Shown: positions 1-64,000 of the stretch, one piece after another
How positions within the stretch are numbered: the stretch's first letter is position 1
How the letters are laid out: each line of letters starts with the position of its first letter
Assembly: GCA_042567505.1 (NCBI GenBank)
Contig: JBHPJW010000006.1
Coordinates: 1,828 to 65,827, forward strand
Length of the DNA stretch: 64,000 nt
DNA from: Fibrobacterota bacterium
Lineage (GTDB): Bacteria > Fibrobacterota > Fibrobacteria > UBA11236 > JADFYW01
Direction: 5' to 3'
Translations under genes and position numbers: made by a program
Notes under the pieces: generated by a model
What the model was told of the DNA's origin: nothing
Databases searched by the model: none
What the model saw: only the letters and a program-made list of their open reading frames with translations

Positions 1-6
1 GATCCC

Positions 7-387
7 ATGGGCCGATTGGTGGAGCTGACCGACTTGGTGGGGACGACTCCAAAAATTGCGGAAAATGTTTATCCCAATAGTTATCGAGGTCCAACCTGGC
101 TGCCCGGGTCACGCGCATTGATTTACGCCAAAAGGGAAGCCTCGCGTCTGAACCCGCTGGAGATTGTCAATCTGGAGCAATGGCTTTACAATCAGAATTA
201 TAAGCGCCTCACCATTTCCACTAATTCCAGCATTCATCGTGACGTGGACTGTCTGCCCAATCATCCCATAATTGTTTTCGCGGGGCAGTCAGGTTTGACC
301 TTTAAGATTTTCGGATCTTATCTGACCGGCGCGGATATTAAGCTTAAAAGCAGTAAAACAATGAACGACTATGCCCTTTTCAAGTAA
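7..387 (+). CDS. hypothetical protein, C-terminal part (ORF probably starts upstream of the window)
   Basis: Open frame from the window edge; no recognisable motifs; 17-nt overlap with next ORF. Confidence 0.4.
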   Translation: MGRLVELTDLVGTTPKIAENVYPNSYRGPTWLPGSRALIYAKREASRLNPLEIVNLEQWLYNQNYKRLTISTNSSIHRDVDCLPNHPIIVFAGQSGLTFKIFGSYLTGADIKLKSSKTMNDYALFK

Positions 388-1786
388 GCTGTTAGTCATA
401 GCGCTTTTTTTAATTCCAGCGGTCATCGGCCGGACTGATCCCCTTGATCTTTTGCAGAAGAACCATTTCATTGAATCCATTCAGGAATGGGACAAAGCCG
501 TCCAGGGAAAAAAGATGACCGAAGAGAAACTCAGAGCGTTGAAGGGGCAGGCCGTCGCTTATGAAAAACTCGGCAAGCTGTATAAAAAATTCCACGAGTT
601 TTTCTTCGTACTGTTAGAAGAGTATTATAACGCCATTTCCAAACACATTCAATCACCGACCCTTATGCTTTATCAGGGCCAGATTGATTATTATGACGGC
701 AACTACTCCAATGCCGTGAAGAAAATGGAGAAAGTGATAATAAATAAGAAGGCCTCTTTGCGGGAAAAGGACATGGCAAAGGTATATCGTCATTATGCCA
801 TGAACAAAATCCGCAAAAAGGATTTGAGGCTGGTTTTTAAATCAAAGTTTAATGATGTCAAGTGGCAGATGGTGGAACTGGATGAGCGTTTAGGCGTTCC
901 CAAAGGCTTAAAAGCCAAGGGCCCGCGAAGCGAAAGGAACAAGCTGAATATGCTCTTAAGGGATAAGAAAGCAAAAGATGAGGATGTTCAGAATAGCCTG
1001 GATAAAATACTGGGATTTGATAATTTCGCCGAAATAATATTGAACAAAGGGAAATTAACCCAGGTGAATTTTTATGATCCTATGATGCTTCAAACTCTTT
1101 CCCATGCTTTTTTCTATTTGAGCAAGGCCAAGAATCTGGATATCATAAGAAATGAACGCAAGCATCCGGTTCTTGCAAAAAAATTCAAAACCGCTTATAA
1201 TCTTGCCAACGCTTATTACCATCTGGGCCGTCTCGAAGAAGCTGAGAACCTCCTGCAGGGAGATAACTCAAAAAAAGCCTATCTTCTTCAGGCCCGGATA
1301 AAAATGAAAAGGAAAGAACCCGTTCAGGCCAAAAAAACGCTGGCGAATATTGCCAGAGGGAACCTATCCCCCGCCATGAAGCGGGATGTTGGTTTTGCTT
1401 TTTTTGAACTGGGACTAGATAAACAGAGAGCCTTAAAATTGACAGGGCTGGCTGTGAGCGAGAAGCCCATTTCCTCCTACTATCAGACTTATGCCGCGGT
1501 TTTATTCGGGCTGGGCCAGAAGGAAAAAGCACTTGAGGCTTACGCCAAAGGCTATAAGATTCAGTTTAGGAATAGTATTGAGCACATTAATCCTGAATAT
1601 ATGGTGGATTACACATTCGCCATTTACAGAACCAGCAAAATGAGATATGACGAAGTAGTGGAGACCTTGTATCATCTGCAGAAGGCCTATCCAGCCTCAA
1701 GGCAGATGCATTATTGCATGCAGGGGATCGCCGCAGCAGAAAGCAGGACTTTTGAAGGAGAAAAAATCTTTAAAAAGGGTGGATAG
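371..1786 (+). CDS. secreted hypothetical protein, helical-repeat (TPR-like) rich
   Basis: N-terminal hydrophobic signal-like segment (LLVIALFLIPAVIG); K/A/L-rich helical repeats; no catalytic motifs recognised. Confidence 0.5.
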   Translation: MPFSSKLLVIALFLIPAVIGRTDPLDLLQKNHFIESIQEWDKAVQGKKMTEEKLRALKGQAVAYEKLGKLYKKFHEFFFVLLEEYYNAISKHIQSPTLMLYQGQIDYYDGNYSNAVKKMEKVIINKKASLREKDMAKVYRHYAMNKIRKKDLRLVFKSKFNDVKWQMVELDERLGVPKGLKAKGPRSERNKLNMLLRDKKAKDEDVQNSLDKILGFDNFAEIILNKGKLTQVNFYDPMMLQTLSHAFFYLSKAKNLDIIRNERKHPVLAKKFKTAYNLANAYYHLGRLEEAENLLQGDNSKKAYLLQARIKMKRKEPVQAKKTLANIARGNLSPAMKRDVGFAFFELGLDKQRALKLTGLAVSEKPISSYYQTYAAVLFGLGQKEKALEAYAKGYKIQFRNSIEHINPEYMVDYTFAIYRTSKMRYDEVVETLYHLQKAYPASRQMHYCMQGIAAAESRTFEGEKIFKKGG

Positions 1787-1791
1787 ATCAC

Positions 1792-3444
1792 ATGGGAAAT
1801 ATAATTATGAAACCAGATAATAGAAAAACGGGCCTGATCACCAGATTGGGATGGAGACTTGCCGGGACCTTCACGTTCGTGATGTGTGTCCTGCTCATAT
1901 CAGCTGGTTTGGCAGGATCCGGCGACAAGGGCGGAAAGATTATTTATGCGGAACTCATTCTGCCTGATACCTACAATCCTCTGACGACCACGGATAATGA
2001 AACCGCCCTGAGATTGTCTGAATTGATCTTCGAGTCCCTGGTCTACATTGACCACAGAGGTGACGTCAAAGGCAGGTTGGCGGAGAAATGGAAAGTGTTT
2101 GAAGGGAACAAGAGAATCGTGTTTACTCTGAGGAAAGGAGTTAAATGGCATGATGGGAAACCGTTTACCGCTGATGACGTGAAGTTCACCTATGATGCCA
2201 TCATGAATCCCCTATCGGACGTACCCTCGGAAAGGAGAAAGGCCCTGCAGGTGATAAAGTCCGTGAAGGTATTGAGCCCAAACGTGATCAAATTCGACTT
2301 TATTTCCAGCGTTCCAGAACCGGAAAAAAGGTTTTTATTTAAAATATTGCCCCGGCACGCGCTGGGAGGCAAATCAGTTCTCTCCAAGTTGTCTAAATTC
2401 GCTAAAGATCCGGTAGGCACGGGATATTATAAGTTTATCCGGGAGACTAAAAACAAGGATATCATTTTGGAGGGATTTACCGATCATTACATGGGCACCC
2501 CCAACATTCCCGACATAACCATGCGTTACCAACCGGAGGTTTCCCTTCTCGTTCAGAGCCTCATTTTAAATGCCATTGATTTGATGATAGAGGTTCCTCC
2601 TCAGAAAATAACGGAAATTGCCAACACGGGGAAATTCACCATACTTCCCTATAATTCCCTTACGTTTGCTTTTTTCGGGTTCAATTTTAATAACCCTGTG
2701 TTGAGGATCAAGGAGGTCCGTCAGGCCATCTCCTTTGCTCTGGACAGGCAAAAAATGCTGGATGATATCTATTTCAGCAGGGGAGAGATTATCTCCGGCC
2801 CCTTTTCCCCGGCTTCATGGGGCTATAATCCCGATGTGGCGCCAAGGTCATATAATTTAAAAAAAGCCAAGAAGCTCATTGCTAAGGCCGGTCTTAAAGA
2901 TACAGATAAAGATGGCATTGTGGAATATAATGGAAGGCCTGTGAAACTTAAGCTCAAAATACCTCTTTACAGCGGTAACGAAGGCGGGTTGTCTGTGTGC
3001 CTTAGATTTCAGAACCATTTAAAGAACATCGGGCTTGGGGTCGTGCTGGAACACCGGGAAATCGTAAAATGGAAAAAAGAAGTGAAAGATAAGCATGATT
3101 TTGATATTGTATTCGCTGAGTGGTTATTTGATAATTCCTCAAATATCTATTCTCTGTTTCACTCCAGCGAAAGTAAGCCCATGGGAGATAACTTTATCTC
3201 TTATAAGAATAAACGGGTTGACAGCCTGTTGACGGTCTTTTCCGAGACCATTAACCAGGAAGTGCGCAGGCGCATCAATTATGAACTTCATACCATTCTC
3301 AATGAAGAGGTTCCTTATTGTTTTCTGTGGACGTTGGAGAAGAATTCGGCCATTGATAACAAGGTTAAGAAATTCATTGTTCAACCATACAGGTTTTTTA
3401 CTTTTGCTAACGAATGGTACATTCCGAAGAAAGAAAGGGAATAA
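1792..3444 (+). CDS. ABC transporter substrate-binding protein, family 5 (oligopeptide/dipeptide-binding, OppA/DppA-like)
   Basis: N-terminal TM/signal segment; conserved SBP_bac_5 region (VKWHDGKPFTADDVKFTYD); followed by permease and ATPase genes. Confidence 0.85.
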   Translation: MGNIIMKPDNRKTGLITRLGWRLAGTFTFVMCVLLISAGLAGSGDKGGKIIYAELILPDTYNPLTTTDNETALRLSELIFESLVYIDHRGDVKGRLAEKWKVFEGNKRIVFTLRKGVKWHDGKPFTADDVKFTYDAIMNPLSDVPSERRKALQVIKSVKVLSPNVIKFDFISSVPEPEKRFLFKILPRHALGGKSVLSKLSKFAKDPVGTGYYKFIRETKNKDIILEGFTDHYMGTPNIPDITMRYQPEVSLLVQSLILNAIDLMIEVPPQKITEIANTGKFTILPYNSLTFAFFGFNFNNPVLRIKEVRQAISFALDRQKMLDDIYFSRGEIISGPFSPASWGYNPDVAPRSYNLKKAKKLIAKAGLKDTDKDGIVEYNGRPVKLKLKIPLYSGNEGGLSVCLRFQNHLKNIGLGVVLEHREIVKWKKEVKDKHDFDIVFAEWLFDNSSNIYSLFHSSESKPMGDNFISYKNKRVDSLLTVFSETINQEVRRRINYELHTILNEEVPYCFLWTLEKNSAIDNKVKKFIVQPYRFFTFANEWYIPKKERE

Positions 3445-3446
3445 CA

Positions 3447-3862
3447 TGGGTTTACATATTATCAAAAAAGCAGGAGTTGGCTGGATACTGGTTTTTTTCC
3501 TTTTAGTCGGCTGTGGTCCCAGTCTCAAGGGAATGGTGGTAATGCCGGATGGCTCAAAAATATCTGAACCCAATGTGGTCGTCTATACCAATCCATGGAC
3601 GGATTCGGTGAAGGTGAAGAATGATGGGACGTTTTCCATCCGGAAAAACGTCAATGATAAAAATAAATACACTTTAATTGCGGAAGATCCGGACGGTAAC
3701 ATGGGGTTTGTTCGGGGGTATCAACTCAGTAATGAGAACAAAGACAATGTTGTCATAAGATTATCGCGCGAAATGGATGCCAAGGAGGCGGTGATTGAAG
3801 GAGATCTTTATATAGATCAAGACTCAGGACCAGGAGAGAAAATTTTAAAATCCAGCCAGTGA
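3447..3862 (+). CDS. small lipoprotein with carboxypeptidase-regulatory-like beta-sandwich domain
   Basis: Lipobox-type signal peptide (FFLLVGCGPS); motifs VVMPDGS...GTFSI typical of CarbopepD_reg-like folds; inserted between the binding-protein gene and permease gene. Confidence 0.5.
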
Positions 3863-3991
3863 TTGTTTCCCGGCACGCACTTAAGCCGTGAAGAAAGGCA
3901 GAAATAATCAGTCGCAAGAGTGTACTTTCCTTTGCCTTTCAGGCGCTTTTCAACTGGAATAGAAATATCTGTGAAACATAAGCCCGTTTTT

Positions 3992-4897
3992 ATGACTATT
4001 GTAAAAAAACTGGGGCAGTTTGTTATTTCTGTCTTTTGCGCCAGCATATTGATTTTTTTTATTGTGCAGCTGACACCCGGAAATATTGCGGAAATACATA
4101 GTTTATCCCCTGCCACTGCTGCCGGCCTGCATTTAGACAGACCGGCGTGGATACAGTATTTATACTGGCTGCTGGCTAGCATTCAGCTGGATTTTGGAGT
4201 GTCGCTCACTGACGGAACCCCGGTGCTTCATCTCCTGATTAATTATGCCGGCACTACCCTGGTGTTAACGGTGGGCTCCTTATTGCTTTCTTTATCAGTA
4301 TCTATTCCCATTGCCGTATTCCTTGGCACCGCGCCGGAGTCACGTACTGGTCAATTGCTTACTACCATCATCTACAGTTTTTCCTCCATTCCCGTATTTG
4401 TGGTAGGATACATTGTGCTGGCCATCGTTTTTGGGGTATTCAAATTTTATCCGCTGGATGTTCCCGAAGGAGACTGGAGGTTCTGGCCCTGGATGGCTTA
4501 TTACGTCTTACCGGTGATTGTGCTGGCCCTGGGCAATGGGACCCTGGGTGAATTTGTGCGGGTTCTGTCGCTGGAAATCCGCTCTGCAAACCGCTCGTTG
4601 TTTATCAAGGCCGCGCGTTCCAGGGGAGCGGGATTACTGAGGCATTTTTTCCGTCCGGTTGTCATACCGTTTATGAGTGTGGTAGTTTCCCGTTTTGCCG
4701 TGCTCATTAGCGGGGTGATTGTGGTGGAAAGAATTTTTAACCGGCATGGATTGGGGTGGCTTACCTGGGAAGCTACTTTAAACCGGGATTTTTTTGTCAT
4801 TATGGCTGTGGTTCTCTTGACTGCTTTATCGGTCAGACTTCTCATGCTGCTGCATGAGATACTGGCCTATACGCTGGATCCGAGGTTGAGGAAATAA
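3992..4897 (+). CDS. ABC transporter permease (OppB/DppB-like)
   Basis: Multi-TM protein; BPD_transp_1-type conserved loop; operon context. Start placed at internal Met MTIVKKLG. Confidence 0.8.
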   Translation: MTIVKKLGQFVISVFCASILIFFIVQLTPGNIAEIHSLSPATAAGLHLDRPAWIQYLYWLLASIQLDFGVSLTDGTPVLHLLINYAGTTLVLTVGSLLLSLSVSIPIAVFLGTAPESRTGQLLTTIIYSFSSIPVFVVGYIVLAIVFGVFKFYPLDVPEGDWRFWPWMAYYVLPVIVLALGNGTLGEFVRVLSLEIRSANRSLFIKAARSRGAGLLRHFFRPVVIPFMSVVVSRFAVLISGVIVVERIFNRHGLGWLTWEATLNRDFFVIMAVVLLTALSVRLLMLLHEILAYTLDPRLRK

Positions 4898-4908
4898 CCT
4901 GAAACGTT

Positions 4909-6006
4909 ATGAAGGTAATAGCTTTTTTAAAGGAACCCGGCTCTATCAGGATTATTGTTGGATCCTTTATCGTGGTGTTGCTTATTTTCATGGCGTTATT
5001 TGGGAACAAGGTGCTCTCCTATACTGCCCAGTATATGGATCCCGAATACATCATGGAGCCGCCCTCTCTAAAACTGTTCCGTTCCTTTCTCATTACCGAA
5101 AAAGGTTTGAGAAATCTAGGGCGTTATGAGGAGTCGGATAGGTCGTCCGGCGCTCTATCCGGCAAAAGTCATGATGATGAAGATAGTTATCCCCAGGAAT
5201 CATCCTACGGGGAAGGAGTTGATGCAGACGGGGAATATTTCGCTGAGGAAGAAGAAGACCTTAGCTACCTGGCGGGGGAGGAAAGCCGGGAAGAATCCTC
5301 GACAGCTGGGGCCGCAGGAACAAAGCACAGTCATTATTTTGGCACGGACAGGGACGGACGGGACCTCTTGGCCCTGTTAGTCGCCGGCGCCAAGTCCTGT
5401 ATCCTACCGGGATTGCTGACCTGCCTGGTTGCCCTGGGACTTGGGATACCGCTGGGAATAACAGGAGGATATTATGGAGGCCGTTGGGCCGAATTCATAC
5501 AGTTTTTAAACAGTGTAATTCTTTCCTTTCCCAGGTTTGTGCTTATATTGGTAGTAATTTGTGCTCTGGAACCTAATGTTTATATTACCATGGTGGTTCT
5601 GGGGCTCACTATCGTACCCCGTGTGTCGGAATTGATGAGAAACCGGGTCCGCGCTCTCTCCAATATGGGCTTTGTGCTGGCGGCCAGGGAAAGCGGCCTG
5701 TCCGACTGGAAGATAATGGCGCGGCATTTGTTCTGGTTCCAGAACCGCACTATGTTTTTTGTTCAGGCATCCATAATCATGTCCGAGTCTATTCTGGTGG
5801 AAACGACCTTGAGTTATCTTCAGTTTGGGACAAAACCCCCTGATGTTTCCTGGGGAAATATTATTGAAGGGAGCAGACTGGCGTTTTTCAGTGAATATTA
5901 CTGGATCACTTTTTTCCCCGCTGTAGCCATAGTGACGGCGATCTTGGGCTTTTTTTATCTGGGCGACGGGTTAAACGCGAGGCTGGAGTACCGTGAACGA
6001 AAATAA
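4909..6006 (+). CDS. ABC transporter permease (OppC/DppC-like) with ~85-aa acidic low-complexity insert
   Basis: Conserved segment ILPGLLTCLVALGLGIPLGITGGYYGG; acidic D/E/S-rich insertion after TM1. Confidence 0.8.
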   Translation: MKVIAFLKEPGSIRIIVGSFIVVLLIFMALFGNKVLSYTAQYMDPEYIMEPPSLKLFRSFLITEKGLRNLGRYEESDRSSGALSGKSHDDEDSYPQESSYGEGVDADGEYFAEEEEDLSYLAGEESREESSTAGAAGTKHSHYFGTDRDGRDLLALLVAGAKSCILPGLLTCLVALGLGIPLGITGGYYGGRWAEFIQFLNSVILSFPRFVLILVVICALEPNVYITMVVLGLTIVPRVSELMRNRVRALSNMGFVLAARESGLSDWKIMARHLFWFQNRTMFFVQASIIMSESILVETTLSYLQFGTKPPDVSWGNIIEGSRLAFFSEYYWITFFPAVAIVTAILGFFYLGDGLNARLEYRERK

Positions 6007-6889
6007 TCAGGAATTGTTATCAGTCCGGAACCTTTCCGTTGACTTTGGCGATACCGCAGACAGGTTTAAAGCGGTCATAGACTTGAGTTTGGAAGTCCAT
6101 CCCGGGGAAATAGTGGGACTGATTGGCGAGTCGGGCAGCGGGAAAACTACCTCCGCTCATGCCATACTGGGACTCATTGACGCTTTGCCTGGAGTGTGTT
6201 CCGGGGAAGCATTTTTTAAAGGCAGCTCCATATTGCCGGATCCTTCCAAATACATCAGGGAAAAGAAAGGTAAAATAGCTAAAAGGTTTTCGGCCTTTCA
6301 AAAAAAGCAGAAACAATTGCTGAGGCCCCTGTTGGGAAGGGAGATTGCCGCAATTTTCCAGGAACCAAAGTCAGCTCTGAATCCCTTCATTTCCATCAAG
6401 GGTCATCTGCTGGAATCCATAGCTAGAAGTGAGATTCAGACTCCGGATCCCATCAAGTACGGGCAGGAAATGCTGACCCAGGTAGGAATCGTGGAAGGGG
6501 AAAAAGTGTGGGACCAACACCCTCATCAGCTCAGTGGCGGCATGGCACAGAGGGTCATGATTGCCATGGCGCTCTGTTGCAATCCCAAGCTGATTATTGC
6601 TGACGAACCCACTACGGCCCTGGATGTTACCACCCAGGCCAAGTTGCTGGAATTTTTTCTAAGGCTGAAGAAAGACAGGAGGTTGAGCATGTTGCTGATA
6701 ACCCATGATATAGGAGTGGTCCGTTCAGTATCAGACAGGATTTACGTGATGTTAAAAGGAAAAATTGTTGAATCGGGAAACACTGCAGAGATTATCCAGG
6801 ATCCGAAACATAGGTATACCCAGGGCCTTCTCCATTCTTTCCTGAAAATAGGAGAACGAAGGATAAGGGGACGGAAGAGAGCAGAATAA
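5993..6889 (+). CDS. ABC transporter ATP-binding protein (OppD/DppD-like)
   Basis: Walker A GESGSGKTT; signature LSGGMAQR; Walker B IIADEPTTALD. Confidence 0.9.
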   Translation: MNENNQELLSVRNLSVDFGDTADRFKAVIDLSLEVHPGEIVGLIGESGSGKTTSAHAILGLIDALPGVCSGEAFFKGSSILPDPSKYIREKKGKIAKRFSAFQKKQKQLLRPLLGREIAAIFQEPKSALNPFISIKGHLLESIARSEIQTPDPIKYGQEMLTQVGIVEGEKVWDQHPHQLSGGMAQRVMIAMALCCNPKLIIADEPTTALDVTTQAKLLEFFLRLKKDRRLSMLLITHDIGVVRSVSDRIYVMLKGKIVESGNTAEIIQDPKHRYTQGLLHSFLKIGERRIRGRKRAE

Positions 6890-6961
6890 TTATGAATTCT
6901 GGATTATAAATTCTGAATCAGGTGATAGACCATCAAGGGAAAGAGGCCAGAAGAAAGAAGA

Positions 6962-7046
6962 CAGTAGTGGTCAGGAATCAGGAGTCAGATTGCATACCTG
7001 CCTCACTGACCCCTGAACCCTGGCAACTGACTCCTCAAACGCCTAA
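6962..7046 (+). repeat. ~85-nt CAGGAGTCAG-heptad intergenic element inside the peptide ABC transporter operon (between the ATPase genes)
   Basis: gtagtggtcaggaatcaggagtcagat...cactgacccctgaaccctggcaactgactcctcaaacgcctaagg; collinear with 39015-39095; reverse-complement copy at 14570-14603. Confidence 0.75.
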
Positions 7047-7052
7047 GGAATA

Positions 7053-8063
7053 ATGAAGACAGCCATGCAGACACTGGTAGAAGCAAAAAACCTGGTAAAG
7101 AAATTTTCTCTGGGAGACTCGGAATTCCTGGCTGTGGACGATGTCAGCCTGGAAATAAAACCGGGTAAGACCTACGGACTGGTGGGAGAAAGCGCTTGTG
7201 GTAAATCAACCGTGGCCCTTTCGCTTCTGGCACTGCAAACGGTTGATTCCGGGGAGGTCTGGTTCAACGGCAAGAATATACTGGCTCTGCCGAAACCACG
7301 GTTGAGAGAGCTCAGGCGTCATATCAGGTTGCTTTTTCAGAATCCCGAAGCAGTGCTAAACAGCGGCATGACCGTCAGCCAGGTTCTGTATGAGGAACTG
7401 GAAAAAGAAAAAGAAATGAGCAGGCAGCAAAAGCAGGAATTAATCTGGCAGACTATTAAGCAGGTCGGTCTGAACGAGGGACATCTGCTCAGGCATCCTC
7501 CGGGTTTAAGCACCGGTGAGAAGCAGAGGGCGGCGATTGCCAGGGCTATTATTACCCGGCCTAAATTCCTGGTATGTGATGAGCCTGTCGCAAGCCTGGA
7601 TATGTCACTGAAATCCAGTATCATAGAACTTTTAATGGACCTTCAGTACCAATTGGATTTGTCTTATCTGTATATTTCTCATAATCTGGGACTGGTGAGA
7701 AAGATGGCCCATAATATTGGGATAATGTACATGGGCAACCTGGTGGAAGAGGCTCCTGTGGAGTTTTTCACTGTACACAGGGTTCTGCACCCTTATTCTA
7801 AATTGTTACTGGCCTCCGTACCCAGCACATTTCCCGATGAGTTCCATGAGATTTTAAAAGATTACCCTGACGTGGAACCCAGCCGGTTCCAGGAGGGATG
7901 TCCTTTCCGTAATCGCTGTCCTTTCTATCTTTCCAATCCCATCAGGCCCTGTGAGACCAGGAACCCGCGCCTGGTGAACCATGGAGATAATAGAAAAGTG
8001 GCCTGTCATCAGGTCAAGAGCGCGGTGTACAAGGGGCTGTGGGGGTTGTCAACTGGTGTATAA
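7053..8063 (+). CDS. ABC transporter ATP-binding protein (OppF/DppF-like) with C-terminal oligopeptide-transporter extension
   Basis: Walker A GESACGKST; signature LSTGEKQR; Walker B LVCDEP; C-terminal Cys-containing tail as in OppF. Confidence 0.9.
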   Translation: MKTAMQTLVEAKNLVKKFSLGDSEFLAVDDVSLEIKPGKTYGLVGESACGKSTVALSLLALQTVDSGEVWFNGKNILALPKPRLRELRRHIRLLFQNPEAVLNSGMTVSQVLYEELEKEKEMSRQQKQELIWQTIKQVGLNEGHLLRHPPGLSTGEKQRAAIARAIITRPKFLVCDEPVASLDMSLKSSIIELLMDLQYQLDLSYLYISHNLGLVRKMAHNIGIMYMGNLVEEAPVEFFTVHRVLHPYSKLLLASVPSTFPDEFHEILKDYPDVEPSRFQEGCPFRNRCPFYLSNPIRPCETRNPRLVNHGDNRKVACHQVKSAVYKGLWGLSTGV

Positions 8064-8100
8064 TCCGCTTATCACTTATTAAGATATACTTGATATATCG

Positions 8101-8132
8101 GCGTACCAGCGGTACGCCGCTGGCATGCCGTT
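8101..8132. repeat. variant palindromic element (cggcgtacc-agc-ggtacgccg) after the second ABC ATPase gene
   Basis: cggcgtaccagcggtacgccgctggcatgccg. Confidence 0.55.
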
Positions 8133-8155
8133 AAATATATAGAGGCAATCTTTGG

Positions 8156-8656
8156 TTAACTGAATTCCCTATCAAGTATGGAGTGGATGAATTTTTCCAG
8201 GCTGATGGGATAAAACCGGGGATGAGGGCACCAAATTACCCCGGTGTTTATTTTTTCCTGTCTCTCCAGTTCTTCCAGGACATTTTTCAGGATTTCTTTA
8301 TCACAGGCTTCAAAAATCTCAATGGTAAGGTTTCCTCCTTTAATGTTTTTGTTCTCCTGCGGTGCAATCTTAAAGGAAAAGGTTCTGCTGACAATGCTCT
8401 TGTCCATGAAGGGTTCCGGCTCTTCAAAAATCTCCTCGAATTTTTCATTATTCGGGTGGGGTGAAAAAACCAGTTTGGGGCTGACCGTGATTTCACCCTT
8501 TAATTTGACTGATCCGGAATCTTTGGCGGTATTTGGCCCTACGAGAATATAAGGAAGAATATGATATCCCTGTACAATGCCGGTTATGGGTTTTCTGGAG
8601 ATTTCCGTTGATTTAAAGATCGAATGGATAAATTCATTGTCTACATCATCATGCAT
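8156..8656 (-). CDS. hypothetical protein
   Basis: 166-aa ORF, no recognised motifs. Confidence 0.45.
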   Translation of the reverse strand: MHDDVDNEFIHSIFKSTEISRKPITGIVQGYHILPYILVGPNTAKDSGSVKLKGEITVSPKLVFSPHPNNEKFEEIFEEPEPFMDKSIVSRTFSFKIAPQENKNIKGGNLTIEIFEACDKEILKNVLEELERQEKINTGVIWCPHPRFYPISLEKFIHSILDREFS

Positions 8657-8718
8657 ATGATTCCAAGGTAAAAAATTGCAGACCGGATTTCTAACCCGGG
8701 CAGGTAACCGAGAGGCGC

Positions 8719-11298
8719 TTATCTGTCCGGGACCATGAATTCCCAGCTGCTCCTGAACCGATTGGAATTAAAGCTTACCGCACCATGAGATATTGTCGAA
8801 TAAATCTCAACTCCCTGGTTTGCCAGCCTTTCCAGGGCGGCGGTATGCGGCATCCCGAAGCGGTTGTTCCGCCCTGCGCTGATAATGCCTGCCCCAGGGC
8901 TGACCGCTTTCAGGAATTCCGCCGTGGAAGCGGTAGCGCTGCCGTGGTGGGAGATTTTAACGATATCGGATTGTGTACCGGGAATACCAGCCAACCATTG
9001 TTCTGCCCTTTTTTCTATATCGCCGGTTAAAAGGATTCTTTTCCCGTGCATGGTTAATGACACTACCACGGAATTGTCGTTCCTGGTTGAAAACTGGTTT
9101 TCACGGCATGGGCTGAGGACGCTGAGAGAAACATGAGGATGTTTATAGAGTGTATCGCGGCAGTGGATAATGATAAGAGGTATATCGTGGTTAATCAGCA
9201 TTTGAACTGTCTGTGCCCAGGCCTGAGCTGACGAGGAATCACCTGAATATGCCACCTTTTTAATATCTATCCGGGGAATAAGGAATCTGAGTCCCCCATA
9301 ATGGTCGAGGTCACCGTGGCTTAAGATGACCAGGTCGAGCTCATTGATACCCGAATACTTTAAAAAGGGGAGGATAGTATATCTACCGCTTCCGGATTGC
9401 GCACTTCCAGGTCCGGCATCCAGTAAAACATGATAATCACCGGGCAGGCTGATAAAGGCTGCGTCTCCCTGGCCGACATCAAGAAAAGTGATCCGGGCGG
9501 GTTCGCTGATAACATTTGCCAGGCTGGAAAAAGCATAAATCAGTGAAAAACAGAGTAGATATGATAATGCGATGGGCTTGAGTTTTCTTCTGGAAAGGGC
9601 AAAAGGAATAATCAGCAGGAGGGAGCCTATTAATCCGGCCAGCAGCCAGGAAAGGGAAGGAAGAAACAGACGGCTCAAGGGAATCCGGCTCAGCTTTTCC
9701 ACTGAAACAAGAAGCAGGTTTGCAAACAGGGAACAGGTTTCTCCCATCCAGAGGGCCGGGGCATTGAACAATGGAGACAGAGCTATGGAAAGAGAACCGG
9801 TAAGCACCATTCCGGAGGTGAGAAAGATAGTAAGGATATTGCCGAAAATGGCTAGTGGTGAAACTTGATGTATGGTGTAGGCCAGGAAGGGGAGGGTGGC
9901 AAAGAACAAAAGGCCGCTTACCAGTATCGTTGACATAACAGCTCTCATAAAGGAATTGCGGAGGCCGTATCCGTTCAAAATTGCCGAAATGGTTTTTGAG
10001 TAGTAAAGGAGGAAATAGGTTGCGCAAAAGGAAAGCTGAAATCCAAGAGACAGTATCTGGTAAGGCATGATCAGAAGGCACAGGGTACAGGTAAGCGCCA
10101 GATTGCTCAGGGTGAATCGCGGCCTTTCTAAAAACACGGTGATTACCAGGCAACCGAACATGATAACAGAACGGATGACGCTTATGGAAGCACCTGAGAC
10201 CGGAATGTACAGGACGAGCAGGAGGGCGGCTGTGCCGTAGGCCCATTTCCTGGGGAGCCGCAAAAAAGTCAACAGCTGAATTAATACCAGCGCTATGATT
10301 CCCACGTGCAGCCCGCTGATGGCCAGCAGATGGAACATTCCGGAGTTGGCGAAGTTTTCCCGGATTTCATTGGGAAGCAGGTCACGGGTGCCCAACAGGG
10401 CGGCCTGAACCAGAGGCAGAGCTTCCGGACTGATGGATTTTTCCAGGGCCCGTTCCAGAAACAGGCGGACCTTCGCAACGGCGCGGAACAGGAAATTTGC
10501 CCGGGACGTTACTGTCATGGAATCTGCCTGATAAAGCCAGCTTATGTCCTGGGAAGCCAGGTATTTCGCATAGTCGAATTGACCCGGATTGGTGGGCGGT
10601 TCCAGAGGTTGAAATCGGCCGTATACCTTTACACCTTGTCCGGGGAAAATCCTCTCGGGCATGGTTTTTGATTGGACAATGCCGGTGCCATAATCTGTCT
10701 TCAGTATGATTTTTTTCATGTATGCGCCCGAAGAAAAATTACGGGCCCTTCCGGTTATCTGGTTCAGTTGCCCGGGTATGGCGGTTTTCTCATGGAAAAC
10801 GTGCAGCAACACACACCACAGGCAAAAAACAAGACTCAGGTTGAGAATACGGGTCTTGTGGAGCCCGATGAAAAAAAACAGACAGAAGGTGAAGCCCAGT
10901 ACAGCAGCCCACCGGTTATAAAAGTGGAAAACGCAACCGAAGAGGCAGGGAAACAGCAGTATGATGGCATAGTGCCACTTCACCTTTGCCCTGCAATCCT
11001 GGCGGAAATCAGCCAGGAACCGGTACGCAGCCCTGATATTTGTTAAAATCGGAACCTCATGAGGAATGGTCTTTTCGGCCCTGTTGCCGGAATAATCCTG
11101 CCGTAAATAGTACATAGAAATTAAAAGGTTTTTCAACCCGCCTTTTAGTCCCATAAGCCTTTTTTGCGCCAAAAAGGCCGGTAAATAAGTTTTCAAGAGC
11201 CTGGATTTGATGATTGCACTGATAATTATCGATAAATAATTTAGATTAAGGTAAGTTAGTGGAAACTTTCTTTTAACTTTTGCAGAGGCTTTTCTCAT
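8719..11298 (-). CDS. comEC: DNA internalisation/competence protein ComEC/Rec2 (competence channel domain + metallo-beta-lactamase domain)
   Basis: Polytopic membrane region followed by MBL motif ILSHGDLDHYGG; true start may be an internal Met (N-terminal ~90 aa uncertain). Confidence 0.85.
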   Translation of the reverse strand: MRKASAKVKRKFPLTYLNLNYLSIIISAIIKSRLLKTYLPAFLAQKRLMGLKGGLKNLLISMYYLRQDYSGNRAEKTIPHEVPILTNIRAAYRFLADFRQDCRAKVKWHYAIILLFPCLFGCVFHFYNRWAAVLGFTFCLFFFIGLHKTRILNLSLVFCLWCVLLHVFHEKTAIPGQLNQITGRARNFSSGAYMKKIILKTDYGTGIVQSKTMPERIFPGQGVKVYGRFQPLEPPTNPGQFDYAKYLASQDISWLYQADSMTVTSRANFLFRAVAKVRLFLERALEKSISPEALPLVQAALLGTRDLLPNEIRENFANSGMFHLLAISGLHVGIIALVLIQLLTFLRLPRKWAYGTAALLLVLYIPVSGASISVIRSVIMFGCLVITVFLERPRFTLSNLALTCTLCLLIMPYQILSLGFQLSFCATYFLLYYSKTISAILNGYGLRNSFMRAVMSTILVSGLLFFATLPFLAYTIHQVSPLAIFGNILTIFLTSGMVLTGSLSIALSPLFNAPALWMGETCSLFANLLLVSVEKLSRIPLSRLFLPSLSWLLAGLIGSLLLIIPFALSRRKLKPIALSYLLCFSLIYAFSSLANVISEPARITFLDVGQGDAAFISLPGDYHVLLDAGPGSAQSGSGRYTILPFLKYSGINELDLVILSHGDLDHYGGLRFLIPRIDIKKVAYSGDSSSAQAWAQTVQMLINHDIPLIIIHCRDTLYKHPHVSLSVLSPCRENQFSTRNDNSVVVSLTMHGKRILLTGDIEKRAEQWLAGIPGTQSDIVKISHHGSATASTAEFLKAVSPGAGIISAGRNNRFGMPHTAALERLANQGVEIYSTISHGAVSFNSNRFRSSWEFMVPDR

Positions 11299-11319
11299 AT
11301 ATTTATCAGGAGTATAAAA

Positions 11320-12390
11320 ATGAATAGAAATTTGAGTATAGGGTTTATTATTTGTCTGTTGGCCTCTTTTTCCTGGGGTTTAAGGCAGGATACCCTCTGG
11401 GTAGATGTGGTAAATGACTCTGTGGGATTTGCCAATGTTTACAGTGTCACCGGCATAGGGTCTCCCACCTGGCCTCCTGACGCAGAGGGTGTGCGCTATG
11501 ATGATCCCGCCGACGATCCGAATCAGACCTTTGTCCTTGAGGCCGGTGGAGTGATTACGCATACTGTCTATGAGGAAACAGGCGTGCTTTTCGGATATCT
11601 GGCCACTAAAAAGAAGTACGCCAACTACCGATTCAGGGTGGATTACAGGTTTGATGAGACTAATGATGAGGGCTTTCAAGCTTACAATTCAGGCATACTG
11701 TATCATATCCAGAGCGATTACATCTGGCCTCCCTGTATTGAATCCAATATGTATACCGGACATCCCACTGCCATTAATGGAATAGGCGATGACGGTATGG
11801 TATCGGTCACTCCCACGAAATCAGGCTATGGCAACGGCGGCTCCAATGCCCAGGAATTGGGCAGGGACCACCCTGCCGGGGAATGGTATACCATGGAGAT
11901 CGAAGTCCATGGTAGCGACTTAGTGACCCACTACCTCAGCGGCATAGAAGCGGCCCAGGGGGAGGACGTGACCTTTGGGGGAGATCCGGTTGATTCGGGT
12001 AATGTATCTATTCAGGTCGAGGCTTCCGGCATATCATTTCGGAACATGCAAATCCGCGATTTTGATTCGCCGATTTTCTGGGGCTGCACGAATTCCGATG
12101 CCGATAATTTTGAGCCTGAAGCCACCCATGACGACGGTTCCTGCAATGCCACCGGAGTCCGGATTTCCGGGAATCCCTCATTCTTGAATATTACCCCTGC
12201 GGCTGTTGAAATTAACAGCCCTGGAGAGCACTACCTTGAGGTCCAGGACATTAAGGGCCGCAATATCTTTCAGACAAGGAGCAGCGGACCGCAGACGTAT
12301 CGGTTGGATATGCTGGATAAGCAGGGCGTTTATGTGATACATGCCAGGGTGGGGGAAAAGACAATAGTTAAAAGGATTTTTCTCTATTAG
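11320..12390 (+). CDS. secreted concanavalin-like (DUF1080/3-keto-disaccharide-hydrolase-like) protein with T9SS-type C-terminal sorting domain
   Basis: Signal peptide; motifs NSGILYHIQ and FRNMQIRDF; C-terminus LEVQDIKGRNIF...GVYVIHARVGEKTIVKRIFLY matches the Por/T9SS C-terminal-domain pattern. Confidence 0.6.
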   Translation: MNRNLSIGFIICLLASFSWGLRQDTLWVDVVNDSVGFANVYSVTGIGSPTWPPDAEGVRYDDPADDPNQTFVLEAGGVITHTVYEETGVLFGYLATKKKYANYRFRVDYRFDETNDEGFQAYNSGILYHIQSDYIWPPCIESNMYTGHPTAINGIGDDGMVSVTPTKSGYGNGGSNAQELGRDHPAGEWYTMEIEVHGSDLVTHYLSGIEAAQGEDVTFGGDPVDSGNVSIQVEASGISFRNMQIRDFDSPIFWGCTNSDADNFEPEATHDDGSCNATGVRISGNPSFLNITPAAVEINSPGEHYLEVQDIKGRNIFQTRSSGPQTYRLDMLDKQGVYVIHARVGEKTIVKRIFLY

Positions 12391-12431
12391 ATCGTCGTTG
12401 TTGTTATCTGAGTAATTAGCCATTTGCGCCG

Positions 12432-12491
12432 TCGGCGCGTCATTGGGTCATGAGAAGGTAAAATAATTCCAACCCATGACCTAATGACGCG
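12432..12491. terminator. 18-bp inverted repeat between convergent genes (candidate bidirectional terminator or protein binding site)
   Basis: gcgcgtcattgggtcatg ... catgacctaatgacgcgc. Confidence 0.4.
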
Positions 12492-12548
12492 CCCAACACC
12501 CCATGAAGGTGTTACAAGGAGGCGCTAATGACTAATGATTCATCTCAA

Positions 12549-13145
12549 CTATAGAGAATCAAGCGCCGTCAAAAAATAATCAATAGCCGCCTGGTCCGGC
12601 CGGGTGGGGATAGAAGCATCAAGTAATTCCAGGGTGATGGATTTATTGCCAAGCGTGTCTCCCCTTATGGGGGCAATCAGGTTGAAAAAAAGGGTGGCGT
12701 CAAGCGTGTAGGGTATGCTTTCGCCATTTAGGATTTTCAGGTAAAGGTTGTTGTCTGTCAGCGCAGGATTATCAAGCCGGAAAGGAAAAACAATAGACAC
12801 TTCCGTGCTGGAGTCTCCTTCCACCGTAAAAGCCGGTACGGGAGCGGTGACGACGTTATTGACGTTATTCAGACCAAGGATGGCGTCCGCCCCCTGAAAA
12901 ACAGCCCGGTCCGAGTTTGGATTAGTGGCCTTTATCAACCAGGTGAGGTCAAAACCAAAGTCAGATGAATCCGCCGTGGCCAGGGCAGGACCGGAAGGAT
13001 AGAGAAGGTTTCCCAAGCCAAATCCCAGAGAGGAAAATTCAACCTTGAGTATATTGAGTTTCTCTTTGGCTGAGGAAAAGAGATCACAGTCTGAAAAACA
13101 TGCCAGGCAAAGGAGAATTGTCAGCAGCTTGAATTGTTTTTTCAT
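12549..13145 (-). CDS. secreted hypothetical lipoprotein
   Basis: Signal peptide with Cys-rich lipobox region (LLCLACFSDC); no known motifs. Confidence 0.5.
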   Translation of the reverse strand: MKKQFKLLTILLCLACFSDCDLFSSAKEKLNILKVEFSSLGFGLGNLLYPSGPALATADSSDFGFDLTWLIKATNPNSDRAVFQGADAILGLNNVNNVVTAPVPAFTVEGDSSTEVSIVFPFRLDNPALTDNNLYLKILNGESIPYTLDATLFFNLIAPIRGDTLGNKSITLELLDASIPTRPDQAAIDYFLTALDSL

Positions 13146-13212
13146 TTACACCTCGATATTTATCATAAGGTAGTTTTTTTTAGATAGTGAGGTATAGATT
13201 ATGGATATATTC

Positions 13213-13255
13213 AGGTGTCAGGTGTCAGGTGTCAGGTGTCAGGTGTCAGGTGTGA
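13213..13255. repeat. tandem heptanucleotide repeat (CAGGTGT)x6
   Basis: caggtgtcaggtgtcaggtgtcaggtgtcaggtgtcaggtgtgagg read directly. Confidence 0.9.
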
Positions 13256-13447
13256 GGCTCTCGATCTTGTCATGCCGGACTTGATCCGGCATCTTTCCCA
13301 GGTAATCTTGGTAGTAATTTACCAAGGCAAGACGCTGGGTCTGTGCCCGGTGTGACAGGTGATGGCGACTATCTCTTTTCTCCTTACTCCCCACTCCTTA
13401 CTACCAGAGCCCAGTACTCCATCACTCTAGTATTCTCCAGAGTTACA

Positions 13448-14185
13448 TCACCTGGGAATCGTCAACACCTGACCTGGGAATATGAGATCCGGATTCTTAA
13501 TAAGGTGCTCGTTGGCCCGGTATATTTCCGGCCACCGTTCCGGATCTCCGAATATTTCCGGCTTCTCTGCGATGTGCCATAGGCAGTCCCTATCTCCCGG
13601 CACCTCCCGGACCGTATAGGTGTCGGCCATTGGGATAGAAGAGTTGGCCGGTTCTCCTGGTTGCCCGGCATCGCTCAATGTCTGTTCCTTTGCATGTCTG
13701 GCATCGCTCAACGCCTGTTCCCTTGCCTGCCGTGAATCGCTAAATGACTGTTCCATACCAGTAAAATGCTCTTCCAGCCTGGGAATAATAGCGGCTTTAT
13801 GTTTCCTGAGCCCGGCCAGGTTTTTTTCCCCCTCTGTTATGGCTTTGTCCCATACGAATAGGTCTTCGGAATACTGAGAGGAAAAGGTATTTACGTCTGT
13901 TTTCAGCTCATCAAGCTGATTGATAAATTCATCGTATTCCTGCTGTGTTATGCCTGCTACGGAAAGAATTTCCCTCCATAGTTTCTGAGATTTTTCCCTT
14001 AATTCTTTTAGTTCCAATTTAAGGGCTGCAATTCTGGTTTTTAACTTGGCGATTTTCGGCAGTGCGGATTCTTCTCTGGTTTTAGCATCATTCAACTGTT
14101 CTTGGTAGCTTTCATAGGTCATTTCCTCTGCGGCCAGGGATATGACAAGCGCTAAAAAAATTATTGAAGGTTTCCTGGTCACACT
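13448..14185 (-). CDS. LysM-domain protein with coiled-coil region and signal peptide
   Basis: C-terminal LysM (DCLWHIAEKPEIFGDPERWPEIYRANEHLIKNPDLIFPGQVLTIP); internal repeat QAREQALSDARHAKEQTLSDA; start assigned to GTG giving VTRKPSIIFLALVISLAAEE signal. Confidence 0.6.
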   Translation of the reverse strand, partial: SVTRKPSIIFLALVISLAAEEMTYESYQEQLNDAKTREESALPKIAKLKTRIAALKLELKELREKSQKLWREILSVAGITQQEYDEFINQLDELKTDVNTFSSQYSEDLFVWDKAITEGEKNLAGLRKHKAAIIPRLEEHFTGMEQSFSDSRQAREQALSDARHAKEQTLSDAGQPGEPANSSIPMADTYTVREVPGDRDCLWHIAEKPEIFGDPERWPEIYRANEHLIKNPDLIFPGQVLTIPR

Positions 14186-14189
14186 TTCC

Positions 14190-14411
14190 CTACCGCCCCT
14201 TTTTTTGCTTGACCATTTCCAGTTCCGCTTGGTTCCGCTCCAGAATTTGGTTTTCTTCTTCGCGCTCCGCCTCGAGCCTGGATAGATCTGCCTCCAGCAG
14301 TCTGACCTGGTCTTCTGCCGTGGTGGCAGCATCTTTTGACTGTTCCAAGTCGTCCATTTCCGCCGGAGAAGGTTTCTTAGCGCAGGCACAGACAATGAAG
14401 AGAAAGATAAC
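14190..14411 (-). pseudogene. small coiled-coil lipoprotein-like ORF lacking a canonical start codon (abuts tRNA-Asp)
   Basis: Reading frame ...AVIFLFIVCACAKKPSPAEMDDLEQSKD...LEAEREEENQILERNQAELEM; upstream part of the six-frame ORF is just the tRNA-Asp sequence translated; no ATG/GTG/TTG found after the tRNA. Confidence 0.3.
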
Positions 14412-14439
14412 GGCGCAGGAGAAATGGGTGAGAAGAAGA

Positions 14440-14518
14440 TGGCGGAATGGACGAGACTTGAACTCGCAACCCCCTGCGTGACAGGCAGGTACTCTAACCA
14501 ATTGAGCTACCACTCCGC
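14440..14518 (-). tRNA. tRNA-Asp (GTC)
   Basis: Reverse complement gcggagtggtagctcaattggttagagtacctgcctgtcacgcagggggttgcgagttcaagtctcgtccattccgcca: cloverleaf, anticodon loop cTGTCAc, encoded CCA. Confidence 0.9.
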
Positions 14519-14529
14519 ATATTCAGAAT

Positions 14530-14645
14530 TAAGGTTTCAGTTTTCAGGGGTCAGTTAGGTAAGTATCCGATCTGACTCCTGACTCCTGATTCCTGACCAC
14601 TACAGTCCTCTAACTTCTGACTCCTTATTTCTCACTCTTCTCAAA
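14530..14645 (-). repeat. inter-tRNA copy of the CAGGAGTCAG-heptad intergenic element
   Basis: atctgactcctgactcctgattcctgaccactac is the reverse complement of the 6965-6991 copy; further ctgactcc/ctcactc heptads. Confidence 0.7.
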
Positions 14646-14647
14646 AA

Positions 14648-14722
14648 ATGGGCACTGTAAGATTTGAACTTACGACCCTCTGCTTGTAAGGCAGATGCTC
14701 TGAACCAACTGAGCTAAGCGCC
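14648..14722 (-). tRNA. tRNA-Val (TAC)
   Basis: Reverse complement gggcgcttagctcagttggttcagagcatctgccttacaagcagagggtcgtaagttcaaatcttacagtgccca: anticodon loop cTTACAa, CCA encoded. Confidence 0.9.
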
Positions 14723-14935
14723 CTTTTCCTTATCATTATCCTTGTTGTTTTTATGCCACATGATAGCTACCGGAAAAACCACACAATAGGCAATACATAA
14801 AATTATGGGGGCCACGGTCATTGACCAAACGCTGTTTACCGGAGGTCTCGAAAGAGCGTAAAACCCGATAATAAGTAACCCCAGACCTATTAAGAAAAGG
14901 ACATAATTATTTTTTCCAAAGAAACTATCCTGCAT
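14714..14935 (-). CDS. small two-TM membrane protein (hypothetical)
   Basis: 73-aa ORF with two hydrophobic helices and K/D-rich tail; overlaps the tRNA-Val 5' end by 9 nt. Confidence 0.35.
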   Translation of the reverse strand: MQDSFFGKNNYVLFLIGLGLLIIGFYALSRPPVNSVWSMTVAPIILCIAYCVVFPVAIMWHKNNKDNDKEKGA

Positions 14936-15008
14936 AATAATCTACCTCAAGCCGGTGCAAATATAGGTTTGGCAGTGTTTAATATCAAGTTTCCCCGTCA
15001 AGGATTTA

Positions 15009-15980
15009 TCAGGAATGAGCGTGTGCATGTTCGTAAGCCTTGATGATGTCAATGACCAGCCGGTGACGGACAACGTCTCTCGGTGTCAGGACGACCTGAC
15101 ATATGCCCTTTATATTTTTCAAAATTTTCCTCGCATGGGTCAGGCCTGAGGCTTTGTTCCCGGGCAGGTCTTTCTGAGATTCATCCCCAGTCACTATGAC
15201 CTTGCTTTTTATCCCAATCCTGGTCAGAAACATTTTCATCTGCGATATGGTGGTGTTCTGCGCTTCATCAAGGATAATAAAGCAATTATTCAGGGTCCTT
15301 CCCCTCATGTAAGCCAGGGGCGCGATTTCAATCTGTTCGTTTTCCCTCAATTCCAAAACTTCTTCCTGGGACAGTAGCACATTGAGAGAGTCAAAAAGCG
15401 GGGTCATGTAAGGGGCGATTTTCTCTCTCAGATCTCCCGGGAGATATCCCAAATACTCGCCGGACTCCACAGCCGGCCTCACCAGTATGATTTTTGATAC
15501 TTTTCTTTGCCGTAGATAAGAAACCGCCAGGGCTACTGCTAAAAAAGTCTTACCGGTCCCGGCAGGTCCAGAGGTAAGAGCAAGGTCATAATCATGAACC
15601 GACTTCACAAACTGCACCTGTCCCGGGGTTCTCGGTTGCACCGGTTTGCCCCATCTGTCCAGTAAAATAGGCTGTTCCAGAAAATATTCGTTAGATGGCC
15701 GTTTATCCGGGATGTCTGTTTTTTTTATTGGATGCCGGAGAGATTCCTGTACCAGGAAGTCAGACAATTCCATGCCGGACTTCACAAGGTTTCGCATCCT
15801 GTCCAGGGCCTGGGTAGCTCTTTGTATGGTATCTTCACTGGATGATTGGAGGACAATTCCCGGGTTACGCGTCAGTACCTTCAGGTCGCAGGCTTTTTCA
15901 ATTTTAATAAAATTGGATTCAGCAGGACCGGCCAATTGCGTTTTTTCAATATCATCAACGGGATAGGTGACTTGAATCAT
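15009..15980 (-). CDS. phoH: PhoH-like ATPase (phosphate-starvation-inducible protein PhoH family)
   Basis: P-loop ALTSGPAGTGKTFLAVALAV and conserved PhoH core (IVTGDESQKDLP). Confidence 0.85.
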   Translation of the reverse strand: MIQVTYPVDDIEKTQLAGPAESNFIKIEKACDLKVLTRNPGIVLQSSSEDTIQRATQALDRMRNLVKSGMELSDFLVQESLRHPIKKTDIPDKRPSNEYFLEQPILLDRWGKPVQPRTPGQVQFVKSVHDYDLALTSGPAGTGKTFLAVALAVSYLRQRKVSKIILVRPAVESGEYLGYLPGDLREKIAPYMTPLFDSLNVLLSQEEVLELRENEQIEIAPLAYMRGRTLNNCFIILDEAQNTTISQMKMFLTRIGIKSKVIVTGDESQKDLPGNKASGLTHARKILKNIKGICQVVLTPRDVVRHRLVIDIIKAYEHAHAHS

Positions 15981-16363
15981 TCTGGCATAGTTGATTTTGT
16001 ATCATCCACTTCTTTCTGCTTCTGCTCAAGCAATTTCTTTTGTCTGGCGAGTTCTTCTTCCAGTTCCAACCGTTCTTTTTTTAATTGCTGTAACTGGGCT
16101 TCTGCAGATGCTGCGGCTTTGCGGGCGTCTTCCAGCCGGTTGAGTTCTTCCTGATTTGGTTTACTCGCGCAGGCCGCAAACAGTGCGAGGCAGAAGCAGA
16201 TACAAAAAAAACGAAAAATGAAACAAGGGCGCGAACGGCTTGTGATCAAATCAAGCAGATGCAGCAACAAACTACTGACTTGCCTTTTTCTTCCTGTTGA
16301 GTTCTTCACGTAACCGATGGGCTTCCCATTCAGCAGATTCAGCGGCTTGCTTGCTTTCTTCAA
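15977..16363 (-). CDS. small coiled-coil lipoprotein (start uncertain, probably internal alternative start)
   Basis: Lipobox LALFAACASKP followed by AEAQLQQLKKERLELEEELARQKKLLEQKQ coiled coil; 5' 92 nt overlaps the next ORF in another frame. Confidence 0.5.
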   Translation of the reverse strand: MKKASKPLNLLNGKPIGYVKNSTGRKRQVSSLLLHLLDLITSRSRPCFIFRFFCICFCLALFAACASKPNQEELNRLEDARKAAASAEAQLQQLKKERLELEEELARQKKLLEQKQKEVDDTKSTMPE

Positions 16364-16514
16364 CTTCTTGGCTTTTACCGGTTGCTTCTACTCCCATTGT
16401 TTCATCTTCTGCTTCTGCTTTGGGCTTGTTGCCGGAACAGTTTAACAGTGACATGAAAACAATACCCGATAGGAAGATGAAAGGAAGTGGATATAATTTC
16501 ATTTTTTTAAACAT
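16272..16514 (-). CDS. small coiled-coil lipoprotein
   Basis: Signal/lipobox FMSLLNCSGNKP; E/K-rich helical C-terminus. Confidence 0.5.
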   Translation of the reverse strand: MFKKMKLYPLPFIFLSGIVFMSLLNCSGNKPKAEAEDETMGVEATGKSQEVEESKQAAESAEWEAHRLREELNRKKKASQ

Positions 16515-16741
16515 ATTTTACCTCTCGACCTTCAGGAAAAACTAAACCTTTCAGCATGACTCGTCAATAAAGATAGTTTTTTAACAATTGAGATACTATG
16601 AGACAGAGAATTATCACCTTTGGCGTACTCTGTCCTTTTATCCATTTAGAATCCTGGTCAAAATCATCCTTCAATGAGTTGGTTGTGGTGTCTTGCCCTC
16701 CTGATACCTCTCTCCCGGAAAAAATCCCCGCTGTAAGTTGA

Positions 16742-18523
16742 TTAATCACTGTCAGCAAGCCTAAGCTTTAATTCATCCAGTTGTTCCTGATCCACCTCAG
16801 AAGGACAATCCTCCATAAGCGCCGCGCCTGAAGTAGTTTTGGGGAATGGTATAAAATCCCGTATGGATTCCCTGTTTTCAAGGGTGGCACAGAATCTGTC
16901 GAGTCCAAAGGCTATTCCTCCATGAGGTGGCGCTCCATACTGAAAAGCCTCCACAAAGTATCCGAATTTTCGGGTAACTTCTTTGTCAGAAAGACCCAAA
17001 CAGGAAAAAACTTTTTTCTGGAGGTCTCGCTGATGGATTCTTATGGATCCGCCTCCGATTTCCGCTCCGTTCAATACCAGGTCATATGCCTTTGCTATAA
17101 TGTTTTTCAGGTCATTTTTCTCTAATAATTCAATTTGATCATCATGCGGAGCGGTAAAAGGATGATGCATGGACAGGTAGCGTTGTTCAGTTTCGCTGTA
17201 TTCAAACATGGGGAAATCAGTTATCCACACGAATTCATGTTCTTTTCCCTGAGTCAGGTGTTTTATTTCCGCGATTTTGCGACGTAATTGGCCCAAAGCA
17301 ATGGCAGAAATGTTCTCCGGACCGGCGATCAGGAAAAGCATGTCACCATTCTCTCCCTTCAGCCGTAGCTTTAACTCATCCAATTCATCCGGTTTGAGAT
17401 ATTTCGCCACAGGTGATTCCAAACCTTCCGGTTTGCATCTCATCCAGATAAGGCCTTTTGCTCCGAAATTTCCAACAAAAGCCGAGAGTTGGTCTATTGT
17501 TTTTCTGGTGAAATCAAAGCATTCGGGAGCTGACAACCCGCGCACCACTCCTCCGGAGGCCACTGTGTCCTGAAAGACCTTAAAACCGCTCTCACGGACG
17601 ATTTCACTTACATCAGAAATCTCTAAGCCATATCTCAGGTCCGGCTTGTCGCTGCCAAATTTCATCATTGCTTCTGAATAGGGCATGCGCTTGAAGGGCA
17701 TTGGCAGGTCTTTTTTCCAGACTTCCTTCACTACCCTGGACACTATTTGCTCAAACTGTCTGTAAATGTCCTCACAATCCACAAAAGACATTTCACAGTC
17801 AATCTGCAGAAATTCAGGTTGCCTGTCAGCTCGTAAATCTTCATCGCGGAAACATTTCGCAATTTGGTAGTATTTTTCAAATCCCGCAATCATCAACATC
17901 TGCTTATAAGTTTGGGGACTCTGGGGCAAAGCATAGAATTTTCCAGGATTCATCCGGCTGGGAACCAGAAAATCCCGGGCCCCTTCAGGGGTGCTTTTCA
18001 TCAGAATGGGTGTTTCGATTTCATCAAATCCGCAATCATGAAGCGCCCTGCGCCAGCAGTAAATAAATTCACTTTTTAAACGTATGAGTTTCTGGTTGCG
18101 GGGCCGCCTCAGGTCCAGATACCGGTATTTCAACCGTATGTCCTCACTTTCGGGGACTTCTTCTTTTTCATTAACAAGGATTGGGGTTGTTTCGCTGGGG
18201 TTTAAAATGACCAGTTCGTCTCCCAGGACATCAATTTCGCCGGTGTCCAGGTTGGGATTTATCATGCCCTGGGGCCTTGCTTTCACTACTCCGCTCACCT
18301 GGATAACGTATTCATGCCGTAAGCTTTCGGCTTGTTCAAGGACGGCAAGGTTGTGTTCTGGTTTAAAAACAACCTGGGTTTTGCCATTCCGGTCCCTGAG
18401 ATCAATAAAAATAACTCCACCATGATCTCTGCGCCGGTTTACCCAACCTTGAAGGACCGCCTGTTGTCCAGCATCTGAAGCCCTCAGTTCATTACAATGA
18501 TGAGTGGTTTTCAACCTCTTCAA
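16742..18523 (-). CDS. aspS: aspartate--tRNA ligase (AspRS)
   Basis: Class II motifs FRDEDLRADRQPEFLQIDCEMSF and GGGSIRIHQRDLQ; N-terminal OB anticodon-binding region. Confidence 0.95.
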   Translation of the reverse strand: MKRLKTTHHCNELRASDAGQQAVLQGWVNRRRDHGGVIFIDLRDRNGKTQVVFKPEHNLAVLEQAESLRHEYVIQVSGVVKARPQGMINPNLDTGEIDVLGDELVILNPSETTPILVNEKEEVPESEDIRLKYRYLDLRRPRNQKLIRLKSEFIYCWRRALHDCGFDEIETPILMKSTPEGARDFLVPSRMNPGKFYALPQSPQTYKQMLMIAGFEKYYQIAKCFRDEDLRADRQPEFLQIDCEMSFVDCEDIYRQFEQIVSRVVKEVWKKDLPMPFKRMPYSEAMMKFGSDKPDLRYGLEISDVSEIVRESGFKVFQDTVASGGVVRGLSAPECFDFTRKTIDQLSAFVGNFGAKGLIWMRCKPEGLESPVAKYLKPDELDELKLRLKGENGDMLFLIAGPENISAIALGQLRRKIAEIKHLTQGKEHEFVWITDFPMFEYSETEQRYLSMHHPFTAPHDDQIELLEKNDLKNIIAKAYDLVLNGAEIGGGSIRIHQRDLQKKVFSCLGLSDKEVTRKFGYFVEAFQYGAPPHGGIAFGLDRFCATLENRESIRDFIPFPKTTSGAALMEDCPSEVDQEQLDELKLRLADSD

Positions 18524-18649
18524 TTCCTTCCTCTAGTTGAACGGTAATCATAAAAGGCTTATGAAAAGTATAATTTTTACGGGAAAAGAATAGGTTCTAT
18601 TGAAAACTTCCAGGCTCGGTATATAGTCCAGTTGGCCGGGCAGGCGATC

Positions 18650-21600
18650 CTATTCCAGCGTAAAGGCGTCCAGGTTGCCTCCGGCGGTGCCGAATATCAC
18701 CAGACCGGCATCCTCGCTTATCCAGGGACCGGCGTCAGCGTCGTCAGAAGCGTCGCTGTAGGGCCAATTGGTCATGGTTGCGGCGCTGGAGGCGTTGTCG
18801 TCTATGGCATAATATCGCCCTCCCTGCCGGCCGAAGTACACAACGGTGTCCCAGGGCAGGGGAGCTGCGTTTACGGTATCCAGTGCGTCATAAGCCCAGT
18901 CGACAGTGGCCGCTATGCCTGAGCCGTTGTCGGATACTTTCTTCACGTTGTTTTCCACAGCAACGTAGATGTCTCCGGTGTTGGCGGTGTCGTCGGAGGT
19001 CTTTCCCATAATAAAGGCCGGGCCGGTGTTGGCGGTACCCAGGTTCACGGAAGTGGGAGACCATTTAAACGACCAGGTGGAAATAGTGATGGCGTACAGG
19101 CTGGAGGTGGCGGGTGTCACATAAAGCGTGTTCCTGTCCACCAGCAGGGGCAGCTGAACGTCTGTGCCCATGTTGATACCGGCGCCGGTCTGGGTTCCGT
19201 CGTAATCATACTTGTAGACATATCCGCCCCCGCCCGTGGCCGTGGCGACATATATCTCATCATTTTTTACCACGAGGTCCGCGCTCAGGCTGACGTCGGC
19301 CAGGTTCACCGGCCATCCGCTCATGGTGGAATCATTAATGTAATTATACCTTGTTATGTAGTTTGTATAGGTAATAAAAAACGTGGAGTCGTCCGGGCTG
19401 GCATAGGGATTGCCCGCCGTGGCGTTGAGATCAAGGGGCGTGAAGACTTCGGAAGAGGAAGAAATATCATCCTGCCTGCCTATCACGTATTCTCCGGCTG
19501 AAGCGAAGATCTTGTATTTGCTTACGTCCGTGTCGTAGACATAAGTGGGCATGTTGCATGCCCCGTATGCCGAGGTGGAAAAAAACCATTTCTGCTGCCC
19601 GTCGCTCAAATTATAGCTGAAGAGCCTGTTAACGCCGGATCCTGTGCCTATATAAATCCGGTTCTCGGTAATGGCCCCGCCCTGCACAGGGCCCAGGCCT
19701 GTCTTGCTCCATGCTGCGGCCACCATATTCTTGGTGTAATTGTCTATGGAAGCAGTGGAGTCGCCGTTTCCGATGGCGTCGAAGGCCCAGATTTTGAAGT
19801 AATACAAGGTGTTTATACTCAGTCCGGTGATGGTGGTGGAGGTGGTGGCAGCTGACGTCAGGGCGCCGTCGTCGCCATCGTCCCATTCCGTGCCGGAGCT
19901 GTCCCGCGCCTCTGCCAGGGTGGTGCCGTACCAGATCTCATAGTGATCAAAGTTCCGGTCCGTGGCTGCGGTCCACCCCAGGGTAACCGTGGTGCCCGTG
20001 GAGTCCGATCCCGCCAGGGAGGCCAGCCCGGCCGGAATTTTGGTATCGATGGCAAAAGTATCGCTTTCGGTGGTGTCCCTATTGGATGAGCCGTCGGTGG
20101 CTATCACCCGGACCAGGTACACGGTATCTGTGTTGGGCAGGTCCGTGTCGACGTCCCAGAGGATGGTATCATTTCCCGTGGCCGAGGTGTCTATGCCCGT
20201 GCCTATGTCCCCGGAAGTGGTTTCCAGGCTGTCATTGCTGTCCCAGCTGCCGCCGTAGAGCTTGTACTCCACTTTTATGTCTACCGTGCCGTCATTGGCG
20301 TCATCAACCTCATACCCCACTCTCACGCTGTCTGGGTGGTATTGGGCGGCATTGACATAAGGCGCGTCATCCCATCCCGTCACCACTGGATCATTTGTGG
20401 CCAGGGTGGTGGTGTTTACGTCAGTATCCGTGTCCTCATTGCCCATGGAATCCAGAGCCCATATCTTAAAGTAATAGGTGGAGGAGGGAATGAGCGAAGT
20501 GATATTGGTGGTGTCGGTGGCCATGGTGGCCAGGGATGCGTCATTGTCCTGGTCCCATTCCAGGGCCGTTCCGGTGCGGCCCTGGACGTCCGACTGGCTG
20601 GTGCCATACCAAATTTCATAATGGGAAAAATGGGATTCGCTGCTGGTAACCGTCCAGGAAAGCCCCACGTCGGTGGCATTTGTGGCCCCAACTGTCAGGC
20701 CGGCCAGTCCCGAGGGGTCCACCAGGTCTATATCAAAGCTGCCGGAGACCGTGGTGTCTGTATTGCTGTCGTCGTCGATGCAGTGGACCCTGACGTTATA
20801 GGCGGCGTCTGTGGTACCGGGGATCAAATCAGTGTATACGTCCCACTGCAGGGTGTCATCTATGCTCGCTCCCGTAGAAATGGTATCGTAATCCCCGGAA
20901 AGCGTGGACGGGTTTGTCCAGGAACAGGAGCTCGCCAGGCAGTATTGCAGCGAACAGACGGCCGTGGTATCGTTGTCATCGCTTACCTCATAGCCCACCC
21001 GGACCGTGCCGGAGTCTATTTGCTCGGCGTCAACCTGGGCGGCCTGGTCCCAGCCCGTGACCGTGGGCGCCGGGTCATCCAGGGTGGTTGTGCTGTCCCC
21101 TGTTATCGTAGCTTCGTTATTCATGGCATCCACGGCCCAGATTTTAAAATGATACTTGGTGGAAGGGCTCAAACCGGTAACAATCATGCTGGTGGTGGCT
21201 ATGTCCTTCATGCCGTTGTTGTTGTCCCCGTCCCATTCCAGGGCTGATCCGTTGCGGTTTTCCACTTCGCTTTTAGAAGAACCGTACCAGATTTCATAGT
21301 GGTCGAAATGTCCTTCATCGGATAATGCCGTCCAGGAAAAACTCACTGAAGTGCTTAAAGGATCCACCACGGCAAAGTCGGCCAGCCCCACCGGAGATTT
21401 GGTGTCCAGGCCGAAGGCCGCGCTCTGCGCGGTGTCGGCCAGCCCGCCGTCACTGGCGATGACGCGCACGTAATAGGTGCCGTCTATGGCATCGCCCAGT
21501 TGGTCACGAACGCTCCATCTAATGGTACGATCGGCGTACTCATTGGTGGCGTCCACTCCGGCGCCTATGTTCCCGGCGGTATCGGTGGCGGCGGTCCAGG

Positions 21601-24370
21601 ACCCCCCGTCCGGCTTGTATTGCAGGGTCACGGTAACTGTGGCGTCGTACTGGTCATAGACCTCGTACTGGATGGTGGCGGAATCCGTCTCGTCTTGCGA
21701 AGCAGTCACGGTACTGGTCGCCCCCAGTCCCGTGACCTGGGGAGGATAAAGCACATAGGTCACCTCCACGTACGGAACGTTGGCCCCTTCGGAAGCGTGG
21801 AAATTCTTATAGGATTCGTTGGTCCCTTCGGCATTGGAGATGAACACCATGCCATAATTGGCGCTATCGCCCGAGTGCCAGTCCTTAAAGGTCTGGGTTA
21901 TGTCCCAGGTATACCAGCCGGTGTTTCCCACCGAGGCGCTCACCACAGAGGCTGATCGGTCATTTCCCTCGGATCCTACGCCGGCCGTGGTCCAGGTGTT
22001 TTCATCGGCGTATTCGGTCCAGTTGCTCATGTTGGCCTGGTCCTGGCCCGTTCCAGTTCCCTCATTCCAGTCCCTCAATACCCTGTAGAGAGTGATGGTC
22101 TGGTTGGTGGCGCTGCCCACCGACCCGCAATAGGACTTAAATTCAGCCAGGAGAACAGTGGCCCCGGTGGGCACATCGCTGAAATCATTCACCTTCACCA
22201 GGGAGCGCATAACGTAGCTGCCGCCCCCGCCGGAACCGACCTTGCCTGCCGTGGCCCCGCCCCGCGTGGCGTCATTGCCGTAATTATAACTGGTATTTAA
22301 GTTTTCTATCATATTGTCATCAAGGTCGGTGAGCTGGACCACTGAATCCGCGTCTGTTTCGGCCAGGGTGGTGACGGCCGTATCGTTGATAGCCGTTTCG
22401 TTGCCGTAATCATCCATGGCCCATACCTGGAAGTAGTATGTTCTTTCGGCCAGCAGGCCGGTGATGGTGGTGGAAGTAGTGGCAGCGCTGGCAAGATTGC
22501 TGTCGTCCGGATCGTTGTCCCATTCCGCCGCGTTGCTGCGGTTCTGCACGCTGGTGGAATCTATGCCGTACCATACTTCATAATGATTGAAATTCCCGTC
22601 TGTGGCGGCGCTGGACCAGCTCAGGGCCACGGTGCTCATGGTGGTGTCGGTGGACGAGAGCGTGGCGGAAAAGGAGGGAACCTCGGTGTCTATGATGAAT
22701 TCCGCCGTAGCCGCCGTATCGATATTGCTGCCATCGTCCTCGGCCAGAATCCTGATGTAAGCAGTGGTGTCTGTTGAGCCGAACTGGGTGCGCACGTCCC
22801 AGTAGACAGAAAGGTCTTCCACCATGTCGACCGCGACTGAACCGGTGTCCCCGTCGGTATTGGCCTTGAAGTCGGCCCAGGCGGTCCAGGAGGCATCGTC
22901 CTTGAGTTTCATTTCCATGGTTACGGTGATGGCGGAATCGTCCTGGTCCCAGGCCTCGTATTTCACCTGTACGCTGTCGGTGTTTATCTGCACCGCCACC
23001 GGATCGACGATGGGGTCCCATCCCGTGATGAGCGGAACTACCGAGGTGAGGGTGTTGGCGCTGTCGGGATCCGTGGTCATTTCGTTGCCGGTTGAGTCTA
23101 TGGCCCATAACTTGAAATAATACTTGGTGTTGTATTCCAGCAGGATTACCTGGGCGCTGTCCGTGGAAATAGTGTTCATGACAGCGTAATCATCCGGGTC
23201 CCATACATACGCCGATACGTTCCTTTCTTCCACATTGGTGAGGTTGGTCCCGTACCAGATCTCATACTTGCTGAAATGGGCCTCGCTGGCCACGGTCCAT
23301 TCCAGGTCCACCGTAGAAAAACCCGAGTCCACCACAGTGAAATCCGCCAGGGAAACGGGGTCCCTGGTATCGATTACAAAGGAAGAGGTGCTTACCGTGT
23401 CCGCGTATCCCTCATCATCGGTGGCTATTGCCCTGACTATGTAGCTGCTGTCAATGCCGGACCCCAGCTGAGCATAGGCGTCCCATACAATGACCCGGTC
23501 CGAGGATGAGGAATTGGCTTCCACGCTGCCTATGTCCCCGGAGGTATTTGTGAGTGCAGTCCAGCCGCCGGCTCCGCCCACCTGGTACTGGGCCGTTATA
23601 GTCACATTATCATCGTCGCTGTCGCTGACTTCATAGGAAATATTTACCGTACTGGTGTCCTCCTGGTCTCCGGTGGCGTTGGCCCCGGAGCTGAGGCCGG
23701 TTATGACCGGCAGTACTCTATACCATACATCGAGGTATGGCTTGTTGGACCCGGCGTCCAGTGAGTTGAAATTCTTTCTCAGATCATCCGCTTCGGTGCC
23801 TTCCAGGATGAGCCCGTAATTAGTTAAATCGCCGTCAACCCAATCCTGAGCAGCTCCTGTCACCCGCCATTTGAACCAGGTGGAGGTGGCGTTTATCACC
23901 ACAGAGTCATAGGCCGAGGCCCCGCGGTCAGTCCCGGCCGTGGCGGCGCCGCTTGCATCCCAGGTGGAAACGTTATGTTTGTTTGAGTTCCAGCTGACCG
24001 CGCCGTCCTGTTCGGCGCCGTCTGCGCTGCCTTCCAGCCAGTCCTGCAGCAGGTGGTATACCCAGATTGATTCAGGGCTGGCCACATCTTCGCCTGAGCA
24101 ATACAGTGCCAGGTCAGCACTGTCTATGACGGCATCGCTGGGCAGGGTGTCGTCTATGGGGAAATTGATGACAATCCGGTAGGGTCCCCTATTCGCTAAA
24201 GCCTCCGTGGTTATGTATCCCAGATACAGGGTGGAGGAGCCCCCATAGTTGTCATCTGCGGATTTATCATTGATATGGGCGTCATTTCCAATGGTAAACT
24301 GCTTGTAAGTGGCCTGGCACAGGCTGCCTAATATGGCAATCATAAGCCCTGTTTTTAAAACCTTATGCAT
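18650..24370 (-). CDS. giant (1906 aa) secreted modular surface protein: two copies of a ~150-aa N-terminal module, at least 5 alternating Ig-like/FN3-like domain pairs, C-terminal PQQ-like beta-propeller
   Basis: Signal peptide. FN3-like repeats anchored by H(F/Y)xxYEIWYG...YYFK(I/L)WA(I/V)D. Second repeat type anchored by (V/I)TGWD...YEV.D.D...Y.VR(I/V)(I/H)A. Module with LY/VYxxLxDW(N/L)EG...NYG(L/M)...PY(L/V)(D/E)V occurs twice. C-terminal WxF/DGxxKW propeller blades. Long internal DNA direct repeats. Confidence 0.8.
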   Translation of the reverse strand: MHKVLKTGLMIAILGSLCQATYKQFTIGNDAHINDKSADDNYGGSSTLYLGYITTEALANRGPYRIVINFPIDDTLPSDAVIDSADLALYCSGEDVASPESIWVYHLLQDWLEGSADGAEQDGAVSWNSNKHNVSTWDASGAATAGTDRGASAYDSVVINATSTWFKWRVTGAAQDWVDGDLTNYGLILEGTEADDLRKNFNSLDAGSNKPYLDVWYRVLPVITGLSSGANATGDQEDTSTVNISYEVSDSDDDNVTITAQYQVGGAGGWTALTNTSGDIGSVEANSSSSDRVIVWDAYAQLGSGIDSSYIVRAIATDDEGYADTVSTSSFVIDTRDPVSLADFTVVDSGFSTVDLEWTVASEAHFSKYEIWYGTNLTNVEERNVSAYVWDPDDYAVMNTISTDSAQVILLEYNTKYYFKLWAIDSTGNEMTTDPDSANTLTSVVPLITGWDPIVDPVAVQINTDSVQVKYEAWDQDDSAITVTMEMKLKDDASWTAWADFKANTDGDTGSVAVDMVEDLSVYWDVRTQFGSTDTTAYIRILAEDDGSNIDTAATAEFIIDTEVPSFSATLSSTDTTMSTVALSWSSAATDGNFNHYEVWYGIDSTSVQNRSNAAEWDNDPDDSNLASAATTSTTITGLLAERTYYFQVWAMDDYGNETAINDTAVTTLAETDADSVVQLTDLDDNMIENLNTSYNYGNDATRGGATAGKVGSGGGGSYVMRSLVKVNDFSDVPTGATVLLAEFKSYCGSVGSATNQTITLYRVLRDWNEGTGTGQDQANMSNWTEYADENTWTTAGVGSEGNDRSASVVSASVGNTGWYTWDITQTFKDWHSGDSANYGMVFISNAEGTNESYKNFHASEGANVPYVEVTYVLYPPQVTGLGATSTVTASQDETDSATIQYEVYDQYDATVTVTLQYKPDGGSWTAATDTAGNIGAGVDATNEYADRTIRWSVRDQLGDAIDGTYYVRVIASDGGLADTAQSAAFGLDTKSPVGLADFAVVDPLSTSVSFSWTALSDEGHFDHYEIWYGSSKSEVENRNGSALEWDGDNNNGMKDIATTSMIVTGLSPSTKYHFKIWAVDAMNNEATITGDSTTTLDDPAPTVTGWDQAAQVDAEQIDSGTVRVGYEVSDDNDTTAVCSLQYCLASSCSWTNPSTLSGDYDTISTGASIDDTLQWDVYTDLIPGTTDAAYNVRVHCIDDDSNTDTTVSGSFDIDLVDPSGLAGLTVGATNATDVGLSWTVTSSESHFSHYEIWYGTSQSDVQGRTGTALEWDQDNDASLATMATDTTNITSLIPSSTYYFKIWALDSMGNEDTDTDVNTTTLATNDPVVTGWDDAPYVNAAQYHPDSVRVGYEVDDANDGTVDIKVEYKLYGGSWDSNDSLETTSGDIGTGIDTSATGNDTILWDVDTDLPNTDTVYLVRVIATDGSSNRDTTESDTFAIDTKIPAGLASLAGSDSTGTTVTLGWTAATDRNFDHYEIWYGTTLAEARDSSGTEWDDGDDGALTSAATTSTTITGLSINTLYYFKIWAFDAIGNGDSTASIDNYTKNMVAAAWSKTGLGPVQGGAITENRIYIGTGSGVNRLFSYNLSDGQQKWFFSTSAYGACNMPTYVYDTDVSKYKIFASAGEYVIGRQDDISSSSEVFTPLDLNATAGNPYASPDDSTFFITYTNYITRYNYINDSTMSGWPVNLADVSLSADLVVKNDEIYVATATGGGGYVYKYDYDGTQTGAGINMGTDVQLPLLVDRNTLYVTPATSSLYAITISTWSFKWSPTSVNLGTANTGPAFIMGKTSDDTANTGDIYVAVENNVKKVSDNGSGIAATVDWAYDALDTVNAAPLPWDTVVYFGRQGGRYYAIDDNASSAATMTNWPYSDASDDADAGPWISEDAGLVIFGTAGGNLDAFTLE

Positions 24371-24434
24371 ACCAGCCTTGTTTTTTTCATCTGTTTGCCA
24401 TTGTTAGTGACGTATCCATAGTAATGGTTGTCGC

Positions 24435-24695
24435 TTAGACCTTGAATTCGATATTCAGTCTGGTGCCTGTGGCTTCGGCCACCCGTATCAGCGTGCTGAC
24501 AGTGTTTCCACCGCCTCCATTATGTTCCATCCTGGAAACCACTTGCTGGGTGATCCTCAGGCGTGAAGCCAGTTCTTCCTGGGTCATCCCAACCATCAAG
24601 CGTACTTTCTTGATGAGGTTTTCCGTTTCCGGTACGACGGTTCCGGCGGATCGCTCTGTTTTGGGTTCTTCCAGGGTTGTTTCGGGATTAATCAT
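24435..24695 (-). CDS. XRE-family helix-turn-helix transcriptional regulator
   Basis: HTH motif MVGMTQEELASRLRITQQVVSRMEHN; lies 65 bp upstream, same strand, of the giant surface-protein gene. Confidence 0.8.
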   Translation of the reverse strand: MINPETTLEEPKTERSAGTVVPETENLIKKVRLMVGMTQEELASRLRITQQVVSRMEHNGGGGNTVSTLIRVAEATGTRLNIEFKV

Positions 24696-24739
24696 GGTCT
24701 GTCTCCTTTCTTAAACTCCCGCCTGTGTCGCCGCAGGCA

Positions 24740-25095
24740 AATGAGTCCGGTGATTGAAATTGAAGATGCCAAGCCGGTCCCGGCCTGAAGTCTCAGATAA
24801 GACAGCGGCCGGCTGTATATGAGCAAAGGTCCAGGCACCGGTTGGCAAAAAGTTATGGTTATAAAGATTTCGTACTGTGAGAAGGTTGAAGGCCAACCGG
24901 CGCCGGAGGCACAATGCAGATAAGACAGCGGCCGGCTGATTATCTGGGAAAAGCCGGACATCGGTTGGCAAAAAGATATGGTTATAAAAAGTTCGTACTG
25001 TGAGAAGGTTGAAGGCCAACCGGCACCCTAAGAACAATGCAGATAAGACAGCGGCCGGCTGTTTATGAGCAAAGGTCCGGACACCGGTTGGTTTT
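24740..25095. repeat. ~3.5 tandem copies of a 123-bp repeat (each with an internal 9-bp-stem hairpin ccggttggc...gccaaccgg) immediately upstream of the XRE gene
   Basis: Units begin cagataagacagcggccggctg at 24794, 24917 and 25040 (~85% identity); partial unit at 24740-24793; inverted copy of the core (agccggccgctgtc) at 25278-25291. Confidence 0.85.
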
Positions 25096-25667
25096 AAGAA
25101 GCTGATAAAAACTGACTTGACACGGATAGTATGAAGCGGATGGCAGAGCAGGTCTCTCGCCATCAGGAACCGGGATTTTTGTGGATTGAATGGAAAGCGA
25201 ATGCTACCGAAGATTTTTAACCTTACAGGTACTGCAAGTTTTGTGAGCACACGGAAAAACGTGTGATAAAAGAGAAAGCCGGCCGCTGTCATACTTTATA
25301 TCTGTCGATCTTTTTAGATCGGAAAAATTATGTCTATTTATTTCAAGTATACAGCAAATAGGCTGTATGTGCCACGTAATAAGTATATTTATGATATTCA
25401 TCATAATGTAATTATAAGAACAGTTTATTGCTTTCTCAAAACTTTGCTTTTTTGTGTTATAATTCGGGATTGTTATACATCAAAGAACACCAAAAAACAA
25501 ATAAATTCAAATATCAATAATATTGGTTTTAGGCCTGTGATTACGAACCTGGTTGAGGTAAATCCAGCTGATGCTTATCTACTGGGCCTTGGACAGACCG
25601 GCAAAAGGGAAGGTTTTTTGTGGAATTAAATTGGAACGTACTTAATCAGGGATGATTAAAGGCAGTT

Positions 25668-25722
25668 TTATCCCCCCCCTCCCTTGCCCAGACCCTGAAG
25701 GGAATGGGGTGAAGGGAGGGAA
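25668..25722 (-). terminator. candidate hairpin terminator downstream of pilQ
   Basis: On the minus strand ccctcccttcaccccattcccttcagggtctgggcaagggaggg forms a 9-bp stem (ccctccctt/aagggaggg) 20 nt after the pilQ stop; weak U-tract. Confidence 0.3.
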
Positions 25723-25746
25723 GGTCCGCTCGATCACATAAAAGTA

Positions 25747-27228
25747 TTATTCGTACTGGGCCTCGCCGCCGATTTCATTGAGGAAATCCCCCACCTTTTC
25801 ATCACTTATCTCTTCCTCCTGGATCTCGTCGGGGGGATCATGCCTGGGTGATTCCAGGTTTTCTTCCGCAGACCGGGCTTCCTCCATATCAGAGATCATT
25901 CGCAAAGGAATTGCGGCTGTCCTGGGCTGGGCCTGACCGTTCTTAACAATGTAGGGGGTGATGAAGATTATCAAGTCTTTTTTAACGATGTTCTTTGAGG
26001 TATGTTTGAACAGAATTCCCAGTAAGGGGATGTCTTTTAAAAATGGAATCCCCCTTTCAGTTTCATTTTCAACCTTGGATGTCAGGCCCCCGATCACTAC
26101 CGTTTCGCCGTCATTTACCACCACTGTAGTTTTTGCCTCTGTAGTGGTTACAATGGGCCCGCGGGTAATCGCGTCAGTGCGGGCCTCGCTTCTCTGTGGA
26201 GACAAGTCGAGAATGACCCTGTTGTCATTAGTGATATGGGGAGTGACAATAAGTTCGATTCCCGCGTCCACGAATTCTGTGGTGGAGTTTAGATTCGCGT
26301 CCAACTTGTTGAAGGGCCGCCGTTCGCCGATAAAAATCCTGGCTTCGGTATTATCAAGCGTGGTTATCTGCGGTTTGGCAACCACTTCGCCTTTTCCCTC
26401 TGAAAGGAGGTGTTCAATGGAGGCGCCCAGCCTGCCGTCGAGCAGCCTGGCTGCCACGGCCAGAGTGGGATTGGCCACTCTTCCCGGAGAAGATCTGCCC
26501 AGAACCGCTCCTGATTGGCTGGCTGAAGGAACATCATTCAAATCAGGTGCCGGCGCTCCGGTTCCATAACCCCAGTTGATTCCCAATTCCTGGGCCGCGT
26601 CTGAACTTGCCTCGATTATCTGCGCTTGAATGTGTACTTGATAGGTTTCAACGTCAAGGTTTATGATGGCTTTTTTTATCTCGCCTAATTTTGATTGAAT
26701 GTCGGTTATAATAAAGGCGTTGGACATCTCCACAATAGCCAGTTTCCCCCTTTCAGACAGGAGACCGGTTACGGCGGTTTGCAGATCTTCCACCTTGGTG
26801 TGTTTGAGGTGGATTATCTCCCTAATCAGCTGAGCCTCTTTTTCCTGGGAGTTGAATTCCTTAAGGGACTGCACGTAGATGTATTCGTCCTCAATGGAAT
26901 AGGTAAGGCCGTACATCTGGCACAGCACCTCCAGAGCCTGCTTCCAGGTTTTGGCCGTCAGCGTCAGGTTCAGACGGCCGGAAAGCGTGGGAGACAGGAC
27001 GATGTCTACCTTCCCTGCGGCGGATATGGCCTTGAAAGCTGAGCGAATATCCAGGTTGGGGAAGTAAAAATCCCTGGCAACATTCTGAGAAGATGCGGCC
27101 GGCCCTGGTTGGTTGGTATTATCCGGGTTCTGACCCGAAGGAGGTTCGCTCTGATCCTGGCCTGAGAGCAGGCCGCCCATCAGGAACAACGTGAGAATTA
27201 TTCTTTTCAGTACGTCCCGGTGCTTCAT
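25747..27228 (-). CDS. pilQ: type IV pilus secretin PilQ (GspD/PilQ secretin family, short N-terminus)
   Basis: Secretin C-domain VVIGGLTSKVENETERGIPFLKDIPLLGILFKHT...LIIFITPYIV; signal peptide; last gene of pilMNOPQ. Confidence 0.9.
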   Translation of the reverse strand: MKHRDVLKRIILTLFLMGGLLSGQDQSEPPSGQNPDNTNQPGPAASSQNVARDFYFPNLDIRSAFKAISAAGKVDIVLSPTLSGRLNLTLTAKTWKQALEVLCQMYGLTYSIEDEYIYVQSLKEFNSQEKEAQLIREIIHLKHTKVEDLQTAVTGLLSERGKLAIVEMSNAFIITDIQSKLGEIKKAIINLDVETYQVHIQAQIIEASSDAAQELGINWGYGTGAPAPDLNDVPSASQSGAVLGRSSPGRVANPTLAVAARLLDGRLGASIEHLLSEGKGEVVAKPQITTLDNTEARIFIGERRPFNKLDANLNSTTEFVDAGIELIVTPHITNDNRVILDLSPQRSEARTDAITRGPIVTTTEAKTTVVVNDGETVVIGGLTSKVENETERGIPFLKDIPLLGILFKHTSKNIVKKDLIIFITPYIVKNGQAQPRTAAIPLRMISDMEEARSAEENLESPRHDPPDEIQEEEISDEKVGDFLNEIGGEAQYE

Positions 27229-28865
27229 GGTAGCATCCTTTCCTTTGGAGATTTAAGCTTCAGGGTATAGAAACGGAACACCCCGTATTCTGATATTTCA
27301 AATACGACTTTATGCCGTGTAATCTGAGTGACTTTGCCATTGGATATGGAATCGCCTTTTCTCAGAGCAATTGATATGGCAGGTTCTGTTCTATGCTCTA
27401 ACACGGCCAGCGGGTCTTTGGCATTCCAGATAATCCCTACCAGTTTCATCTGGTCGAGGATTATGTCTCTGTCCGAAAGCGGCGCATGTTCCACAGGGAT
27501 AAAAGGATCACGGCGCCCAAAGCTGGTATACTGGACCTTTTTTCTCTCCCTCTCGCGCTTGCGTTTTTCCTGTTCCTCAATCCTTTTTTTCTCAGCAAGT
27601 ATCCTGGCCATTTCCTGTTCTCTTTCTATTCTTTCCTGTTCAGCCTTGCGCTTTTCTTCCAGGCGGAGCTTTTCTTTTCGCTTCAAATTGAGGATCTCTT
27701 CCTCCTTTTTCCTTTTTTCCTCCCCAGCTTTTTTCCTGGCCAATTTCTCCTCTTTCTTTTTCGCCTCTTCTTCGGCCCTTTGTTTGGGTTCCAGTTCTTT
27801 TTTTTTTAATGCTTCTTCCTCCGCCCTTTGTTTGGCTGCCAGTTCTTTTTGTTTTCTGGCTTCTTCTTCAGCCTTTTGTTTCGCGGCTAATCTCATTTCT
27901 TCAGCTTCCCTCTCCGCTTGTTGTGTTTTTATGCTCTTTCTTTGTTCAGGAGTTAGTTTGTCTTCATATGCCAGTAGGTTGTTCTTGACCCAGCCGGTAT
28001 CCTTCCCAGTGTACACTTGAAACCAGTCCTTTTTTCTGCTGATTCCGGTGACTTTTTCGCCGGCATGTATTGTTCTGATTGTTTGCGAGCCCGTTCCTGG
28101 AGCATCTCTCAGTTTTATCCTGTTGCTGAGAGCGATATAGTCCCGGTTTTCTTCAGAAATAGAGAACGTCTTACCCGGCATGGTTTTTAATCGGGATGTT
28201 TTTCGGTCCATGGCAGTTCCAAGGTCAAAAGCGCTTTCCGTCCCCAGGACATCCTCCAGTTTCACTGAGTCTTCTGCCTGGATCTCCCGGGGATTGCCGG
28301 TATCAGGCGTTTCCACGGTGGGGGGCGGTAATTGGATGGACTCATCGGGATTCTCATTCTGGGCGAGGAGTATATGGCTCGATCCTTCAATTTCTGAAAT
28401 GGGCTGGGTGGAGGGAGAAACCGTCCAGTGGAATTTGTCCCCCCTTGATTTTCCCAACGCGAGGTTGATGGTCCCGGCATTGGATTTTGAGGCCTTGTAT
28501 TTGCTGCTTCGGTTCAGGGTTCGAAGGCTGAAACCCACACTCAGAAAACCACGAACCTTGCCGTGGTTTTTCCCGATGACTTTGCGGACGGCCATATGTG
28601 ACACATAGGGGTTGTTTCTGGCGATGGGATAGTTGCCGTAGATGATACTGCTCCCGGTTTCCAGAAAGTTAATGGAATAAATTCCGGTTTCAGCCTCGAA
28701 ATGCTGGAAAAACCTGGGGATGCGCGAGGCCAGCGAATCCTTCCGGAAAGAAAATTCCACAAACACCTGGTCGCCGTCGCTGGCCAGGCGCACTTTTTCG
28801 AGAATAGCGCCGCGAAGCGGCGCCGTGAGGCACGCCAACAGGAAGAATAAGGCGCCGGGTTTCAT
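27225..28865 (-). CDS. PilP-like pilus assembly protein fused to AMIN-like N-domain, SH3b domain and ~130-aa K/E-rich coiled coil
   Basis: Position between pilO and pilQ. C-terminal RRDPFIP...LVGIIWN...GKVTQITRHKVVF resembles PilP core. SH3b-like segment IKLRDAPGTGSQTIRTIHAGEKVTGISRKKDWFQVY...GWV. Long AEEEA/KK/RKAEQER repeats. 4-nt overlap with pilQ. Confidence 0.6.
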   Translation of the reverse strand: MKPGALFFLLACLTAPLRGAILEKVRLASDGDQVFVEFSFRKDSLASRIPRFFQHFEAETGIYSINFLETGSSIIYGNYPIARNNPYVSHMAVRKVIGKNHGKVRGFLSVGFSLRTLNRSSKYKASKSNAGTINLALGKSRGDKFHWTVSPSTQPISEIEGSSHILLAQNENPDESIQLPPPTVETPDTGNPREIQAEDSVKLEDVLGTESAFDLGTAMDRKTSRLKTMPGKTFSISEENRDYIALSNRIKLRDAPGTGSQTIRTIHAGEKVTGISRKKDWFQVYTGKDTGWVKNNLLAYEDKLTPEQRKSIKTQQAEREAEEMRLAAKQKAEEEARKQKELAAKQRAEEEALKKKELEPKQRAEEEAKKKEEKLARKKAGEEKRKKEEEILNLKRKEKLRLEEKRKAEQERIEREQEMARILAEKKRIEEQEKRKRERERKKVQYTSFGRRDPFIPVEHAPLSDRDIILDQMKLVGIIWNAKDPLAVLEHRTEPAISIALRKGDSISNGKVTQITRHKVVFEISEYGVFRFYTLKLKSPKERMLP

Positions 28866-28867
28866 CG

Positions 28868-29452
28868 TTATTTAGACGTGAATGTTTTCAATTGAAATTT
28901 TGTGTCAATGGTATTGATGATATCATCAATTTGAGATACGTTTTTTACCCTTTTGACTGACGCGTTCTGCATAATATGCACATTGGTGATGGCAGTGGGG
29001 TAGGTAAAGTTCGCTATTTCTTGAAAAAAGGCCCCCAGTCCGTGATAACCGGACTCCACCTTGATAGCGTAATTATTTTCCATGTAAAATTCCTTTTCCA
29101 TGGCATTCAACGGCTCAAAAAGCACCGGTACCACTGAGGACCTTCTCGACGCCCTGGAAAGATCCTGCAGACGCTTGGGAATGAAGTCCTGGTCCGGGAA
29201 CATTTCCTTCAGCCTGATAAAGTCTTCTGAAGCCTGTTTTATCTCCCGCTGCAGTTCTCCTTTTCTTTGGTTCTGTGTCATTATCTTGCTCAACTCAGTT
29301 TTCTTATTGTTGAGCACGCTTTCCAATCGCTGGCTCTCCTCGTTATAGGGAATCCACTCCCTGGACCAGAACAGATACATCAGGTAGAACACAAGAGCCA
29401 TGCACGCTCCGGCGTATATCAGCATTTTGGTTTTCAGGGTAAGTTGTTTCAT
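28868..29452 (-). CDS. pilO: type IV pilus assembly protein PilO
   Basis: N-terminal TM helix, coiled coil, then PilO-like periplasmic core; operon position. Confidence 0.75.
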   Translation of the reverse strand: MKQLTLKTKMLIYAGACMALVFYLMYLFWSREWIPYNEESQRLESVLNNKKTELSKIMTQNQRKGELQREIKQASEDFIRLKEMFPDQDFIPKRLQDLSRASRRSSVVPVLFEPLNAMEKEFYMENNYAIKVESGYHGLGAFFQEIANFTYPTAITNVHIMQNASVKRVKNVSQIDDIINTIDTKFQLKTFTSK

Positions 29453-30069
29453 GAAACCACGTCAGCAACCCGGGCTGACGGTCTTTCCGCTCCCAGATTT
29501 AAATTGACCTTAATTTTCAAAGTAAAGATGAATGCGTCTGGTTTTATTGATCCGTCCACCTGAATTTTATCCAGACTGACGTTCAGGAAATAATTGTCTT
29601 TTTCCAAGGCTATCATGTAAACTGCGACCTCGGAAAATAAATGGGACGTTCCAATTAAAAGCAAGTCTCCGGCCTGCTCATTTTCCTGCTTTATTTCCTT
29701 GATCCAGGTATGGGGCGGCACTGTTTTGCTCAATCCCTCCAGTATGCGGACCCATACCTGTTTGTTGAAGCTTATGCTTTTTAATGAACGGTTCTTGGCG
29801 TTTTTTTCCTGCAGCAACCGCTCCAGCTTTTTGATTTGAGACAGGATTTTTTTATTGGCCTTGATGTCGGCTTCAATGGATGCCAATTTTTCTTTATTGT
29901 CTTTCAGGTCGCTGTGAATGGTGGAAATACCAATCAAGTAGGCCAGCAACGTGATTAACACCACGAGACTGGGAACCACTATTTTAGTATCCAGCAGGTA
30001 GGAATAATCTTTCTTGATTTTCCGTTCCTCAACCGGAAGCAGGTTTATTTCTATTAATTCAGACATCAA
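29449..30069 (-). CDS. pilN: type IV pilus assembly protein PilN
   Basis: Conserved N-terminal INLLP motif (ELIEINLLPVEERK), single TM, coiled coil. Confidence 0.8.
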   Translation of the reverse strand: MMSELIEINLLPVEERKIKKDYSYLLDTKIVVPSLVVLITLLAYLIGISTIHSDLKDNKEKLASIEADIKANKKILSQIKKLERLLQEKNAKNRSLKSISFNKQVWVRILEGLSKTVPPHTWIKEIKQENEQAGDLLLIGTSHLFSEVAVYMIALEKDNYFLNVSLDKIQVDGSIKPDAFIFTLKIKVNLNLGAERPSARVADVVS

Positions 30070-31148
30070 AACCGCCTCAAAGCCAATCCGGTGGCAACCG
30101 TTAAAGTAGTGGAGATGTCTTGAGGGACTGCCCCGACAAATTTTTTCCGGTCATAAGCCATAGTACCCAGCGGGTCAGCGATTTCTACCTGGGTTTCGTG
30201 CCTTTCCGCCAGCAGGTCCGGGAGGTTTTCTATGCAGGCGCCTCCCCCGCAGATGATTATTTTGTCAATGGCCAGATTGTCCTCAGATGACTGGAAATAA
30301 CTGAATGCCAGATCAAGTCCTATGCTGAGCTCTTCCACGGAAATTTCTATGCAGCGCTGGACGGTATCATCGTTGTAATTGCCCCGTTCTCTCCCCTTCA
30401 GGATGGCCATGGCTTCCCACTCTTCCACCTGGAGTTCTTTCTGCAGAGACTGGATAAAATAACTGCCGGCCGTTGGAATGTCCCTGGTAGAATGATATGC
30501 GCCATGCTTTATGAAAGTCAGATTGGTGACGTTTTCTCCTATGTTTACCAGGCACAAGACCTTTTTTTTATCTTCCGGAGAAGCTGTGAAGAAAAAGGCG
30601 TTGGCAACAGCGAAAGTGTCCACATCAATATTGACCGGATCCAGTCCCGCATCCCGGATCAGTGACAGGAATGGCTGCATTACTTTTAATCTGGCCGCAA
30701 CCAGGAGGACTTCCATGTCTCCTGTGACGGGATTTTTATCAAGGATTTTGTAATCGAGCTGAATGTCTTCCACATCAAAAGGGCTGTGCCTTCCCGCTTC
30801 CATGAGAATGAGTTCATCGTCTGATTCGAGTTTGGAGGATTTCAATCGAATACGGTCAGCAATAACCCCATATGACCATGAAAGGGCGAAATTCACTTTT
30901 TTTACCTTTCCCGCCGGATCGGTTTTATTGATGAGAGAAGTTATGGCGTGCAGGAGTTCGTCCCGGTTCTTGATTTCACCGCTTTCCATGGTCCCTTCTT
31001 TGAAAACGTGAATTCCGGCACCCAAAAGGACAGGACCTTTTGTCCCATGTTTGATATAAACGATTTTAACGCTGTGATTACCAATGTCGAGGCCGACACT
31101 GACGGGATCACCTCCAAACAAACGGAGAACTCGCTTCTTTATTTCCAA
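30066..31148 (-). CDS. pilM: type IV pilus assembly protein PilM (actin-like ATPase fold)
   Basis: Phosphate-1 motif VGLDIGNHSVKIVYI; FtsA/PilM-like length and operon position. Confidence 0.85.
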   Translation of the reverse strand: MEIKKRVLRLFGGDPVSVGLDIGNHSVKIVYIKHGTKGPVLLGAGIHVFKEGTMESGEIKNRDELLHAITSLINKTDPAGKVKKVNFALSWSYGVIADRIRLKSSKLESDDELILMEAGRHSPFDVEDIQLDYKILDKNPVTGDMEVLLVAARLKVMQPFLSLIRDAGLDPVNIDVDTFAVANAFFFTASPEDKKKVLCLVNIGENVTNLTFIKHGAYHSTRDIPTAGSYFIQSLQKELQVEEWEAMAILKGRERGNYNDDTVQRCIEISVEELSIGLDLAFSYFQSSEDNLAIDKIIICGGGACIENLPDLLAERHETQVEIADPLGTMAYDRKKFVGAVPQDISTTLTVATGLALRRF

Positions 31149-31435
31149 AGACTTTTTACCCAGTTACTTTTAACCGTATTTGATTCTACAGCCTTAAGTT
31201 ATTTATGTCAAGTTAATATAAATCTTTAATAGTTATGGCAGATACAAATATCGTGTAATATTTATTTTTAATGAATTACATAAGTATTATATTGTGATTC
31301 TAGTTATAGAGGATACTATATGTTGTGGGGATCTGACGTAATTATAATCTCATAGAGATATGAGAATAAATTTTCCGGGATCCCTCTCACAGGGAGGGAA
31401 AGTTCTCTTTTTAAGGTCTGGCAGGGGTGAAAGAT

Positions 31436-32649
31436 CTAGCGGAACTGGGAATCCATCCGGTTTTTTTCAAATACAAAACGGACTATTTTTTCCTGAGTAG
31501 CTGTCTCGATTTCACAGAATTTCAATCGGTGGATGAATACATTCGCGTCATTCTTTTTTAACGCGTCATAATTTATGACCTCGGACAGGATGTTTTTCAA
31601 AGAAGAACCGGGCAGGTCAAAATTCAGAGACAAAGTAGATCCCGAACTTAGGCCGCTGGACAGACGGAGACAAATGCCGCCTCCGCTGATATCCATGATT
31701 CGGCCTTCCAGTACCGTTCCATTGGGTAAATCATCTTTATCAGGGCTTTCATCTTTTCCCCCGGTCTTTTTGACCAAGGTTGCTTTGCAAGGGATATTAA
31801 CGTCTACCCGCACCCAGTTCCGTAATTGCTTTCTCTGGAGATCGTGGGTGTGTTCTAATACAATACTGCCGTCTCGTATTTCCTTTACCCGGATTTTTAG
31901 ACGGTACTCAGCGTCACCTGGTCGGATAAACCAGACTGGCAGACTTTGATTCTGATTTATCTGCCCAATTGGCAGGTCTTTACCCTCCAGAGACCACACT
32001 CTTTCGTCTATTTCCTTAATGGTGGCTTTTATTGACATATCGCTTTTTCTGTTTCCAATGGTAACAGGCATTCCGGGATTGAGCTGTTTCGTGCTGGTCA
32101 GGTGAGTTTCAACTGGAAGTCTGGAGTAATTCAGTTTTTTCCTTAATCGGGACAGGAGGTCGTACGGCATCAGCTCAGAGCTGTCTTTTTTCTCCAGGGT
32201 GTTCAGATAGGCGTCGAGGCTTTCCTCATAGACCGTTGGAGAGTTGAAAATCGTATCGGCCTGAAGCTGCTTTCCCGCTTCCACTATATTTTTAAGAAGT
32301 TTCGTTTCCTTGGGCGTGAGACCTCTTTTTGATACCAGTTCTCCAAAATTCTGCCAACTCAGTTCAATTTTTTCCCGTCTCTGTTTATCGGATTTTAGGA
32401 TTTCCCATGCCACAAAAAAACCGAGAATGAAAATAGCGAGAGAACCCAGCAGAATTATCAAAATGGGGCTGGCGGATGGGAAAGCTTTGCGGATATTGTC
32501 ATAGACACTATCATCCGCCGGGAGAGATATTGCCAGGCCGCTTACCAGGAGGATAATCCTGGCAAGCAGGTATTTTATGTTTTCTTTTTCTTCCACTTCT
32601 GGAACTTTTTTAGAATGAATATAAAAATTAATCAAATTTCGATAACACA
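31436..32649 (-). CDS. membrane-anchored PilZ-domain protein (predicted c-di-GMP receptor) upstream of pilM
   Basis: Two N-terminal TM helices; C-terminal PilZ motifs RKQLRNWVRVDV (RxxxR) and DISGGG (DxSxxG); start taken at internal Met MCYRN. Confidence 0.65.
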
Positions 32650-32705
32650 TTATTTTACTAAATGAAAGATTGTTTACCGCCCTCCGAAATGATAAAATAA
32701 GAAAA

Positions 32706-33020
32706 ATGAAAAAGATACCCCTTTCCGAAGTCCAGGATGGAATGATCCTGGCTAAACCTGTTATCGGTTCCGACGGCAAAATACTTTTGGCCGAAGGTGA
32801 AGTACTCAAGGCAAAAATGGCCATGCGTCTTTCGAATTGGGGTGTGGCTATCGCTTACATTCGTGAGGAAGGCGAGGAAGGAAGTTCTGATGAGGATGGG
32901 GAACAGAAGGCGGCAAGGTTGAAAATGCTGGAAAATACTTTTAAGGGAGTATTGGATAATCCCAATATGAAAACCATCTATGTTGCCATAAAAAAACATA
33001 TCCAGGAAAAAGAGGCATGA
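32706..33020 (+). CDS. small DUF3391-like protein (N-terminal module usually fused to HD-GYP/HD domains)
   Basis: MKKIPLSEVQDGMILAKPVIGSDGKILLAEGEVL resembles the DUF3391 consensus; 4-nt ATGA overlap with the downstream HDOD gene. Confidence 0.45.
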   Translation: MKKIPLSEVQDGMILAKPVIGSDGKILLAEGEVLKAKMAMRLSNWGVAIAYIREEGEEGSSDEDGEQKAARLKMLENTFKGVLDNPNMKTIYVAIKKHIQEKEA

Positions 33021-33883
33021 GCAACCAGGTAGAAAACCTGAGAAACATAACTCAGAGGTTGACAGATCTGCCGACTCTTCCCACTGTGGTTGCAAAAATC
33101 GCCATGTTGATGCAGAATCCCAGGACTTCCGCTAATGAAGTAGGGCAAGCAATAACCAATGACCAATCTCTGACTTCAAAGACGCTTAAACTGGTTAATT
33201 CAGCCTTTTACGGATTCCCCGGGAGGATCAGTACGGTTACCCATGCCATAGTAATTCTGGGGTTTACCACCGTGAAAAATATTGTTTTAACCGCCTCTAT
33301 TTTTGACGCAATAGGGAAGAAGGAAGGTGCCTCGCAGGGTTTTAACATTAAGGCTTTCTGGCTTCATTCAATCGCTACGGGAGCGACCGCAAAAGTACTG
33401 GCTGAATTCCTGAAATCAAAGAAAACCGAGGAAGCCTTTATCGGAGGTCTGTTGCATGACCTCGGAAAAGTAATCTTAAGCCATTTTGCCAGGGATGAAT
33501 TTGAGGCTGTCCTCCAGTACAGGGACGAGCATGATTGTCTGCTCTATCAAGCGGAAAAAGCAATTTTAGAAATTTCGCATCAGGAACTGGGCGGATGGAT
33601 TGCAGACACGTGGAACCTGCCGAAGGATTTGGCTGCAGTTATTCAGTATCATCATACGCCCAATTCTGCTGGAATATACAAGGAAATAACCAGTATCATT
33701 CACCTTGCAGACATACTTACCCGGGCTCTCGGGAGCGGTTCAGGTGGTGATAACCGAATTCCAGTGGTGGATGATTCGGTCTGGGAAAACCTGAAGATGG
33801 GCAGTCTGGATTTGCCCAAGCTGCTTGCCAGAGCCGAGGATGAGATTGAAAAGGCGAGTATCTACCTGCAGGAGGCAATGTAG
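33017..33883 (+). CDS. HDOD-domain signalling protein
   Basis: HDOD consensus LPTLPTVVAKIAMLMQNP...LKLVNSAFYGFP...FWLHSIATGATAKVLAEFL...GGLLHDLGKVIL. Confidence 0.8.
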   Translation: MSNQVENLRNITQRLTDLPTLPTVVAKIAMLMQNPRTSANEVGQAITNDQSLTSKTLKLVNSAFYGFPGRISTVTHAIVILGFTTVKNIVLTASIFDAIGKKEGASQGFNIKAFWLHSIATGATAKVLAEFLKSKKTEEAFIGGLLHDLGKVILSHFARDEFEAVLQYRDEHDCLLYQAEKAILEISHQELGGWIADTWNLPKDLAAVIQYHHTPNSAGIYKEITSIIHLADILTRALGSGSGGDNRIPVVDDSVWENLKMGSLDLPKLLARAEDEIEKASIYLQEAM

Positions 33884-33927
33884 ATCTGGTTGAGTATGTA
33901 TCCAGCATCGCAGGCACAGGATATGAT

Positions 33928-35535
33928 ATGGACGAACTGAAGAAACTCAAGGACATCAACAGGGACCTGCGCCGGTCATTTGACCAACTTTCCGCCCTGC
34001 AGAGCATGACCATCAGCATAAGCGAATCCAAAACGCTAAACGATATCGTTTCATCTCTCATCCAGGTTATTCCACAGATTATTGAATGCCATTCCTGCAG
34101 GATCTATTTATTTGATAATGAAAAATTCAATAAGGTCGGCGAAGCAATCTATAAGGAAAGCATTCCGGTTAAAGCTATTGATGAAGAAGTGATGTACTGG
34201 TGCTGTAAGCGCGGCACCGTTACTGTGCAACCGGGACTTGAGGATAAAACCGGGCACGCTATTGCTCCCCTTACTCATACCGCGGATATTATCGGCGTCA
34301 TAGTGCTCGACTTGGGAGAGTACATAGACTATTATTCGGAGGTCACCGGTCTGGCTCTGACCACTATTGCCAACCACACAGCCCTTGCCATTTCAAACTA
34401 CCGTTTCCACACTCAGATGGAAGAAAAGGCCGGGAAATTAAACGACATGAAGAAATACGTAGATGGGGTGATAGCCTCCATCGCCCATTCTGTGATTACT
34501 GTTGATCACGATGGAAAAATCACGGTTTTCAACCGGAAAGCAGAAGATTTTTTCCAGATTCGCTCAAAGATAGCCGTTGGCAACTCCTATTCAGTGGTTC
34601 TGCCGGAATACCTGCGAAATATTTTTTCCGAGCTGTTGCTCAACATACAAAGCGGAAAAGATCCCGCTCCGGTGGAGCTGGCCTTCTCCACCATCTATAA
34701 TGAGGAAAGAAATACCCTGATTACAGCCTCTCCGTTAAAGGTTACCGGAACCCATAAGCCGGGAATGGTGTGCATTTGCCAGGATCTCGCGCTGTCAAAA
34801 GAGGTGGAGCGTCTGAAGGAATTGGATCAGATGAAAGATGATTTTATTTCAATGGTTAGCCATGAACTGAAAACGCCGTTGGCTTCTATTCTCGCTTATT
34901 CGGAAAGCCTCCTTGATGGTTTGGCTGAGAACAAGGAAGAAGAAAAGGAGTACCTGAAAGTTATTTATGATGAGGGAAACCGTCTTGGCCAATTAGTTAA
35001 CGATATTCTGGATTTATCAAAAATTGAATCAGGTAAAATGGATTTCCACATGGCCTCTTTTGCGCCCGCCGACCTGATAAAAAAGGGAATATCCTCTGTA
35101 AAAACTCTGTGTAAGAAGAAAAAACAAAATCTGATAGTCCAGGTGGATGAGGGCTTACCCGCGGTTCACGGTGACTTTGAGAAAATCACCCAGGTTTTAA
35201 TCAACATGCTTTCCAACGCTGTCAAATTTACCAATGAAGGGGGGGACATTACCGTAGGTTCGTTAGGTTTGGGAGGAGGTGAAACATATGAAGAAAATGC
35301 TGTTTCTACGGTCCTGTTCTTTGTTGAGGATACCGGAATTGGAATCAAAAAGGAAGATTTCAAAAAGGTATTTGATAAATTCACCCATATCGAGCCGGTG
35401 ATGCATCATGTTGAGGGGACCGGATTGGGAATGCCCATTTCCCGGGAGATTATGAGAAAGCATGGCAGCGATCTGGAATTTACCAGTCATCCCGGCAGGG
35501 GATCCAGGTTTGAATTTAAATTGAAAAGTACCTGA
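33928..35535 (+). CDS. sensor histidine kinase (GAF + PAS + HisKA + HATPase_c), cytoplasmic
   Basis: H-box MVSHELKTPLASI; N/G boxes LSNAVKFTNEGGDI, EDTGIGI, GTGLGMPISRE; GAF-like N-terminal region; no TM segments. Confidence 0.85.
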   Translation: MDELKKLKDINRDLRRSFDQLSALQSMTISISESKTLNDIVSSLIQVIPQIIECHSCRIYLFDNEKFNKVGEAIYKESIPVKAIDEEVMYWCCKRGTVTVQPGLEDKTGHAIAPLTHTADIIGVIVLDLGEYIDYYSEVTGLALTTIANHTALAISNYRFHTQMEEKAGKLNDMKKYVDGVIASIAHSVITVDHDGKITVFNRKAEDFFQIRSKIAVGNSYSVVLPEYLRNIFSELLLNIQSGKDPAPVELAFSTIYNEERNTLITASPLKVTGTHKPGMVCICQDLALSKEVERLKELDQMKDDFISMVSHELKTPLASILAYSESLLDGLAENKEEEKEYLKVIYDEGNRLGQLVNDILDLSKIESGKMDFHMASFAPADLIKKGISSVKTLCKKKKQNLIVQVDEGLPAVHGDFEKITQVLINMLSNAVKFTNEGGDITVGSLGLGGGETYEENAVSTVLFFVEDTGIGIKKEDFKKVFDKFTHIEPVMHHVEGTGLGMPISREIMRKHGSDLEFTSHPGRGSRFEFKLKST

Positions 35536-35570
35536 GACAGGAAATTTTCAGGGTTGTCTTCGTTTTTTTT
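35535..35570 (+). terminator. candidate rho-independent terminator after the histidine kinase gene
   Basis: agaca...tgtct short stem followed by tcgtttttttt; weak. Confidence 0.3.
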
Positions 35571-35930
35571 CCAGGTGTTTTTGCCTCCTCGCTTCCTGAC
35601 GTTGATGAAAGACGTCATCCAGATAGCATTCTTTAGATATGAGGAAAACTATTACCATGAAAGACAGGATGAGGCAGGCGCTTTCAAAGGTGACTGTATT
35701 CAAGATGGCGGTCAGCAATTCAGTGTACCTTGTGAAATAATGAAATTTATTGTGGGCATTTCGGTTCGTCCTCAGCAGGATCCCATACCACTACCATTTG
35801 ATTTTATCATGACTTATTGAAAAAATCCATCCGCAATCATCAAAAAACATAATTTTCTAAAAACTCTCAAAAACATTGCACAGGAAAGCTTTAGTAATAG
35901 GCCTGATTTTACGATATAATTAGTATTGAT

Positions 35931-36227
35931 ATGACAGTTAATCCAGAATACCGAATTTCCAACCGTAAAAGGTTAGACATTGAACAGCTGCAGGATGTTC
36001 ATTTAACCATTCGGCTGATCTTGGGCCAGACCAGAATGAAAGTTCGTGAACTGTTGGAGATGAAGCCCGGCAAGGTAGTAGATTTGAACCGTCTGGCCGG
36101 AGAAACAGTGGATATTGTGATAAACAATAAAGTGATAGCCAAAGGTGAAGTGGTCGTGATTGATGATAATTTTGGAGTGAGGCTGGTCACCCTCCTGTCC
36201 CCCGAAGAGCGCTTAAAGCAGATGTAG
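35931..36227 (+). CDS. FliN/SpoA-domain protein (flagellar motor switch / T3SS SpoA family), stand-alone
   Basis: LTIRLILGQTRMKVRELLEMKPGKVVDLNRLAGETVDIVINNKVIAKGEVVVIDDNFGVRLVTLL matches the FliN C-terminal consensus; no other flagellar or T3SS genes in the window. Confidence 0.7.
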   Translation: MTVNPEYRISNRKRLDIEQLQDVHLTIRLILGQTRMKVRELLEMKPGKVVDLNRLAGETVDIVINNKVIAKGEVVVIDDNFGVRLVTLLSPEERLKQM

Positions 36228-36450
36228 ATTGCCCTCCGCTTGGTGGGTCTCTTTTTAATTCAGGTTAGAATTCTCTTCGTCTTCAATATCAAGTGCATAA
36301 TCATCTAATGACAAATGACATTTGACTCGTAATGGGAAAACATTTTTGGCCCCGCTAAAGGTGCGCTAAATTGTAATTTAGAAGGCAAAACTTCACCCTG
36401 GACACTCGCGGTGCGATAGGTCCAGTGGGATAACTCAGAATTGAATAGAT

Positions 36451-38910
36451 TTGCCGGTTTTTAAATTACTTTTCGCCTGCCTCTTGATTTGGTTTTCACT
36501 CGGCCATTCCCAAGAACTGTTTCAGTTGGAAACTGAAGACGTCCTGCCTGTGGACAGTCTTGGCCTGGATACGGATACAGTCGCGGCTGACTCGGGTATT
36601 GCGGGAGACACCATTTCCTGGTCCAGCCGGACATTTCACTATGACGCTCAAAAGGAGAAGTTTTCTCTTTATAATTCTGCGGTGCTCAACTACAAGGGGG
36701 CTAACCTCAGGGCGGACACCATATTTCTTGACAATAAGGCGCAGATGGTGGCGGCTTTCGGCCGTCCAGTGATAAAAGACCGGGACCAGCCGGAAATCAT
36801 AGGCTACCGGTTGAAATACAACCATTCCAGACAGGTAGGGGAAATCTATTACGGGACCACCAGGAGGGATAACCAGATGTTCAACGGCGTAGAGGTGAGA
36901 AGGCAGAAGACGGGGGAAATACACATTGCCCGGGGGGACTTTTCCACCTGCGATCACCTGGAGGACCAGCACTTTTATTTTTACTGCCGCCGCATGGTGC
37001 TTGAGCCCAACAAAAAAGTGATGGCCAGACCGGTGGTGCTGAATGTGAGCAATGTGCCGGTGGCGGTGGCTCCCATGCTGGTTATTCCGCTGGGAAAGGG
37101 GCGGCGCTCGGGTTTTACCCGCCCTAAGATCGGAGGGGACCAATCCCAGGGTTTCTATATGCGTGATCTGGGATATTACTGGAGCATGAATGACTACATG
37201 GACTTGCAGCTGTTCGGCGACCTGATTGAGGGGGAAAGGGGCACCTTTGATAAAACCAATGTCCGGGGACTGTATTACTACAACAAGCGGGACGTTTTAA
37301 GCGGGAACCTGGGAGGTAACGCATACATCAGTGAGTTTAATCCGGGGAACTCCGGATGGGAAATAAACTTTGCCCATGATCAGAACCTGACCCCGGACGG
37401 GGTGCAGAAGTTAAAGGGCGGCGGAAGGTTTGTCTCCAGCCGGAACGTTCTGGGTGAGGCCCTGAATGAGAAAGAGGCCGTTAATCAGACAGCCAACGCC
37501 CGCCTGGGATATACCAATACTCTGGACTGGAACAAGGCACGTCTGAACATAAGCGGGGTGCAGGACTATAATCTGACCACCGGACAGCAGACCAGGGAAC
37601 TTCCCAGGGCCAGTTTTGCCTTTGGGGCCCCGCTTTTTCCCATCGCTGAAAATCACTACTGGGATTTTGAATCAGCAGAGGCGGATGAACCCCCCTGGTT
37701 TAAGCAATTGTACCAGGAGATAAATTATTCCTATTCGGGTGATTTCAGCATATATACCGAAAAGAAACCCGCCTTGGGGGGGGCTGTGGCCGGAGACTCC
37801 AACACTTATGCGGGAGCCAAAAATGTTCTCGGCCTTTCGGCCAAATACCCCTTATTACAATACATAAACGTTGTTCCGACCATAAACAGTCAGCATTACT
37901 GGAACCTGCACTCTTCCATCGCCTCCGGCGGCGGGCCAAAAGCCGATTTTATGCCTTCCCAGGGCAGGATAGGCGACAATGTGTATAAGTTCAATATGGG
38001 GGTGTCGGCAAACACCAAGTTATACGGCATCGCCCAGCCGGACCTGGGGCGCTGGGAAAAAATCCGTCACGTGGTCTCTCCGACCATAGGATATACCTAT
38101 GCCCCTGAGATTGACACGAACAGGACTTTTGTGGCCCATCCCAAATTCAATACCGCGGCCTATCAACTTCGTTCTAAAAGAGTGAATTTGGGCCTGGGAA
38201 ATGATGTGGACATTAAAATCCAGTCCAGTGATACAGCTGCCGGTAAACCTGAGCCCAATGGCCTGAAGATCCTGGCAACCAGCTCAAACATAAGTTATGA
38301 TTTTGAAAAAGAGAAAAGGGACGGCAGGGGCTGGTCGGATATCTCGTCAACGGTCCGAACGGAAATACTTCAGAAACACATTCCCATCAGTGTCAGTATG
38401 ACCCACAGACCCTACAATGATTACGGCCCTGCCGGGCCGGAAAATCAGGTTGTGACGCCCATATTAACAGCTTACAGTTTCAACTGGAGGAAAGATGTCT
38501 CAATAAACGGGAAAATGAATTCCGGACTCTGGGAGCCCGCAAAAGATACTACAGATACTCCGGAATTCACGCGCCTTCCCTGGTCGGCTAAGGTGTTTTA
38601 CAGCTTTAATTACAGCGCCAAACGGGTGAGCGCCACAACTTTCCAGAAGACCTTGACGCATTCATTTTCCGGCAGCATGAATTTTAATCCCAGCCCAAAG
38701 TGGGAAATGTCTTATAACACGAACTATAATTTTACCGAAGGGGAATTTTCCAAGCATTCCTTTGAATTCAACCGGGTCCTGCACTGCTGGAAGATGAAGT
38801 TTTCCTGGACTCCGGTCGGACCCGCCTCAGGCTGGCAGTTCAATATATACGTGATAGACATTCCCGACATTAAGCTCGAGAGCGCGCATACCAATCTCAA
38901 GAAGAGATAG
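36451..38910 (+). CDS. large outer-membrane beta-barrel protein, LptD/OstA-like (LPS assembly) candidate
   Basis: Signal peptide; N-terminal OstA-like segment (YNSAVLNYKGANLRADTIFLDNKAQMVAAFGRPV); ~820 aa with aromatic-rich beta strands and terminal aromatic residue pattern. Confidence 0.5.
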   Translation: MPVFKLLFACLLIWFSLGHSQELFQLETEDVLPVDSLGLDTDTVAADSGIAGDTISWSSRTFHYDAQKEKFSLYNSAVLNYKGANLRADTIFLDNKAQMVAAFGRPVIKDRDQPEIIGYRLKYNHSRQVGEIYYGTTRRDNQMFNGVEVRRQKTGEIHIARGDFSTCDHLEDQHFYFYCRRMVLEPNKKVMARPVVLNVSNVPVAVAPMLVIPLGKGRRSGFTRPKIGGDQSQGFYMRDLGYYWSMNDYMDLQLFGDLIEGERGTFDKTNVRGLYYYNKRDVLSGNLGGNAYISEFNPGNSGWEINFAHDQNLTPDGVQKLKGGGRFVSSRNVLGEALNEKEAVNQTANARLGYTNTLDWNKARLNISGVQDYNLTTGQQTRELPRASFAFGAPLFPIAENHYWDFESAEADEPPWFKQLYQEINYSYSGDFSIYTEKKPALGGAVAGDSNTYAGAKNVLGLSAKYPLLQYINVVPTINSQHYWNLHSSIASGGGPKADFMPSQGRIGDNVYKFNMGVSANTKLYGIAQPDLGRWEKIRHVVSPTIGYTYAPEIDTNRTFVAHPKFNTAAYQLRSKRVNLGLGNDVDIKIQSSDTAAGKPEPNGLKILATSSNISYDFEKEKRDGRGWSDISSTVRTEILQKHIPISVSMTHRPYNDYGPAGPENQVVTPILTAYSFNWRKDVSINGKMNSGLWEPAKDTTDTPEFTRLPWSAKVFYSFNYSAKRVSATTFQKTLTHSFSGSMNFNPSPKWEMSYNTNYNFTEGEFSKHSFEFNRVLHCWKMKFSWTPVGPASGWQFNIYVIDIPDIKLESAHTNLKKR

Positions 38911-38912
38911 TA

Positions 38913-38937
38913 GCGGGGTGGCGTTGGCACGCCGAAA
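38913..38937. repeat. variant copy of the GGCGTGCC..GGCACGCC palindromic element
   Basis: gcggggtggcgttggcacgccgaaac directly after the LptD-like stop. Confidence 0.5.
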
Positions 38938-39014
38938 CAATCGAATATCCGATCATTCGAACAATCAAATGACGAAAGTAGAAAGAGATTCCAGAGGACA
39001 GAGGTCAGAGCAAC

Positions 39015-39095
39015 AGAGTGGTCAGGAGTCAGACAGTAATCGTACCAAACTGACCACTGACCCCAGATCACTGACTCCTCAATTACTCAAGGATA
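39015..39095 (+). repeat. copy of the ~85-nt CAGGAGTCAG-heptad intergenic element
   Basis: agtggtcaggagtcagac...aactgaccactgaccccagatcactgactcctcaattactcaagg is collinear with 6962-7046. Confidence 0.75.
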
Positions 39096-39201
39096 AAACC
39101 ATCTATCACGTCCGCGGGCAGGTACAGCATAATGGTGATAAACAGGAATTGACCCAAGAAATTAATTAATTTTTAGATTCTCACAACCACAGAGGTAAAT
39201 C

Positions 39202-40554
39202 ATGAAACTATTGCTCTCCGCTATCCTGCTCAGTCTCATCCCGGTCTTTTCGGGGCAGGAATTAAACATCCTGATAAAAATGATCCCTGACCAGGAGAAG
39301 TACTTTACTGAAACCATAATCAAGGGATTTGAAAAGCAGAGGGGCTGCAAGGTCAATGTTCATACATTCACCGATCACTGGCAGCTCACCGAAAAATTAA
39401 AACCCGGCCAACCCCCGATGGATGTGGTAAAGGTCCCCATGGGCATGGCCCATCGCCTGGCGTCTAAAAAACTGGTGCACCCCCTGGCCAAAGTGATTCA
39501 GGCTGAAAAGCTGAATAAAATAAAGAAGGATTATTTTCTGCTGAAACTGGCGGAGGTTGAGGGCGAACTCTATTATATCCCCAGGAAATTCGAAACCCGC
39601 ATAATGGTATACTTGAAATCCAAAGTAGTGGAGGCGGTGGAAAACTGGTCCGGCATGCGGCCGGCCATTGAAGCCGAACTCAAAAAGGCCCTGGGAGTGG
39701 GGCTGCCGGACACCTATCTGCTGGTGGATGACCCCAGCGACTGGAGTTATCTGGACGTGTTTGTGGCGGGATATTACTGGGCCCATACCAAATATGAGGG
39801 GACTGCTTTCGGGCGGGTGGCGCACCGGGGCAAGGATTACAGCGGGACCGCGCTCGGCCTTATGGACCGCTGCTTTCAGATGGGCGCAAAGAGACAGGAT
39901 TTGTCTGATGTAAAGTCAAAATATTTTACCGAGGTCCTCAAGTGGGAGTCGCTGTACGCGGGGAATAAAATCTACAACGCAGAGTCCTGGGAATCGGGTT
40001 GGGACGGAAGGGATATCTGGAAGGCCTTTCAGGAAGGCAAGGTGTTTCTTTCCTTTCTGACTCAGCTGGACTGTTACTTTCTGCATGGCTCGGAAGGGGC
40101 CAAGGGATATGTTAAGAATCCCGCGGACCTGGACTTCGCCCTGACGCCCGCGGCCGTTCCCTTAAACGACAAATTCGACGGAAGCCGCCGCATAAGCACG
40201 GGCGGATGGCTCTGGGGCATTGGGTCCCAGTCCAAAAAGGCGGAACTGGCAATGGAGCTCATTCGTTTTATTACCAGTAACCAGAACCAAATTGGGGAGA
40301 CGGAGCGGTTCGGCATGATACCCGTGCGGAAAGACATTCTCGGCCGGTCGGCGCCGTTCAAAGATGACTGGAAAGTAAGAGTATTCAACACTTCTTCAAG
40401 GCAGTTAAGGACCAACAGGAGTAATTACCTGCCCCATGTGGAGGGCTTTGAAAAACTGGAAAAGCAGTATATAGCCGTCTGGAAGAAGGTGGTGATCGCC
40501 AGTGAAAAGGGATACCTGGGAGAGGACAAGGTAAAAAAAATACAGATGAAATAA
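39202..40554 (+). CDS. extracellular solute-binding protein (ABC transporter SBP family 1-like), orphan
   Basis: Signal peptide; SBP_bac_1-like length and composition; no adjacent permease or ATPase genes. Confidence 0.55.
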   Translation: MKLLLSAILLSLIPVFSGQELNILIKMIPDQEKYFTETIIKGFEKQRGCKVNVHTFTDHWQLTEKLKPGQPPMDVVKVPMGMAHRLASKKLVHPLAKVIQAEKLNKIKKDYFLLKLAEVEGELYYIPRKFETRIMVYLKSKVVEAVENWSGMRPAIEAELKKALGVGLPDTYLLVDDPSDWSYLDVFVAGYYWAHTKYEGTAFGRVAHRGKDYSGTALGLMDRCFQMGAKRQDLSDVKSKYFTEVLKWESLYAGNKIYNAESWESGWDGRDIWKAFQEGKVFLSFLTQLDCYFLHGSEGAKGYVKNPADLDFALTPAAVPLNDKFDGSRRISTGGWLWGIGSQSKKAELAMELIRFITSNQNQIGETERFGMIPVRKDILGRSAPFKDDWKVRVFNTSSRQLRTNRSNYLPHVEGFEKLEKQYIAVWKKVVIASEKGYLGEDKVKKIQMK

Positions 40555-40578
40555 ACGTCCCGGCAGGGAAGACAGTGG

Positions 40579-40608
40579 AGATTGTAGCGGCGTGCCGGCG
40601 GCACGCCG
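40579..40608. repeat. palindromic element GGCGTGCC-GGC-GGCACGCC (REP/terminator-like)
   Basis: tagcggcgtgccggcggcacgccgttataaa, 25 nt after the SBP stop. Confidence 0.7.
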
Positions 40609-41119
40609 TTATAAATATTTATTGAACAACAACTTACAAGACGTTTCCCAGGTCGATTGGCAAGCGTGGGTTCCTGATGAAAGAGCTGTCCTGTGTTTTG
40701 TGGAAGACGGAGACAGGGTCATGCTTATCCACAAAAAGACCGGATTGGGAGCGGGAAAGATTAATGCCCCGGGCGGCAGGATCAAACCCGGGGAATCAGC
40801 AGAGGCCGCAGCCATTCGGGAAACCATTGAAGAGACCGGGATAACCCCGTCTGAAACGAAGAAAGCAGGGGAGCTTTCATTTATCTTCACCAATGGATAT
40901 GCACTGCATGGCGAAGTCTTCTTTGCCAGCAGCTATTCTGGTTCGCTCATAACCACACCAGAGGCAGATCCCTTCTGGTGCGACAAGGATAAAATCCCCT
41001 ATGACAAAATGTGGGAAGACGACAGATACTGGCTGCCCCTGGCGCTGGAAGGTAAATACTTTCGCGGATTTTTCATCTTTGATGATGAGGTGATGTTGAG
41101 CCATAGGATTGAAGTGTGA
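40592..41119 (+). CDS. Nudix (MutT-family) hydrolase
   Basis: Nudix box GGRIKPGESAEAAAIRETIEETGI. Confidence 0.85.
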   Translation: MPAARRYKYLLNNNLQDVSQVDWQAWVPDERAVLCFVEDGDRVMLIHKKTGLGAGKINAPGGRIKPGESAEAAAIRETIEETGITPSETKKAGELSFIFTNGYALHGEVFFASSYSGSLITTPEADPFWCDKDKIPYDKMWEDDRYWLPLALEGKYFRGFFIFDDEVMLSHRIEV

Positions 41120-41461
41120 GGATTCGGTTCCATCATTACGAATCCGCTATCCCTTGATGAATCCGGCGATCGTAAAGACCGCAACCCTCAGGCAATCATT
41201 GAATCTCCTGTCACCAGGTATGATATCTTATTCGGCCGGTTAAAAATAGAAGTAGGAAAAGGCAGCCAATGGATTGATGTTGAGGTATTTGATATCAGAG
41301 GGAGCAGAGTCTCTGGCAGTGCGTTAAAGGAATACCGCGCAGGAATGCATTATGTTTCTCTGTTTAACGAATCGTTCCGGAGCGGTGTTTATTTATTGCA
41401 GGTTAATAATGTCACAGCAAATAAAAAATACAGAGAGAAAACCGCATATATAAAAAACTAA
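41120..41461 (+). pseudogene. relic T9SS C-terminal sorting domain, in frame immediately after the Nudix TGA stop
   Basis: Translation ...KIEVGKGSQWIDVEVFDIRGSRVSGSALKEYRAGMHYVSLFNESFRSGVYLLQVNNVTANKKYREKTAYIKN* fits the Por/T9SS CTD pattern (V.V.D..G..V...G.H......SGVY......T..K); no start codon or signal peptide of its own. Confidence 0.45.
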
Positions 41462-42255
41462 GCGAATGAGATAACTGTTCCCAAAACGCGCAAAGTGTTG
41501 CGCAGTCTGGCCCGCCACACACCTTCAGGATTCGGCTATTTTCCTGTATTACGGTGGCAATTACAACCTGCAATATGAAAATGATGTTTACCTGCCGGTG
41601 GACGGGACCAGAAGTACTTATTACGGGGGATATGGCGAAACCAAGGGAGAAAGGAAGCGGCACCAGGCAACACTGGGTGCCGGCATCGGAGGCGAAATAC
41701 ATTTCTGGATCCTGAACTGGTCCCTGATGATGGGCTATGCCGGCACGGGCAGAGTTACTGATTATACTTACTGGGGTGATGTTTACAATCCTATCAGTGA
41801 AGAACCCGAGTTCATGTTTACCCCTTCCATAGAAACTGCGCTGTACCTAAACTTCGGCGGGATATAATAATAGGTCCCGTGACAGGCGGGGGTGGGGAAT
41901 TGATTGGATTATTGTATTGAGGAAGTCAGAAGCAAGTAATTGTTTCGGCTGAAGGCCCATCAGGGATGACTTCTGAAGTCCTCATGAAAAAGGCTATGGG
42001 TTTTAAAAAAGAAAACGATGCAGTTCAGCGAAAATTGAATTTACTGAATCGATGATTTGCTGGGTTTTCCGCAATAATCTAATAAAAAGACAAATATTTT
42101 ACTTGAAATTCAGGTTTTTCTCAAAAAAGCAGAAATATCCCAAAATTCTAAAATTTGAATATTTATTGAGCAATACCTATAATTAGCGGTTCACTAAATC
42201 TCACCTGGTCCCGCATGGGAGGCTGGAAGCGGGTCCTGCAAAAAAAGGAGAAACC

Positions 42256-43446
42256 ATGAAAAAGGCTATACTCATATTTACATTTATTGCTTTGTATTTT
42301 TCCGGGTGTAATACAGCGCCTGTAAGTTCAGATAATAATAAACAGGCCCGGTAGCTGGCAAAAATATCAGACGCGGTCTGGGATACTGAAGATGGAAATC
42401 CTCATTTCTTTTTTCTGCCGCCCATTGTGCCGGCCCCGGCTCCCGAAGGGGTTTTTGATAATACGCTGTCTCCCGTGGTAGAAGTCTGCGAACTCGATGC
42501 GGCGGGCTGCGCCACCGTCGTCCAGTTTACCACCACGCCGGCGGAAGGGGCGGAATACGTGCGCCTGAGCGATGAAGACGAGTCTTATATAGTGAATTGG
42601 CACACAGACCTGTATGACCTGGATGCCTTGAACACCTATCGCATCAAGGTGATGGCCGAAGGACAGGAACTGGGTTACGCCGACGTTGATGTTGTCAACA
42701 GCGGCAAGGATCTCAGACATGTTGACACACAGCAATACATTGCGCTTAAGGACGGCAGGACCCTGCCCATTAAATTCAGAATCGAGCAAGGCGCTTTGCA
42801 GGTACCGGAACCGGGAGGATTGTTTGCCTATTATCCCTTTAATGGTAATGCAAATGATGAGAGTGGCAATGATAATAACGGGACTGTGCATGGTAACGCG
42901 GTATTGACTGCGGACCGGTTTGGAAATCCTAACAGCGCTTACCTGTTCGATGGCGTTGATGATTACATCGATTGCGGAAACGACGCCAGTATAAATATGA
43001 CCACAAATTTCACGGTTTCTGTGTGGGTGAAATTCCATACTTACGGAGATGATAAAACAATCCTTTCCAATGGTTCCGGCCCTTTCTATCAGAATTGGCA
43101 TATTCACAGGCATTCAACACCTTCGGACAAGCTCTATATAGGTATTTATGGGGATTTGCAGCTCAATTTCCTTCCCACAACTCAAACCGGAATCTGGTAT
43201 AATCTGGCATTCTCTATTGAGGATATTGATGGAACCAATGCCAAGGTAACCACTTACCTGAATGGCCAACAGGTCGCTTCAGTTACAGCCATGGCTCCCA
43301 CGGATGTATCCGGTGATAATTTGTATATCGGAAGGTTCACAACCTGTCAGTATCCCTATACCTATGCCTTTAACGGCGTTATTGATGACGTAAGTGTTTA
43401 TAATTACGTTCTAACCGATGCTGAAATAGCTGATTTGTCTAATTGA
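42256..43446 (+). pseudogene. LamG-like (concanavalin/laminin-G_3) lipoprotein gene interrupted by a single in-frame TAG at 42352-42354
   Basis: Lipoprotein signal MKKAILIFTFIALYFSGC (ATG 42256) is in frame with ORF 42427-43446, which has LamG_3 motifs LFAYYPFNGNANDESGNDNNGT...FDGVDDYIDCGN...FTVSVWVK; one amber codon separates them. Confidence 0.55.
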
Positions 43447-43473
43447 TTTAAAAAAAAAACGGGATTTTGTTAC

Positions 43474-43509
43474 CCTGCCGTCGTTTACCTTCGGCAGGTT
43501 TTTTTTTAA
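43474..43509 (+). terminator. rho-independent terminator
   Basis: cctgccgtcgtttaccttcggcagg stem-loop followed by tttttttttt. Confidence 0.8.
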
Positions 43510-43618
43510 AAATCAACCATGCCGGTGCCATCTATATCCTCCACTGGTAACTGGTACCGTTATATTTACCGGGGAAGTAGAGTATTCTATTTTTTTTTAG
43601 AAACGCCTCGGTGCTGTC

Positions 43619-44848
43619 ATGAACAATGAAGACGAAATAAATGAGCTGCTCAACCTTAAGCTTGAAAAGCTGGACAAACTGGATCTTGTCAAAGACGACG
43701 GTGATGATGATACCATTCTGCACGAACCATTAGAAGAAGTAAAGAAGGTTTTCAAACAACTGGACGGCATACCCGGCGGCAGGACCGGATTCATGCTGGT
43801 CTCCAGCAGCCCGGAGGTGCTTCAGCTGGAAAAGGTCCTGGCCAGGCCGTTTCCCGACCGGCCCAGCGGAACGCCTTTGCTACAGTCCATGACCCAACTT
43901 TCCGTCTCAGACAGAACAGACGAGTATAAATCGGAGATCCAGGTAGAGTACGATCTGGCCGTGAAAAGAATTGAGGGCCTTTACAGAAGCATAAGAAACG
44001 GGGAGACTGTTTCCCATTCCAGCATCCTGGAAATAGTGGAGTACTTCATGTCCGTGTTCATCAAGGACAGGTGTATCCTGCTCAACCTGTGCCATTATAA
44101 AAGTAAAAGAAAGGATTACCTGTTCAACCACATGCTGCATGTATGCCTGGTCGCTATCAACATAGCTACGGCCAGCGGTTATTCCCGGAAGCAGGTGCTG
44201 GAAGTGGGGGAGGCCGGGCTGCTGGCGGACACAGGCATGCTGCTGATATCAGACTACGTCAGGTTTAATCCCGGGAAATTGAGTGAGGAAGAGCTTTTTG
44301 ATGTGCATAGACATCCCATGGTGGGGCTTTATGCGCTGGAAAAGATTGAGAATATCCCATTGCCCGTTGCCTTTTGCGCCTACCAGCACCATGAGCGGCT
44401 GACCGGTGCGGGTTATCCCAAAAACAGGAAGGGAAGGCTCACCCACAATTATTCGAAAATAATAGCCATTGCGGATGTTTACCAGGCGCTCTGCAGCCAC
44501 CGGCCGTATAGAAAAGCCTTCCTGCCCCACCAGGCCATGATCAAGATACTTAAAATGGCCCGGCTGGAACTGCTGGACCAGAAGTTCGTGGACGCTTTGA
44601 TAAGGTATGTTTCATTCTATCCGGTAGGGTCTTTCGTGAGACTGGCCGACGGGCGCGTGGCAAAGGTAGTCCGGCCCAATGAGAACAGCGTGGAAAAACC
44701 CGTGGTTTCAGTGATTGCGGACAAAAGAGGAAACCTCCTGCCGGCTGACAGCATAGAGCAGATTAATTTATCCATTAAAAGGCAGTTCAGGATAACCGGG
44801 GCAGTGGACATACAGGTAGAACCGGACAGAGTGATGTATGGTTTATAG
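43619..44848 (+). CDS. HD-GYP domain c-di-GMP phosphodiesterase
   Basis: HD motif and signature HHERLTGAGYP; acidic coiled N-terminus. Confidence 0.85.
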   Translation: MNNEDEINELLNLKLEKLDKLDLVKDDGDDDTILHEPLEEVKKVFKQLDGIPGGRTGFMLVSSSPEVLQLEKVLARPFPDRPSGTPLLQSMTQLSVSDRTDEYKSEIQVEYDLAVKRIEGLYRSIRNGETVSHSSILEIVEYFMSVFIKDRCILLNLCHYKSKRKDYLFNHMLHVCLVAINIATASGYSRKQVLEVGEAGLLADTGMLLISDYVRFNPGKLSEEELFDVHRHPMVGLYALEKIENIPLPVAFCAYQHHERLTGAGYPKNRKGRLTHNYSKIIAIADVYQALCSHRPYRKAFLPHQAMIKILKMARLELLDQKFVDALIRYVSFYPVGSFVRLADGRVAKVVRPNENSVEKPVVSVIADKRGNLLPADSIEQINLSIKRQFRITGAVDIQVEPDRVMYGL

Positions 44849-44854
44849 GCATTG

Positions 44855-45155
44855 CCACTTTGGTAAGTGGTAAAAGGTAAGTGGTAAGTGGTCTCAAAAG
44901 TAGCTTTACTCTGTCATTCCCTGCCTCTCGATTTCACTCGAGATAAACTCCGGCAGGGAATCTTCTAGCTCCGATGTGGCCGAATTATTAAAACGCCTCA
45001 TCGGAAGTTGAGGATCTTCCGCTGGAGCCTGCCTTCCGCGAAGGCGGGAGGCGGAAGATGACACATGGTTGGGACTTTTGAGACAGTCTCTAGTAAAGGG
45101 TTCAGAATTTTTACCAAGATGGTTTTATACCACATCACTTACCACTTACCACTTA
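44855..45155. mobile_element. ~300-bp structured intergenic element with terminal inverted heptad repeats (MITE-like or structured ncRNA)
   Basis: Left end tggtaagtggtaaaaggtaagtggtaagtggtctcaaaagt; right end acttttgagac...cacttaccacttaccacttaccaa; internal hairpins (ttccctgcc/ggcagggaa; cttccgc/gcggaag). Confidence 0.5.
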
Positions 45156-45227
45156 CCAACCAGAACCCATTACTCCACCACTCCATCACTCCAAAGGATC
45201 ATCACCTAAAGGTTTGACAAAACAACC

Positions 45228-46160
45228 CTAGAGGTTAACTAAAGCCCAGTACACTCCCTTCACCACTTCCGCCATTTTCTCAAAGTCAAGGGTGTCGATA
45301 GTATCGGTGATATTGTGGTAGTTGGGATTTCTGTAATTTGCGGTGTCAGTGATCATCACGGCCGGGTAACCCCGGTTCCAGAAGTTGAGATGGTCTGAGA
45401 GGTCGATGGCGGGCAGCAGACGGGGCGCGCAAAGAGACTGGACGTCTATGTTTGAGCCCTGTTTCATAAATGCTTCCATATGGTCGACCAGATCACCCTG
45501 TCCCCATTTTCCCACCACCGCGATAAAGTTCCCCCGCTTGGGATACATCCAATCCAGGAAAAAGGCCGGATATTCCTGTGAGTTTTCCTCGGTAAAAAAA
45601 CCTATCATCTCCAGGCAGATCATGGCCCTGACCTGTACACCGGCGTGGGACAGTGACCAGGCGTGCACGGCGCTTCCCATCAGGTCCGTACGGTAAAAAG
45701 GGGGCTCCTCCAGCGTATAAGCCGCCAAGTCCACCCGGTATTTCAGGTCGGGTTTCAGGCTGTCCAGCAGCCTGGCTATTTCCAGCAATCCCGCCACTCC
45801 GCTGGCATTGTCGTCCGCGCCGGGCTGGCTGCCGGCCACGTCGTAATGCGCGCCTACAATAATCCGTTCCCCGGTTTCCGGTCCAAAGGAGCAGATGATG
45901 TTGCGGTACTGGTTTTCACCGGCCTTGTAGTTTTGTGAATCAACTCTGGCGTACAGCGATTTGAACTTCGCGGAAATATAATCGGCAACTGAATTCAGGG
46001 ATTCAAGGTTGGCGAAGTTCCTGGGCGGTGAAACCGAGGAAAGAACTTCCACGTGTCCATACATCCGATCCCGGTCAGCGGGGATTTCGGGATGAGAGGA
46101 CCTTGATGAGGATTCAGCGGGTGGGCAGACCATGAGGAGGATAAAGACCAGGACAGGCAA
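45228..46160 (-). CDS. M28-family zinc aminopeptidase, secreted
   Basis: Signal peptide; metal-binding region GAHYDVAGSQPGADDNASGVAGLLEIARLL. Confidence 0.8.
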   Translation of the reverse strand: MPVLVFILLMVCPPAESSSRSSHPEIPADRDRMYGHVEVLSSVSPPRNFANLESLNSVADYISAKFKSLYARVDSQNYKAGENQYRNIICSFGPETGERIIVGAHYDVAGSQPGADDNASGVAGLLEIARLLDSLKPDLKYRVDLAAYTLEEPPFYRTDLMGSAVHAWSLSHAGVQVRAMICLEMIGFFTEENSQEYPAFFLDWMYPKRGNFIAVVGKWGQGDLVDHMEAFMKQGSNIDVQSLCAPRLLPAIDLSDHLNFWNRGYPAVMITDTANYRNPNYHNITDTIDTLDFEKMAEVVKGVYWALVNL

Positions 46161-46169
46161 CTTCAGGCC

Positions 46170-48131
46170 TTACTCAATCTTTTCCCGGTATGATAATCCA
46201 AACCTATTATCAGGATCAAGCTTCAGCAGTTCTCCAATTGATTTCCTGGCCTCGTCCGGCTGGTTCATGGTGTTGTATGTGACTGCCAGGGCACCCAGGG
46301 CGTGTATTTTCTGCTTCTGGTTAATCCCGGCATAGGTAAGGGCGTGCTGGTAACAGAGATTTGCTTCCATGATCCTTCCAAAGTCGTTTAACTCATCGGC
46401 CATCCGTAAGCAGCCGGCGGCGTCTGTGGGCCATTGCTCATTGCGGAACATTTGCATCAGCTCTTTTTCCCTGTCAACAGGAGGACCTTTCTCTTCCTGA
46501 GTCCTCTCGGGCTTGGAGGCGATATTCTTTTTCCTGGACTGTCCGGCCCGCTGCTCAAGGTCACGGGATTCACTGTCCATGGCTTCCAGAGCCTGATCAG
46601 TCTCATCAGGCAGCGGGTATTCCATTTCTTCAGTTTTTGTTTTCGCAACAGGGGAACCGGACGGAGGAACGGGTGGAATTTCCTGGAGTGGGATTTGGAT
46701 CTGCCCTGCCCCGGGGGCCGGATCCACTTTACCTTCCCCGGAGGCTATCTGCTTTACCATAAGGGCCGCCAGCACGACAAAAACCAGGGCCAGCCCAGAA
46801 ATCACAATCGACATTACCATTTTGGGATTTTTTCCACGTGGTTTGGGTGGAGTATATACTCCTGTCCTCTGCTGCTGAAACCCCTTAAAGCCAAACATGC
46901 TGTAACTGGCATCCTGTGATTGCGGTGGTGGCGTACCATATTGTTTCTCTTCCAGAGAAGATTCCTTTTGTTGCCGGATCTGGCCGGGAAAATCCCGGGA
47001 GCTGGAGAGTCCCGATACTCCAGGTCTTTCCAGTTCGGAACTGAATTCCCGCGATTCGGGAATGGGTTGGCTTACCGCACCCGGATCAAACATGGTCTGC
47101 TGGGTGATGGGAGGGGCCTGTGGCGGGGAGGGTCTATCCGGCTCCAGGGAGTCCTGGAAATCAGGTTCAGGAGCAAAGGAAGCCGAAGAATCTGATTCAG
47201 GAGCAAAGGAAGCGCTGGAACCCGGCGGGAACATTTCCGCGTCCTTTGCAGGGGTAACGGGGGGGGATGGACTATCAAATGCTGATGGACCGGATTTGGC
47301 AAGACCGGCCCCGGACGGTTTGTTATAAGAAAGAGCAGCAGTCAAATCCCAGAGCGCATTGCTGAAAGTACCGGCCTCCTGGAAACGCTTTTCCGGATCC
47401 GGATCAAGGGCGCGACCGAGAAACTCATTTACCATAGGTTCAGAAAAGTTGAGACCGGCCATAATGTCTCCCGGCTTTTCCGGGACGAGCCTGCCGGTTA
47501 GCAAGCGGTATACCAGGGCTCCAATGCTATAGAGATCCGCACTTGGGTAAGAGAGGGAGCCATCGGTACGGATTTCCGGCGCGCGGCATCCATTGAACAG
47601 AGAAAGGATTGGCAGGTACTTTGAAATTTCCAGGTCGGTCATGCCCCGGGGATCCCAATCCACCAGTTTGGCGCCCATGTCGCTCACGATGATGTTATGG
47701 GGATGGATGTTCAGATGCTTTCCGCTCTCATGCATTTTCTGCAACCCCTGACAGGCCTGCCATAGAATCTCAACGCCTTTGGCAATCTTGTTTGGACTGT
47801 CTTTCTCTTTAGCCAACCATTCATTAAAGTTCTTTCCCTGAATAAATTCCCGTATCAGGTAGATGCGGCCCATTTCCTCATTGATCTCAATACATCGGCA
47901 AAGGTTGTCATGTTGTAGGGAGGTGACTTTTCCCGCCTGCAGGAAAAAATTGGGGCTATTGAGGTAACCGGAAGAAATTTGCGGATAATACAGCTTGATG
48001 CAAACTTTTTCCTCGCTGTAATTCTCATTTCCAAGGAAGCTCTGGCTATTGACAGAAGGATCAAGGATGGATTCAATTACATATTTACCCGCAATAACGC
48101 CGCCGACTTGGTATTCAGATGCTGGGCTCAT
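46170..48131 (-). CDS. membrane-spanning Ser/Thr-kinase-like pseudokinase with extracytoplasmic TPR domain
   Basis: Kinase fold (VCIKL lysine; APE motif CRAPEI) but catalytic loop HLNIHPHNII instead of HRDLKPENIL and DWD instead of DFG; S/P-rich linker, TM helix, C-terminal TPR-like repeats. Confidence 0.7.
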   Translation of the reverse strand: MSPASEYQVGGVIAGKYVIESILDPSVNSQSFLGNENYSEEKVCIKLYYPQISSGYLNSPNFFLQAGKVTSLQHDNLCRCIEINEEMGRIYLIREFIQGKNFNEWLAKEKDSPNKIAKGVEILWQACQGLQKMHESGKHLNIHPHNIIVSDMGAKLVDWDPRGMTDLEISKYLPILSLFNGCRAPEIRTDGSLSYPSADLYSIGALVYRLLTGRLVPEKPGDIMAGLNFSEPMVNEFLGRALDPDPEKRFQEAGTFSNALWDLTAALSYNKPSGAGLAKSGPSAFDSPSPPVTPAKDAEMFPPGSSASFAPESDSSASFAPEPDFQDSLEPDRPSPPQAPPITQQTMFDPGAVSQPIPESREFSSELERPGVSGLSSSRDFPGQIRQQKESSLEEKQYGTPPPQSQDASYSMFGFKGFQQQRTGVYTPPKPRGKNPKMVMSIVISGLALVFVVLAALMVKQIASGEGKVDPAPGAGQIQIPLQEIPPVPPSGSPVAKTKTEEMEYPLPDETDQALEAMDSESRDLEQRAGQSRKKNIASKPERTQEEKGPPVDREKELMQMFRNEQWPTDAAGCLRMADELNDFGRIMEANLCYQHALTYAGINQKQKIHALGALAVTYNTMNQPDEARKSIGELLKLDPDNRFGLSYREKIE

Positions 48132-48182
48132 TTTGTCAGTAGGGGTTTGTTTTTTTTGGGACTATAAAAAGTAATAATAGTA

Positions 48183-48215
48183 GGGAGTAGGGAGAGGGGA
48201 GTTTGATTAATTATA
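48183..48215. repeat. heptad repeat array (GTAGGGAG-type), related to the array at 58345-58372
   Basis: agtagggagtagggagaggggagtt is the reverse complement of ctccctactccctactcc. Confidence 0.7.
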
Positions 48216-48483
48216 AATTAAGTAAAAGACCTTAGGGAATCAGATATGCGGTTAATGTAGATTCTTCTTTCTGATTTCTGGTCCCGCCAACCTGTCCTGC
48301 ATAGCTCGCCAAGAGACGCGGGAAGGTGGGATAAAATCCTGTACATCCTGTTATCTTGTCAAAAAACAACGCCCATTTCCGGTTTGGGCAATTAAAACAT
48401 TATTTACAGGATGAAACACTACCCGATGTTAGATTAATTAATTTGAATAATAATAAGGAAATTATCCCTGAAAACCCAAATCC

Positions 48484-49911
48484 ATGCCTGAGATAGATAT
48501 TAACGCAGTACAATCCGCGCCTTTGCCCGGGCAGTTATTGGATATTGCCGGGAAAATCAGGGCCGAGGGAGGCGAGTCGTATATTGTCGGAGGGTGGGTC
48601 AGGGATTGCCTGCTTGGTATTTCTTCCAGCAATTATGACCTGGAAATATATGGGATTGAACTGGATAGTCTGGCAAACATCCTTTCCAGATACGGTAGGC
48701 CTAAAACAGTGGGTAGAGCCTTTGGGGTGGTGACCATGGATATCGGGGGCGAAAGTTATGATTTTGCCTTTCCCCGCACGGAATCAAAAATTGGAAAAGG
48801 CCACAAGGGATTCATGGTTAAGCCTGATCCGTGCCTTACCTATGAGGAGGCGGCCGCCCGCAGGGACTTCACGGTAAATTCCATGGGACTACGAGTTCCG
48901 GAACTGGAACTTGTTGATCCTCACGGTGGCGTTGCTGACCTGAAAGCAGGCATCTTAAGGCATGTGTCCGATGCCTTTGGGGAGGACCCTCTGAGAGCCT
49001 TACGGGCAGTCCAGTTTTCGGCGCGCTTTACCATGGACATTGATCCCGAAACACAAAAGCTCTGCGCGGTCCAACCGCTGGAGGAATTGCCACCTGAGCG
49101 CATTTACCAGGAGTTCAGGAAGCTCCTGCTTAAAGCGGACAAGCCGTCCATTGGTCTGGAATGGATGAAGAAAATGGACCTGTTGCGATATTTTCCGGAA
49201 CTCAAAGCCCTGATTGGTGTCCAACAGGACCCGGAATGGCACCCGGAAGGGGACGTGTGGGAGCATAACAACAGGGTAGTGGATGAAGCCGCTTTGATTC
49301 GCGACCGGGATATAAAAGATGAAGAAACGGACTCGGAATTTGAAAGAATGTCCCTGATGCTGGGCGCGCTGTGCCATGATTTCGGCAAACCGGGAACGAC
49401 CGTGTTGAAGGACGGTCACTGGCGAAGTCCGGCACACGAAGCTGAGGGGGAAAAACACGCCCGTTCGTTCCTAGCCCGCATAACCAGGGACCAGAGGTTG
49501 ATAAGCAGGGTGGTGGCCTATGTTCGCGAGCATTTAAAACCAGCCCTGTATTACAAGGTCCGGAATGAAATCAAACCTTCCGCTATCCGGCGGTTGTCCC
49601 TTCGTGTCGACATAGACAAACTGGTACGCATGGCAAGAGCGGATCACTTTGGCCGCACGACCCAAGATGCTCTGGAAAGGAGATTTGAGGCAGGGGACTG
49701 GCTGCTGGAACAATCCCGTCAGCTCAACGTCCTGGATCAGAAACCAAAACCCATCCTGACCGGCAAGATGCTGCTATCCCTCGGGATGAAACCAGGGCCC
49801 CGGATGGGACAAATAATCGGGGAAAGTTTTGAGCTTCAGCTTGATAATAAGTTGACCAGCCAAGAGGACGTGCTGGAATGGGCCAAGGATAGGCTAAAAG
49901 GGGAGAGTTAG
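48484..49911 (+). CDS. cca: CCA-adding tRNA nucleotidyltransferase with HD domain
   Basis: Pol-beta NT motif GGWVRDCLLG...DLEIYG; HD motif LGALCHDFGKP. Confidence 0.85.
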   Translation: MPEIDINAVQSAPLPGQLLDIAGKIRAEGGESYIVGGWVRDCLLGISSSNYDLEIYGIELDSLANILSRYGRPKTVGRAFGVVTMDIGGESYDFAFPRTESKIGKGHKGFMVKPDPCLTYEEAAARRDFTVNSMGLRVPELELVDPHGGVADLKAGILRHVSDAFGEDPLRALRAVQFSARFTMDIDPETQKLCAVQPLEELPPERIYQEFRKLLLKADKPSIGLEWMKKMDLLRYFPELKALIGVQQDPEWHPEGDVWEHNNRVVDEAALIRDRDIKDEETDSEFERMSLMLGALCHDFGKPGTTVLKDGHWRSPAHEAEGEKHARSFLARITRDQRLISRVVAYVREHLKPALYYKVRNEIKPSAIRRLSLRVDIDKLVRMARADHFGRTTQDALERRFEAGDWLLEQSRQLNVLDQKPKPILTGKMLLSLGMKPGPRMGQIIGESFELQLDNKLTSQEDVLEWAKDRLKGES

Positions 49912-50058
49912 ATTTTCTCACTTAACCGGAGGTTTCTCATCCCTGAACATCACTTGGTATGAGGAAGGACTGCGGTTTCGGCCAACGATATCTAATATTT
50001 GTAATAATCGGAAAAAATGATTAATATTGCTGATATTATTAAATAAGCAAGAACAGTC

Positions 50059-50352
50059 ATGAAAAAGAAAATCCACCCAAAATACCAACCAGTAGTATTT
50101 GAAGACGTGACCGCAGAACACAGGTTTCTCTCCAAGTCCACCCTGACCTCTGGCGAGACTGTGGAATGGGAGGATGGAAAAAGCTATCCGCTTATACAGG
50201 TGGAAGTTACGTCAGCTTCACACCCCTTTTATACAGGGGAAAAGGTCTTTATAGATACCGCCGGACGAGTGGAAAGCTTTAAGAAACGGTATACTTCCAT
50301 AGTCGGCGCCAAAAGAAAAACCCGCCGGAAAAAACCCGATAAAGACCAGTAG
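50059..50352 (+). CDS. rpmE: 50S ribosomal protein L31 (type B, no zinc-binding cysteines)
   Basis: MKKKIHPKYQPVVFE...HPFYTGEK...GRVESFKKRY; lacks the CxxC pairs. Confidence 0.85.
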   Translation: MKKKIHPKYQPVVFEDVTAEHRFLSKSTLTSGETVEWEDGKSYPLIQVEVTSASHPFYTGEKVFIDTAGRVESFKKRYTSIVGAKRKTRRKKPDKDQ

Positions 50353-50446
50353 CTTGACTTAGCGCAATCCATCCAGTACAGGGGAAACACCACCTGTATA
50401 TTTTAAACTAGCATTCATTGTGTTTTCCATGCAAAGGAGATGACTC

Positions 50447-51529
50447 ATTAATTACCTGGAACAAGCACGTAAGGCCATTCAACGCAGGGAAGATATTGAA
50501 GCCCAGATAGCCGAACCCGAGGTTATTGGCGATGTCTCGAGATATACTGCATTGGCAAAAACTCTCAAGAGCCTGGAAAAAGTAGCGGAAAAATCACGTG
50601 AATATACTGACTTACATACAGAAATACAGGAGTGGATAGAAGTTTCAAAGGACCCCAGTGATCCAGAAATGCAGCAGGCTTCAGAAAGGGAACTCATCGA
50701 TCTGCAGAAAAAGTCCAGGGAAATGGAAGAAGAATTGAAATTTCTGTTAATTCCAAAGGATCCGACCGATTTAAAAAACGTACTGCTTGAAATTCGCGCC
50801 GGGACCGGAGGGGATGAGGCCAGTATTTTTACCGGGGATCTCTTCAGGATGTACAGGGCTTTTTCTGAGTCTAAGGGATGGAGTTTCAACGTAATTAGTT
50901 TTACCGAAGGAACCATGGGGGGATTCAAAGAGATAATATCTGAAATTGAGGGTGATGAATGTTATGGAATCCTCAAGTATGAAAGCGGCGTCCACAGGGT
51001 ACAGCGGGTTCCAGTCACCGAGTCTCAGGGGCGGATTCATACTTCGGCTGCGACTGTGGCCGTGATGCCGGAAGCGGAGGAAGTGGATGTGGAAATCCAG
51101 GATACTGATGTGAGAATAGATACGTATCGTTCTTCGGGACATGGCGGCCAGAGTGTGAATACCACCGATTCGGCTATCAGAATCACCCACCTGCCCACTG
51201 GAATGGTTGTAACCTGTCAGGATGAAAAATCACAACTGAAGAATAAGGACAAAGCAATGAAGGTCCTTAGGTCCAGACTGCTGGACGCCAGGATTGCGGA
51301 ACAACAGCAGGAGAGAGCCGCGCAGAGGAAATCCCAGGTGGGCTCTGGAGACAGGTCAGCTAAAATCAGGACCTACAATTATCCCCAGGGCCGGGTCACA
51401 GACCACAGGATAAATTTATCCCTTTATGCCCTTGACGGCATCATCAGGGGGGACCTCCAGCAGCTGATTGAAGCACTGGCGATTGAGGAAATGACGGAGA
51501 AATTGAGGGAATTAGAACAAATTGATTAA
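50447..51529 (+). CDS. prfA: peptide chain release factor 1 (start codon non-ATG, position uncertain)
   Basis: PVT tripeptide (RVPVTESQGRIHTSAATVAVMPE) and the GGQ motif region around HGGQSVN. The RF1-homologous frame extends upstream of the first TTG to a TGA at 50441; only ATT (50447) or CTG (50456) follow a GGAGA Shine-Dalgarno. Confidence 0.85.
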   Translation: MNYLEQARKAIQRREDIEAQIAEPEVIGDVSRYTALAKTLKSLEKVAEKSREYTDLHTEIQEWIEVSKDPSDPEMQQASERELIDLQKKSREMEEELKFLLIPKDPTDLKNVLLEIRAGTGGDEASIFTGDLFRMYRAFSESKGWSFNVISFTEGTMGGFKEIISEIEGDECYGILKYESGVHRVQRVPVTESQGRIHTSAATVAVMPEAEEVDVEIQDTDVRIDTYRSSGHGGQSVNTTDSAIRITHLPTGMVVTCQDEKSQLKNKDKAMKVLRSRLLDARIAEQQQERAAQRKSQVGSGDRSAKIRTYNYPQGRVTDHRINLSLYALDGIIRGDLQQLIEALAIEEMTEKLRELEQID

Positions 51530-51595
51530 ATAAATGGCCTCGTCCCGGCCACCCTTATCGTTACCCTTGGTTAATAATTCCCTTGGTAAAATCCC

Positions 51596-52474
51596 ATGGC
51601 AGAACTTTCACTAATTGAAATCCTGAACAAAACCGCTGAGCATTTTAAGAAGAAGGGCATCAGGAATCCCCGCCTGGACGCTCAGTTATTATTAGCTACT
51701 GCACTCAAACTCAATAGGATAGATTTGTATTTGAATTATGACAGACCCCTGTCAAAAGGGGAGCTGGACGCAATGAGGGAGATGGTCAGGCGCAGGTCGG
51801 CCCGGGAACCGCTGCAGCACATTCTTGGGAGAGTGCAATTCAGAGAATTAATATTAAATGTTGATAAAAGAGCCCTTGTTCCGAGGCAGGAAACCGAATT
51901 GCTTATCGATCATGTAAAAGATGTTGAGCATCAGCTGGAAACAGCAGGTCATCCCCGGAAGGATCTTACAGCTCTGGATGTCGGTGTGGGATCAGGGGCT
52001 GTTTATCTTTCAATTAAAAGAGAAATTCCCCAAATCACCACTTTTGGGGTTGAGTTGTCCGCTGATGCCTTAGCCCTGGCAAGGGAGAATGCAGAGCTCA
52101 ATACCCTTAAATTGGACGACAACCTGGTGCAGGGTGACACGTTTCAGCCTTTTGCTCCTGGGCAGAAATGGGACCTTATCGTGTCAAACCCTCCCTATGT
52201 GTCCAGACAGGAATTTGATACCCTGGATCCGGAGGTCAAATTTTGGGATCCTCCCTCTGCGCTTATTGGGGGTGATACGGGTACGGAATATCCTGCAAAG
52301 CTCATTCGTGAGTCCTTTGACAGGACTTGTTCGGGAGGATTTCTAATCATGGAAATAGGTGAGGAACAGGGATCGTTTCTTGTTGAGGAGGCTCGTCGAT
52401 GCCGTTGGGAAGTCAGTAGGGTCAAGCGGGACTATAACGGAAAAGAGCGGTTTTTGATACTGAAAAGGCAATGA
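51596..52474 (+). CDS. prmC: release factor glutamine N5-methyltransferase PrmC/HemK
   Basis: NPPY motif (LIVSNPPYVSRQE); SAM-binding LDVGVGSGAV; follows prfA. Confidence 0.9.
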   Translation: MAELSLIEILNKTAEHFKKKGIRNPRLDAQLLLATALKLNRIDLYLNYDRPLSKGELDAMREMVRRRSAREPLQHILGRVQFRELILNVDKRALVPRQETELLIDHVKDVEHQLETAGHPRKDLTALDVGVGSGAVYLSIKREIPQITTFGVELSADALALARENAELNTLKLDDNLVQGDTFQPFAPGQKWDLIVSNPPYVSRQEFDTLDPEVKFWDPPSALIGGDTGTEYPAKLIRESFDRTCSGGFLIMEIGEEQGSFLVEEARRCRWEVSRVKRDYNGKERFLILKRQ

Positions 52475-52485
52475 GTTTTCCCTAA

Positions 52486-52510
52486 CTTATCAACGTAATG
52501 TTGATAATTT
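52486..52510 (+). terminator. hairpin after prmC (ttatcaac-gtaat-gttgataa) with short T-tract
   Basis: Perfect 8-bp inverted repeat read directly. Confidence 0.4.
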
Positions 52511-52639
52511 ATGGAAAAACATAAAACCCCCATTTTTTTACTCTGCTTGGCAATAATTAGGAATAAATTTATACTTTCGGTTCCCTGAAACGCCATTTTT
52601 TCCGAAATCAGATATTTAGATATTAGATTTTCATAGAAA

Positions 52640-52713
52640 AAGGGCATGTAGCTCAGTTGGTTAGAGCACCGCTCTGATAAGGCGGTGGTCGGAAGTTCAA
52701 ATCTTCCCATGCC
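52640..52713 (+). tRNA. tRNA-Ile (GAT)
   Basis: gggcatgtagctcagttggttagagcaccgctctgataaggcgg...; anticodon loop cTGATAa; CCA not encoded. Confidence 0.9.
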
Positions 52714-52723
52714 CAGGTTTCAG

Positions 52724-52762
52724 GAGTCAGTCAAATTGCCGTCTGACTCCTGGAGACGTGGG
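52724..52762. repeat. hairpin built from the CAGGAGTCAG motif between tRNA-Ile and tRNA-Ala
   Basis: caggagtcagtcaaattgccgtctgactcctgg. Confidence 0.7.
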
Positions 52763-52835
52763 GTTATAGCTCAGTTGGTAGAGCACCTGCTTTGCACGCA
52801 GGGGGTCAGGAGTTCGACTCTCCTTAACTCCACCA
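52760..52835 (+). tRNA. tRNA-Ala (TGC)
   Basis: ggggttatagctcagttggtagagcacctgctttgcacgcagg...; anticodon loop tTTGCAc; CCA encoded. Confidence 0.9.
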
Positions 52836-52858
52836 CCTCGCTTCATCCGAAAAATATT

Positions 52859-52888
52859 AGTAACGGCGTGCCGGCGGCACGCCGCTAC
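52859..52888. repeat. palindromic element GGCGTGCC-GGC-GGCACGCC
   Basis: taacggcgtgccggcggcacgccgctac directly after tRNA-Ala. Confidence 0.7.
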
Positions 52889-52958
52889 AATTTCAATTTT
52901 TTCATGGATAGGGGGATCGAGAGAGTGGGGGGACTCCTGACCACTTTCTACTCCCCCA

Positions 52959-53867
52959 TCACCCCGGTTCGCTTGGCAGATTGTGGACCGCTGGCGTGAA
53001 TTTAGCCATGGATTTTTTGTAAGACAGCGGGGAGGTTCCAGTGCATTTTTTAAAAGCGCGGCTGAAAGAGTAAAGAGAGTCATATCCGCATCGATACGCT
53101 ATTTCTGACACATTTAAGCTGGAACTTATTAAAAAGGATCGTGCCCGGTTAATGCGCAACTGCTTTATATAAACTCCTATGCTGATACCCATTTTCTTGC
53201 GGAAAAGATAGCGCAAATGGCTTTCGGAAAGGGAAAAACTTTTCGCGATCTTTTCCAACTTTATCTGCCTGCCTATGTTTTTCCATATATATCCATTCAC
53301 CCTGTCTATCAGGGAGCTCCTAGAAAAGTATCTTCTGGAAGCGGTTCTTGAGCAATTATTAAGAAGTTCCATAAGGATAAGGCCCGCCAGCAGAAACATC
53401 TGGATAAAATTATTGTTTTTTACGTTTTCTTTATGGTGATAGTTGTCCAGGAGGTGTTGCAGATAGACATAACAGGGGTTTGAAAGTTCCAGTTGTGAAT
53501 TTCTCATGGGTTCAAGGGGTGTGGTATCATAGATCTCAAATGTTATGCAGAGCCAGTTGATGGATGTTGAGTCAATATCGAGGTAGTGATGGTATTGGTG
53601 TGGGAATATCAGCAGGGCGTAGCCGGGTCCGAAGTCAAAAATTCGGCTGTCTATTACCACTTTACCCGCGGTCTCCAGGTTAATAATGAGAACGAACCTG
53701 TGATGGAAATGCAGTTCTTTCCCAAGATCCCGGGAGCGGTGTCTGTGGAAAACTATCAGGTTCTTTGGCAGCTCAAACTGGACGGAAGAAATTCCCTTGA
53801 AATAACTCCTGGGAGAGGGAATCCTCCTGGCTATGTTTATGGCTTTTTCCGGTTCTGAAACCTGCAT
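52959..53867 (-). CDS. AraC-family transcriptional regulator (N-terminal cupin-like sensor, C-terminal HTH)
   Basis: C-terminal AraC HTH (LSESHLRYLFRKKMGISIGVYIKQLRINRARSFL...VSEIAYRCGYDSLYSFSRAFKKCTGTSP). Confidence 0.8.
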   Translation of the reverse strand: MQVSEPEKAINIARRIPSPRSYFKGISSVQFELPKNLIVFHRHRSRDLGKELHFHHRFVLIINLETAGKVVIDSRIFDFGPGYALLIFPHQYHHYLDIDSTSINWLCITFEIYDTTPLEPMRNSQLELSNPCYVYLQHLLDNYHHKENVKNNNFIQMFLLAGLILMELLNNCSRTASRRYFSRSSLIDRVNGYIWKNIGRQIKLEKIAKSFSLSESHLRYLFRKKMGISIGVYIKQLRINRARSFLISSSLNVSEIAYRCGYDSLYSFSRAFKKCTGTSPLSYKKSMAKFTPAVHNLPSEPG

Positions 53868-54421
53868 GAGTAATCAAAATTGTTAAAAAATAAGACAAAA
53901 ATGTTATTTAATTGTAAAACTCGATTAATATAATATAAATTTATCAATTTTTAACAATATTCTGGCGTTAGAAGAAGAAACAAGTCTGGAGTGAGGAGCG
54001 GGGAGCAAGAAGAATGGTATCTCAGTGCTCTCAACTAATATACACCCGCCAGCAGGCCCGGGAAAATAAAAAGGAGATATACAGACTGGAAACCGCGAAC
54101 CTTATATAAATGATACGTCAGTTAATTTAATTCAGGCGCCCTGTTTGCGCATGGTTTATTTAATTAAATATGCGTTCATATAAAGATGAATCACTCTTTG
54201 TGGTTTATGGTAAGAGAATCGCTATGTTTCTATTCTTAAACTATAGTAAGACCCTGATAATACGGGACTCCCCGGCCTCCTTGCCAATCTTCGGTAACAT
54301 CTCCCCCGATGTTATATAAGGTCCGTGAACAGTTGACATTTCAACTCCTAATATGTACAATTTACTTCTTTTTTAGAATCATTTCATTCAATTAATATTT
54401 GAGAAACGGAGGAAAAAACTC

Positions 54422-55231
54422 ATGAGGATGCTTATTCATAAAGATTATGAAACCTTAAGCAAATGGATAGCCTGTTATGTCGCCAAGAAGATAAAGGATT
54501 TTAATCCTACCCCGGACAAGCCTTTTGTTCTGGGACTGCCCACCGGTTCGTCTCCCATTGGTACTTACAAAGAACTGGTTAATCTGCACAAAGCCGGCAA
54601 GGTTTCTTTTAAAAACGTGGTTACTTTTAACATGGACGAGTACGTGAATATTCCAGAAGATCACCCGGAAAGTTATCATTTTTTCATGAAGGACAATCTT
54701 TTTGACCATGTTGATATTCCGGCCGAAAATGTGAATATCCTTAATGGAAACGCCGATGATCTGGAAAAGGAATGCCAGGAATATGAAGATAAAATTAAGA
54801 AAATAGGCGGGATACACTTGTTTCTGGGAGGTATAGGTCCTGATGGGCATATCGCTTTTAACGAGCCTGGTTCATCGCTTTCTTCCCGGACCAGGGTAAA
54901 GACTCTTACTTACGACACTATTCTCGCCAATTCCAGGTTTTTTGACAACGATGTTAATAAAGTGCCCAAAACCGCCTTAACAGTGGGCGTCGGCACTGTG
55001 ATGGACTCTGATGAAGTCCTGATTATTATCAATGGATATAAAAAAGGCCGTGCGTTACAGATGGTGGTAGAAGAAGGCGTAAACCACATGTGGACGGTTT
55101 CCGGTCTGCAGCTTCATCCCCACGGTATGATTGTGGTTGATGATGAGGCCACAGCGGAGCTTAAAGTAAACACAGTAAATTACTTTAAAGACATTGAAAA
55201 GGAAGCTCTGGCTAATATGCCGGAAGTATAA
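54422..55231 (+). CDS. nagB: glucosamine-6-phosphate deaminase
   Basis: NagB fold motifs [34 protein letters not shown]. Confidence 0.85.
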
Positions 55232-55412
55232 TACGGTTGTTTCTGTTCACACAATATGAATTCCTCCCCATTACCTGAGGCAAACGAAGGAATGGGGAGG
55301 ATTTTTTTGTTCTGGAGAGGAGTACTGTTTCTCCGGGGAAAAACAGGAAAGCAATCGAAAGAGAGATTTTTCAGTTAAAGATTTAATCACTAGTTAATAA
55401 AGGAGTTCAGGA

Positions 55413-57401
55413 ATGGGTTTTAGAAAATTAAGTGAATCTGAGATTACTTCCCTAACCCAGCAGGGTTGCCGGGCAGAGAGCTGGGACAAGGTCCAGGTGG
55501 CAGACGGCTTCAATACCGAAAGGGTGTACAATGTGAGTTTCGCCGGAGAGGTGAGTCTGGGAGTATTTGATTCAGACGTGTCCTTTCCCTGCGGAATGAA
55601 AAAGCCCTGTGGAGTATACAACAGCAGCATTTATAACAGTGCCATTGGCGATAACGCCTACATTTCAGAGGTAAAAAACCTGGCCAATTACGATATTAAT
55701 AAAAACGCGGTCATAGAAAATGTGGCCAGCATGATAGTAAAAGGCGAAACCGCTTTTGGGAATGGCACAGAACTCGAGATATTGAACGAGGGCGGCGGAA
55801 GAGACCTTAAAATATATGACAAACTCACTTCCCAGATAGCTTATATGATGGTCATGTACCGTCATGATTCAAGTCTGATAGACAACCTCAATAAAATGAT
55901 AGATGAATATGTGGATTCAGTGAAGTCCACCCGGGGACTTGTTGATGAAAATGCCAGAGTCCTGAACACGGGTGAAATCATAAACGTTAAGGTGGGTAGA
56001 AGCGCAACGATAGCGGGTTCCCTGCTCCTGGAAGAAGGCACTATAGTGAGTTGTCCCGAAGCCCCTTCGTTTGTAGGCGAAGGCGTGAGTGCGGAGAACT
56101 TTATAATCCATTCCGGGTCTAAAGTTGCTAATTCTGCCATATTATCTAATTGCTTTGTGGGACAGGGTGTAAAGATGGGTAAGCAGTACTCTGCTGAAAA
56201 TTCCACTTTTTTCGCCAATTGTGAGGGCTTTCATGGAGAGGCTTGCTCGCTTTTTGCCGGACCCTATACCGTTACCCACCACAAATCAACTCTGCTGATA
56301 GCGGTCATGCTTTCATTTTACAACGCGGGCAGCGGCAGCAACCAGAGCAATCACATGTATAAACTTGGCCCCGTGCACCAGGGAATAATGGAGCGCGGCT
56401 CTAAAACTGGTTCTTTTTCCTACCTGCTATGGCCCAACCATATAGGCCCGTTTACGGCAGTGATTGGAAAACACTATTCCAACATAGATACCCCGAACAT
56501 GCCTTTCTCTTATATTTTCGAAAAGGAAGGTAAGACCATGTTACGGCCGGCTTTGAACATGTTTACGGTTGGTACGCGCCGCGACAGCCGGAAATGGCCT
56601 GCCAGGGACAGGCGGGAAGACCCGGACAAGCTCGATTTGATCCATTTTAATCTGTTGAATCCCTTTATCATTCAGAAGATGATGGCCGGGATTGAAATAT
56701 TAAAAGATCTGGACGCCAAGGCCGGTGATGAGGCACTGGTGCCTTATAATGGTACGTTTATAAAACGGAAAGCCATTAAGGACAGCATCGAAAATTATGA
56801 AGCCGGTGTAAACATGTTCATCGGAGATTGTCTGCTTGCTCAGCTGGAGCAGTCCATGGCTGAGGGATCGTTTGAAAATGCCAAAATGAGTTTAAAACCC
56901 CAATGCGCTGCGGAAGCCAAATGGGTTGATCTGTTTGGCCTGCTGGCTCCTGCCAGCTCAGTCCAGTCTCTGCTGGCGGCAGTGGCAAGCGGTGAAGTAA
57001 AGGACATGGCTGAACTCAATAACAGGCTCAAGCAGCTATTTGAAAGCTATGGGGATGCTGAGTGGGCCATGTGTGCGCAAATAATCGAATCAAAACTTGA
57101 CATACAGATCACCGAGATCACCACTAAGCAGGTTTCAGGCCTGATTTCTGCCTGGAAAGAAAGTTATGTCAAGCTGAATAATAAAATCTTAAATGACGCT
57201 CAAAAAGAGTTCGACACAGACTCCATGATCGGATGCGGCATTGATGGAGATCAGGCGGTTAAGGTGGCGGATTTCGAAGCTGTGCGCGGAAAGTACGAAG
57301 ATGACAAATTCGTTAAAGAAGTGATGGCGGAATCAGACTCCATCAAGCAGCGTGCAGAAAAAATGCTGGATGCGTTATCACAGCAGGCTGTGGGAGTGTG
57401 A
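55413..57401 (+). CDS. large cytoplasmic protein with left-handed beta-helix-like repeats (possibly DUF4954 family)
   Basis: 662 aa, no signal peptide, repeated short hydrophobic-Gly hexapeptide-like segments; family name recalled from memory, low certainty. Confidence 0.4.
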   Translation: MGFRKLSESEITSLTQQGCRAESWDKVQVADGFNTERVYNVSFAGEVSLGVFDSDVSFPCGMKKPCGVYNSSIYNSAIGDNAYISEVKNLANYDINKNAVIENVASMIVKGETAFGNGTELEILNEGGGRDLKIYDKLTSQIAYMMVMYRHDSSLIDNLNKMIDEYVDSVKSTRGLVDENARVLNTGEIINVKVGRSATIAGSLLLEEGTIVSCPEAPSFVGEGVSAENFIIHSGSKVANSAILSNCFVGQGVKMGKQYSAENSTFFANCEGFHGEACSLFAGPYTVTHHKSTLLIAVMLSFYNAGSGSNQSNHMYKLGPVHQGIMERGSKTGSFSYLLWPNHIGPFTAVIGKHYSNIDTPNMPFSYIFEKEGKTMLRPALNMFTVGTRRDSRKWPARDRREDPDKLDLIHFNLLNPFIIQKMMAGIEILKDLDAKAGDEALVPYNGTFIKRKAIKDSIENYEAGVNMFIGDCLLAQLEQSMAEGSFENAKMSLKPQCAAEAKWVDLFGLLAPASSVQSLLAAVASGEVKDMAELNNRLKQLFESYGDAEWAMCAQIIESKLDIQITEITTKQVSGLISAWKESYVKLNNKILNDAQKEFDTDSMIGCGIDGDQAVKVADFEAVRGKYEDDKFVKEVMAESDSIKQRAEKMLDALSQQAVGV

Positions 57402-57454
57402 GTATCCCACTTGGGGAATAATCGCCAGGAAGATTACCCACATTCAACTGATGA

Positions 57455-57484
57455 TTTGTAACGGCGTGCAGATAGCACGCCGTT
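57455..57484. repeat. variant palindromic element (aacggcgtgc-agat-agcacgccgtt) between the convergent nagB-side gene and rplQ
   Basis: gtaacggcgtgcagatagcacgccgttac. Confidence 0.65.
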
Positions 57485-58286
57485 ACTTTTCTTTTTTATC
57501 TGAATCCGCGTCCGCCTTTTCCTTAACCTGACCGTCAGTTTTTTCTTCGGTCTTCGCTGCTTTTTTAGGCTTGGTCTCTTCCTCTTTCGCAGTTTTTTCA
57601 TCGGATGTTTTGGCGGGTTTTGCTGCTTTCGCTTCAGTCTTTTTTGTCGAATCAGGTTTAGCCTTCGGTGCCTTTTCTTCTGACTCAATTGGGTCAGGAT
57701 TTTCCTCTGATTTAGCCTGAGGAGCCTTTTTAGAGGCTTTGGGTGTATCAGAAGCTTTTTGTTTTACTGTTTTTGCTTGCTCAGAGTCCGCCTGGCCGCT
57801 CTCTTCAGCCTGCTTATTCTCATCCATTATTTTGTCAGCTTTAGTTTTTTTGGCCACAGGCTTCTTTTTCGGCTTGGATTTCTTCTTCGGTCTGGGCGTG
57901 ATTTCATCCTCCACCAGTGATATGATTGCCATTTCAGCATTGTCACCATGACGCCTGGAAGAGACTTTCAATATTCGGGTATACCCACCTTTGCGGTTCT
58001 GGTACCGATCGCCAAGAATGTCAAAAAGCCCCTGAAGGACATTTTTGTCTTTTATAAAACGGGCAGCCTGTCTTCTGGCAGAGAGGTCGCCTTTTTTTCC
58101 GTAGGTGATAAGCCTGTCAACAAGGCCCCTGACCGCTTTAGCCTTGGGAAGAGTGGTTTTTACCTGCCGTTGCAACTGCTCATCAACCAATCCTTTTAAA
58201 AGTATTGAAGTGGCAAGATTATTGAGCATGGCCCTGCGATGGTTTCTGTGCCGGCCCAGCTTAGCTGTTTTTACTCCGTGTCTCAT
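57483..58286 (-). CDS. rplQ: 50S ribosomal protein L17 with ~140-aa K/A/E-rich C-terminal extension
   Basis: L17 core MRHGVKTAKLGRHRNHRRAMLNNLATSIL...GGYTRILKVSSRRHGDNAEMAIISLVE followed by histone-H1-like low-complexity tail. Confidence 0.9.
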   Translation of the reverse strand: MRHGVKTAKLGRHRNHRRAMLNNLATSILLKGLVDEQLQRQVKTTLPKAKAVRGLVDRLITYGKKGDLSARRQAARFIKDKNVLQGLFDILGDRYQNRKGGYTRILKVSSRRHGDNAEMAIISLVEDEITPRPKKKSKPKKKPVAKKTKADKIMDENKQAEESGQADSEQAKTVKQKASDTPKASKKAPQAKSEENPDPIESEEKAPKAKPDSTKKTEAKAAKPAKTSDEKTAKEEETKPKKAAKTEEKTDGQVKEKADADSDKKEK

Positions 58287-58289
58287 GAT

Positions 58290-58385
58290 ATTTTAGTGGG
58301 GAGTTATGAGTGGGGAGCGGGGAGTTTTAACACTCCCTACTCATAACTCCCTACTCCCTACTCCTTACTTATAATTCCTAACTCC
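58290..58385. repeat. hairpin and heptad-repeat element between rpoA and rplQ
   Basis: gtggggagttatgagtggggagcggggagtt ttaacactccctactcataactccctactccctactcc: 19-bp inverted repeat plus (CTCCCTA) heptads. Confidence 0.7.
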
Positions 58386-58391
58386 TTTAAA

Positions 58392-59369
58392 CTAATTATT
58401 GCTCCCAAGCAAGTTTTCCACATCCATTCCAAAGTGAAGCCCCAGGTTAGCGAGCACTTCATTTAACTCAATCAGTGATTTTCGTCCGAAATTTTTATAC
58501 TTCAACATGTCCGATTCCGGGTTCTTTACCAGGTCGGCCAGGGTATGAATATTTGCTAGTCTCAGGCAATTACTGGAACGGACAGAAAGCTCCAGTTCAT
58601 CCACTCTCATTTTAAGCAGAGTCCTCAAGCGCTCTATTTCATCGTCTTTGATCTCTTCATGGGCAGATTCCAGCTCCCCTTCAAAATTGATAAAAATTTC
58701 CAGATGGTCCACCAGGAGTTTGGCTGTATACGCCAGCGCATCCTCGGGTTCCAGACTGCCGTCAGTCCATATTTCCATAATAAGAGAATTGAAATCAGTT
58801 CTCTGGCCCACCCTTGTGTCAGTGACTTCATACGCGACCTTGGTAACAGGAGAAAAATTAGCGTCAATGGGAATTACGTCAATGGGGTCTTCCTCCATTT
58901 TTAAGTCATCTGAGCTTACGTAACCTCTCCCGTCAGACACTTTCATCTCCATGGTCAAACTTCCATTTTCACTAAGAGTGGCGATATGCAAGTCAGGGTT
59001 TAATATTTCCACTTTGGGGTTGCTTTCTATGTTGGCCGCGGTAACGTCCCCTTCTCCTGAGACATCCAATTTCAGCGTAGTGTCATCGTCAGAAAGCAGC
59101 TTTAACCTCAGTTTCTTAATATTGAGGATTATTTCCGCCACATCTTCCTTAATACCCTCGAGAACGTCAAATTCATGGCTGATGCCTTCAATCCTGACAG
59201 ATACCACAGCTGCGCCCTGCAGACTTGATAGCAATACTCTGCGCAGAGCATTTCCGATGGTAATGCCCCATCCCCTTTCCATTGGTTCAATTACAAATTT
59301 TCCATGTTTAGTGTGGCTTCCTTCAGATTTAATTATGCCTTCCGGCATGGGGAGAGCTTTCCATTTCAT
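58392..59369 (-). CDS. rpoA: DNA-directed RNA polymerase subunit alpha
   Basis: Characteristic N-terminal domain (GWGITIGNALRRVLLSSLQGAAV) and C-terminal alpha-CTD. Confidence 0.95.
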   Translation of the reverse strand: MKWKALPMPEGIIKSEGSHTKHGKFVIEPMERGWGITIGNALRRVLLSSLQGAAVVSVRIEGISHEFDVLEGIKEDVAEIILNIKKLRLKLLSDDDTTLKLDVSGEGDVTAANIESNPKVEILNPDLHIATLSENGSLTMEMKVSDGRGYVSSDDLKMEEDPIDVIPIDANFSPVTKVAYEVTDTRVGQRTDFNSLIMEIWTDGSLEPEDALAYTAKLLVDHLEIFINFEGELESAHEEIKDDEIERLRTLLKMRVDELELSVRSSNCLRLANIHTLADLVKNPESDMLKYKNFGRKSLIELNEVLANLGLHFGMDVENLLGSNN

Positions 59370-59404
59370 ATTTTACAAACTCCGGTTGTTGTTACGACTT
59401 TGGT

Positions 59405-59989
59405 TTATACTCTGCGTTTCTTTTTCGGCCGGCATCCGTTGTGGGGCATACCGGTCACATCTTTGATGGATAGAACCTCCATTCCGGCTGATTTTAAGGA
59501 CCGTACGGCCGATTCTCGTCCAGCCCCTGCGCCTTTTACGGTTACATCCAATCTTCGCACCCCCATGTCCATGGCAGCCCGGGCCGCTGATTCACCTGCC
59601 AGCTGGGCTGCAAAAGGAGTGCTTTTACGTGATCCTTTCACACCGGTCTTACCTCCTGTACCCCAGGAAAGAACTCCGCCGTTGCTGTCAGTAATAGTTA
59701 CCACAGTATTATTGAAAGTGGCCTTAATCATGCACCTACCGTTAATATCAGCCCTTTTTTTACCTTTTTTTACTTTAATTTTCTTTTCAGGTTCGGAGGC
59801 GGCTTCTTTGCCCTCCCCAGTCTGCTGCTCAGATTCAGGCGTTGCCGTGGAATCAGATTTCTGTTTGGTCTCTGGCTTCTGATTAGTGCCAGATTCCTGC
59901 TTGGAGTCAGGTTTTTGTTTAGATACAGAATCCTGCTTATCACCAGATTGCTCTTTTTCTGAAGCAGCGTTTTTACTCTCGTCAGCCAT
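59405..59989 (-). CDS. rpsK: 30S ribosomal protein S11 with ~60-aa K/Q/S/E-rich N-terminal extension
   Basis: S11 core [12 protein letters not shown]...[13 protein letters not shown]...[14 protein letters not shown]; the only in-frame Met lies upstream of the low-complexity extension. Confidence 0.9.
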
Positions 59990-59998
59990 GTTCGTCCT

Positions 59999-60376
59999 CT
60001 ATTTTGTCTCTTTTTTCTTACCCGCGACGGTTTTTCTGGGGCCCTTCCTAGTTCTGGAATTGGTCTGGGTGTTCTGTCCTCTTACGGGCAGGCCCCTTCG
60101 GTGTCGAATACCGCGGTAACATCCAATTTCCGATAAGCGCTTGATGTTCATAGCTATCTGCGTACGAAGGTCGCCTTCGGTTAAGTATTCCTTTTCAATA
60201 ATCTTACGAAGTTTACCAATATCATCAGAAGACAGGTCCCCGATTTTTTGATTTGGATCGATTTCCGCCTTCGTAAGTATTTCCATGGATTTTGAACGGC
60301 CCAAGCCGAACATATAGGTCAAACCTATTTCGCTTCTTTTATTATTTGGCAGATCAACGCCGGCAATACGCACCAT
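59999..60376 (-). CDS. rpsM: 30S ribosomal protein S13
   Basis: [26 protein letters not shown]... Confidence 0.95.
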
Positions 60377-60382
60377 AGTATT

Positions 60383-60499
60383 CTATCCCTGTCTTTGTTT
60401 GTGGCGTGGGTTTTTTTTGCAGGATACCCGAACTACGCCTTTTCTACGAAAAACCCTGCAATTATCGCATCTTTTTCTCACTGAAGCTCTAACTCTCAT
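60383..60499 (-). CDS. rpmJ: 50S ribosomal protein L36 (missed by the >=60-aa ORF track)
   Basis: Reverse-strand translation [38 protein letters not shown] ; located between infA and rpsM as usual. Confidence 0.85.
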
Positions 60500-60505
60500 A
60501 ACTCC

Positions 60506-60724
60506 TCACTTATGCCTGTATGTAATTCTTCCCCGGGTTAAATCATAAGGTGACAATTCTACTAAAACTCTGTCATCCGGTAAAATCCTTATATAATGTT
60601 TCCTCATTGTCCCTGAAATGTGGCCAAGGACGACATGGCCGTTATCCAATTCCACTTTAAACGTTGCATTGGGCAATGCCGCTATCACCTTACCTTCAAC
60701 CTGTATACCGTCTTCCTTAGCCAT
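60506..60724 (-). CDS. infA: translation initiation factor IF-1
   Basis: S1-like OB fold; [30 protein letters not shown]. Confidence 0.95.
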
Positions 60725-62052
60725 TAATACCTTCTTCTCCCTTTTATTTTTCCCTTTCTCATAAAACCGTCATAATTCTGTTCCTGAAGACGTGCCTGGA
60801 GTTGACGAAGTGTTTCCAGAGCAACCCCAATACAGATAAGCACGCTTGTGCCGCCAATGTAGAAGGACATCTGAAGTTTATCTTTGAGATAAAAAGGCCC
60901 AACGCTGATGAAAGCTAAAAAAATGGCGCAAGTCAGAGTTACACGAGTCAATATTGAATCGATAAATTCCGCCGTTCTTCTTCCCGGGCGTATCCCTGGA
61001 ATAAAACCCCCTGATTTTTTCAAATTTTCGGCGATATCATTTGGATTATACTGGATGGCTGTATAGAAGTAGGTAAAAAAGACTATTAATACCACATAGA
61101 CGATAGAGTAGCCCCATTCTCCGGGCAACATACTGCGTCCTATGGCTTGTCCAGTTTGCCAGTTGGGAAAAAATGATACTAATTGTGCGGGCAGAAACAT
61201 TATAGCGGAAGCGAAAATAACAGGCATTACTCCTGCGGTGTTCACTTTCAGAGGCAAGAAGCTGGACTGGCCCCCCATGACTTTTCTTCCCACCACCCGG
61301 CGGGGACTCTGAATCGGGATTCTACGATACCCCTGATCGATATAGATTATGAACATGATAATGGCCACAACTACTCCGACAATTATCATTTCCATTGCCA
61401 GGGAATGCTCCTGATTTACGAACATCTCAAATTCATTTAAAACCGCGACAGGTACCCTGGCGATAATTCCGATAAAAATTATCAGAGAAATCCCATTTCC
61501 TATGCCCCTGGCGGTGATTTGCTCCCCAAGCCACATGATGAAAATTGTCCCTGTGGTCAGCGTAAGGGTGGTCAAGGCTATAAAAGGTAGTCTTCCGATT
61601 CCTTCTATCACCAGAGTTTGACCGGAGGGAGACTGCTGGCTGTACAGCCAGCTGCTGATTCCAATGGATTGTACGGCGCTGATGAAGATGGTAAGGTAAC
61701 GAGTCCACTGGGTGAGCTTGGCACGGCCTTCCGTGCCCTGTTTCTGCAGTTCCGCGATTCTGGGAACCACTGTACCCATAAGCTGGATTATAATGGAGGC
61801 AGTAATGTACGGCATGATGCCCAGCGAAAAGATAGCCGCCCGGGAAAGCGCCCCACCTACAAATGTATTATAAAGGCTGAAGATGTTGTTAACATCCGTG
61901 CTGAAAAACTCTGAGATGGCATTAGCGTTAACTCCTGGAACAGGAATGAAACCTCCCAACCGGTAAATGAACAGAATGAACAGGGTAAAAAGAACCCGGT
62001 CTCGCAGGTCCTTTATTTTGAAAATGTTGGCAAAACCGCTAACTGCCTGCAA
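60724..62052 (-). CDS. secY: preprotein translocase subunit SecY
   Basis: 10-TM protein with conserved SecY segments ([11 protein letters not shown]...; [12 protein letters not shown]). Confidence 0.95.
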
Positions 62053-62490
62053 CTATGCGACCTCCGCCACACCGTTGGCGGCCTCAATAGCCTTTTTTGC
62101 CGAAGCGCTGTAGCAATTCACTTTTATTTTTAATGCTTTGGTTAGGGCGCCAGTACCCAGTACTTTCACAGGCTGGTCCGGCTTTTTAATCAATCCCACT
62201 GCTGCCAGCTCTTTATTAGTAACTTTACCATCACATTTTTTCTCAAGATCACTCAGGTTTACAATTTGAAACTGTTTCGGAGATCTTGAACGGAATCCCC
62301 GTTTGGGCAACCTTCTCTGCAGGGGCATCTGTCCGCCTTCAAAACTTACCGGCATTCCAGCGCCCTTTCTTGATCCCGCACCATCCTGGCCCCTGCCACT
62401 GGTTTTGCCCAGACCGGAACCCGGGCCACGACCTTTCCTTTTTCTGTTTCGTTTGGAGCCTGCTACAGGTTTTAAAGACGACAGGTTCAT
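62053..62490 (-). CDS. rplO: 50S ribosomal protein L15
   Basis: Gly/Arg-rich N-terminus KRKGRGPGSGLGKTSGRG. Confidence 0.9.
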   Translation of the reverse strand: MNLSSLKPVAGSKRNRKRKGRGPGSGLGKTSGRGQDGAGSRKGAGMPVSFEGGQMPLQRRLPKRGFRSRSPKQFQIVNLSDLEKKCDGKVTNKELAAVGLIKKPDQPVKVLGTGALTKALKIKVNCYSASAKKAIEAANGVAEVA

Positions 62491-62672
62491 GATAATTCCT
62501 CTACTGTTACCAGGTGCGCTACCACATCCAGCATTCCGGAAATGGCCGGTGATCTTTCCTTAATGACGCTTTTGCGTATACCCCGCAATCCCAGGGCCTT
62601 CAAGGTTGCTTTCTGCTTTTGAACCCGTCTGACACTGCTCCTAATCTGCGTTATTTTAATTTTATCAGCCAT
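62487..62672 (-). CDS. rpmD: 50S ribosomal protein L30
   Basis: MADKIKITQIRSSVRRVQKQKATLKALGLRG. Confidence 0.9.
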   Translation of the reverse strand: MADKIKITQIRSSVRRVQKQKATLKALGLRGIRKSVIKERSPAISGMLDVVAHLVTVEELS

Positions 62673-62699
62673 ACCTGAAGAACCTTACCATTGATGCGA

Positions 62700-63170
62700 T
62701 TATTCTCTGATACTGTCAAAAAAACTTTTTGCCTTCTGCTGCCTCAGTCCGGACAGGGTAGCTTTTACCACATTGCCCGGATTGGTTGAGCCAAAAACTT
62801 TGGTTAACACATTATGCACGCCTGCAAGTTCCAGAACGGCGCGCGCCGCGCCGCCCGCGATTACTCCTGTGCCCTGGGAAGCCGGGTGCAACATTATTTT
62901 CACCGCTCCGAAAGTCCCTATGACCGGATGGGGCAGGGTATTGTTTACCAGCACTACTTCCTCAATACTTTTGTGGGCGTTTTCCGTTCCCTTGCGTATA
63001 GCCTCGGAAACATCCTTGGCCTTACCGCTGCCGATCCCTACTTTCCCGTTCCCGTTCCCAACGATAACCAGAGAGCTGAATGAGAACCTGCGGCCGCCTT
63101 TAACGACTTTTGCACAACGGTTGATTGATACCACTCTTTCCTGAAATTCTAATTTCTCTTCAGTTTTCAA
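62700..63170 (-). CDS. rpsE: 30S ribosomal protein S5
   Basis: dsRBD-like N-domain and [23 protein letters not shown]. Confidence 0.95.
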
Positions 63171-63183
63171 TTGAAACCTCTAT

Positions 63184-63555
63184 TTAAAACTTCAAACCAG
63201 CTTCCCGTGCAGAGTCTGCCAGAGCCTTGACTCTGCCGTGAAAAAGATAACCGCCCCGGTCGAAAACACATTGGGAAATGCCCTGATCCTTGGCTATGGA
63301 TCCTATTTTTTTACCAACTTCTCTGGAAATTTCAATTTTTGTTTTACCCTTTGCGATTTCCTTAAATTCACTGTTCTGGGAAGACACCTGCATCAGTGAT
63401 CGGCCGGATATATCATCAACCATCTGTGCGTATATATGGTTTAGGCTCCTGCGTACACACAGCCGGGGCCGCTCTCCGTTTCCAGAAAGAGACTTGCGGA
63501 CTCTTCTATGCCTTGATTTTCTTATTTTCAAGCGTACTTTAGCGATATCCGGCAT
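63184..63555 (-). CDS. rplR: 50S ribosomal protein L18
   Basis: RLKIRKSRHRRVRKSLSG...PRLCVRRSLNHIYAQ. Confidence 0.9.
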   Translation of the reverse strand: MPDIAKVRLKIRKSRHRRVRKSLSGNGERPRLCVRRSLNHIYAQMVDDISGRSLMQVSSQNSEFKEIAKGKTKIEISREVGKKIGSIAKDQGISQCVFDRGGYLFHGRVKALADSAREAGLKF

Positions 63556-63614
63556 TAATGCTCCTATTAATTAATCATGTCCTTTTTTGTTCTTTGATTG
63601 GATCTCGTTATCTC

Positions 63615-64000
63615 CTAGGATTTCTTAACTTCTTTTCTCCTTACATATTCATCGCTATACCGTATACCTTTTCCCTTATAGGGTTCAGGTTTTCTGAAAC
63701 CCCGGATGACAGCGGCAACCTGTCCAACCTTTTGCTTGTCAGGTCCAGAAACAGCTATCTTGTTGTTGCCCTCTACTTTTAAGGTAATGCCTTCGGGCGG
63801 TTCATAAGCAATAGGGTGAGAGTAACCAAGTAACAGGTTAATTCCCTTGCCCTTCTGTTCGGCCCGGTAACCTACGCCCACAATCTCCAATTGTTTGCGG
63901 AAACCCTCCGAGACTCCTTTGAGTATATTGGCTACAATGGCACGGTTGGTTCCATGAAGAGCTTTTTCTTCTTTAGTTTCCCCGTGGCGTGTGAAAGTCA
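63615..64000 (-). CDS. rplF: 50S ribosomal protein L6 (3' part; gene continues beyond the window end)
   Basis: C-terminal L6 sequence [57 protein letters not shown]; open frame to window edge. Confidence 0.85.

Follow-up and report, generated by a model that had tools for sequence, protein, structure and literature searches.

The genes surrounding a type IV pilus operon in a Fibrobacterota MAG are best understood as a motility-signalling neighbourhood that is conserved within one lineage of Fibrobacterota and made up of three separable units rather than one machine, a reading to which we give a probability of roughly 55% and whose mechanism we in part infer. The first unit would be a membrane-anchored YcgR/MotI-like receptor, transcribed separately, just 5' of pilM-N-O-(SH3/PilP-like)-Q; the second, a divergent operon in which a 104-aa protein is translationally coupled to an HDOD protein, with a PAS kinase coming next in the closest relatives; and the third, FliN, putatively a flagellar C-ring subunit encoded away from flagellar operons and provided here with its own promoter. 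A preliminary description of this DNA had seen in these genes a c-di-GMP-responsive control module for the pilus, possibly repurposing a FliN-like switch domain. The synteny of the PilZ gene with the pilus genes and the small-protein/HDOD unit sustain part of that proposal; the FliN switch is probably wrong.

The analysis covered a 64-kb stretch of the MAG contig (the window), whose ORFs were scored with Pfam. The features discussed are collected in Table 1.

Table 1. Position and assignment of the features of the window.
Feature	Position	Strand	Basis or remark
pilQ secretin	25747..27228	-	Pfam
SH3-domain protein with PilP-like C-terminus	27225..28865	-	Pfam
pilO	28868..29452	-	Pfam
pilN	29449..30069	-	Pfam
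pilM	30066..31148	-	Pfam
Type IV pilus alignment and secretin operon, pilM to pilQ	25747..31148	-	
Membrane-anchored YcgR/MotI-like PilZ receptor (predicted)	31436..32596	-	Pfam PilZ; NCBI 386-aa model P0244
HDOD-associated small protein, 104 aa	32706..33020	+	No Pfam; NCBI hypothetical ACFL5V_02345
Stand-alone HDOD protein, 288 aa	33017..33883	+	Pfam HDOD, E 2.1e-63
Cytoplasmic PAS histidine kinase, possible N-terminal GAF	33928..35535	+	Pfam
Terminator-like hairpin over kinase stop codon	35531..35552	+	T-run at ~35563-35570
CGATATAATTA box, 9 nt 5' of FliN ATG	35912..35922	+	Identical in window, L081 and L083
FliN, SpoA/FliMN_C domain, 98 aa	35931..36227	+	Pfam, E 2e-22
LptD_2 outer-membrane protein	36451..38910	+	Pfam, E 7.7e-61
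Degenerate HD-GYP protein, HD_5 domain	43619..44848	+	Pfam HD_5, E 4.3e-19 (69.3 bits)

PilM, PilN, PilO and the secretin, all recognised with Pfam, are encoded in a single operon, as in a type IVa PilMNOPQ sub-complex. The slot of PilP between PilO and PilQ is occupied by a 546-aa SH3-domain protein, the C-terminal 159 aa of which resemble PilP below threshold (E 8.7e-4, 19.7 bits vs a cut-off of 25.6), and a sigma-70-like site (TTGACA-17-TAGAAT, 11/12) lies 5' of pilM at 31211..31183. As described previously, no flagellar or T3SS gene was detected in the whole 64 kb, nor was any receiver-domain gene. The Rfam families found were four tRNAs only, with no c-di-GMP riboswitch, and the programmed frameshift site CTTTGAC was not found at prfB.

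The minus-strand protein encoded upstream of pilM contains a Pfam PilZ domain (E 4.6e-10) and both of the motifs that had been read in it, RKQLR (RxxxR) and DISGGG (DxSxxG). Alignment of 41 PilZ sequences speaks against any degeneration of these motifs: R255, R259, S304 and G305-G307 are invariant, and D302 is kept in at least 90%. With regard to the gene model, an alternative start at the ATG at 32650 would give 404 aa, and a 462-aa ORF (to 32824) was rejected as over-extended, which would result in an overlap with the small ORF. In the AF2 model (pLDDT 90), two N-terminal TM helices are followed by a helical domain, a PilZN-like barrel (strands 177-256) and the PilZ barrel. The top Foldseek matches of this model are MotI 5vx6, PP4397, MrkH, YcgR and VCA0042 (E 1e-8 to 1e-11), both domains being matched in 5vx6, 3kyf, 5y6f and 2rde. 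The PilZN and YcgR Pfam models found no sequence match in the protein, and several of its homologues are named YcgR by JGI. From sequence and model together, it is predicted to be a YcgR/MotI-like tandem-barrel receptor that binds c-di-GMP.

Its gene lies directly upstream of pilM on the same strand, as had been stated, with a gap of 287 bp. In ten loci, with PilZ identity falling to ~27%, the PilZ gene adjoins pilM-N-O-(SH3/PilP-like)-Q: the order PilZ-pilMNO-SH3-pilQ is found in the window and in L002, L003, L004, L081, L083, L085 and L086, and it is kept with one or two inserted genes in L087 and L093. FliN is missing beside PilZ-pilM in L086, L087 and L093. The spacing between PilZ and pilM is 200-320 nt across loci, and the two genes are probably on separate transcripts. 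Thus, the neighbourhood conservation that the preliminary description had proposed to examine is present for PilZ-pilM, and it supports a c-di-GMP input to the pilus machine. A metagenome scan with a 10-sequence alignment retrieved only 4 loci. All MAGs in which members of the PilZ family were found are labelled Fibrobacteria, Fibrobacteres or Fibrobacterota, and none of the matches is named Fibrobacter, a genus with pili and without flagella; this distribution therefore does not yet tell a role in the pilus from one in the flagellum.

The small divergent ORF had been given as 116 aa long and taken, together with its HDOD neighbour, for a split version of the DUF3391-HD(-GYP) architecture. Its most likely start, at 32706, leaves 104 aa, and Pfam DUF3391 (PF11871) has no match at E<=10 with either start, nor is it matched in the close relatives P0094 and P0097. 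In the AF2 model (pLDDT 87), ~52 aa at the N-terminus form a beta-rich domain, which an acidic linker joins to two helices; for this model, Foldseek found no significant PDB fold match and a minor beta-motif likeness to RNAP beta' and MoeA. A word-index homologue search gave 3 matches and an exhaustive profile search 433 representative relatives, mostly of 95-125 aa. The profile also matches the N-termini (residues 1-61 to 1-94) of the HD_5 proteins P0148, P0160, P0239 and P0222 at E 1e-8 to 4e-6, and P0148 has a DUF3391 match under the cut-off (E 7.6e-5); the link to HD-GYP N-termini is visible only by this remote profile search. Instead of half of a split protein, the ORF represents a widespread stand-alone family that is paired with HDOD and rarely fused to HD-GYP.

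To our knowledge, HDOD ranks among the most frequent signalling domains of bacteria whose mechanism is not known. Its presence here, as announced from the sequence, is clear (PF08668, 213.8 bits vs a threshold of 22.9), and in the PDB the protein is matched best by 3hc1, a di-iron HDOD of Geobacter (E 4e-30), and also by C. jejuni Cj0248 (1vqr). The reported 4-nt overlap is the ATGA at 33017-33020, in which the small-ORF stop and the HDOD start coincide. HDOD stands directly 3' of the small-protein gene in 13/13 distinct loci, which include REC/HD-GYP contexts (L092, L097), a CheW-MotA-MotB-small-HDOD operon in which stop and start codons overlap (L095) and the order small-HDOD-kinase (L096). 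The pair is a conserved, obligate two-gene module, which is translationally coupled and recurs in several contexts of signalling and motility.

The kinase that follows carries HisKA (3.2e-23, 82.0 bits), HATPase_c (8e-23, 81.4 bits) and PAS (1.7e-7) domains, which are also the only ones in the precomputed Pfam annotation of its orthologues. GAF_3 scores 25.0 bits vs a cut-off of 27; thus, from the former assignment as a GAF-PAS histidine kinase, the GAF part remains tentative. No Response_reg domain occurs in any ORF of the window, in agreement with a kinase lacking a cognate response regulator nearby. Apart from the window, the closest relatives, L081 and L083, are the only loci where this gene separates HDOD from FliN, and HDOD-kinase adjacency is also seen in L088 and L096. 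The protein ~8 kb downstream, previously regarded as a true HD-GYP phosphodiesterase, is degenerate. Its HHERLTGAGYP aligns to HHERWDGTGYP of PmGH (4mcw), so that HHE...GYP is kept; LLADTGM aligns to PMHDIGK (4mcw) and LLHDIGK (5z7c), and the catalytic HD dyad therefore reads A-D.

The stand-alone FliN/SpoA protein of the preliminary description is well founded, with FliMN_C at 79.3 bits vs a cut-off of 23.8, phmmer matches to 1o6a (1.3e-22) and 8umd (2.5e-19), and PDB matches comprising 1o6a, 1yab, 8umd and 5xrw. Its identity is 51% with FliN of T. maritima and 45% with that of Salmonella, and it keeps the SPxER C-terminal tail; the copy of a known flagellated relative reaches 44%/40% with Thermotoga/Salmonella FliN. 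Relatives across Fibrobacterota form a conserved family of 96-98 aa. Among the matches listed, FliN is an orphan in 12/12 Fibrobacterota genome loci, in 8/12 of them in unrelated contexts. When the ORFs of 68 canonical flagellar loci were compared by tblastn with these 12 loci and the window, no flagellar gene besides FliN was found, the matches being of FliN, receiver, kinase and PilZ type only. FliN follows HDOD after 10-27 nt in L001, L003 and L085, and lies less than 5 kb from pilM in the window, L081, L083, L001-L003 and L085. LptD_2 is downstream of FliN in L001-L003, L081 and L083 and nearby in L085, and is probably unrelated to it in function. Magnetotactic Fibrobacterota MAG nGR_bin1, of order UBA11236, has 40.7% GC (Lin 2020); the GC content of L083 is 39.5%.

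An orthologous orphan FliN is carried by L008 (LIUG01), that is, Ca. Fibromonas termitidis IN01_221, which published work infers to be motile, with a full flagellar gene set, one FliM and two FliN/FliY. In the published KEGG counts, five flagellated genomes of Fibrobacteres have two K02417 (FliN/FliY) genes each, and five non-flagellated Fibrobacteraceae, where pilMNOQ is retained, have none; no Fibrobacter appears among the FliN genome loci of the matches listed. Being present in flagellated and absent from piliated, non-flagellated Fibrobacteres, FliN tracks flagella and not pili. Canonical in sequence, the protein of the window looks like an ordinary flagellar motor protein, and we infer that a flagellum is present in this genome.

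FliN appears to be transcribed on its own. The 395-bp spacer upstream of it is unconserved apart from the CGATATAATTA box, similar CGATA motifs precede FliN in L004 and L005, and the box, promoter-like in its letters, probably serves as the -10 of a promoter for FliN alone. A sigma-28 or sigma-54 promoter at the CGATATAAT box was considered and rejected: the -10 resembles GCCGATAT, the -35 is only TTAG/TAAG, and L005 differs in the spacing.

Taking these data together, it is very unlikely that the organism has no flagellum and that the SpoA protein was recruited, along with PilZ, HDOD and the kinase, into a type IV pilus switch responding to c-di-GMP. A flagellum-free window, and the seven loci where FliN is close to pilM and sometimes operonic with HDOD, would fit such a recruitment, and non-flagellated Elusimicrobiota have been reported in a preprint to keep MotAB and FliG homologues, so motor parts without flagella do exist. 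However, the FliN of the window is as conservative as the copy of the flagellated relative, or more so; the orphan gene recurs in unrelated contexts, including that of flagellated Ca. F. termitidis; three loci keep PilZ-pilM with no FliN beside it; and Fibrobacteraceae, with pili and without flagella, have no FliN/FliY. The repurposing of FliN is thus probably wrong. The opposite proposal, that the whole divergent cluster regulates the flagellar motor, with PilZ as a membrane-tethered YcgR-type brake and the pilMNOPQ adjacency reflecting organelle co-ordination or inherited order, is unlikely. It can draw on the flagellar brakes MotI, YcgR and PP4397 as fold matches, the name YcgR given to homologues, the neighbouring FliN, the small-HDOD pair after motAB in L095, the lack of family members named after non-flagellated Fibrobacter, and the altered flagellar motility of Xanthomonas, Campylobacter and Pseudomonas upon loss of HDOD proteins (PMC11004494). 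Nevertheless, nothing in the locus is better conserved than PilZ-pilM, which is kept where FliN is gone, and FliN is the sole flagellar gene ever adjoining PilZ.

It is also quite unlikely that there is no functional coupling at all, the gene order having been inherited in one lineage while each gene serves its own pathway (LptD the outer membrane, FliN the flagellum, and the kinase an unlinked regulator). The probable separation into transcription units, suggested by the 287-bp and 395-bp gaps, the hairpin after the kinase and the promoter-like sites, agrees with this, as do the restriction of the full arrangement to one phylum and the presence of LptD, equally syntenic and functionally unrelated. 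Against it, the small/HDOD pairing recurs elsewhere in translationally coupled form, and PilZ-pilM outlasts rearrangements that lost FliN, kinase and LptD.

Under the favoured reading of three separable units, c-di-GMP binding would shift the contacts of the receptor barrels with the inner-membrane pilus platform (PilM/PilN/PilO or ATPases), on which the receptor may dock. This change could gate pilus assembly or retraction, by analogy with the soluble YcgR and MotI, which gate the flagellar motor. Against this reading stand the closest structural relatives, YcgR, MotI and PP4397/FlgZ, which act on flagellar motors, and the probable transcription of PilZ and pilM from separate units. The small/HDOD pair might exert a metal-dependent signalling or adaptor function on motility organelles. 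FliN would probably be one of two SpoA proteins, the other being a FliY/FliN copy located elsewhere in the genome, and would be placed here through a regulatory or historical association with HDOD and not as a pilus component.

A more ambitious proposal, which we consider doubtful, is that the small protein and HDOD constitute an undescribed, widespread two-protein regulator of motility organelles that, with a PilMNO-docked c-di-GMP receptor, switches Fibrobacterota between swimming and pilus attachment. If true, the pair would be wired, depending on the lineage, to the stator (motAB-small-HDOD), the C-ring (HDOD-FliN operons) or the type IV pilus, and the obligate small partner of HDOD, with its links to motAB, FliN and pilMNOPQ, leads to concrete interaction hypotheses. 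Known c-di-GMP routes to type IV pili are MshEN-type ATPases and FimX-PilZ-PilB; a TM-anchored YcgR-like receptor beside the alignment complex of the pilus would differ from both. As Fibrobacterota are polymer degraders thought to attach via pili, the locus hints at how attachment and swimming might be co-ordinated. As a caution, a flagellum-free window with an orphan flagellar gene is no evidence for repurposing.

Compared with known systems, the PilZ receptor resembles YcgR of E. coli, MotI/DgrA of B. subtilis and FlgZ/PP4397 of Pseudomonas in its tandem barrels with RxxxR and DxSxxG between them, a likeness that spans ~220 residues in Foldseek. Those proteins are soluble and act on the flagellar stator or rotor, whereas the one described here has two TM helices and ~60 residues of helical domain in addition, is syntenic with pilMNOPQ and has pilM as its conserved neighbour. 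FliN shares the SpoA domain, 45-51% identity and the SPxER tail with the C-ring proteins of T. maritima (1o6a/1yab) and Salmonella (8umd), but at 98 aa it is short and nearly lacks an N-terminal extension; in Fibrobacterota it never belongs to a flagellar operon, and one sub-lineage has it in an operon with HDOD. H. pylori has a FliN and FliY pair (5xrw), and likewise there are two FliN/FliY-type genes per flagellated Fibrobacteres genome. P. aeruginosa PA2572 is a degenerate HD-GYP (YN-GYP); the HD-GYP protein of the window similarly keeps GYP and has an altered dyad, in this case A-D. DUF3391 is the N-terminal domain of many HD-GYP proteins, and although the small-protein profile reaches HD_5 N-termini, the small protein has a C-terminal two-helix extension, nearly always stands alone and has HDOD, not HD-GYP, as its partner. 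Finally, GsmR (Xanthomonas), Cj0248 (C. jejuni) and SadB (Pseudomonas) are motility-linked HDOD proteins, and the HDOD protein described here has genomic links to motility; whereas GsmR and SadB have an additional domain, receiver and YbaK-like respectively, it stands alone and is coupled to a dedicated 104-aa partner.

In the best-supported reading of this neighbourhood, the PilZ protein is a predicted c-di-GMP receptor with a YcgR/MotI fold that is tethered to the membrane and whose place next to the pilus alignment complex has become fixed in evolution. Its PilZ motifs are intact, as had been described, with RKQLR and DISGGG invariant in 4 orthologues and the matching columns of a 41-sequence alignment invariant or nearly so (D302). 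The AF2 model obtained on this alignment (pLDDT 90.1) begins with two TM helices, which are followed by a helical domain and two beta-barrels, and ends in a helix, and Foldseek searches against the PDB retrieved the two-domain receptors MotI/DgrA (7.7e-11), PP4397, MrkH, YcgR and VCA0042; Pfam recognised the PilZ barrel alone in this protein, the first barrel having no match. Taking into account this architecture and these matches, the protein is predicted to be a membrane-tethered YcgR/MotI-like receptor. The 462-aa PilZ ORF would overlap with the small ORF, the NCBI model has 386 aa, and an alternative ATG at 32650 would give 404 aa.

ORF listing and Pfam searches reproduced the gene set of the preliminary description, with PilZ on the reverse strand 5' of pilM and, on the forward strand, the small ORF followed by genes for an HDOD protein (Pfam E 2.1e-63), a histidine kinase, a 98-aa FliMN_C protein (E 2e-22), here called FliN, and LptD. 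The kinase, formerly read as GAF-PAS, has the Pfam order PAS-HisKA-HATPase_c; its PAS domain was thus borne out, and GAF_3 stayed below the Pfam cut-off. The pilus operon is composed of pilM-N-O, an SH3-domain protein of 546 aa at the PilP position, whose C-terminal 159 aa match PilP below the Pfam threshold (E 8.7e-4), and the secretin; in relatives, an SH3 protein of 490-790 aa is kept between pilO and pilQ. The remaining large ORFs encode ABC transporters, ComEC, AspRS, PhoH, a 1906-aa fn3 protein, RF2/PrmC and ribosomal proteins. No flagellar, T3SS, chemotaxis or receiver-domain gene was found in the window by Pfam of the large ORFs (small intergenic ORFs were listed, and a few scanned), in agreement with the earlier statements that flagellar and T3SS genes are absent and that the kinase has no response regulator nearby. 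Besides the tRNAs, the window contains no riboswitch or further Rfam family.

Coordinates of the features discussed, in the window and in related loci
Feature	Locus	Position	Strand	Remark
ComEC/Rec2 competence channel	window	8719-11298	-	Competence + Lactamase_B
tRNA gene pair	window	14443-14723	-	Rfam
fibronectin-III repeat protein	window	18650-24370	-	1906 aa
HTH_3 gene	window	24435-24695		86 aa
SH3-domain protein	window	27225-28865	-	PilP position
PilZ protein	window	31436-32596	-	NCBI model
small ORF	window	32706-33020	+	104 aa
HDOD gene	window	33017-33883	+	
CGATATAATTA box	window	35912-35922	+	just 5' of the FliN ATG
FliN	window	35931-36227	+	98 aa
HD-GYP protein	window	43619-44848	+	dyad A-D
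RF2 (prfB) ORF	window	50552-51529	+	
tRNA gene pair	window	52642-52832	+	Rfam
MshEN-domain PilB-type ATPase	L085	20552-21203		
MshEN-domain PilB-type ATPase	L086	13448-15115		
tssF and tssG	L083	14212-16916		type VI secretion
CheW-MotA-MotB-small-HDOD operon	L095	1-2642		JGI metagenome 3300036862

Conservation of the gene order was followed by a genome scan centred on FliN together with contig look-ups. Two related loci, L081 (GCA_050294405.1) and L083 (GCA_015232855.1), whose FliN proteins are 76-79% identical to that of the window, have exactly the window order, pilQ-SH3-pilO-N-M-PilZ and, divergently, small ORF-HDOD-kinase-FliN-LptD. In L083, tssF and tssG, two genes of type VI secretion, are located ~4 kb past FliN and LptD. 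Loci L002 and L003 (L001 in part) keep pilQ to pilM and PilZ, with a divergent HDOD-FliN-LptD set lacking the small ORF and the kinase, and L085 is alike, with LptD ~4 kb beyond. L004 has PilZ and a divergent small ORF, HDOD gene and kinase-like gene, FliN being 3 kb beyond; L087 and L093 have the small-HDOD pair divergent from PilZ and pilMNO, without FliN; and L086 retains PilZ-pilMNO-SH3-pilQ only. Thus, the adjacency of PilZ and pilM held across relatives, down to ~27% PilZ identity, and PilZ beside pilMNO-(SH3)-Q ranks first in stability, the divergent HDOD gene second; the association of FliN with HDOD and kinase held in full only in L081 and L083, the kinase being missing from L002, L003 and L085, and FliN from L086, L087 and L093. 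Since 200-320 nt separate PilZ from pilM and a near-consensus sigma-70-like site is located 5' of pilM, separate transcripts are suggested for the two genes.

The small ORF, with MKKIP as its most plausible start, and the 98-aa protein are 100% identical to NCBI "Fibrobacterota bacterium" proteins (ACFL5V_02345 for the former). The 4-nt overlap with the HDOD gene was confirmed, the stop of one and the ATG of the other sharing ATGA. A word-index search retrieved three relatives only, whereas 433 representatives were obtained with an exhaustive profile search at E<=1e-3, almost all of them stand-alone proteins of 95-125 aa; the few longer matches are HD_5 (HD-GYP) proteins aligned at their N-termini only, one of which has a sub-threshold DUF3391 match. 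The small ORF itself has no Pfam match to DUF3391 even at E<=10; therefore, its designation as "DUF3391-like" stands as remote homology only. In its AF2 model (pLDDT 87), a beta domain of ~52 residues is combined with two helices; no significant fold match was obtained in the PDB. In every locus where a family member is visible (window, L004, L081/82, L083, L087, L088-L091, L092, L093/94, L095, L096 and L097), an HDOD gene lies directly 3'. Away from pilus genes, the pair occurs, among other contexts, near REC-HD_5 and REC-PAS genes (L092), near a receiver gene (L097), with a PAS kinase after HDOD (L096, L088) and, in L095, within a CheW-MotA-MotB-small-HDOD operon whose stop and start codons overlap; there, the module is part of a flagellar stator operon in a different organism. 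The best-supported reading is that small protein and HDOD form an obligate module, to which a kinase is sometimes added, with recurrent links to motility genes.

It had been proposed that the orphan FliN was possibly repurposed in c-di-GMP-responsive control of the pilus. In principle, remnants of the motor may persist where flagella are missing, given that non-flagellated Elusimicrobiota keep MotAB and FliG homologues (preprint). The window protein is canonical: it aligns over 80 residues, including the C-terminal SPxER tail, with the FliNs of T. maritima (51% identity, E 1.3e-22) and Salmonella (45%), and its divergence from outgroup FliNs is no greater than that of the Fibromonas copy (44% and 40% identity). 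Its 90 homologues from Fibrobacterota MAGs make up a tight family of 96-98 aa, and FliN stands alone outside flagellar operons in 12/12 Fibrobacterota genome loci, for instance beside mraZ-ftsL-murE (L005) or uvrA (L008, that is, LIUG01, Ca. Fibromonas termitidis IN01_221). The supplementary table of the Ca. Fibromonas paper lists one FliM and two FliN/FliY in each of five flagellated Fibrobacteres genomes, and no FliN/FliY in five Fibrobacteraceae, F. succinogenes among them, where flagella were lost, while pilM/N/O/Q are present in all of them (Table 4 of that paper). The orphan FliN consequently follows flagella rather than pili, and its repurposing is very improbable. The best-supported reading is that of an ordinary flagellar FliN, apparently placed apart from flagellar operons phylum-wide and in this clade now beside HDOD. 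In order UBA11236, a magnetotactic Fibrobacterota MAG with 40.7% GC has been reported (Lin 2020); the GC content of L083 is 39.5%.

The main alternative for the PilZ protein is that it acts as a flagellar brake, the entire divergent cluster serving the flagellum. The flagellar character of FliN and the stator operon would fit this; the persistence of PilZ beside the pilus genes, even where FliN is missing, points the other way, and we regard this alternative as unlikely. Pilus control by c-di-GMP is reasonable for the PilZ receptor, the part of the proposal concerning FliN being unlikely.

FliN appears to have its own promoter, as indicated by a hairpin with a T-run 3' of the kinase stop and by the CGATATAATTA box (CGATATAAT), which L081 and L083 share unchanged with the window, within a spacer otherwise unconserved between these three diverged genomes. 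The box reads CGA followed by an exact TATAAT and is similar to the sigma-28/SigD -10 element (GCCGATAT), with a poor -35. In L001, L003 and L085, FliN starts 10-27 nt after HDOD, so both genes are probably co-transcribed in this sub-lineage.

The protein 8 kb downstream, formerly called a true HD-GYP, has an A-D dyad (LLADTGM versus PMHDIGK of PmGH, 4mcw) despite keeping HHE...GYP; it cannot safely be regarded as a true phosphodiesterase and may be inactive or receptor-type. In relatives, a PilB-type ATPase with MshEN, a c-di-GMP-binding module, is encoded a few kb beyond pilQ, a possible second c-di-GMP input to the same pilus; none was found in the window. Besides the pilus genes, the window encodes the ComEC/Rec2 channel, and the pili could take part in DNA uptake.

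Downstream of the pilus operon lies the fn3 gene, preceded 5' by the HTH_3 gene and one for a 193-aa protein without Pfam match, in a region of 53-58% GC compared with ~47% for the window. The match of the prfB ORF to the Pfam PCRF profile begins at position 28, suggesting that the N-terminus is missing or that an upstream frame or frameshift is involved; the canonical CTTTGAC frameshift site is absent near prfB.

Every domain in this neighbourhood is already known. To our knowledge, the small-protein/HDOD pairing, the HDOD-FliN and motAB-small-HDOD operons and the association of a YcgR-like architecture with a TM anchor and pilus genes are undescribed. The HDOD protein has its best match in 3hc1, a di-iron HDOD of Geobacter (4e-30), and C. 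jejuni Cj0248 is matched as well. In the literature, motility phenotypes have been reported for the HDOD proteins GsmR, Cj0248 and SadB and for two P. protegens genes (PMC11004494).

Follow-up and report, generated by a model that had tools for sequence, protein, structure and literature searches.

Short palindromes described as GTAG-tagged REPs (repetitive extragenic palindromes), which are 20–40 bp long, have stems of 6–13 bp and loops mostly of 2–3 nt, and are RAYT-associated (PMC3733652; PMC2817692), are believed to owe their mobility to Y1 transposases of the RAYT/TnpA-REP kind (Nunvar et al. 2010, PMC2817692; Di Nocera et al. 2013, PMC3733652). Their terminal GTAG is described as unpaired and, in some families, as degenerate (GTRG/GYAG); their G·T pairs are frequent and have been read as a sign of RNA function; they lie mainly between unidirectional and convergent ORFs, near 3′ ends; their termini often supply stop codons; and singletons predominate in some families (PMC3733652). 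They usually exceed 100 copies per genome, form frequent inverted dimers or BIME-like clusters, and accompany a RAYT gene flanked by repeats (a REPtron). In another deep lineage, the 18-nt intergenic palindrome aAACCGTTgaAACGGTTt of Caldithrix abyssi, which has a 7-bp stem and occurs in 38 exact copies per genome, has been likened to REPs by its authors (PMC5317091). Fibrobacterota and Fibrobacter are absent from the text of the REP survey, which covers eight phyla (PMC3733652), and from that of a survey of Y1 transposases (PMC6006769).

Here we describe a set of related GC-rich short palindromes, present in five copies (A–E), each just 3′ of a gene end, in a 64-kb stretch of Fibrobacterota DNA (64,000 nt, referred to throughout as the window). 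The window is ordinary bacterial chromosome of 47.6% GC that encodes an oligopeptide ABC transporter, ComEC, AspRS, a 1906-aa fn3 protein, a PilM/N/O/secretin cluster, LptD, a solute-binding protein, a NUDIX protein, RF1, PrmC, tRNA-Ile/tRNA-Ala, an AraC-family regulator, DUF4954 and an rplQ-rpoA-secY ribosomal block.

Results

Five related palindromes in the window

A first-pass annotation of this DNA had reported a palindrome that recurs after gene ends, and pattern searches establish that the recurrence is real. The pattern GGCGTRCC-N1-4-GGYACGCC has three exact matches in the window (8100, 40589 and 52865), vs. none in 100 shuffled sequences, and the looser pattern GGCGT-N3-14-ACGCC finds exactly the five known sites, vs. 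0.24 expected. A covariance model constructed from the five copies and scanned across the window with filters off recovered only copies A–E (E ≤ 2e-10), and the next match had E ~1. The same scan placed no copy in the 64-kb window inside coding sequence, a location that the annotation had named as speaking against its reading if frequent. The family accounts for 4 of the 11 perfect hairpins in the window that have at least 8 bp and short loops, including every GC-rich intergenic one. None of copies A–E matched an Rfam family, whether gathering or E-value thresholds were applied. All five copies are singletons, spaced by 1.6–31 kb, with no REP doublets, inverted dimers or BIME-like clusters in the window, and a density of ~80 copies per Mb is an extrapolation from five copies in one 64-kb window.

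The limits of all five copies are corrected here with respect to those first reported. The description of the family as one 8-bp stem with small variants holds exactly, as GGCGTGCC-GGC-GGCACGCC, for copies C and D only; the stem of copy E extends to 12 bp, copy B is degenerate and copy A is composite. Copy C (40584–40612, + strand) reads GTAG-CGGCGTGCC-GGC-GGCACGCCG-TTAT, followed by the tail AAATATTTATTG; it is 30 nt past the stop of the solute-binding protein gene (40554) and has the NUDIX gene downstream. It has a predicted folding energy of −29.9 kcal/mol on the + strand vs. −18.2 kcal/mol on the − strand, because the GTAG...TTAT G·U pairs form only on the + strand, and it has a covariance-model score of 53.9 bits and 15 pairs in a terminator scan. 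Copy D (52860–52888, − strand) reads, on the − strand, GTAG-CGGCGTGCC-GCC-GGCACGCCG-TTAC, then TAATATTTTT, and, on the + strand, GTAA-CGGCGTGCC-GGC-GGCACGCCG-CTAC; it is 70 nt past the stop of the AraC-family gene (52959, − strand) and 25 nt past tRNA-Ala (+ strand, end at 52835), and scores −24.9 kcal/mol on the − strand vs. −20.9 kcal/mol on the + strand, and 55.2 bits on the − strand.

Copy E (57458–57486, + strand), 56 nt past the stop of the DUF4954 gene (57401, + strand) and with rplQ (− strand) on its other side, reads GTAA-CGGCGTGC-AGATA-GCACGCCG-TTAC, then TTTTCTTTTTTA: that is, an 8-bp core with the loop AGATA, lengthened by GTAA/TTAC pairing to a perfect 12-bp stem. Its terminal TTAC contains the TAA stop of rplQ (− strand, 57483–57485), and it scores −23.7 kcal/mol on either strand, and 51.4 bits on the + strand vs. 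39.2 bits on the − strand. Copy B (38910–38934, + strand), the degenerate GTAG-CGGGGTGGC-GTT-GGCACGCCG with no T-rich tail, scores −14.3 kcal/mol and 44.4 bits on the + strand and −9.4 kcal/mol and 28.4 bits on the − strand. Its first G is the final base of the TAG stop (38908–38910) of the lptD-like gene (LptD_2 match), and its tag supplies a second, in-frame tandem stop after that gene (TAG-TAG). Copy A (8099–8130, no strand assigned) is the composite CGGCGTACCAGCGG-TACG-CCGCTGGCATGCCG, with a 14-bp stem, family-like outer arms, an apex that is a 16-nt self-paired insert, and an inner perfect palindrome, CGGCGTACC-AGC-GGTACGCCG (8099–8119); it has neither a GTAG tag nor a T-rich tail. It lies between an ABC ATPase gene (stop at 8063, + strand; 35-nt gap) and a 166-aa ORF (stop at 8156, − strand), and scores −27.7 kcal/mol on the + strand, −26.4 kcal/mol on the − strand, and 43.4 bits.

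An oriented unit with a conserved base and a variable apex

The copies give the consensus GTAR-CGGCGTGC(C)-loop-(G)GCACGCCG-YTAY, in units of 25–32 nt with stems of 8–14 bp and loops of 3–5 nt. The GC-rich stem is 8–9 bp long, or 12–13 bp where the 5′ tag pairs with a 3′ TTAY, and the predicted RNA hairpins have energies of −14 to −30 kcal/mol, from copy B to copy C, with z-scores down to −7 relative to shuffled sequences. The tag is GTAG in three of the five copies, B (+), C (+) and D (−), and GTAA in E. The 3′ TTAY pairs with the tag in C, D and E, and C and D have a G·T pair at one and the same place in the stem; B, C and D retain GTAG in spite of the Watson-Crick pair that GTAA would add. 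Basal stem and tag are conserved, and the apex is free to vary: GGC, AGATA or the insert of copy A.

The 21-nt cores of copies C and D, 12 kb apart, are identical on the + strand. Once reverse-complemented, the flanks of D agree with the C flanks in 26 of 40 bases (null mean 10.3; P ~3e-4), vs. 15 of 40 in the same orientation, and the repeat unit is therefore ~40–45 nt long and oriented. The unit has the form ATT-GTAG-stem-loop-stem-TTAY-WAATATTT, with orientations C (+), D (−) and E (+). Copy D contradicts the earlier assignment of all copies to + strand genes or to tRNA-Ala: D is inverted, its flanks match those of C only when reverse-complemented, and it runs in the direction of the AraC-family gene on the minus strand. 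The resemblance between copies fades ~10–15 nt beyond the hairpin, with no evident target-site duplication. Two mobile or arrayed types of element were considered and rejected: a MITE (100–400 bp), since the unit is too short and lacks both terminal inverted repeats and a target-site duplication, and a CRISPR, since the palindromes are not arrayed.

A covariation test with the five sequences gave one compensatory pair (G-C to A-T in copy A), which was equalled by 341 of 500 shuffles and is not significant; the five sequences give no statistical demonstration of selection on pairing. This result is compatible with a reading in which the palindrome is a duplex-DNA site for a dimeric sequence-specific protein, whether a nucleoid, insulator, termination-assisting or regulator protein, and in which conservation reflects protein recognition and not RNA folding or mobility. 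The stem sequence itself is conserved, 8–9 base pairs being the same across C, D and E, and known REPs bind gyrase, Pol I and IHF (PMC3733652, PMC5317091). However, the apex, at which length and sequence both vary, would not be expected of such a site, and the G·T positions and T-rich tails confer a gene-matched strand polarity for which a symmetric duplex site has no need.

Placement at gene ends

All five copies are intergenic, although the window is 86.5% coding in our gene map (P ~4.5e-5 for random placement). Copies A, D and E occupy three of the five convergent intergenic regions, which make up less than 10% of intergenic bases (P ~0.008); copies B and C are in tandem (+ +) regions, just past the upstream gene; and divergent regions contain no copy. 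With three of the five copies in convergent regions and none in divergent or promoter regions, the placement is the opposite of that of operators, and we consider a duplex-DNA protein site an unlikely explanation of the family. A transcription-factor operator was rejected on the same ground of placement, and parS and dif were rejected for their different sequence and for the location of the copies at 3′ ends.

The distance from each copy to the nearest upstream stop or tRNA end ranges from overlap to 56 nt, so that the earlier figure of about 50 nt was roughly right. The copy first placed at 57455 (copy E) does lie between convergent genes, as had been stated; it is not the sole case, since A and D do so too. 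The term REP-like element, which had been offered for the palindrome, is supported by a repeated extragenic palindrome that is at gene 3′ ends, carries GTAG in three of five copies and has no copy in coding sequence.

Terminator features

The anatomy of an intrinsic terminator, that is, a hairpin and a U-rich tract co-oriented with the upstream gene, fits copies C (+), D (−) and E (+) and fails for copies A and B. The T-rich tails are ATATTTATTG for C, TAATATTTTT on the minus strand for D and TTTTCTTTTTT after E, and A and B have none; the earlier statement that no copy has a U-tract was wrong for three of the five. In a terminator-consensus scan with a threshold of at least 5 T in the 8 nt after the hairpin, copy C ranks first in the interval 32–52 kb, and copies D (−) and E (+) rank first and second in the interval 50–64 kb; terminator-like sites overall are no more frequent than in shuffled sequence. 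By its anatomy, a 12-bp stem and then TTTTCTTTTTT, copy E is a textbook candidate intrinsic terminator. Copy D, which orientation would assign to the minus-strand AraC-family gene, is T-rich also on its + side, after tRNA-Ala, and could act both ways. The tails on C, D and E leave the suggested need for a protein-dependent terminator unsupported, and the suggested role as an insulator finds no support.

The fit of C, D and E to the terminator consensus raises the question whether the five sites are simply ordinary terminators, independently evolved, or local duplicates, alike by chance and forming no repeat family; similar GC-rich hairpins do arise by chance in many GC-rich genomes. Chance resemblance does not readily account, however, for five related copies in a window of 47.6% GC for which shuffles give none, or for identical 21-nt cores in C and D whose flanks are common in inverted orientation 12 kb apart. 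The other gene ends in the window also speak against it: their hairpins are of quite different types, many of them formed from inverted arrays of tandem heptamers. We judge independent origin very unlikely. Since the other gene ends carry different hairpins, more than one kind of hairpin derived from repeats seems to occupy the 3′ intergenic regions of this genome.

Paired uptake sequences are known to build terminators in Neisseria and the Pasteurellaceae, and in Neisseria ~55% of high-confidence terminators have the uptake sequence as hairpin arms (PMC1852404). By analogy with Neisseria and Pasteurellaceae, the half-site (~CGGCGTGCC) could be a DNA uptake sequence, inverted pairs of which have been co-opted as terminator hairpins, and the window does encode ComEC and a type IV pilus cluster with PilM/N/O and a secretin (PilQ-like). 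However, uptake sequences number at least 1,000 per genome, largely as single sites and with coding DNA included (PMC1852404), whereas the 64 kb contain a single half-site 8-mer outside the palindromes (28829), as many as chance would give. Pairs of uptake sequences also have neither the GTAG tag nor the oriented tail that belong to the conserved unit here. An uptake-sequence origin is therefore, in our estimation, highly improbable.

Other repeats and features of the window

A second class of intergenic repeat consists of tandem heptamers (CAGGAGT, CAGGTGT, CAGGGGT, ACTCCCT etc.), often in two inverted blocks that form long hairpins, at 6972–7036, 13211–13257, 13380–13402, 14545–14626, 38992–39080, 48179–48202, 52721–52752 and 58332–58386. 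Some of these sites separate tRNA-Asp from tRNA-Val, tRNA-Ile from tRNA-Ala, and the two ABC ATPase genes from each other, and one shares the intergenic region of copy B. With up to one mismatch, CAGGAGTCAG has 20 matches in the window vs. 2.95 expected. These arrays are, we presume, comparable to the STRR heptamer repeats of cyanobacteria, and a heptamer run (TGTTGTC) is present also in a distant relative (L152). Heptamer arrays also bound an element of ~300 bp (44861–45158) between convergent HD-domain and M28 peptidase genes: TGGTAAG ×4.6 (44861–44892) and, inverted relative to it, CACTTAC ×3.3 (45136–45158). The element contains two strong hairpins, of −28.1 kcal/mol at ~45015 (+ strand) and −23.2 kcal/mol on the minus strand; a MITE-like insert and a small structured RNA are both conceivable identities for it. 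A long palindrome of another kind, GCGCGTCATTGGGTCATG ... CATGACCTAATGACGCGC (12438–12497), is in the convergent region between a 3-keto-disaccharide hydrolase-like gene and a 198-aa ORF, and is a gene-end hairpin outside the family.

The genes tRNA-Ile(GAT) and tRNA-Ala(TGC), whose usual home is the 16S-23S spacer, stand alone downstream of prmC (52642–52835), and no rRNA match was found anywhere in the 64-kb window. A CAGGAGTCAG hairpin lies between the two tRNA genes, and a promoter-like TTGGCA-17-TATACT is at 52547–52575. Ribosomal protein L17 (57483–58286) has 267 aa, with the L17 domain at residues 20–125 and a C-terminal extension of ~140 aa. The 1906-aa ORF with multiple fn3 domains (18650–24370) lies in a locally GC-richer stretch, at 57% in the interval 20–24 kb vs. 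~47% elsewhere, and a 193-aa ORF just upstream of it contains a 123-bp unit tandemly repeated 2.4 times (24794–25091). The longest stretch of the window that seems to be non-coding (41120–42257), which measures ~1.1 kb and comes after the NUDIX gene, includes no long ORF that matches Pfam.

Searches in other genomes

Two proteins encoded in the window are 100% identical to MFC1584374.1 and MFC1584387.1, and their nearest homologues are 52–57% identical; there is thus no close sequenced relative for comparison. Short contigs that encode an identical IF-1 have DNA ~75% identical to that of the window and end before the position of copy E. Three homologue loci (L114, L115 and L152) contain no copy of the palindrome family and show little synteny; among them, only L152 keeps the pgl-like/DUF4954 gene pair. 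In a distant relative whose DUF4954 protein is 57% identical, the gene for that protein is followed by a GC-rich hairpin that is unrelated to the family and has a T-rich tail, which fits the possibility that the site is a terminator slot.

A scan of genome contigs with CGGCGTGCCNNNGGCACGCCG gave at least 113 loci, nearly all of which are chance matches in GC-rich genomes, a conserved coding stretch, or unrelated repeat families, and no Fibrobacterota locus is among the matches listed. The conserved coding stretch, among the matches listed, is common to many loci of Pseudomonas and other Proteobacteria, and we take it, by eye, to be RuvB-like. A scan of metagenome contigs with TARCGGCGTGCNNNNNGCACGCCG gave 36 loci, none related to the source genome and almost all single-copy; one of them (L120) has two, 141 nt apart. 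Among the matches listed, neither scan yielded a further copy of the Fibrobacterota family.

Hairpins with the same 8–9-bp stem do occur in unrelated lineages. In a Bdellovibrionales MAG of 40% GC (L034, 1801–1830), GTAGCGGCGTGCCACTGGCACGCCGTT is 44 nt past an ORF end; in metagenome Ga0180434, aaatGTAGCGGCGTGCGCCYCGCACGCCGTAG is common to three contigs (L116 ~5614, L123 ~11198 and L139 ~5912); and Halothiobacillus/Guyparkeria (L006/L013/L015/L017/L037/L041/L098/L107) and rumen Oscillospiraceae (L020/L023/L028/L049/L100/L112) have their own longer repeat families around CGGCGTGCC-NNN-GGCACGCCG. These same-stem hairpins are probably convergent REP-like families.

Discussion

We conclude that the five sites are likely to be copies of one dispersed REP-like repeat acting at the RNA level, either to terminate transcription intrinsically or, as a hairpin, to protect the 3′ end. 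The hairpin would be transcribed into the 3′ UTR and would stop RNA polymerase; in the copies with weak tails, A and B, it would block 3′-to-5′ exonucleases, and such a block would define and stabilise the 3′ end of the mRNA or tRNA precursor. Copies between convergent genes could serve both transcripts. More tentatively, the copies may have arisen by REP-type proliferation, possibly as single strands mobilised by a RAYT-like Y1 transposase whose gene would lie in another part of the genome (no Y1_Tnp/RAYT domain is present among the 50 window ORFs scanned), or through another copy-and-paste or gene-conversion route, and may have been retained where a terminator is useful.

A stronger version of this reading would make the repeat an oriented 'portable terminator' cassette, complete in itself with its tag, hairpin and U-rich tail, that proliferates in a deep-branching Fibrobacterota lineage with few other canonical terminators, that supplies most operon ends there jointly with the STRR-like heptamer-array hairpins, and that spreads perhaps RAYT-free, by an undescribed mechanism. 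We regard that version as unlikely.

If confirmed genome-wide, the dispersed REP-like repeat would extend GTAG-type REP-like repeats to Fibrobacterota. The palindrome marks operon ends in DNA in which consensus terminators are not enriched over shuffles, and so aids the annotation of operons and 3′ UTRs, and the oriented hairpin-plus-tail unit provides a case for asking whether terminators spread as mobile modules. The family opens no new class of biology: it looks like an element of a kind already known, with a new lineage as its host.

The Fibrobacterota copies resemble intrinsic terminators in that C, D and E each have a GC-rich hairpin and then a T-rich stretch, past a stop and co-oriented with the gene. 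They differ from intrinsic terminators in having a common stem sequence, which ordinary terminators do not have, in the absence of a tail from A and B, and in the tails of C and D, which are interrupted A/T-rich runs and not runs of 7–9 U. With DUS/USS inverted pairs (Kingsford et al. 2007, PMC1852404) they share the presence of the same sequence in both hairpin arms, together with competence-type genes in the window; unlike those pairs, they are accompanied by no excess of single half-sites, and the unit is a whole tagged hairpin and not a 9–12-mer. There is also a resemblance to the Caldithrix abyssi palindrome: both are short, conserved and intergenic, are enriched in convergent and avoid divergent regions, have strand polarity, and belong to deep lineages, whereas the Caldithrix palindrome is AT-richer, has another sequence and no GTAG tag, and has no reported terminator tail (PMC5317091).

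The differences from GTAG-tagged REPs are that the tag is paired with the 3′ TTAY, and not an unpaired overhang as published, that it is GTAA in E and absent in A, and that the 64-kb window contains no dimers or BIMEs and no RAYT. The likenesses are that the Fibrobacterota palindrome is GC-rich and short, has comparable stem and loop sizes and G·T pairs, and carries GTAG in three of five copies; that its copies are extragenic near 3′ ends (three convergent, two tandem), with termini that overlap stops (B and E); and that the copies are singletons, as in some GTAG REP families. Judged by these sequence features, the GTAG-tagged REP appears to be the closest known type of repeat.

Follow-up and report, generated by a model that had tools for sequence, protein, structure and literature searches.

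We report that a 113-codon open frame running on behind the stop codon of a Nudix hydrolase gene in a Fibrobacterota contig is probably the dead 3' end of a lost type IX secretion system (T9SS) cargo gene, left in place by a local rearrangement or deletion and sharing the Nudix frame by chance. The analysis covered a stretch of 64,000 nucleotides (hereafter the window), and the open frame behind the Nudix stop is called the tail. A sequence-only reading of this DNA had offered three explanations for the tail, namely a remnant of a secreted-protein gene that is in frame by chance, a fusion protein split by a nonsense mutation, and read-through or recoding of the TGA. The first of these is favoured here by a match to the profile of T9SS C-terminal sorting domains (CTDs), by a Nudix stop codon that is native and by the damaged state of the neighbouring genes. 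Biologically the tail is of little consequence: it illustrates, on a small scale, how genes decay and a locus becomes scrambled in an uncultured member of the Fibrobacterota. For annotation, it should be taken neither as a sign of recoding nor as one of a Nudix-CTD fusion. The features of the locus are collected in Table 1.

Table 1. Features of the locus, with positions in the window
Feature	Position	Strand	Description
Nudix hydrolase, complete gene	40592..41119	+	MFC1584375.1, '8-oxo-dGTP diphosphatase', 175 aa from GTG 40592; PF00293, E 2e-16
Native Nudix stop TGA	41117..41119	+	The eight homologues read end 0-6 residues past this point; TGA closes other long ORFs too
Tail	41120-41461	+	113 codons without a start, then TAA; probable 3' remnant of a T9SS cargo gene (short linker and sorting domain)
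CTD-like core	41261..41419	+	Tail residues 48-100, matching TIGR04183 positions 17-63 of 72; holds IDVEVFDIRGSRV and SGVYLLQV
OMP fragment	41475..41867	+	130 open codons (41475-41864), startless; last 89 codons (from GTG 41598) annotated as hypothetical protein MFC1584376.1
LamG lipoprotein gene, interrupted	42256..43446	+	In-frame TAG 42352-42354; Laminin_G_3; weak LPAM_1 match
Locus proteins in NCBI order			Accessions ending in 374 (solute-binding protein), 375 (Nudix), 376 (89-aa hypothetical), 377 (LamG) and 378 (HD-GYP)

A startless open frame behind the Nudix stop

The coordinates and the translation of the tail were confirmed as first described: after the Nudix TGA the same frame remains open over 41120-41458, until it is closed by TAA at 41459-41461. 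The earliest ATG, GTG or TTG in this frame is the ATG at 41345, which leaves 75 codons (41120-41344) devoid of a start. No signal peptide was recognised by eye, either in the tail or at the Nudix N-terminus, where there is no hydrophobic stretch; the earlier description of the tail as lacking both a start codon (ahead of ATG 41345) and a signal peptide therefore holds. Since no start occurs for 75 codons and a complete Nudix gene stands upstream, the tail does not appear able to give rise to a protein. The accessions of the flanking proteins are consecutive, and NCBI thus calls no protein on the tail.

Each of the other five frames of the same stretch contains 3-12 stops, against 0 in the tail frame, so that the openness of the latter does not look accidental. 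Its base composition is less gene-like. With a GC content of 0.419 and a GC3 of 0.416, the tail lies lower than any of the window's long ORFs (GC3 0.537 +/- 0.058) and near the non-ORF DNA (GC3 0.434), and GC falls over 41000-41450. The low GC3 fits relaxed selection or a different origin, 113 codons giving little statistical power in this respect. By codon log-odds, the tail frame ranks first of the six frames, yet it only reaches the 10th percentile of windows taken from real genes, and this score is ambiguous, in part because a frame free of stops raises it. A perfect inverted repeat with arms of 7 bp (GGATTCG, 12 bases, CGAATCC) occupies 41120-41145 (+) and starts at the first base past the Nudix TGA; it is followed by no T-run and is absent from the minimum-energy fold.

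The in-frame position of the tail is, by itself, not unusual. A coding remnant lying downstream of the Nudix gene would fall into the Nudix frame by chance one time in three. In the window, 3 of 39 long ORFs are followed by at least 90 open in-frame codons, one of these cases being the next gene, and rplO and secY likewise occupy a single frame divided by a stop alone. A local control is found at 35536-35817 (+), where 94 open in-frame codons extend past the TGA of a histidine-kinase gene, with no Pfam match and a weak codon score; it is another in-frame continuation by chance.

The Nudix gene and its native stop

With 1086 homologues in all, the Nudix protein agrees at 100% identity with MFC1584375.1, which comes from a Fibrobacterota MAG (contig of 74,892 bp). 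Its C-terminus reads ...VMLSHRIEV, and the eight homologues whose ends were read all terminate 0-6 residues past the position of ...MLSHRIEV. The best 120 of the 1086 homologues are mostly 160-200 aa long, and none of these 120 bears a CTD. In all six longer homologues that were read (276-304 aa), the extra length is N-terminal and comprises a membrane and zinc-ribbon part. Because the eight homologues end there and the longer ones are extended at the other end, the Nudix stop is native. The six longer proteins form a subfamily with 2 or 3 hydrophobic segments and a zinc-ribbon-like motif (CxxC...CxxC), an architecture which suggests a membrane-anchored form of the enzyme.

The annotated start of the Nudix gene deserves a remark. 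The Nudix protein of a relative aligns from 40622, and TTG 40622 is more likely to be the true start than GTG 40592. A strong terminator-like hairpin (15 pairs followed by a T-rich run) was also observed at 40582-40614 (+), 3' of the solute-binding-protein gene and overlapping GTG 40592.

Similarity of the tail to T9SS sorting domains

The claim that the tail follows the pattern of T9SS CTDs stood up in part. The TIGR04183 (Por_Secre_tail) model does match it specifically, with an E-value of 5.4e-4 against 18,950 models, yet the score of 19.9 bits stays below the curated cut-off of 23; PF18962 similarly gives an E-value of 1.8e-3 and 19 bits, for a curated cut-off of 27. About 30 of the 113 codons precede the domain-like part. 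Behind the CTD-like core comes a putative lysine-bearing last strand, KTAYIKN, which runs to the tail stop. As tail residues 48-100 cover model positions 17-63 of 72, position 63 falling on residue 100 of 113 and the model end about 4 residues short of the TAA, the domain would reach as far as the tail's own stop codon.

Controls for this match were taken from the window and from the tail itself. None of the 149 other open stop-to-stop segments lying outside gene frames in the window matched TIGR04183 at E<=0.01, and 79 shuffles that preserve the composition of the tail gave no such match at E<=1, the best match of these 79 shuffles to any family having an E-value of 0.038. When 41 long ORFs were compared with the same model over their final 110 residues, a single other match was obtained (E 9.8e-6), presumably the protein encoded at 11320-12390, which combines a signal-peptide-like N-terminus with a 3-keto-disaccharide hydrolase domain. 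The CTD of this protein reaches 22.9 bits with TIGR04183 (cut-off 23) and 16.5 bits with the Pfam model, both below cut-off. These scores are similar to those of the tail, and genuine CTDs of the lineage thus score no better than the tail does. A consequence is that CTDs of this lineage lie just under the TIGR04183 and PF18962 cut-offs, and the number of T9SS cargo proteins in such genomes will be underestimated.

Aligned with one another, the tail and the CTD of the 11320-12390 protein have EV.DI.G, GVY and EKT..K in common; FDIRGSRV and KTAYIKN of the tail pair with DIKGRNI and EKTIVKR of the other sequence, the strands being placed by sequence pattern. CTDs have a conserved glycine in the beta3-beta4 loop and a lysine in the last strand (PMC11285876), and the EV.DI.G and EKT..K positions of the tail would fit this glycine and this lysine, respectively. 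A single-sequence AlphaFold2 model of the tail is beta-rich and unreliable (pLDDT 40.8, pTM 0.35). By profile similarity, which is the sole basis of the domain assignment, the likeness to a CTD is very likely real.

The type-A CTDs with solved structures are those of RgpB, HBP35, PorZ and PorU of Porphyromonas gingivalis (PMC11285876). The tail resembles this type in offering some 80 residues at the end of a frame, with residues that suggest a turn of the form D-I-R-G-x-x-V, a strand with G-V-Y and a final strand containing lysine, and in a profile match that is specific though weak, with a score similar to that of the genome's one credible CTD. It differs in having no start, signal peptide or passenger domain, in scoring under the curated cut-offs and in standing directly behind a Nudix gene that itself lacks a signal peptide. 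A functional T9SS cargo combines a Sec signal peptide and a passenger in one polypeptide; the tail contains neither.

The sequence-only reading had also taken the tail, together with the 11320-12390 protein, as support for a T9SS in this organism. Such a system is plausible on a narrow basis, namely one sub-threshold CTD on the signal-peptide-bearing 11320-12390 protein and the report that T9SS may occur in Fibrobacterota (PMC11285876). The window also encodes, at 18650-24370 (-), a protein of 1906 aa with fibronectin-III repeats, a signal-peptide-like N-terminus and a GC3 of 0.70 (window mean 0.54); its last 110 residues are not among the two TIGR04183 matches.

Searches for homologues and orthologous loci

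No homologue of the tail was found in 5.8e9 proteins by a word-indexed search, in the PDB by sequence search or in metagenome contigs by scanning, and tblastn detected no paralogue in the window. A phmmer search against 1.84e9 representatives returned five matches, which were rejected as homologues: each is a multi-repeat protein of the Ig-like (Big_1/Invasin_D3) or Kelch kind, and its score sums 4-7 weak V.V.D..G..V stretches.

The comparison of the locus with related genomes, suggested as a means of finding what had preceded the sorting domain, could be carried out for five contexts of Nudix relatives, in which the downstream genes all differ; it yielded no syntenic relative and no ancestral gene. 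The closest other Nudix proteins are 66-69% identical, and every protein of the locus forms a singleton cluster. A scan of genomes for the solute-binding protein brought up two relatives, 39-40% identical, each with a full ABC operon and without synteny. As the lineage has been sampled once and no close relative has been sampled, neither can the ancestral full-length gene be demonstrated nor the event be reconstructed. In these two relatives (L004 9989-14428; L005 9941-14353), two genes for ABC permeases and one for an ATPase come after that of the solute-binding protein. The corresponding gene of the window, at 39202-40554 (+), is an orphan, followed by the terminator and the Nudix gene.

Damaged genes next to the tail

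The OMP fragment opens 13 bases past the tail stop, in a different frame, and has no start ahead of GTG 41598. It is colinear with residues ~114-209 of a protein of the relatives (BLASTP E 2e-5 and 1e-5; also by tblastn), with which it has LGAG.G.E..FW in common. In the relatives this protein, with a length of about 210 aa, a signal peptide, a beta-rich sequence and F or L as its last residue, resembles a small outer-membrane barrel. In Chitinispirillaceae-like relatives (L001/L002, L003, L007, L010), the small OMP gene precedes the Nudix gene by 10-17 bases; the order in the window is reversed, with the OMP fragment downstream of Nudix, and the first ~110 residues of the small OMP are found nowhere in the window. 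The fragment is gene-like in composition (GC3 0.562; codon score at the 26th percentile). When metagenomes were scanned again, this time with the OMP alignment as query, a single short contig came up, and the sole match of the 89-aa MFC1584376.1 in 5.8e9 proteins is itself. From its alignment with the relatives' protein, MFC1584376.1 is probably a gene fragment.

We also considered the tail as the N-terminal half of this OMP, separated by a frameshift, and rejected it: the tail has no similarity to the N-terminal halves of the relatives' proteins and no signal peptide, and the CTD-like match finishes, as it should, at the tail's own stop.

Further downstream, the LamG gene begins at ATG 42256 behind an AGGAG box and codes for MKKAILIFTFIALYFSGC, a signal peptide with lipobox (…YFSGC), before it meets a single stop, the TAG, and continues in the same frame to Laminin_G_3. 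The NCBI annotation (MFC1584377.1) starts at GTG 42427, without the signal peptide, and probably represents a nonsense-interrupted lipoprotein gene. Within 2.3 kb, the locus thus counts two startless gene fragments and one nonsense-interrupted gene.

Origin of the tail

The course of events that we propose would be as follows. A cargo gene would have lost its start, signal peptide and passenger domain through a local rearrangement or deletion, and the same or a nearby event would have cut the small OMP gene that is normally paired with Nudix. What remained would be a type-A sorting domain of ~80 residues with a short stretch ahead of it, presumably non-functional and untranslated, and the Nudix TGA would simply be the first in-frame stop met on reading upstream from this remnant. 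Like pseudogene fragments of bacteria, the tail is startless and unannotated, retains residual similarity to a domain, has a GC3 like that of non-coding DNA and lies among damaged neighbours; it differs from them in that its ancestral full-length gene cannot be shown. With 113 codons still open, the remnant would have to be young, or else the frame would have been kept for some reason. Decay of a cargo gene is weakened as an explanation by both profile scores being under their curated cut-offs and by the absence of tail homologues.

These same weaknesses speak for a purely accidental likeness, in which intergenic DNA happens to be open in one frame and its beta-strand-like translation mimics a very degenerate CTD profile. 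The composition of the tail, close to non-coding DNA in GC and GC3, and its low codon score agree with such an accident, as do the homologue searches, whose only yield was repeat-inflated phmmer matches. It is nevertheless unlikely in view of the E-value obtained against all 18,950 models, the silence of the non-gene segments and of the shuffles, and the register of the match with the stop codon; moreover, the genome's real CTDs score no better, and we estimate from base composition that at 42% GC a frame open over 113 codons arises with a probability of ~1e-3. An assembly artefact would place the 3' end of a cargo gene from elsewhere beside Nudix in a chimeric MAG contig, and we regard it as quite improbable. 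The contig has been sampled once, all proteins of the locus are singleton clusters and GC drops over the region concerned, which would all suit a chimera. Yet the tail has Nudix on its left and the homologue of a Nudix-linked OMP on its right, and as these flanks belong together a chimera needs two misjoins around a piece of 350 bases; the boundaries show no long repeat, with an identity of 10 bases only.

Decay of a cargo gene must also be set against the two readings that would give the TGA itself a meaning. In the recoding reading, the TGA would encode selenocysteine or be subject to a degree of read-through, yielding a Nudix enzyme with a C-terminal beta-sandwich extension. What draws attention to it are the 113 stop-free codons right after the TGA, the 7-bp inverted repeat directly past the stop and a second in-frame stop, the TAG of the LamG gene, 1.2 kb away. 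Its likeness to programmed read-through or selenocysteine insertion at UGA is confined to the in-frame open continuation and the small adjoining hairpin; a conserved extension, a SECIS-like structure beyond chance and a functional logic are all missing. Indeed, the eight Nudix homologues that were read are all devoid of a C-terminal extension, and the SECIS-like structure for which a search had been advised did not turn up in an Rfam scan of the tail (no match at E<=1) or in the RNA fold of the 81-base stretch that surrounds and follows the TGA (-18 kcal/mol; z = -0.38 relative to shuffles), the 7-bp hairpin being outside the best fold. The two in-frame stops are different codons, TAA, TAG and TGA all close long ORFs in the window, a tRNA scan found no suppressor tRNA in the window, and the GC3 of the tail is unlike that of genes. 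A T9SS tag would also be useless here, since the periplasm is out of reach for a tagged protein that lacks a Sec signal peptide. Recoding thus found no support and is very improbable, and the same low credence applies to a form of it in which low-rate read-through of the Nudix TGA, perhaps aided by the hairpin, would extend some of the molecules by a CTD-type beta-sandwich and might also rescue the TAG-interrupted LamG lipoprotein. If true, it would create a Nudix isoform with a new interaction or localisation module. Reinitiation at the GTG and TTG codons around the Nudix stop was rejected, these codons being in other frames. A nonsense-mutated fusion, that is, an ancestral Nudix-CTD protein split by a point mutation to TGA, has in-frame continuity to recommend it and is hardly credible otherwise: the Nudix homologues read end at this point, the extras of the longer ones being N-terminal; the best 120 of the 1086 show no Pfam family besides NUDIX, apart from one hemerythrin; an unbroken Nudix-CTD frame is absent from the 1086 homologues; and such a fusion makes no biological sense in a protein lacking a signal peptide.

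A possible duplicated gene start in the spacer

An exact direct repeat of 15 bases, CATGAAAAAGGCTAT, was observed at 41983-41997 and 42255-42269 (+). The second copy forms the beginning of the LamG gene, and the first opens a short ORF (MKKAMGFKKENDAVQRKLNLLNR) in an AT-rich spacer with a GC content of 0.32-0.35; the repeat may be a duplicated gene start.
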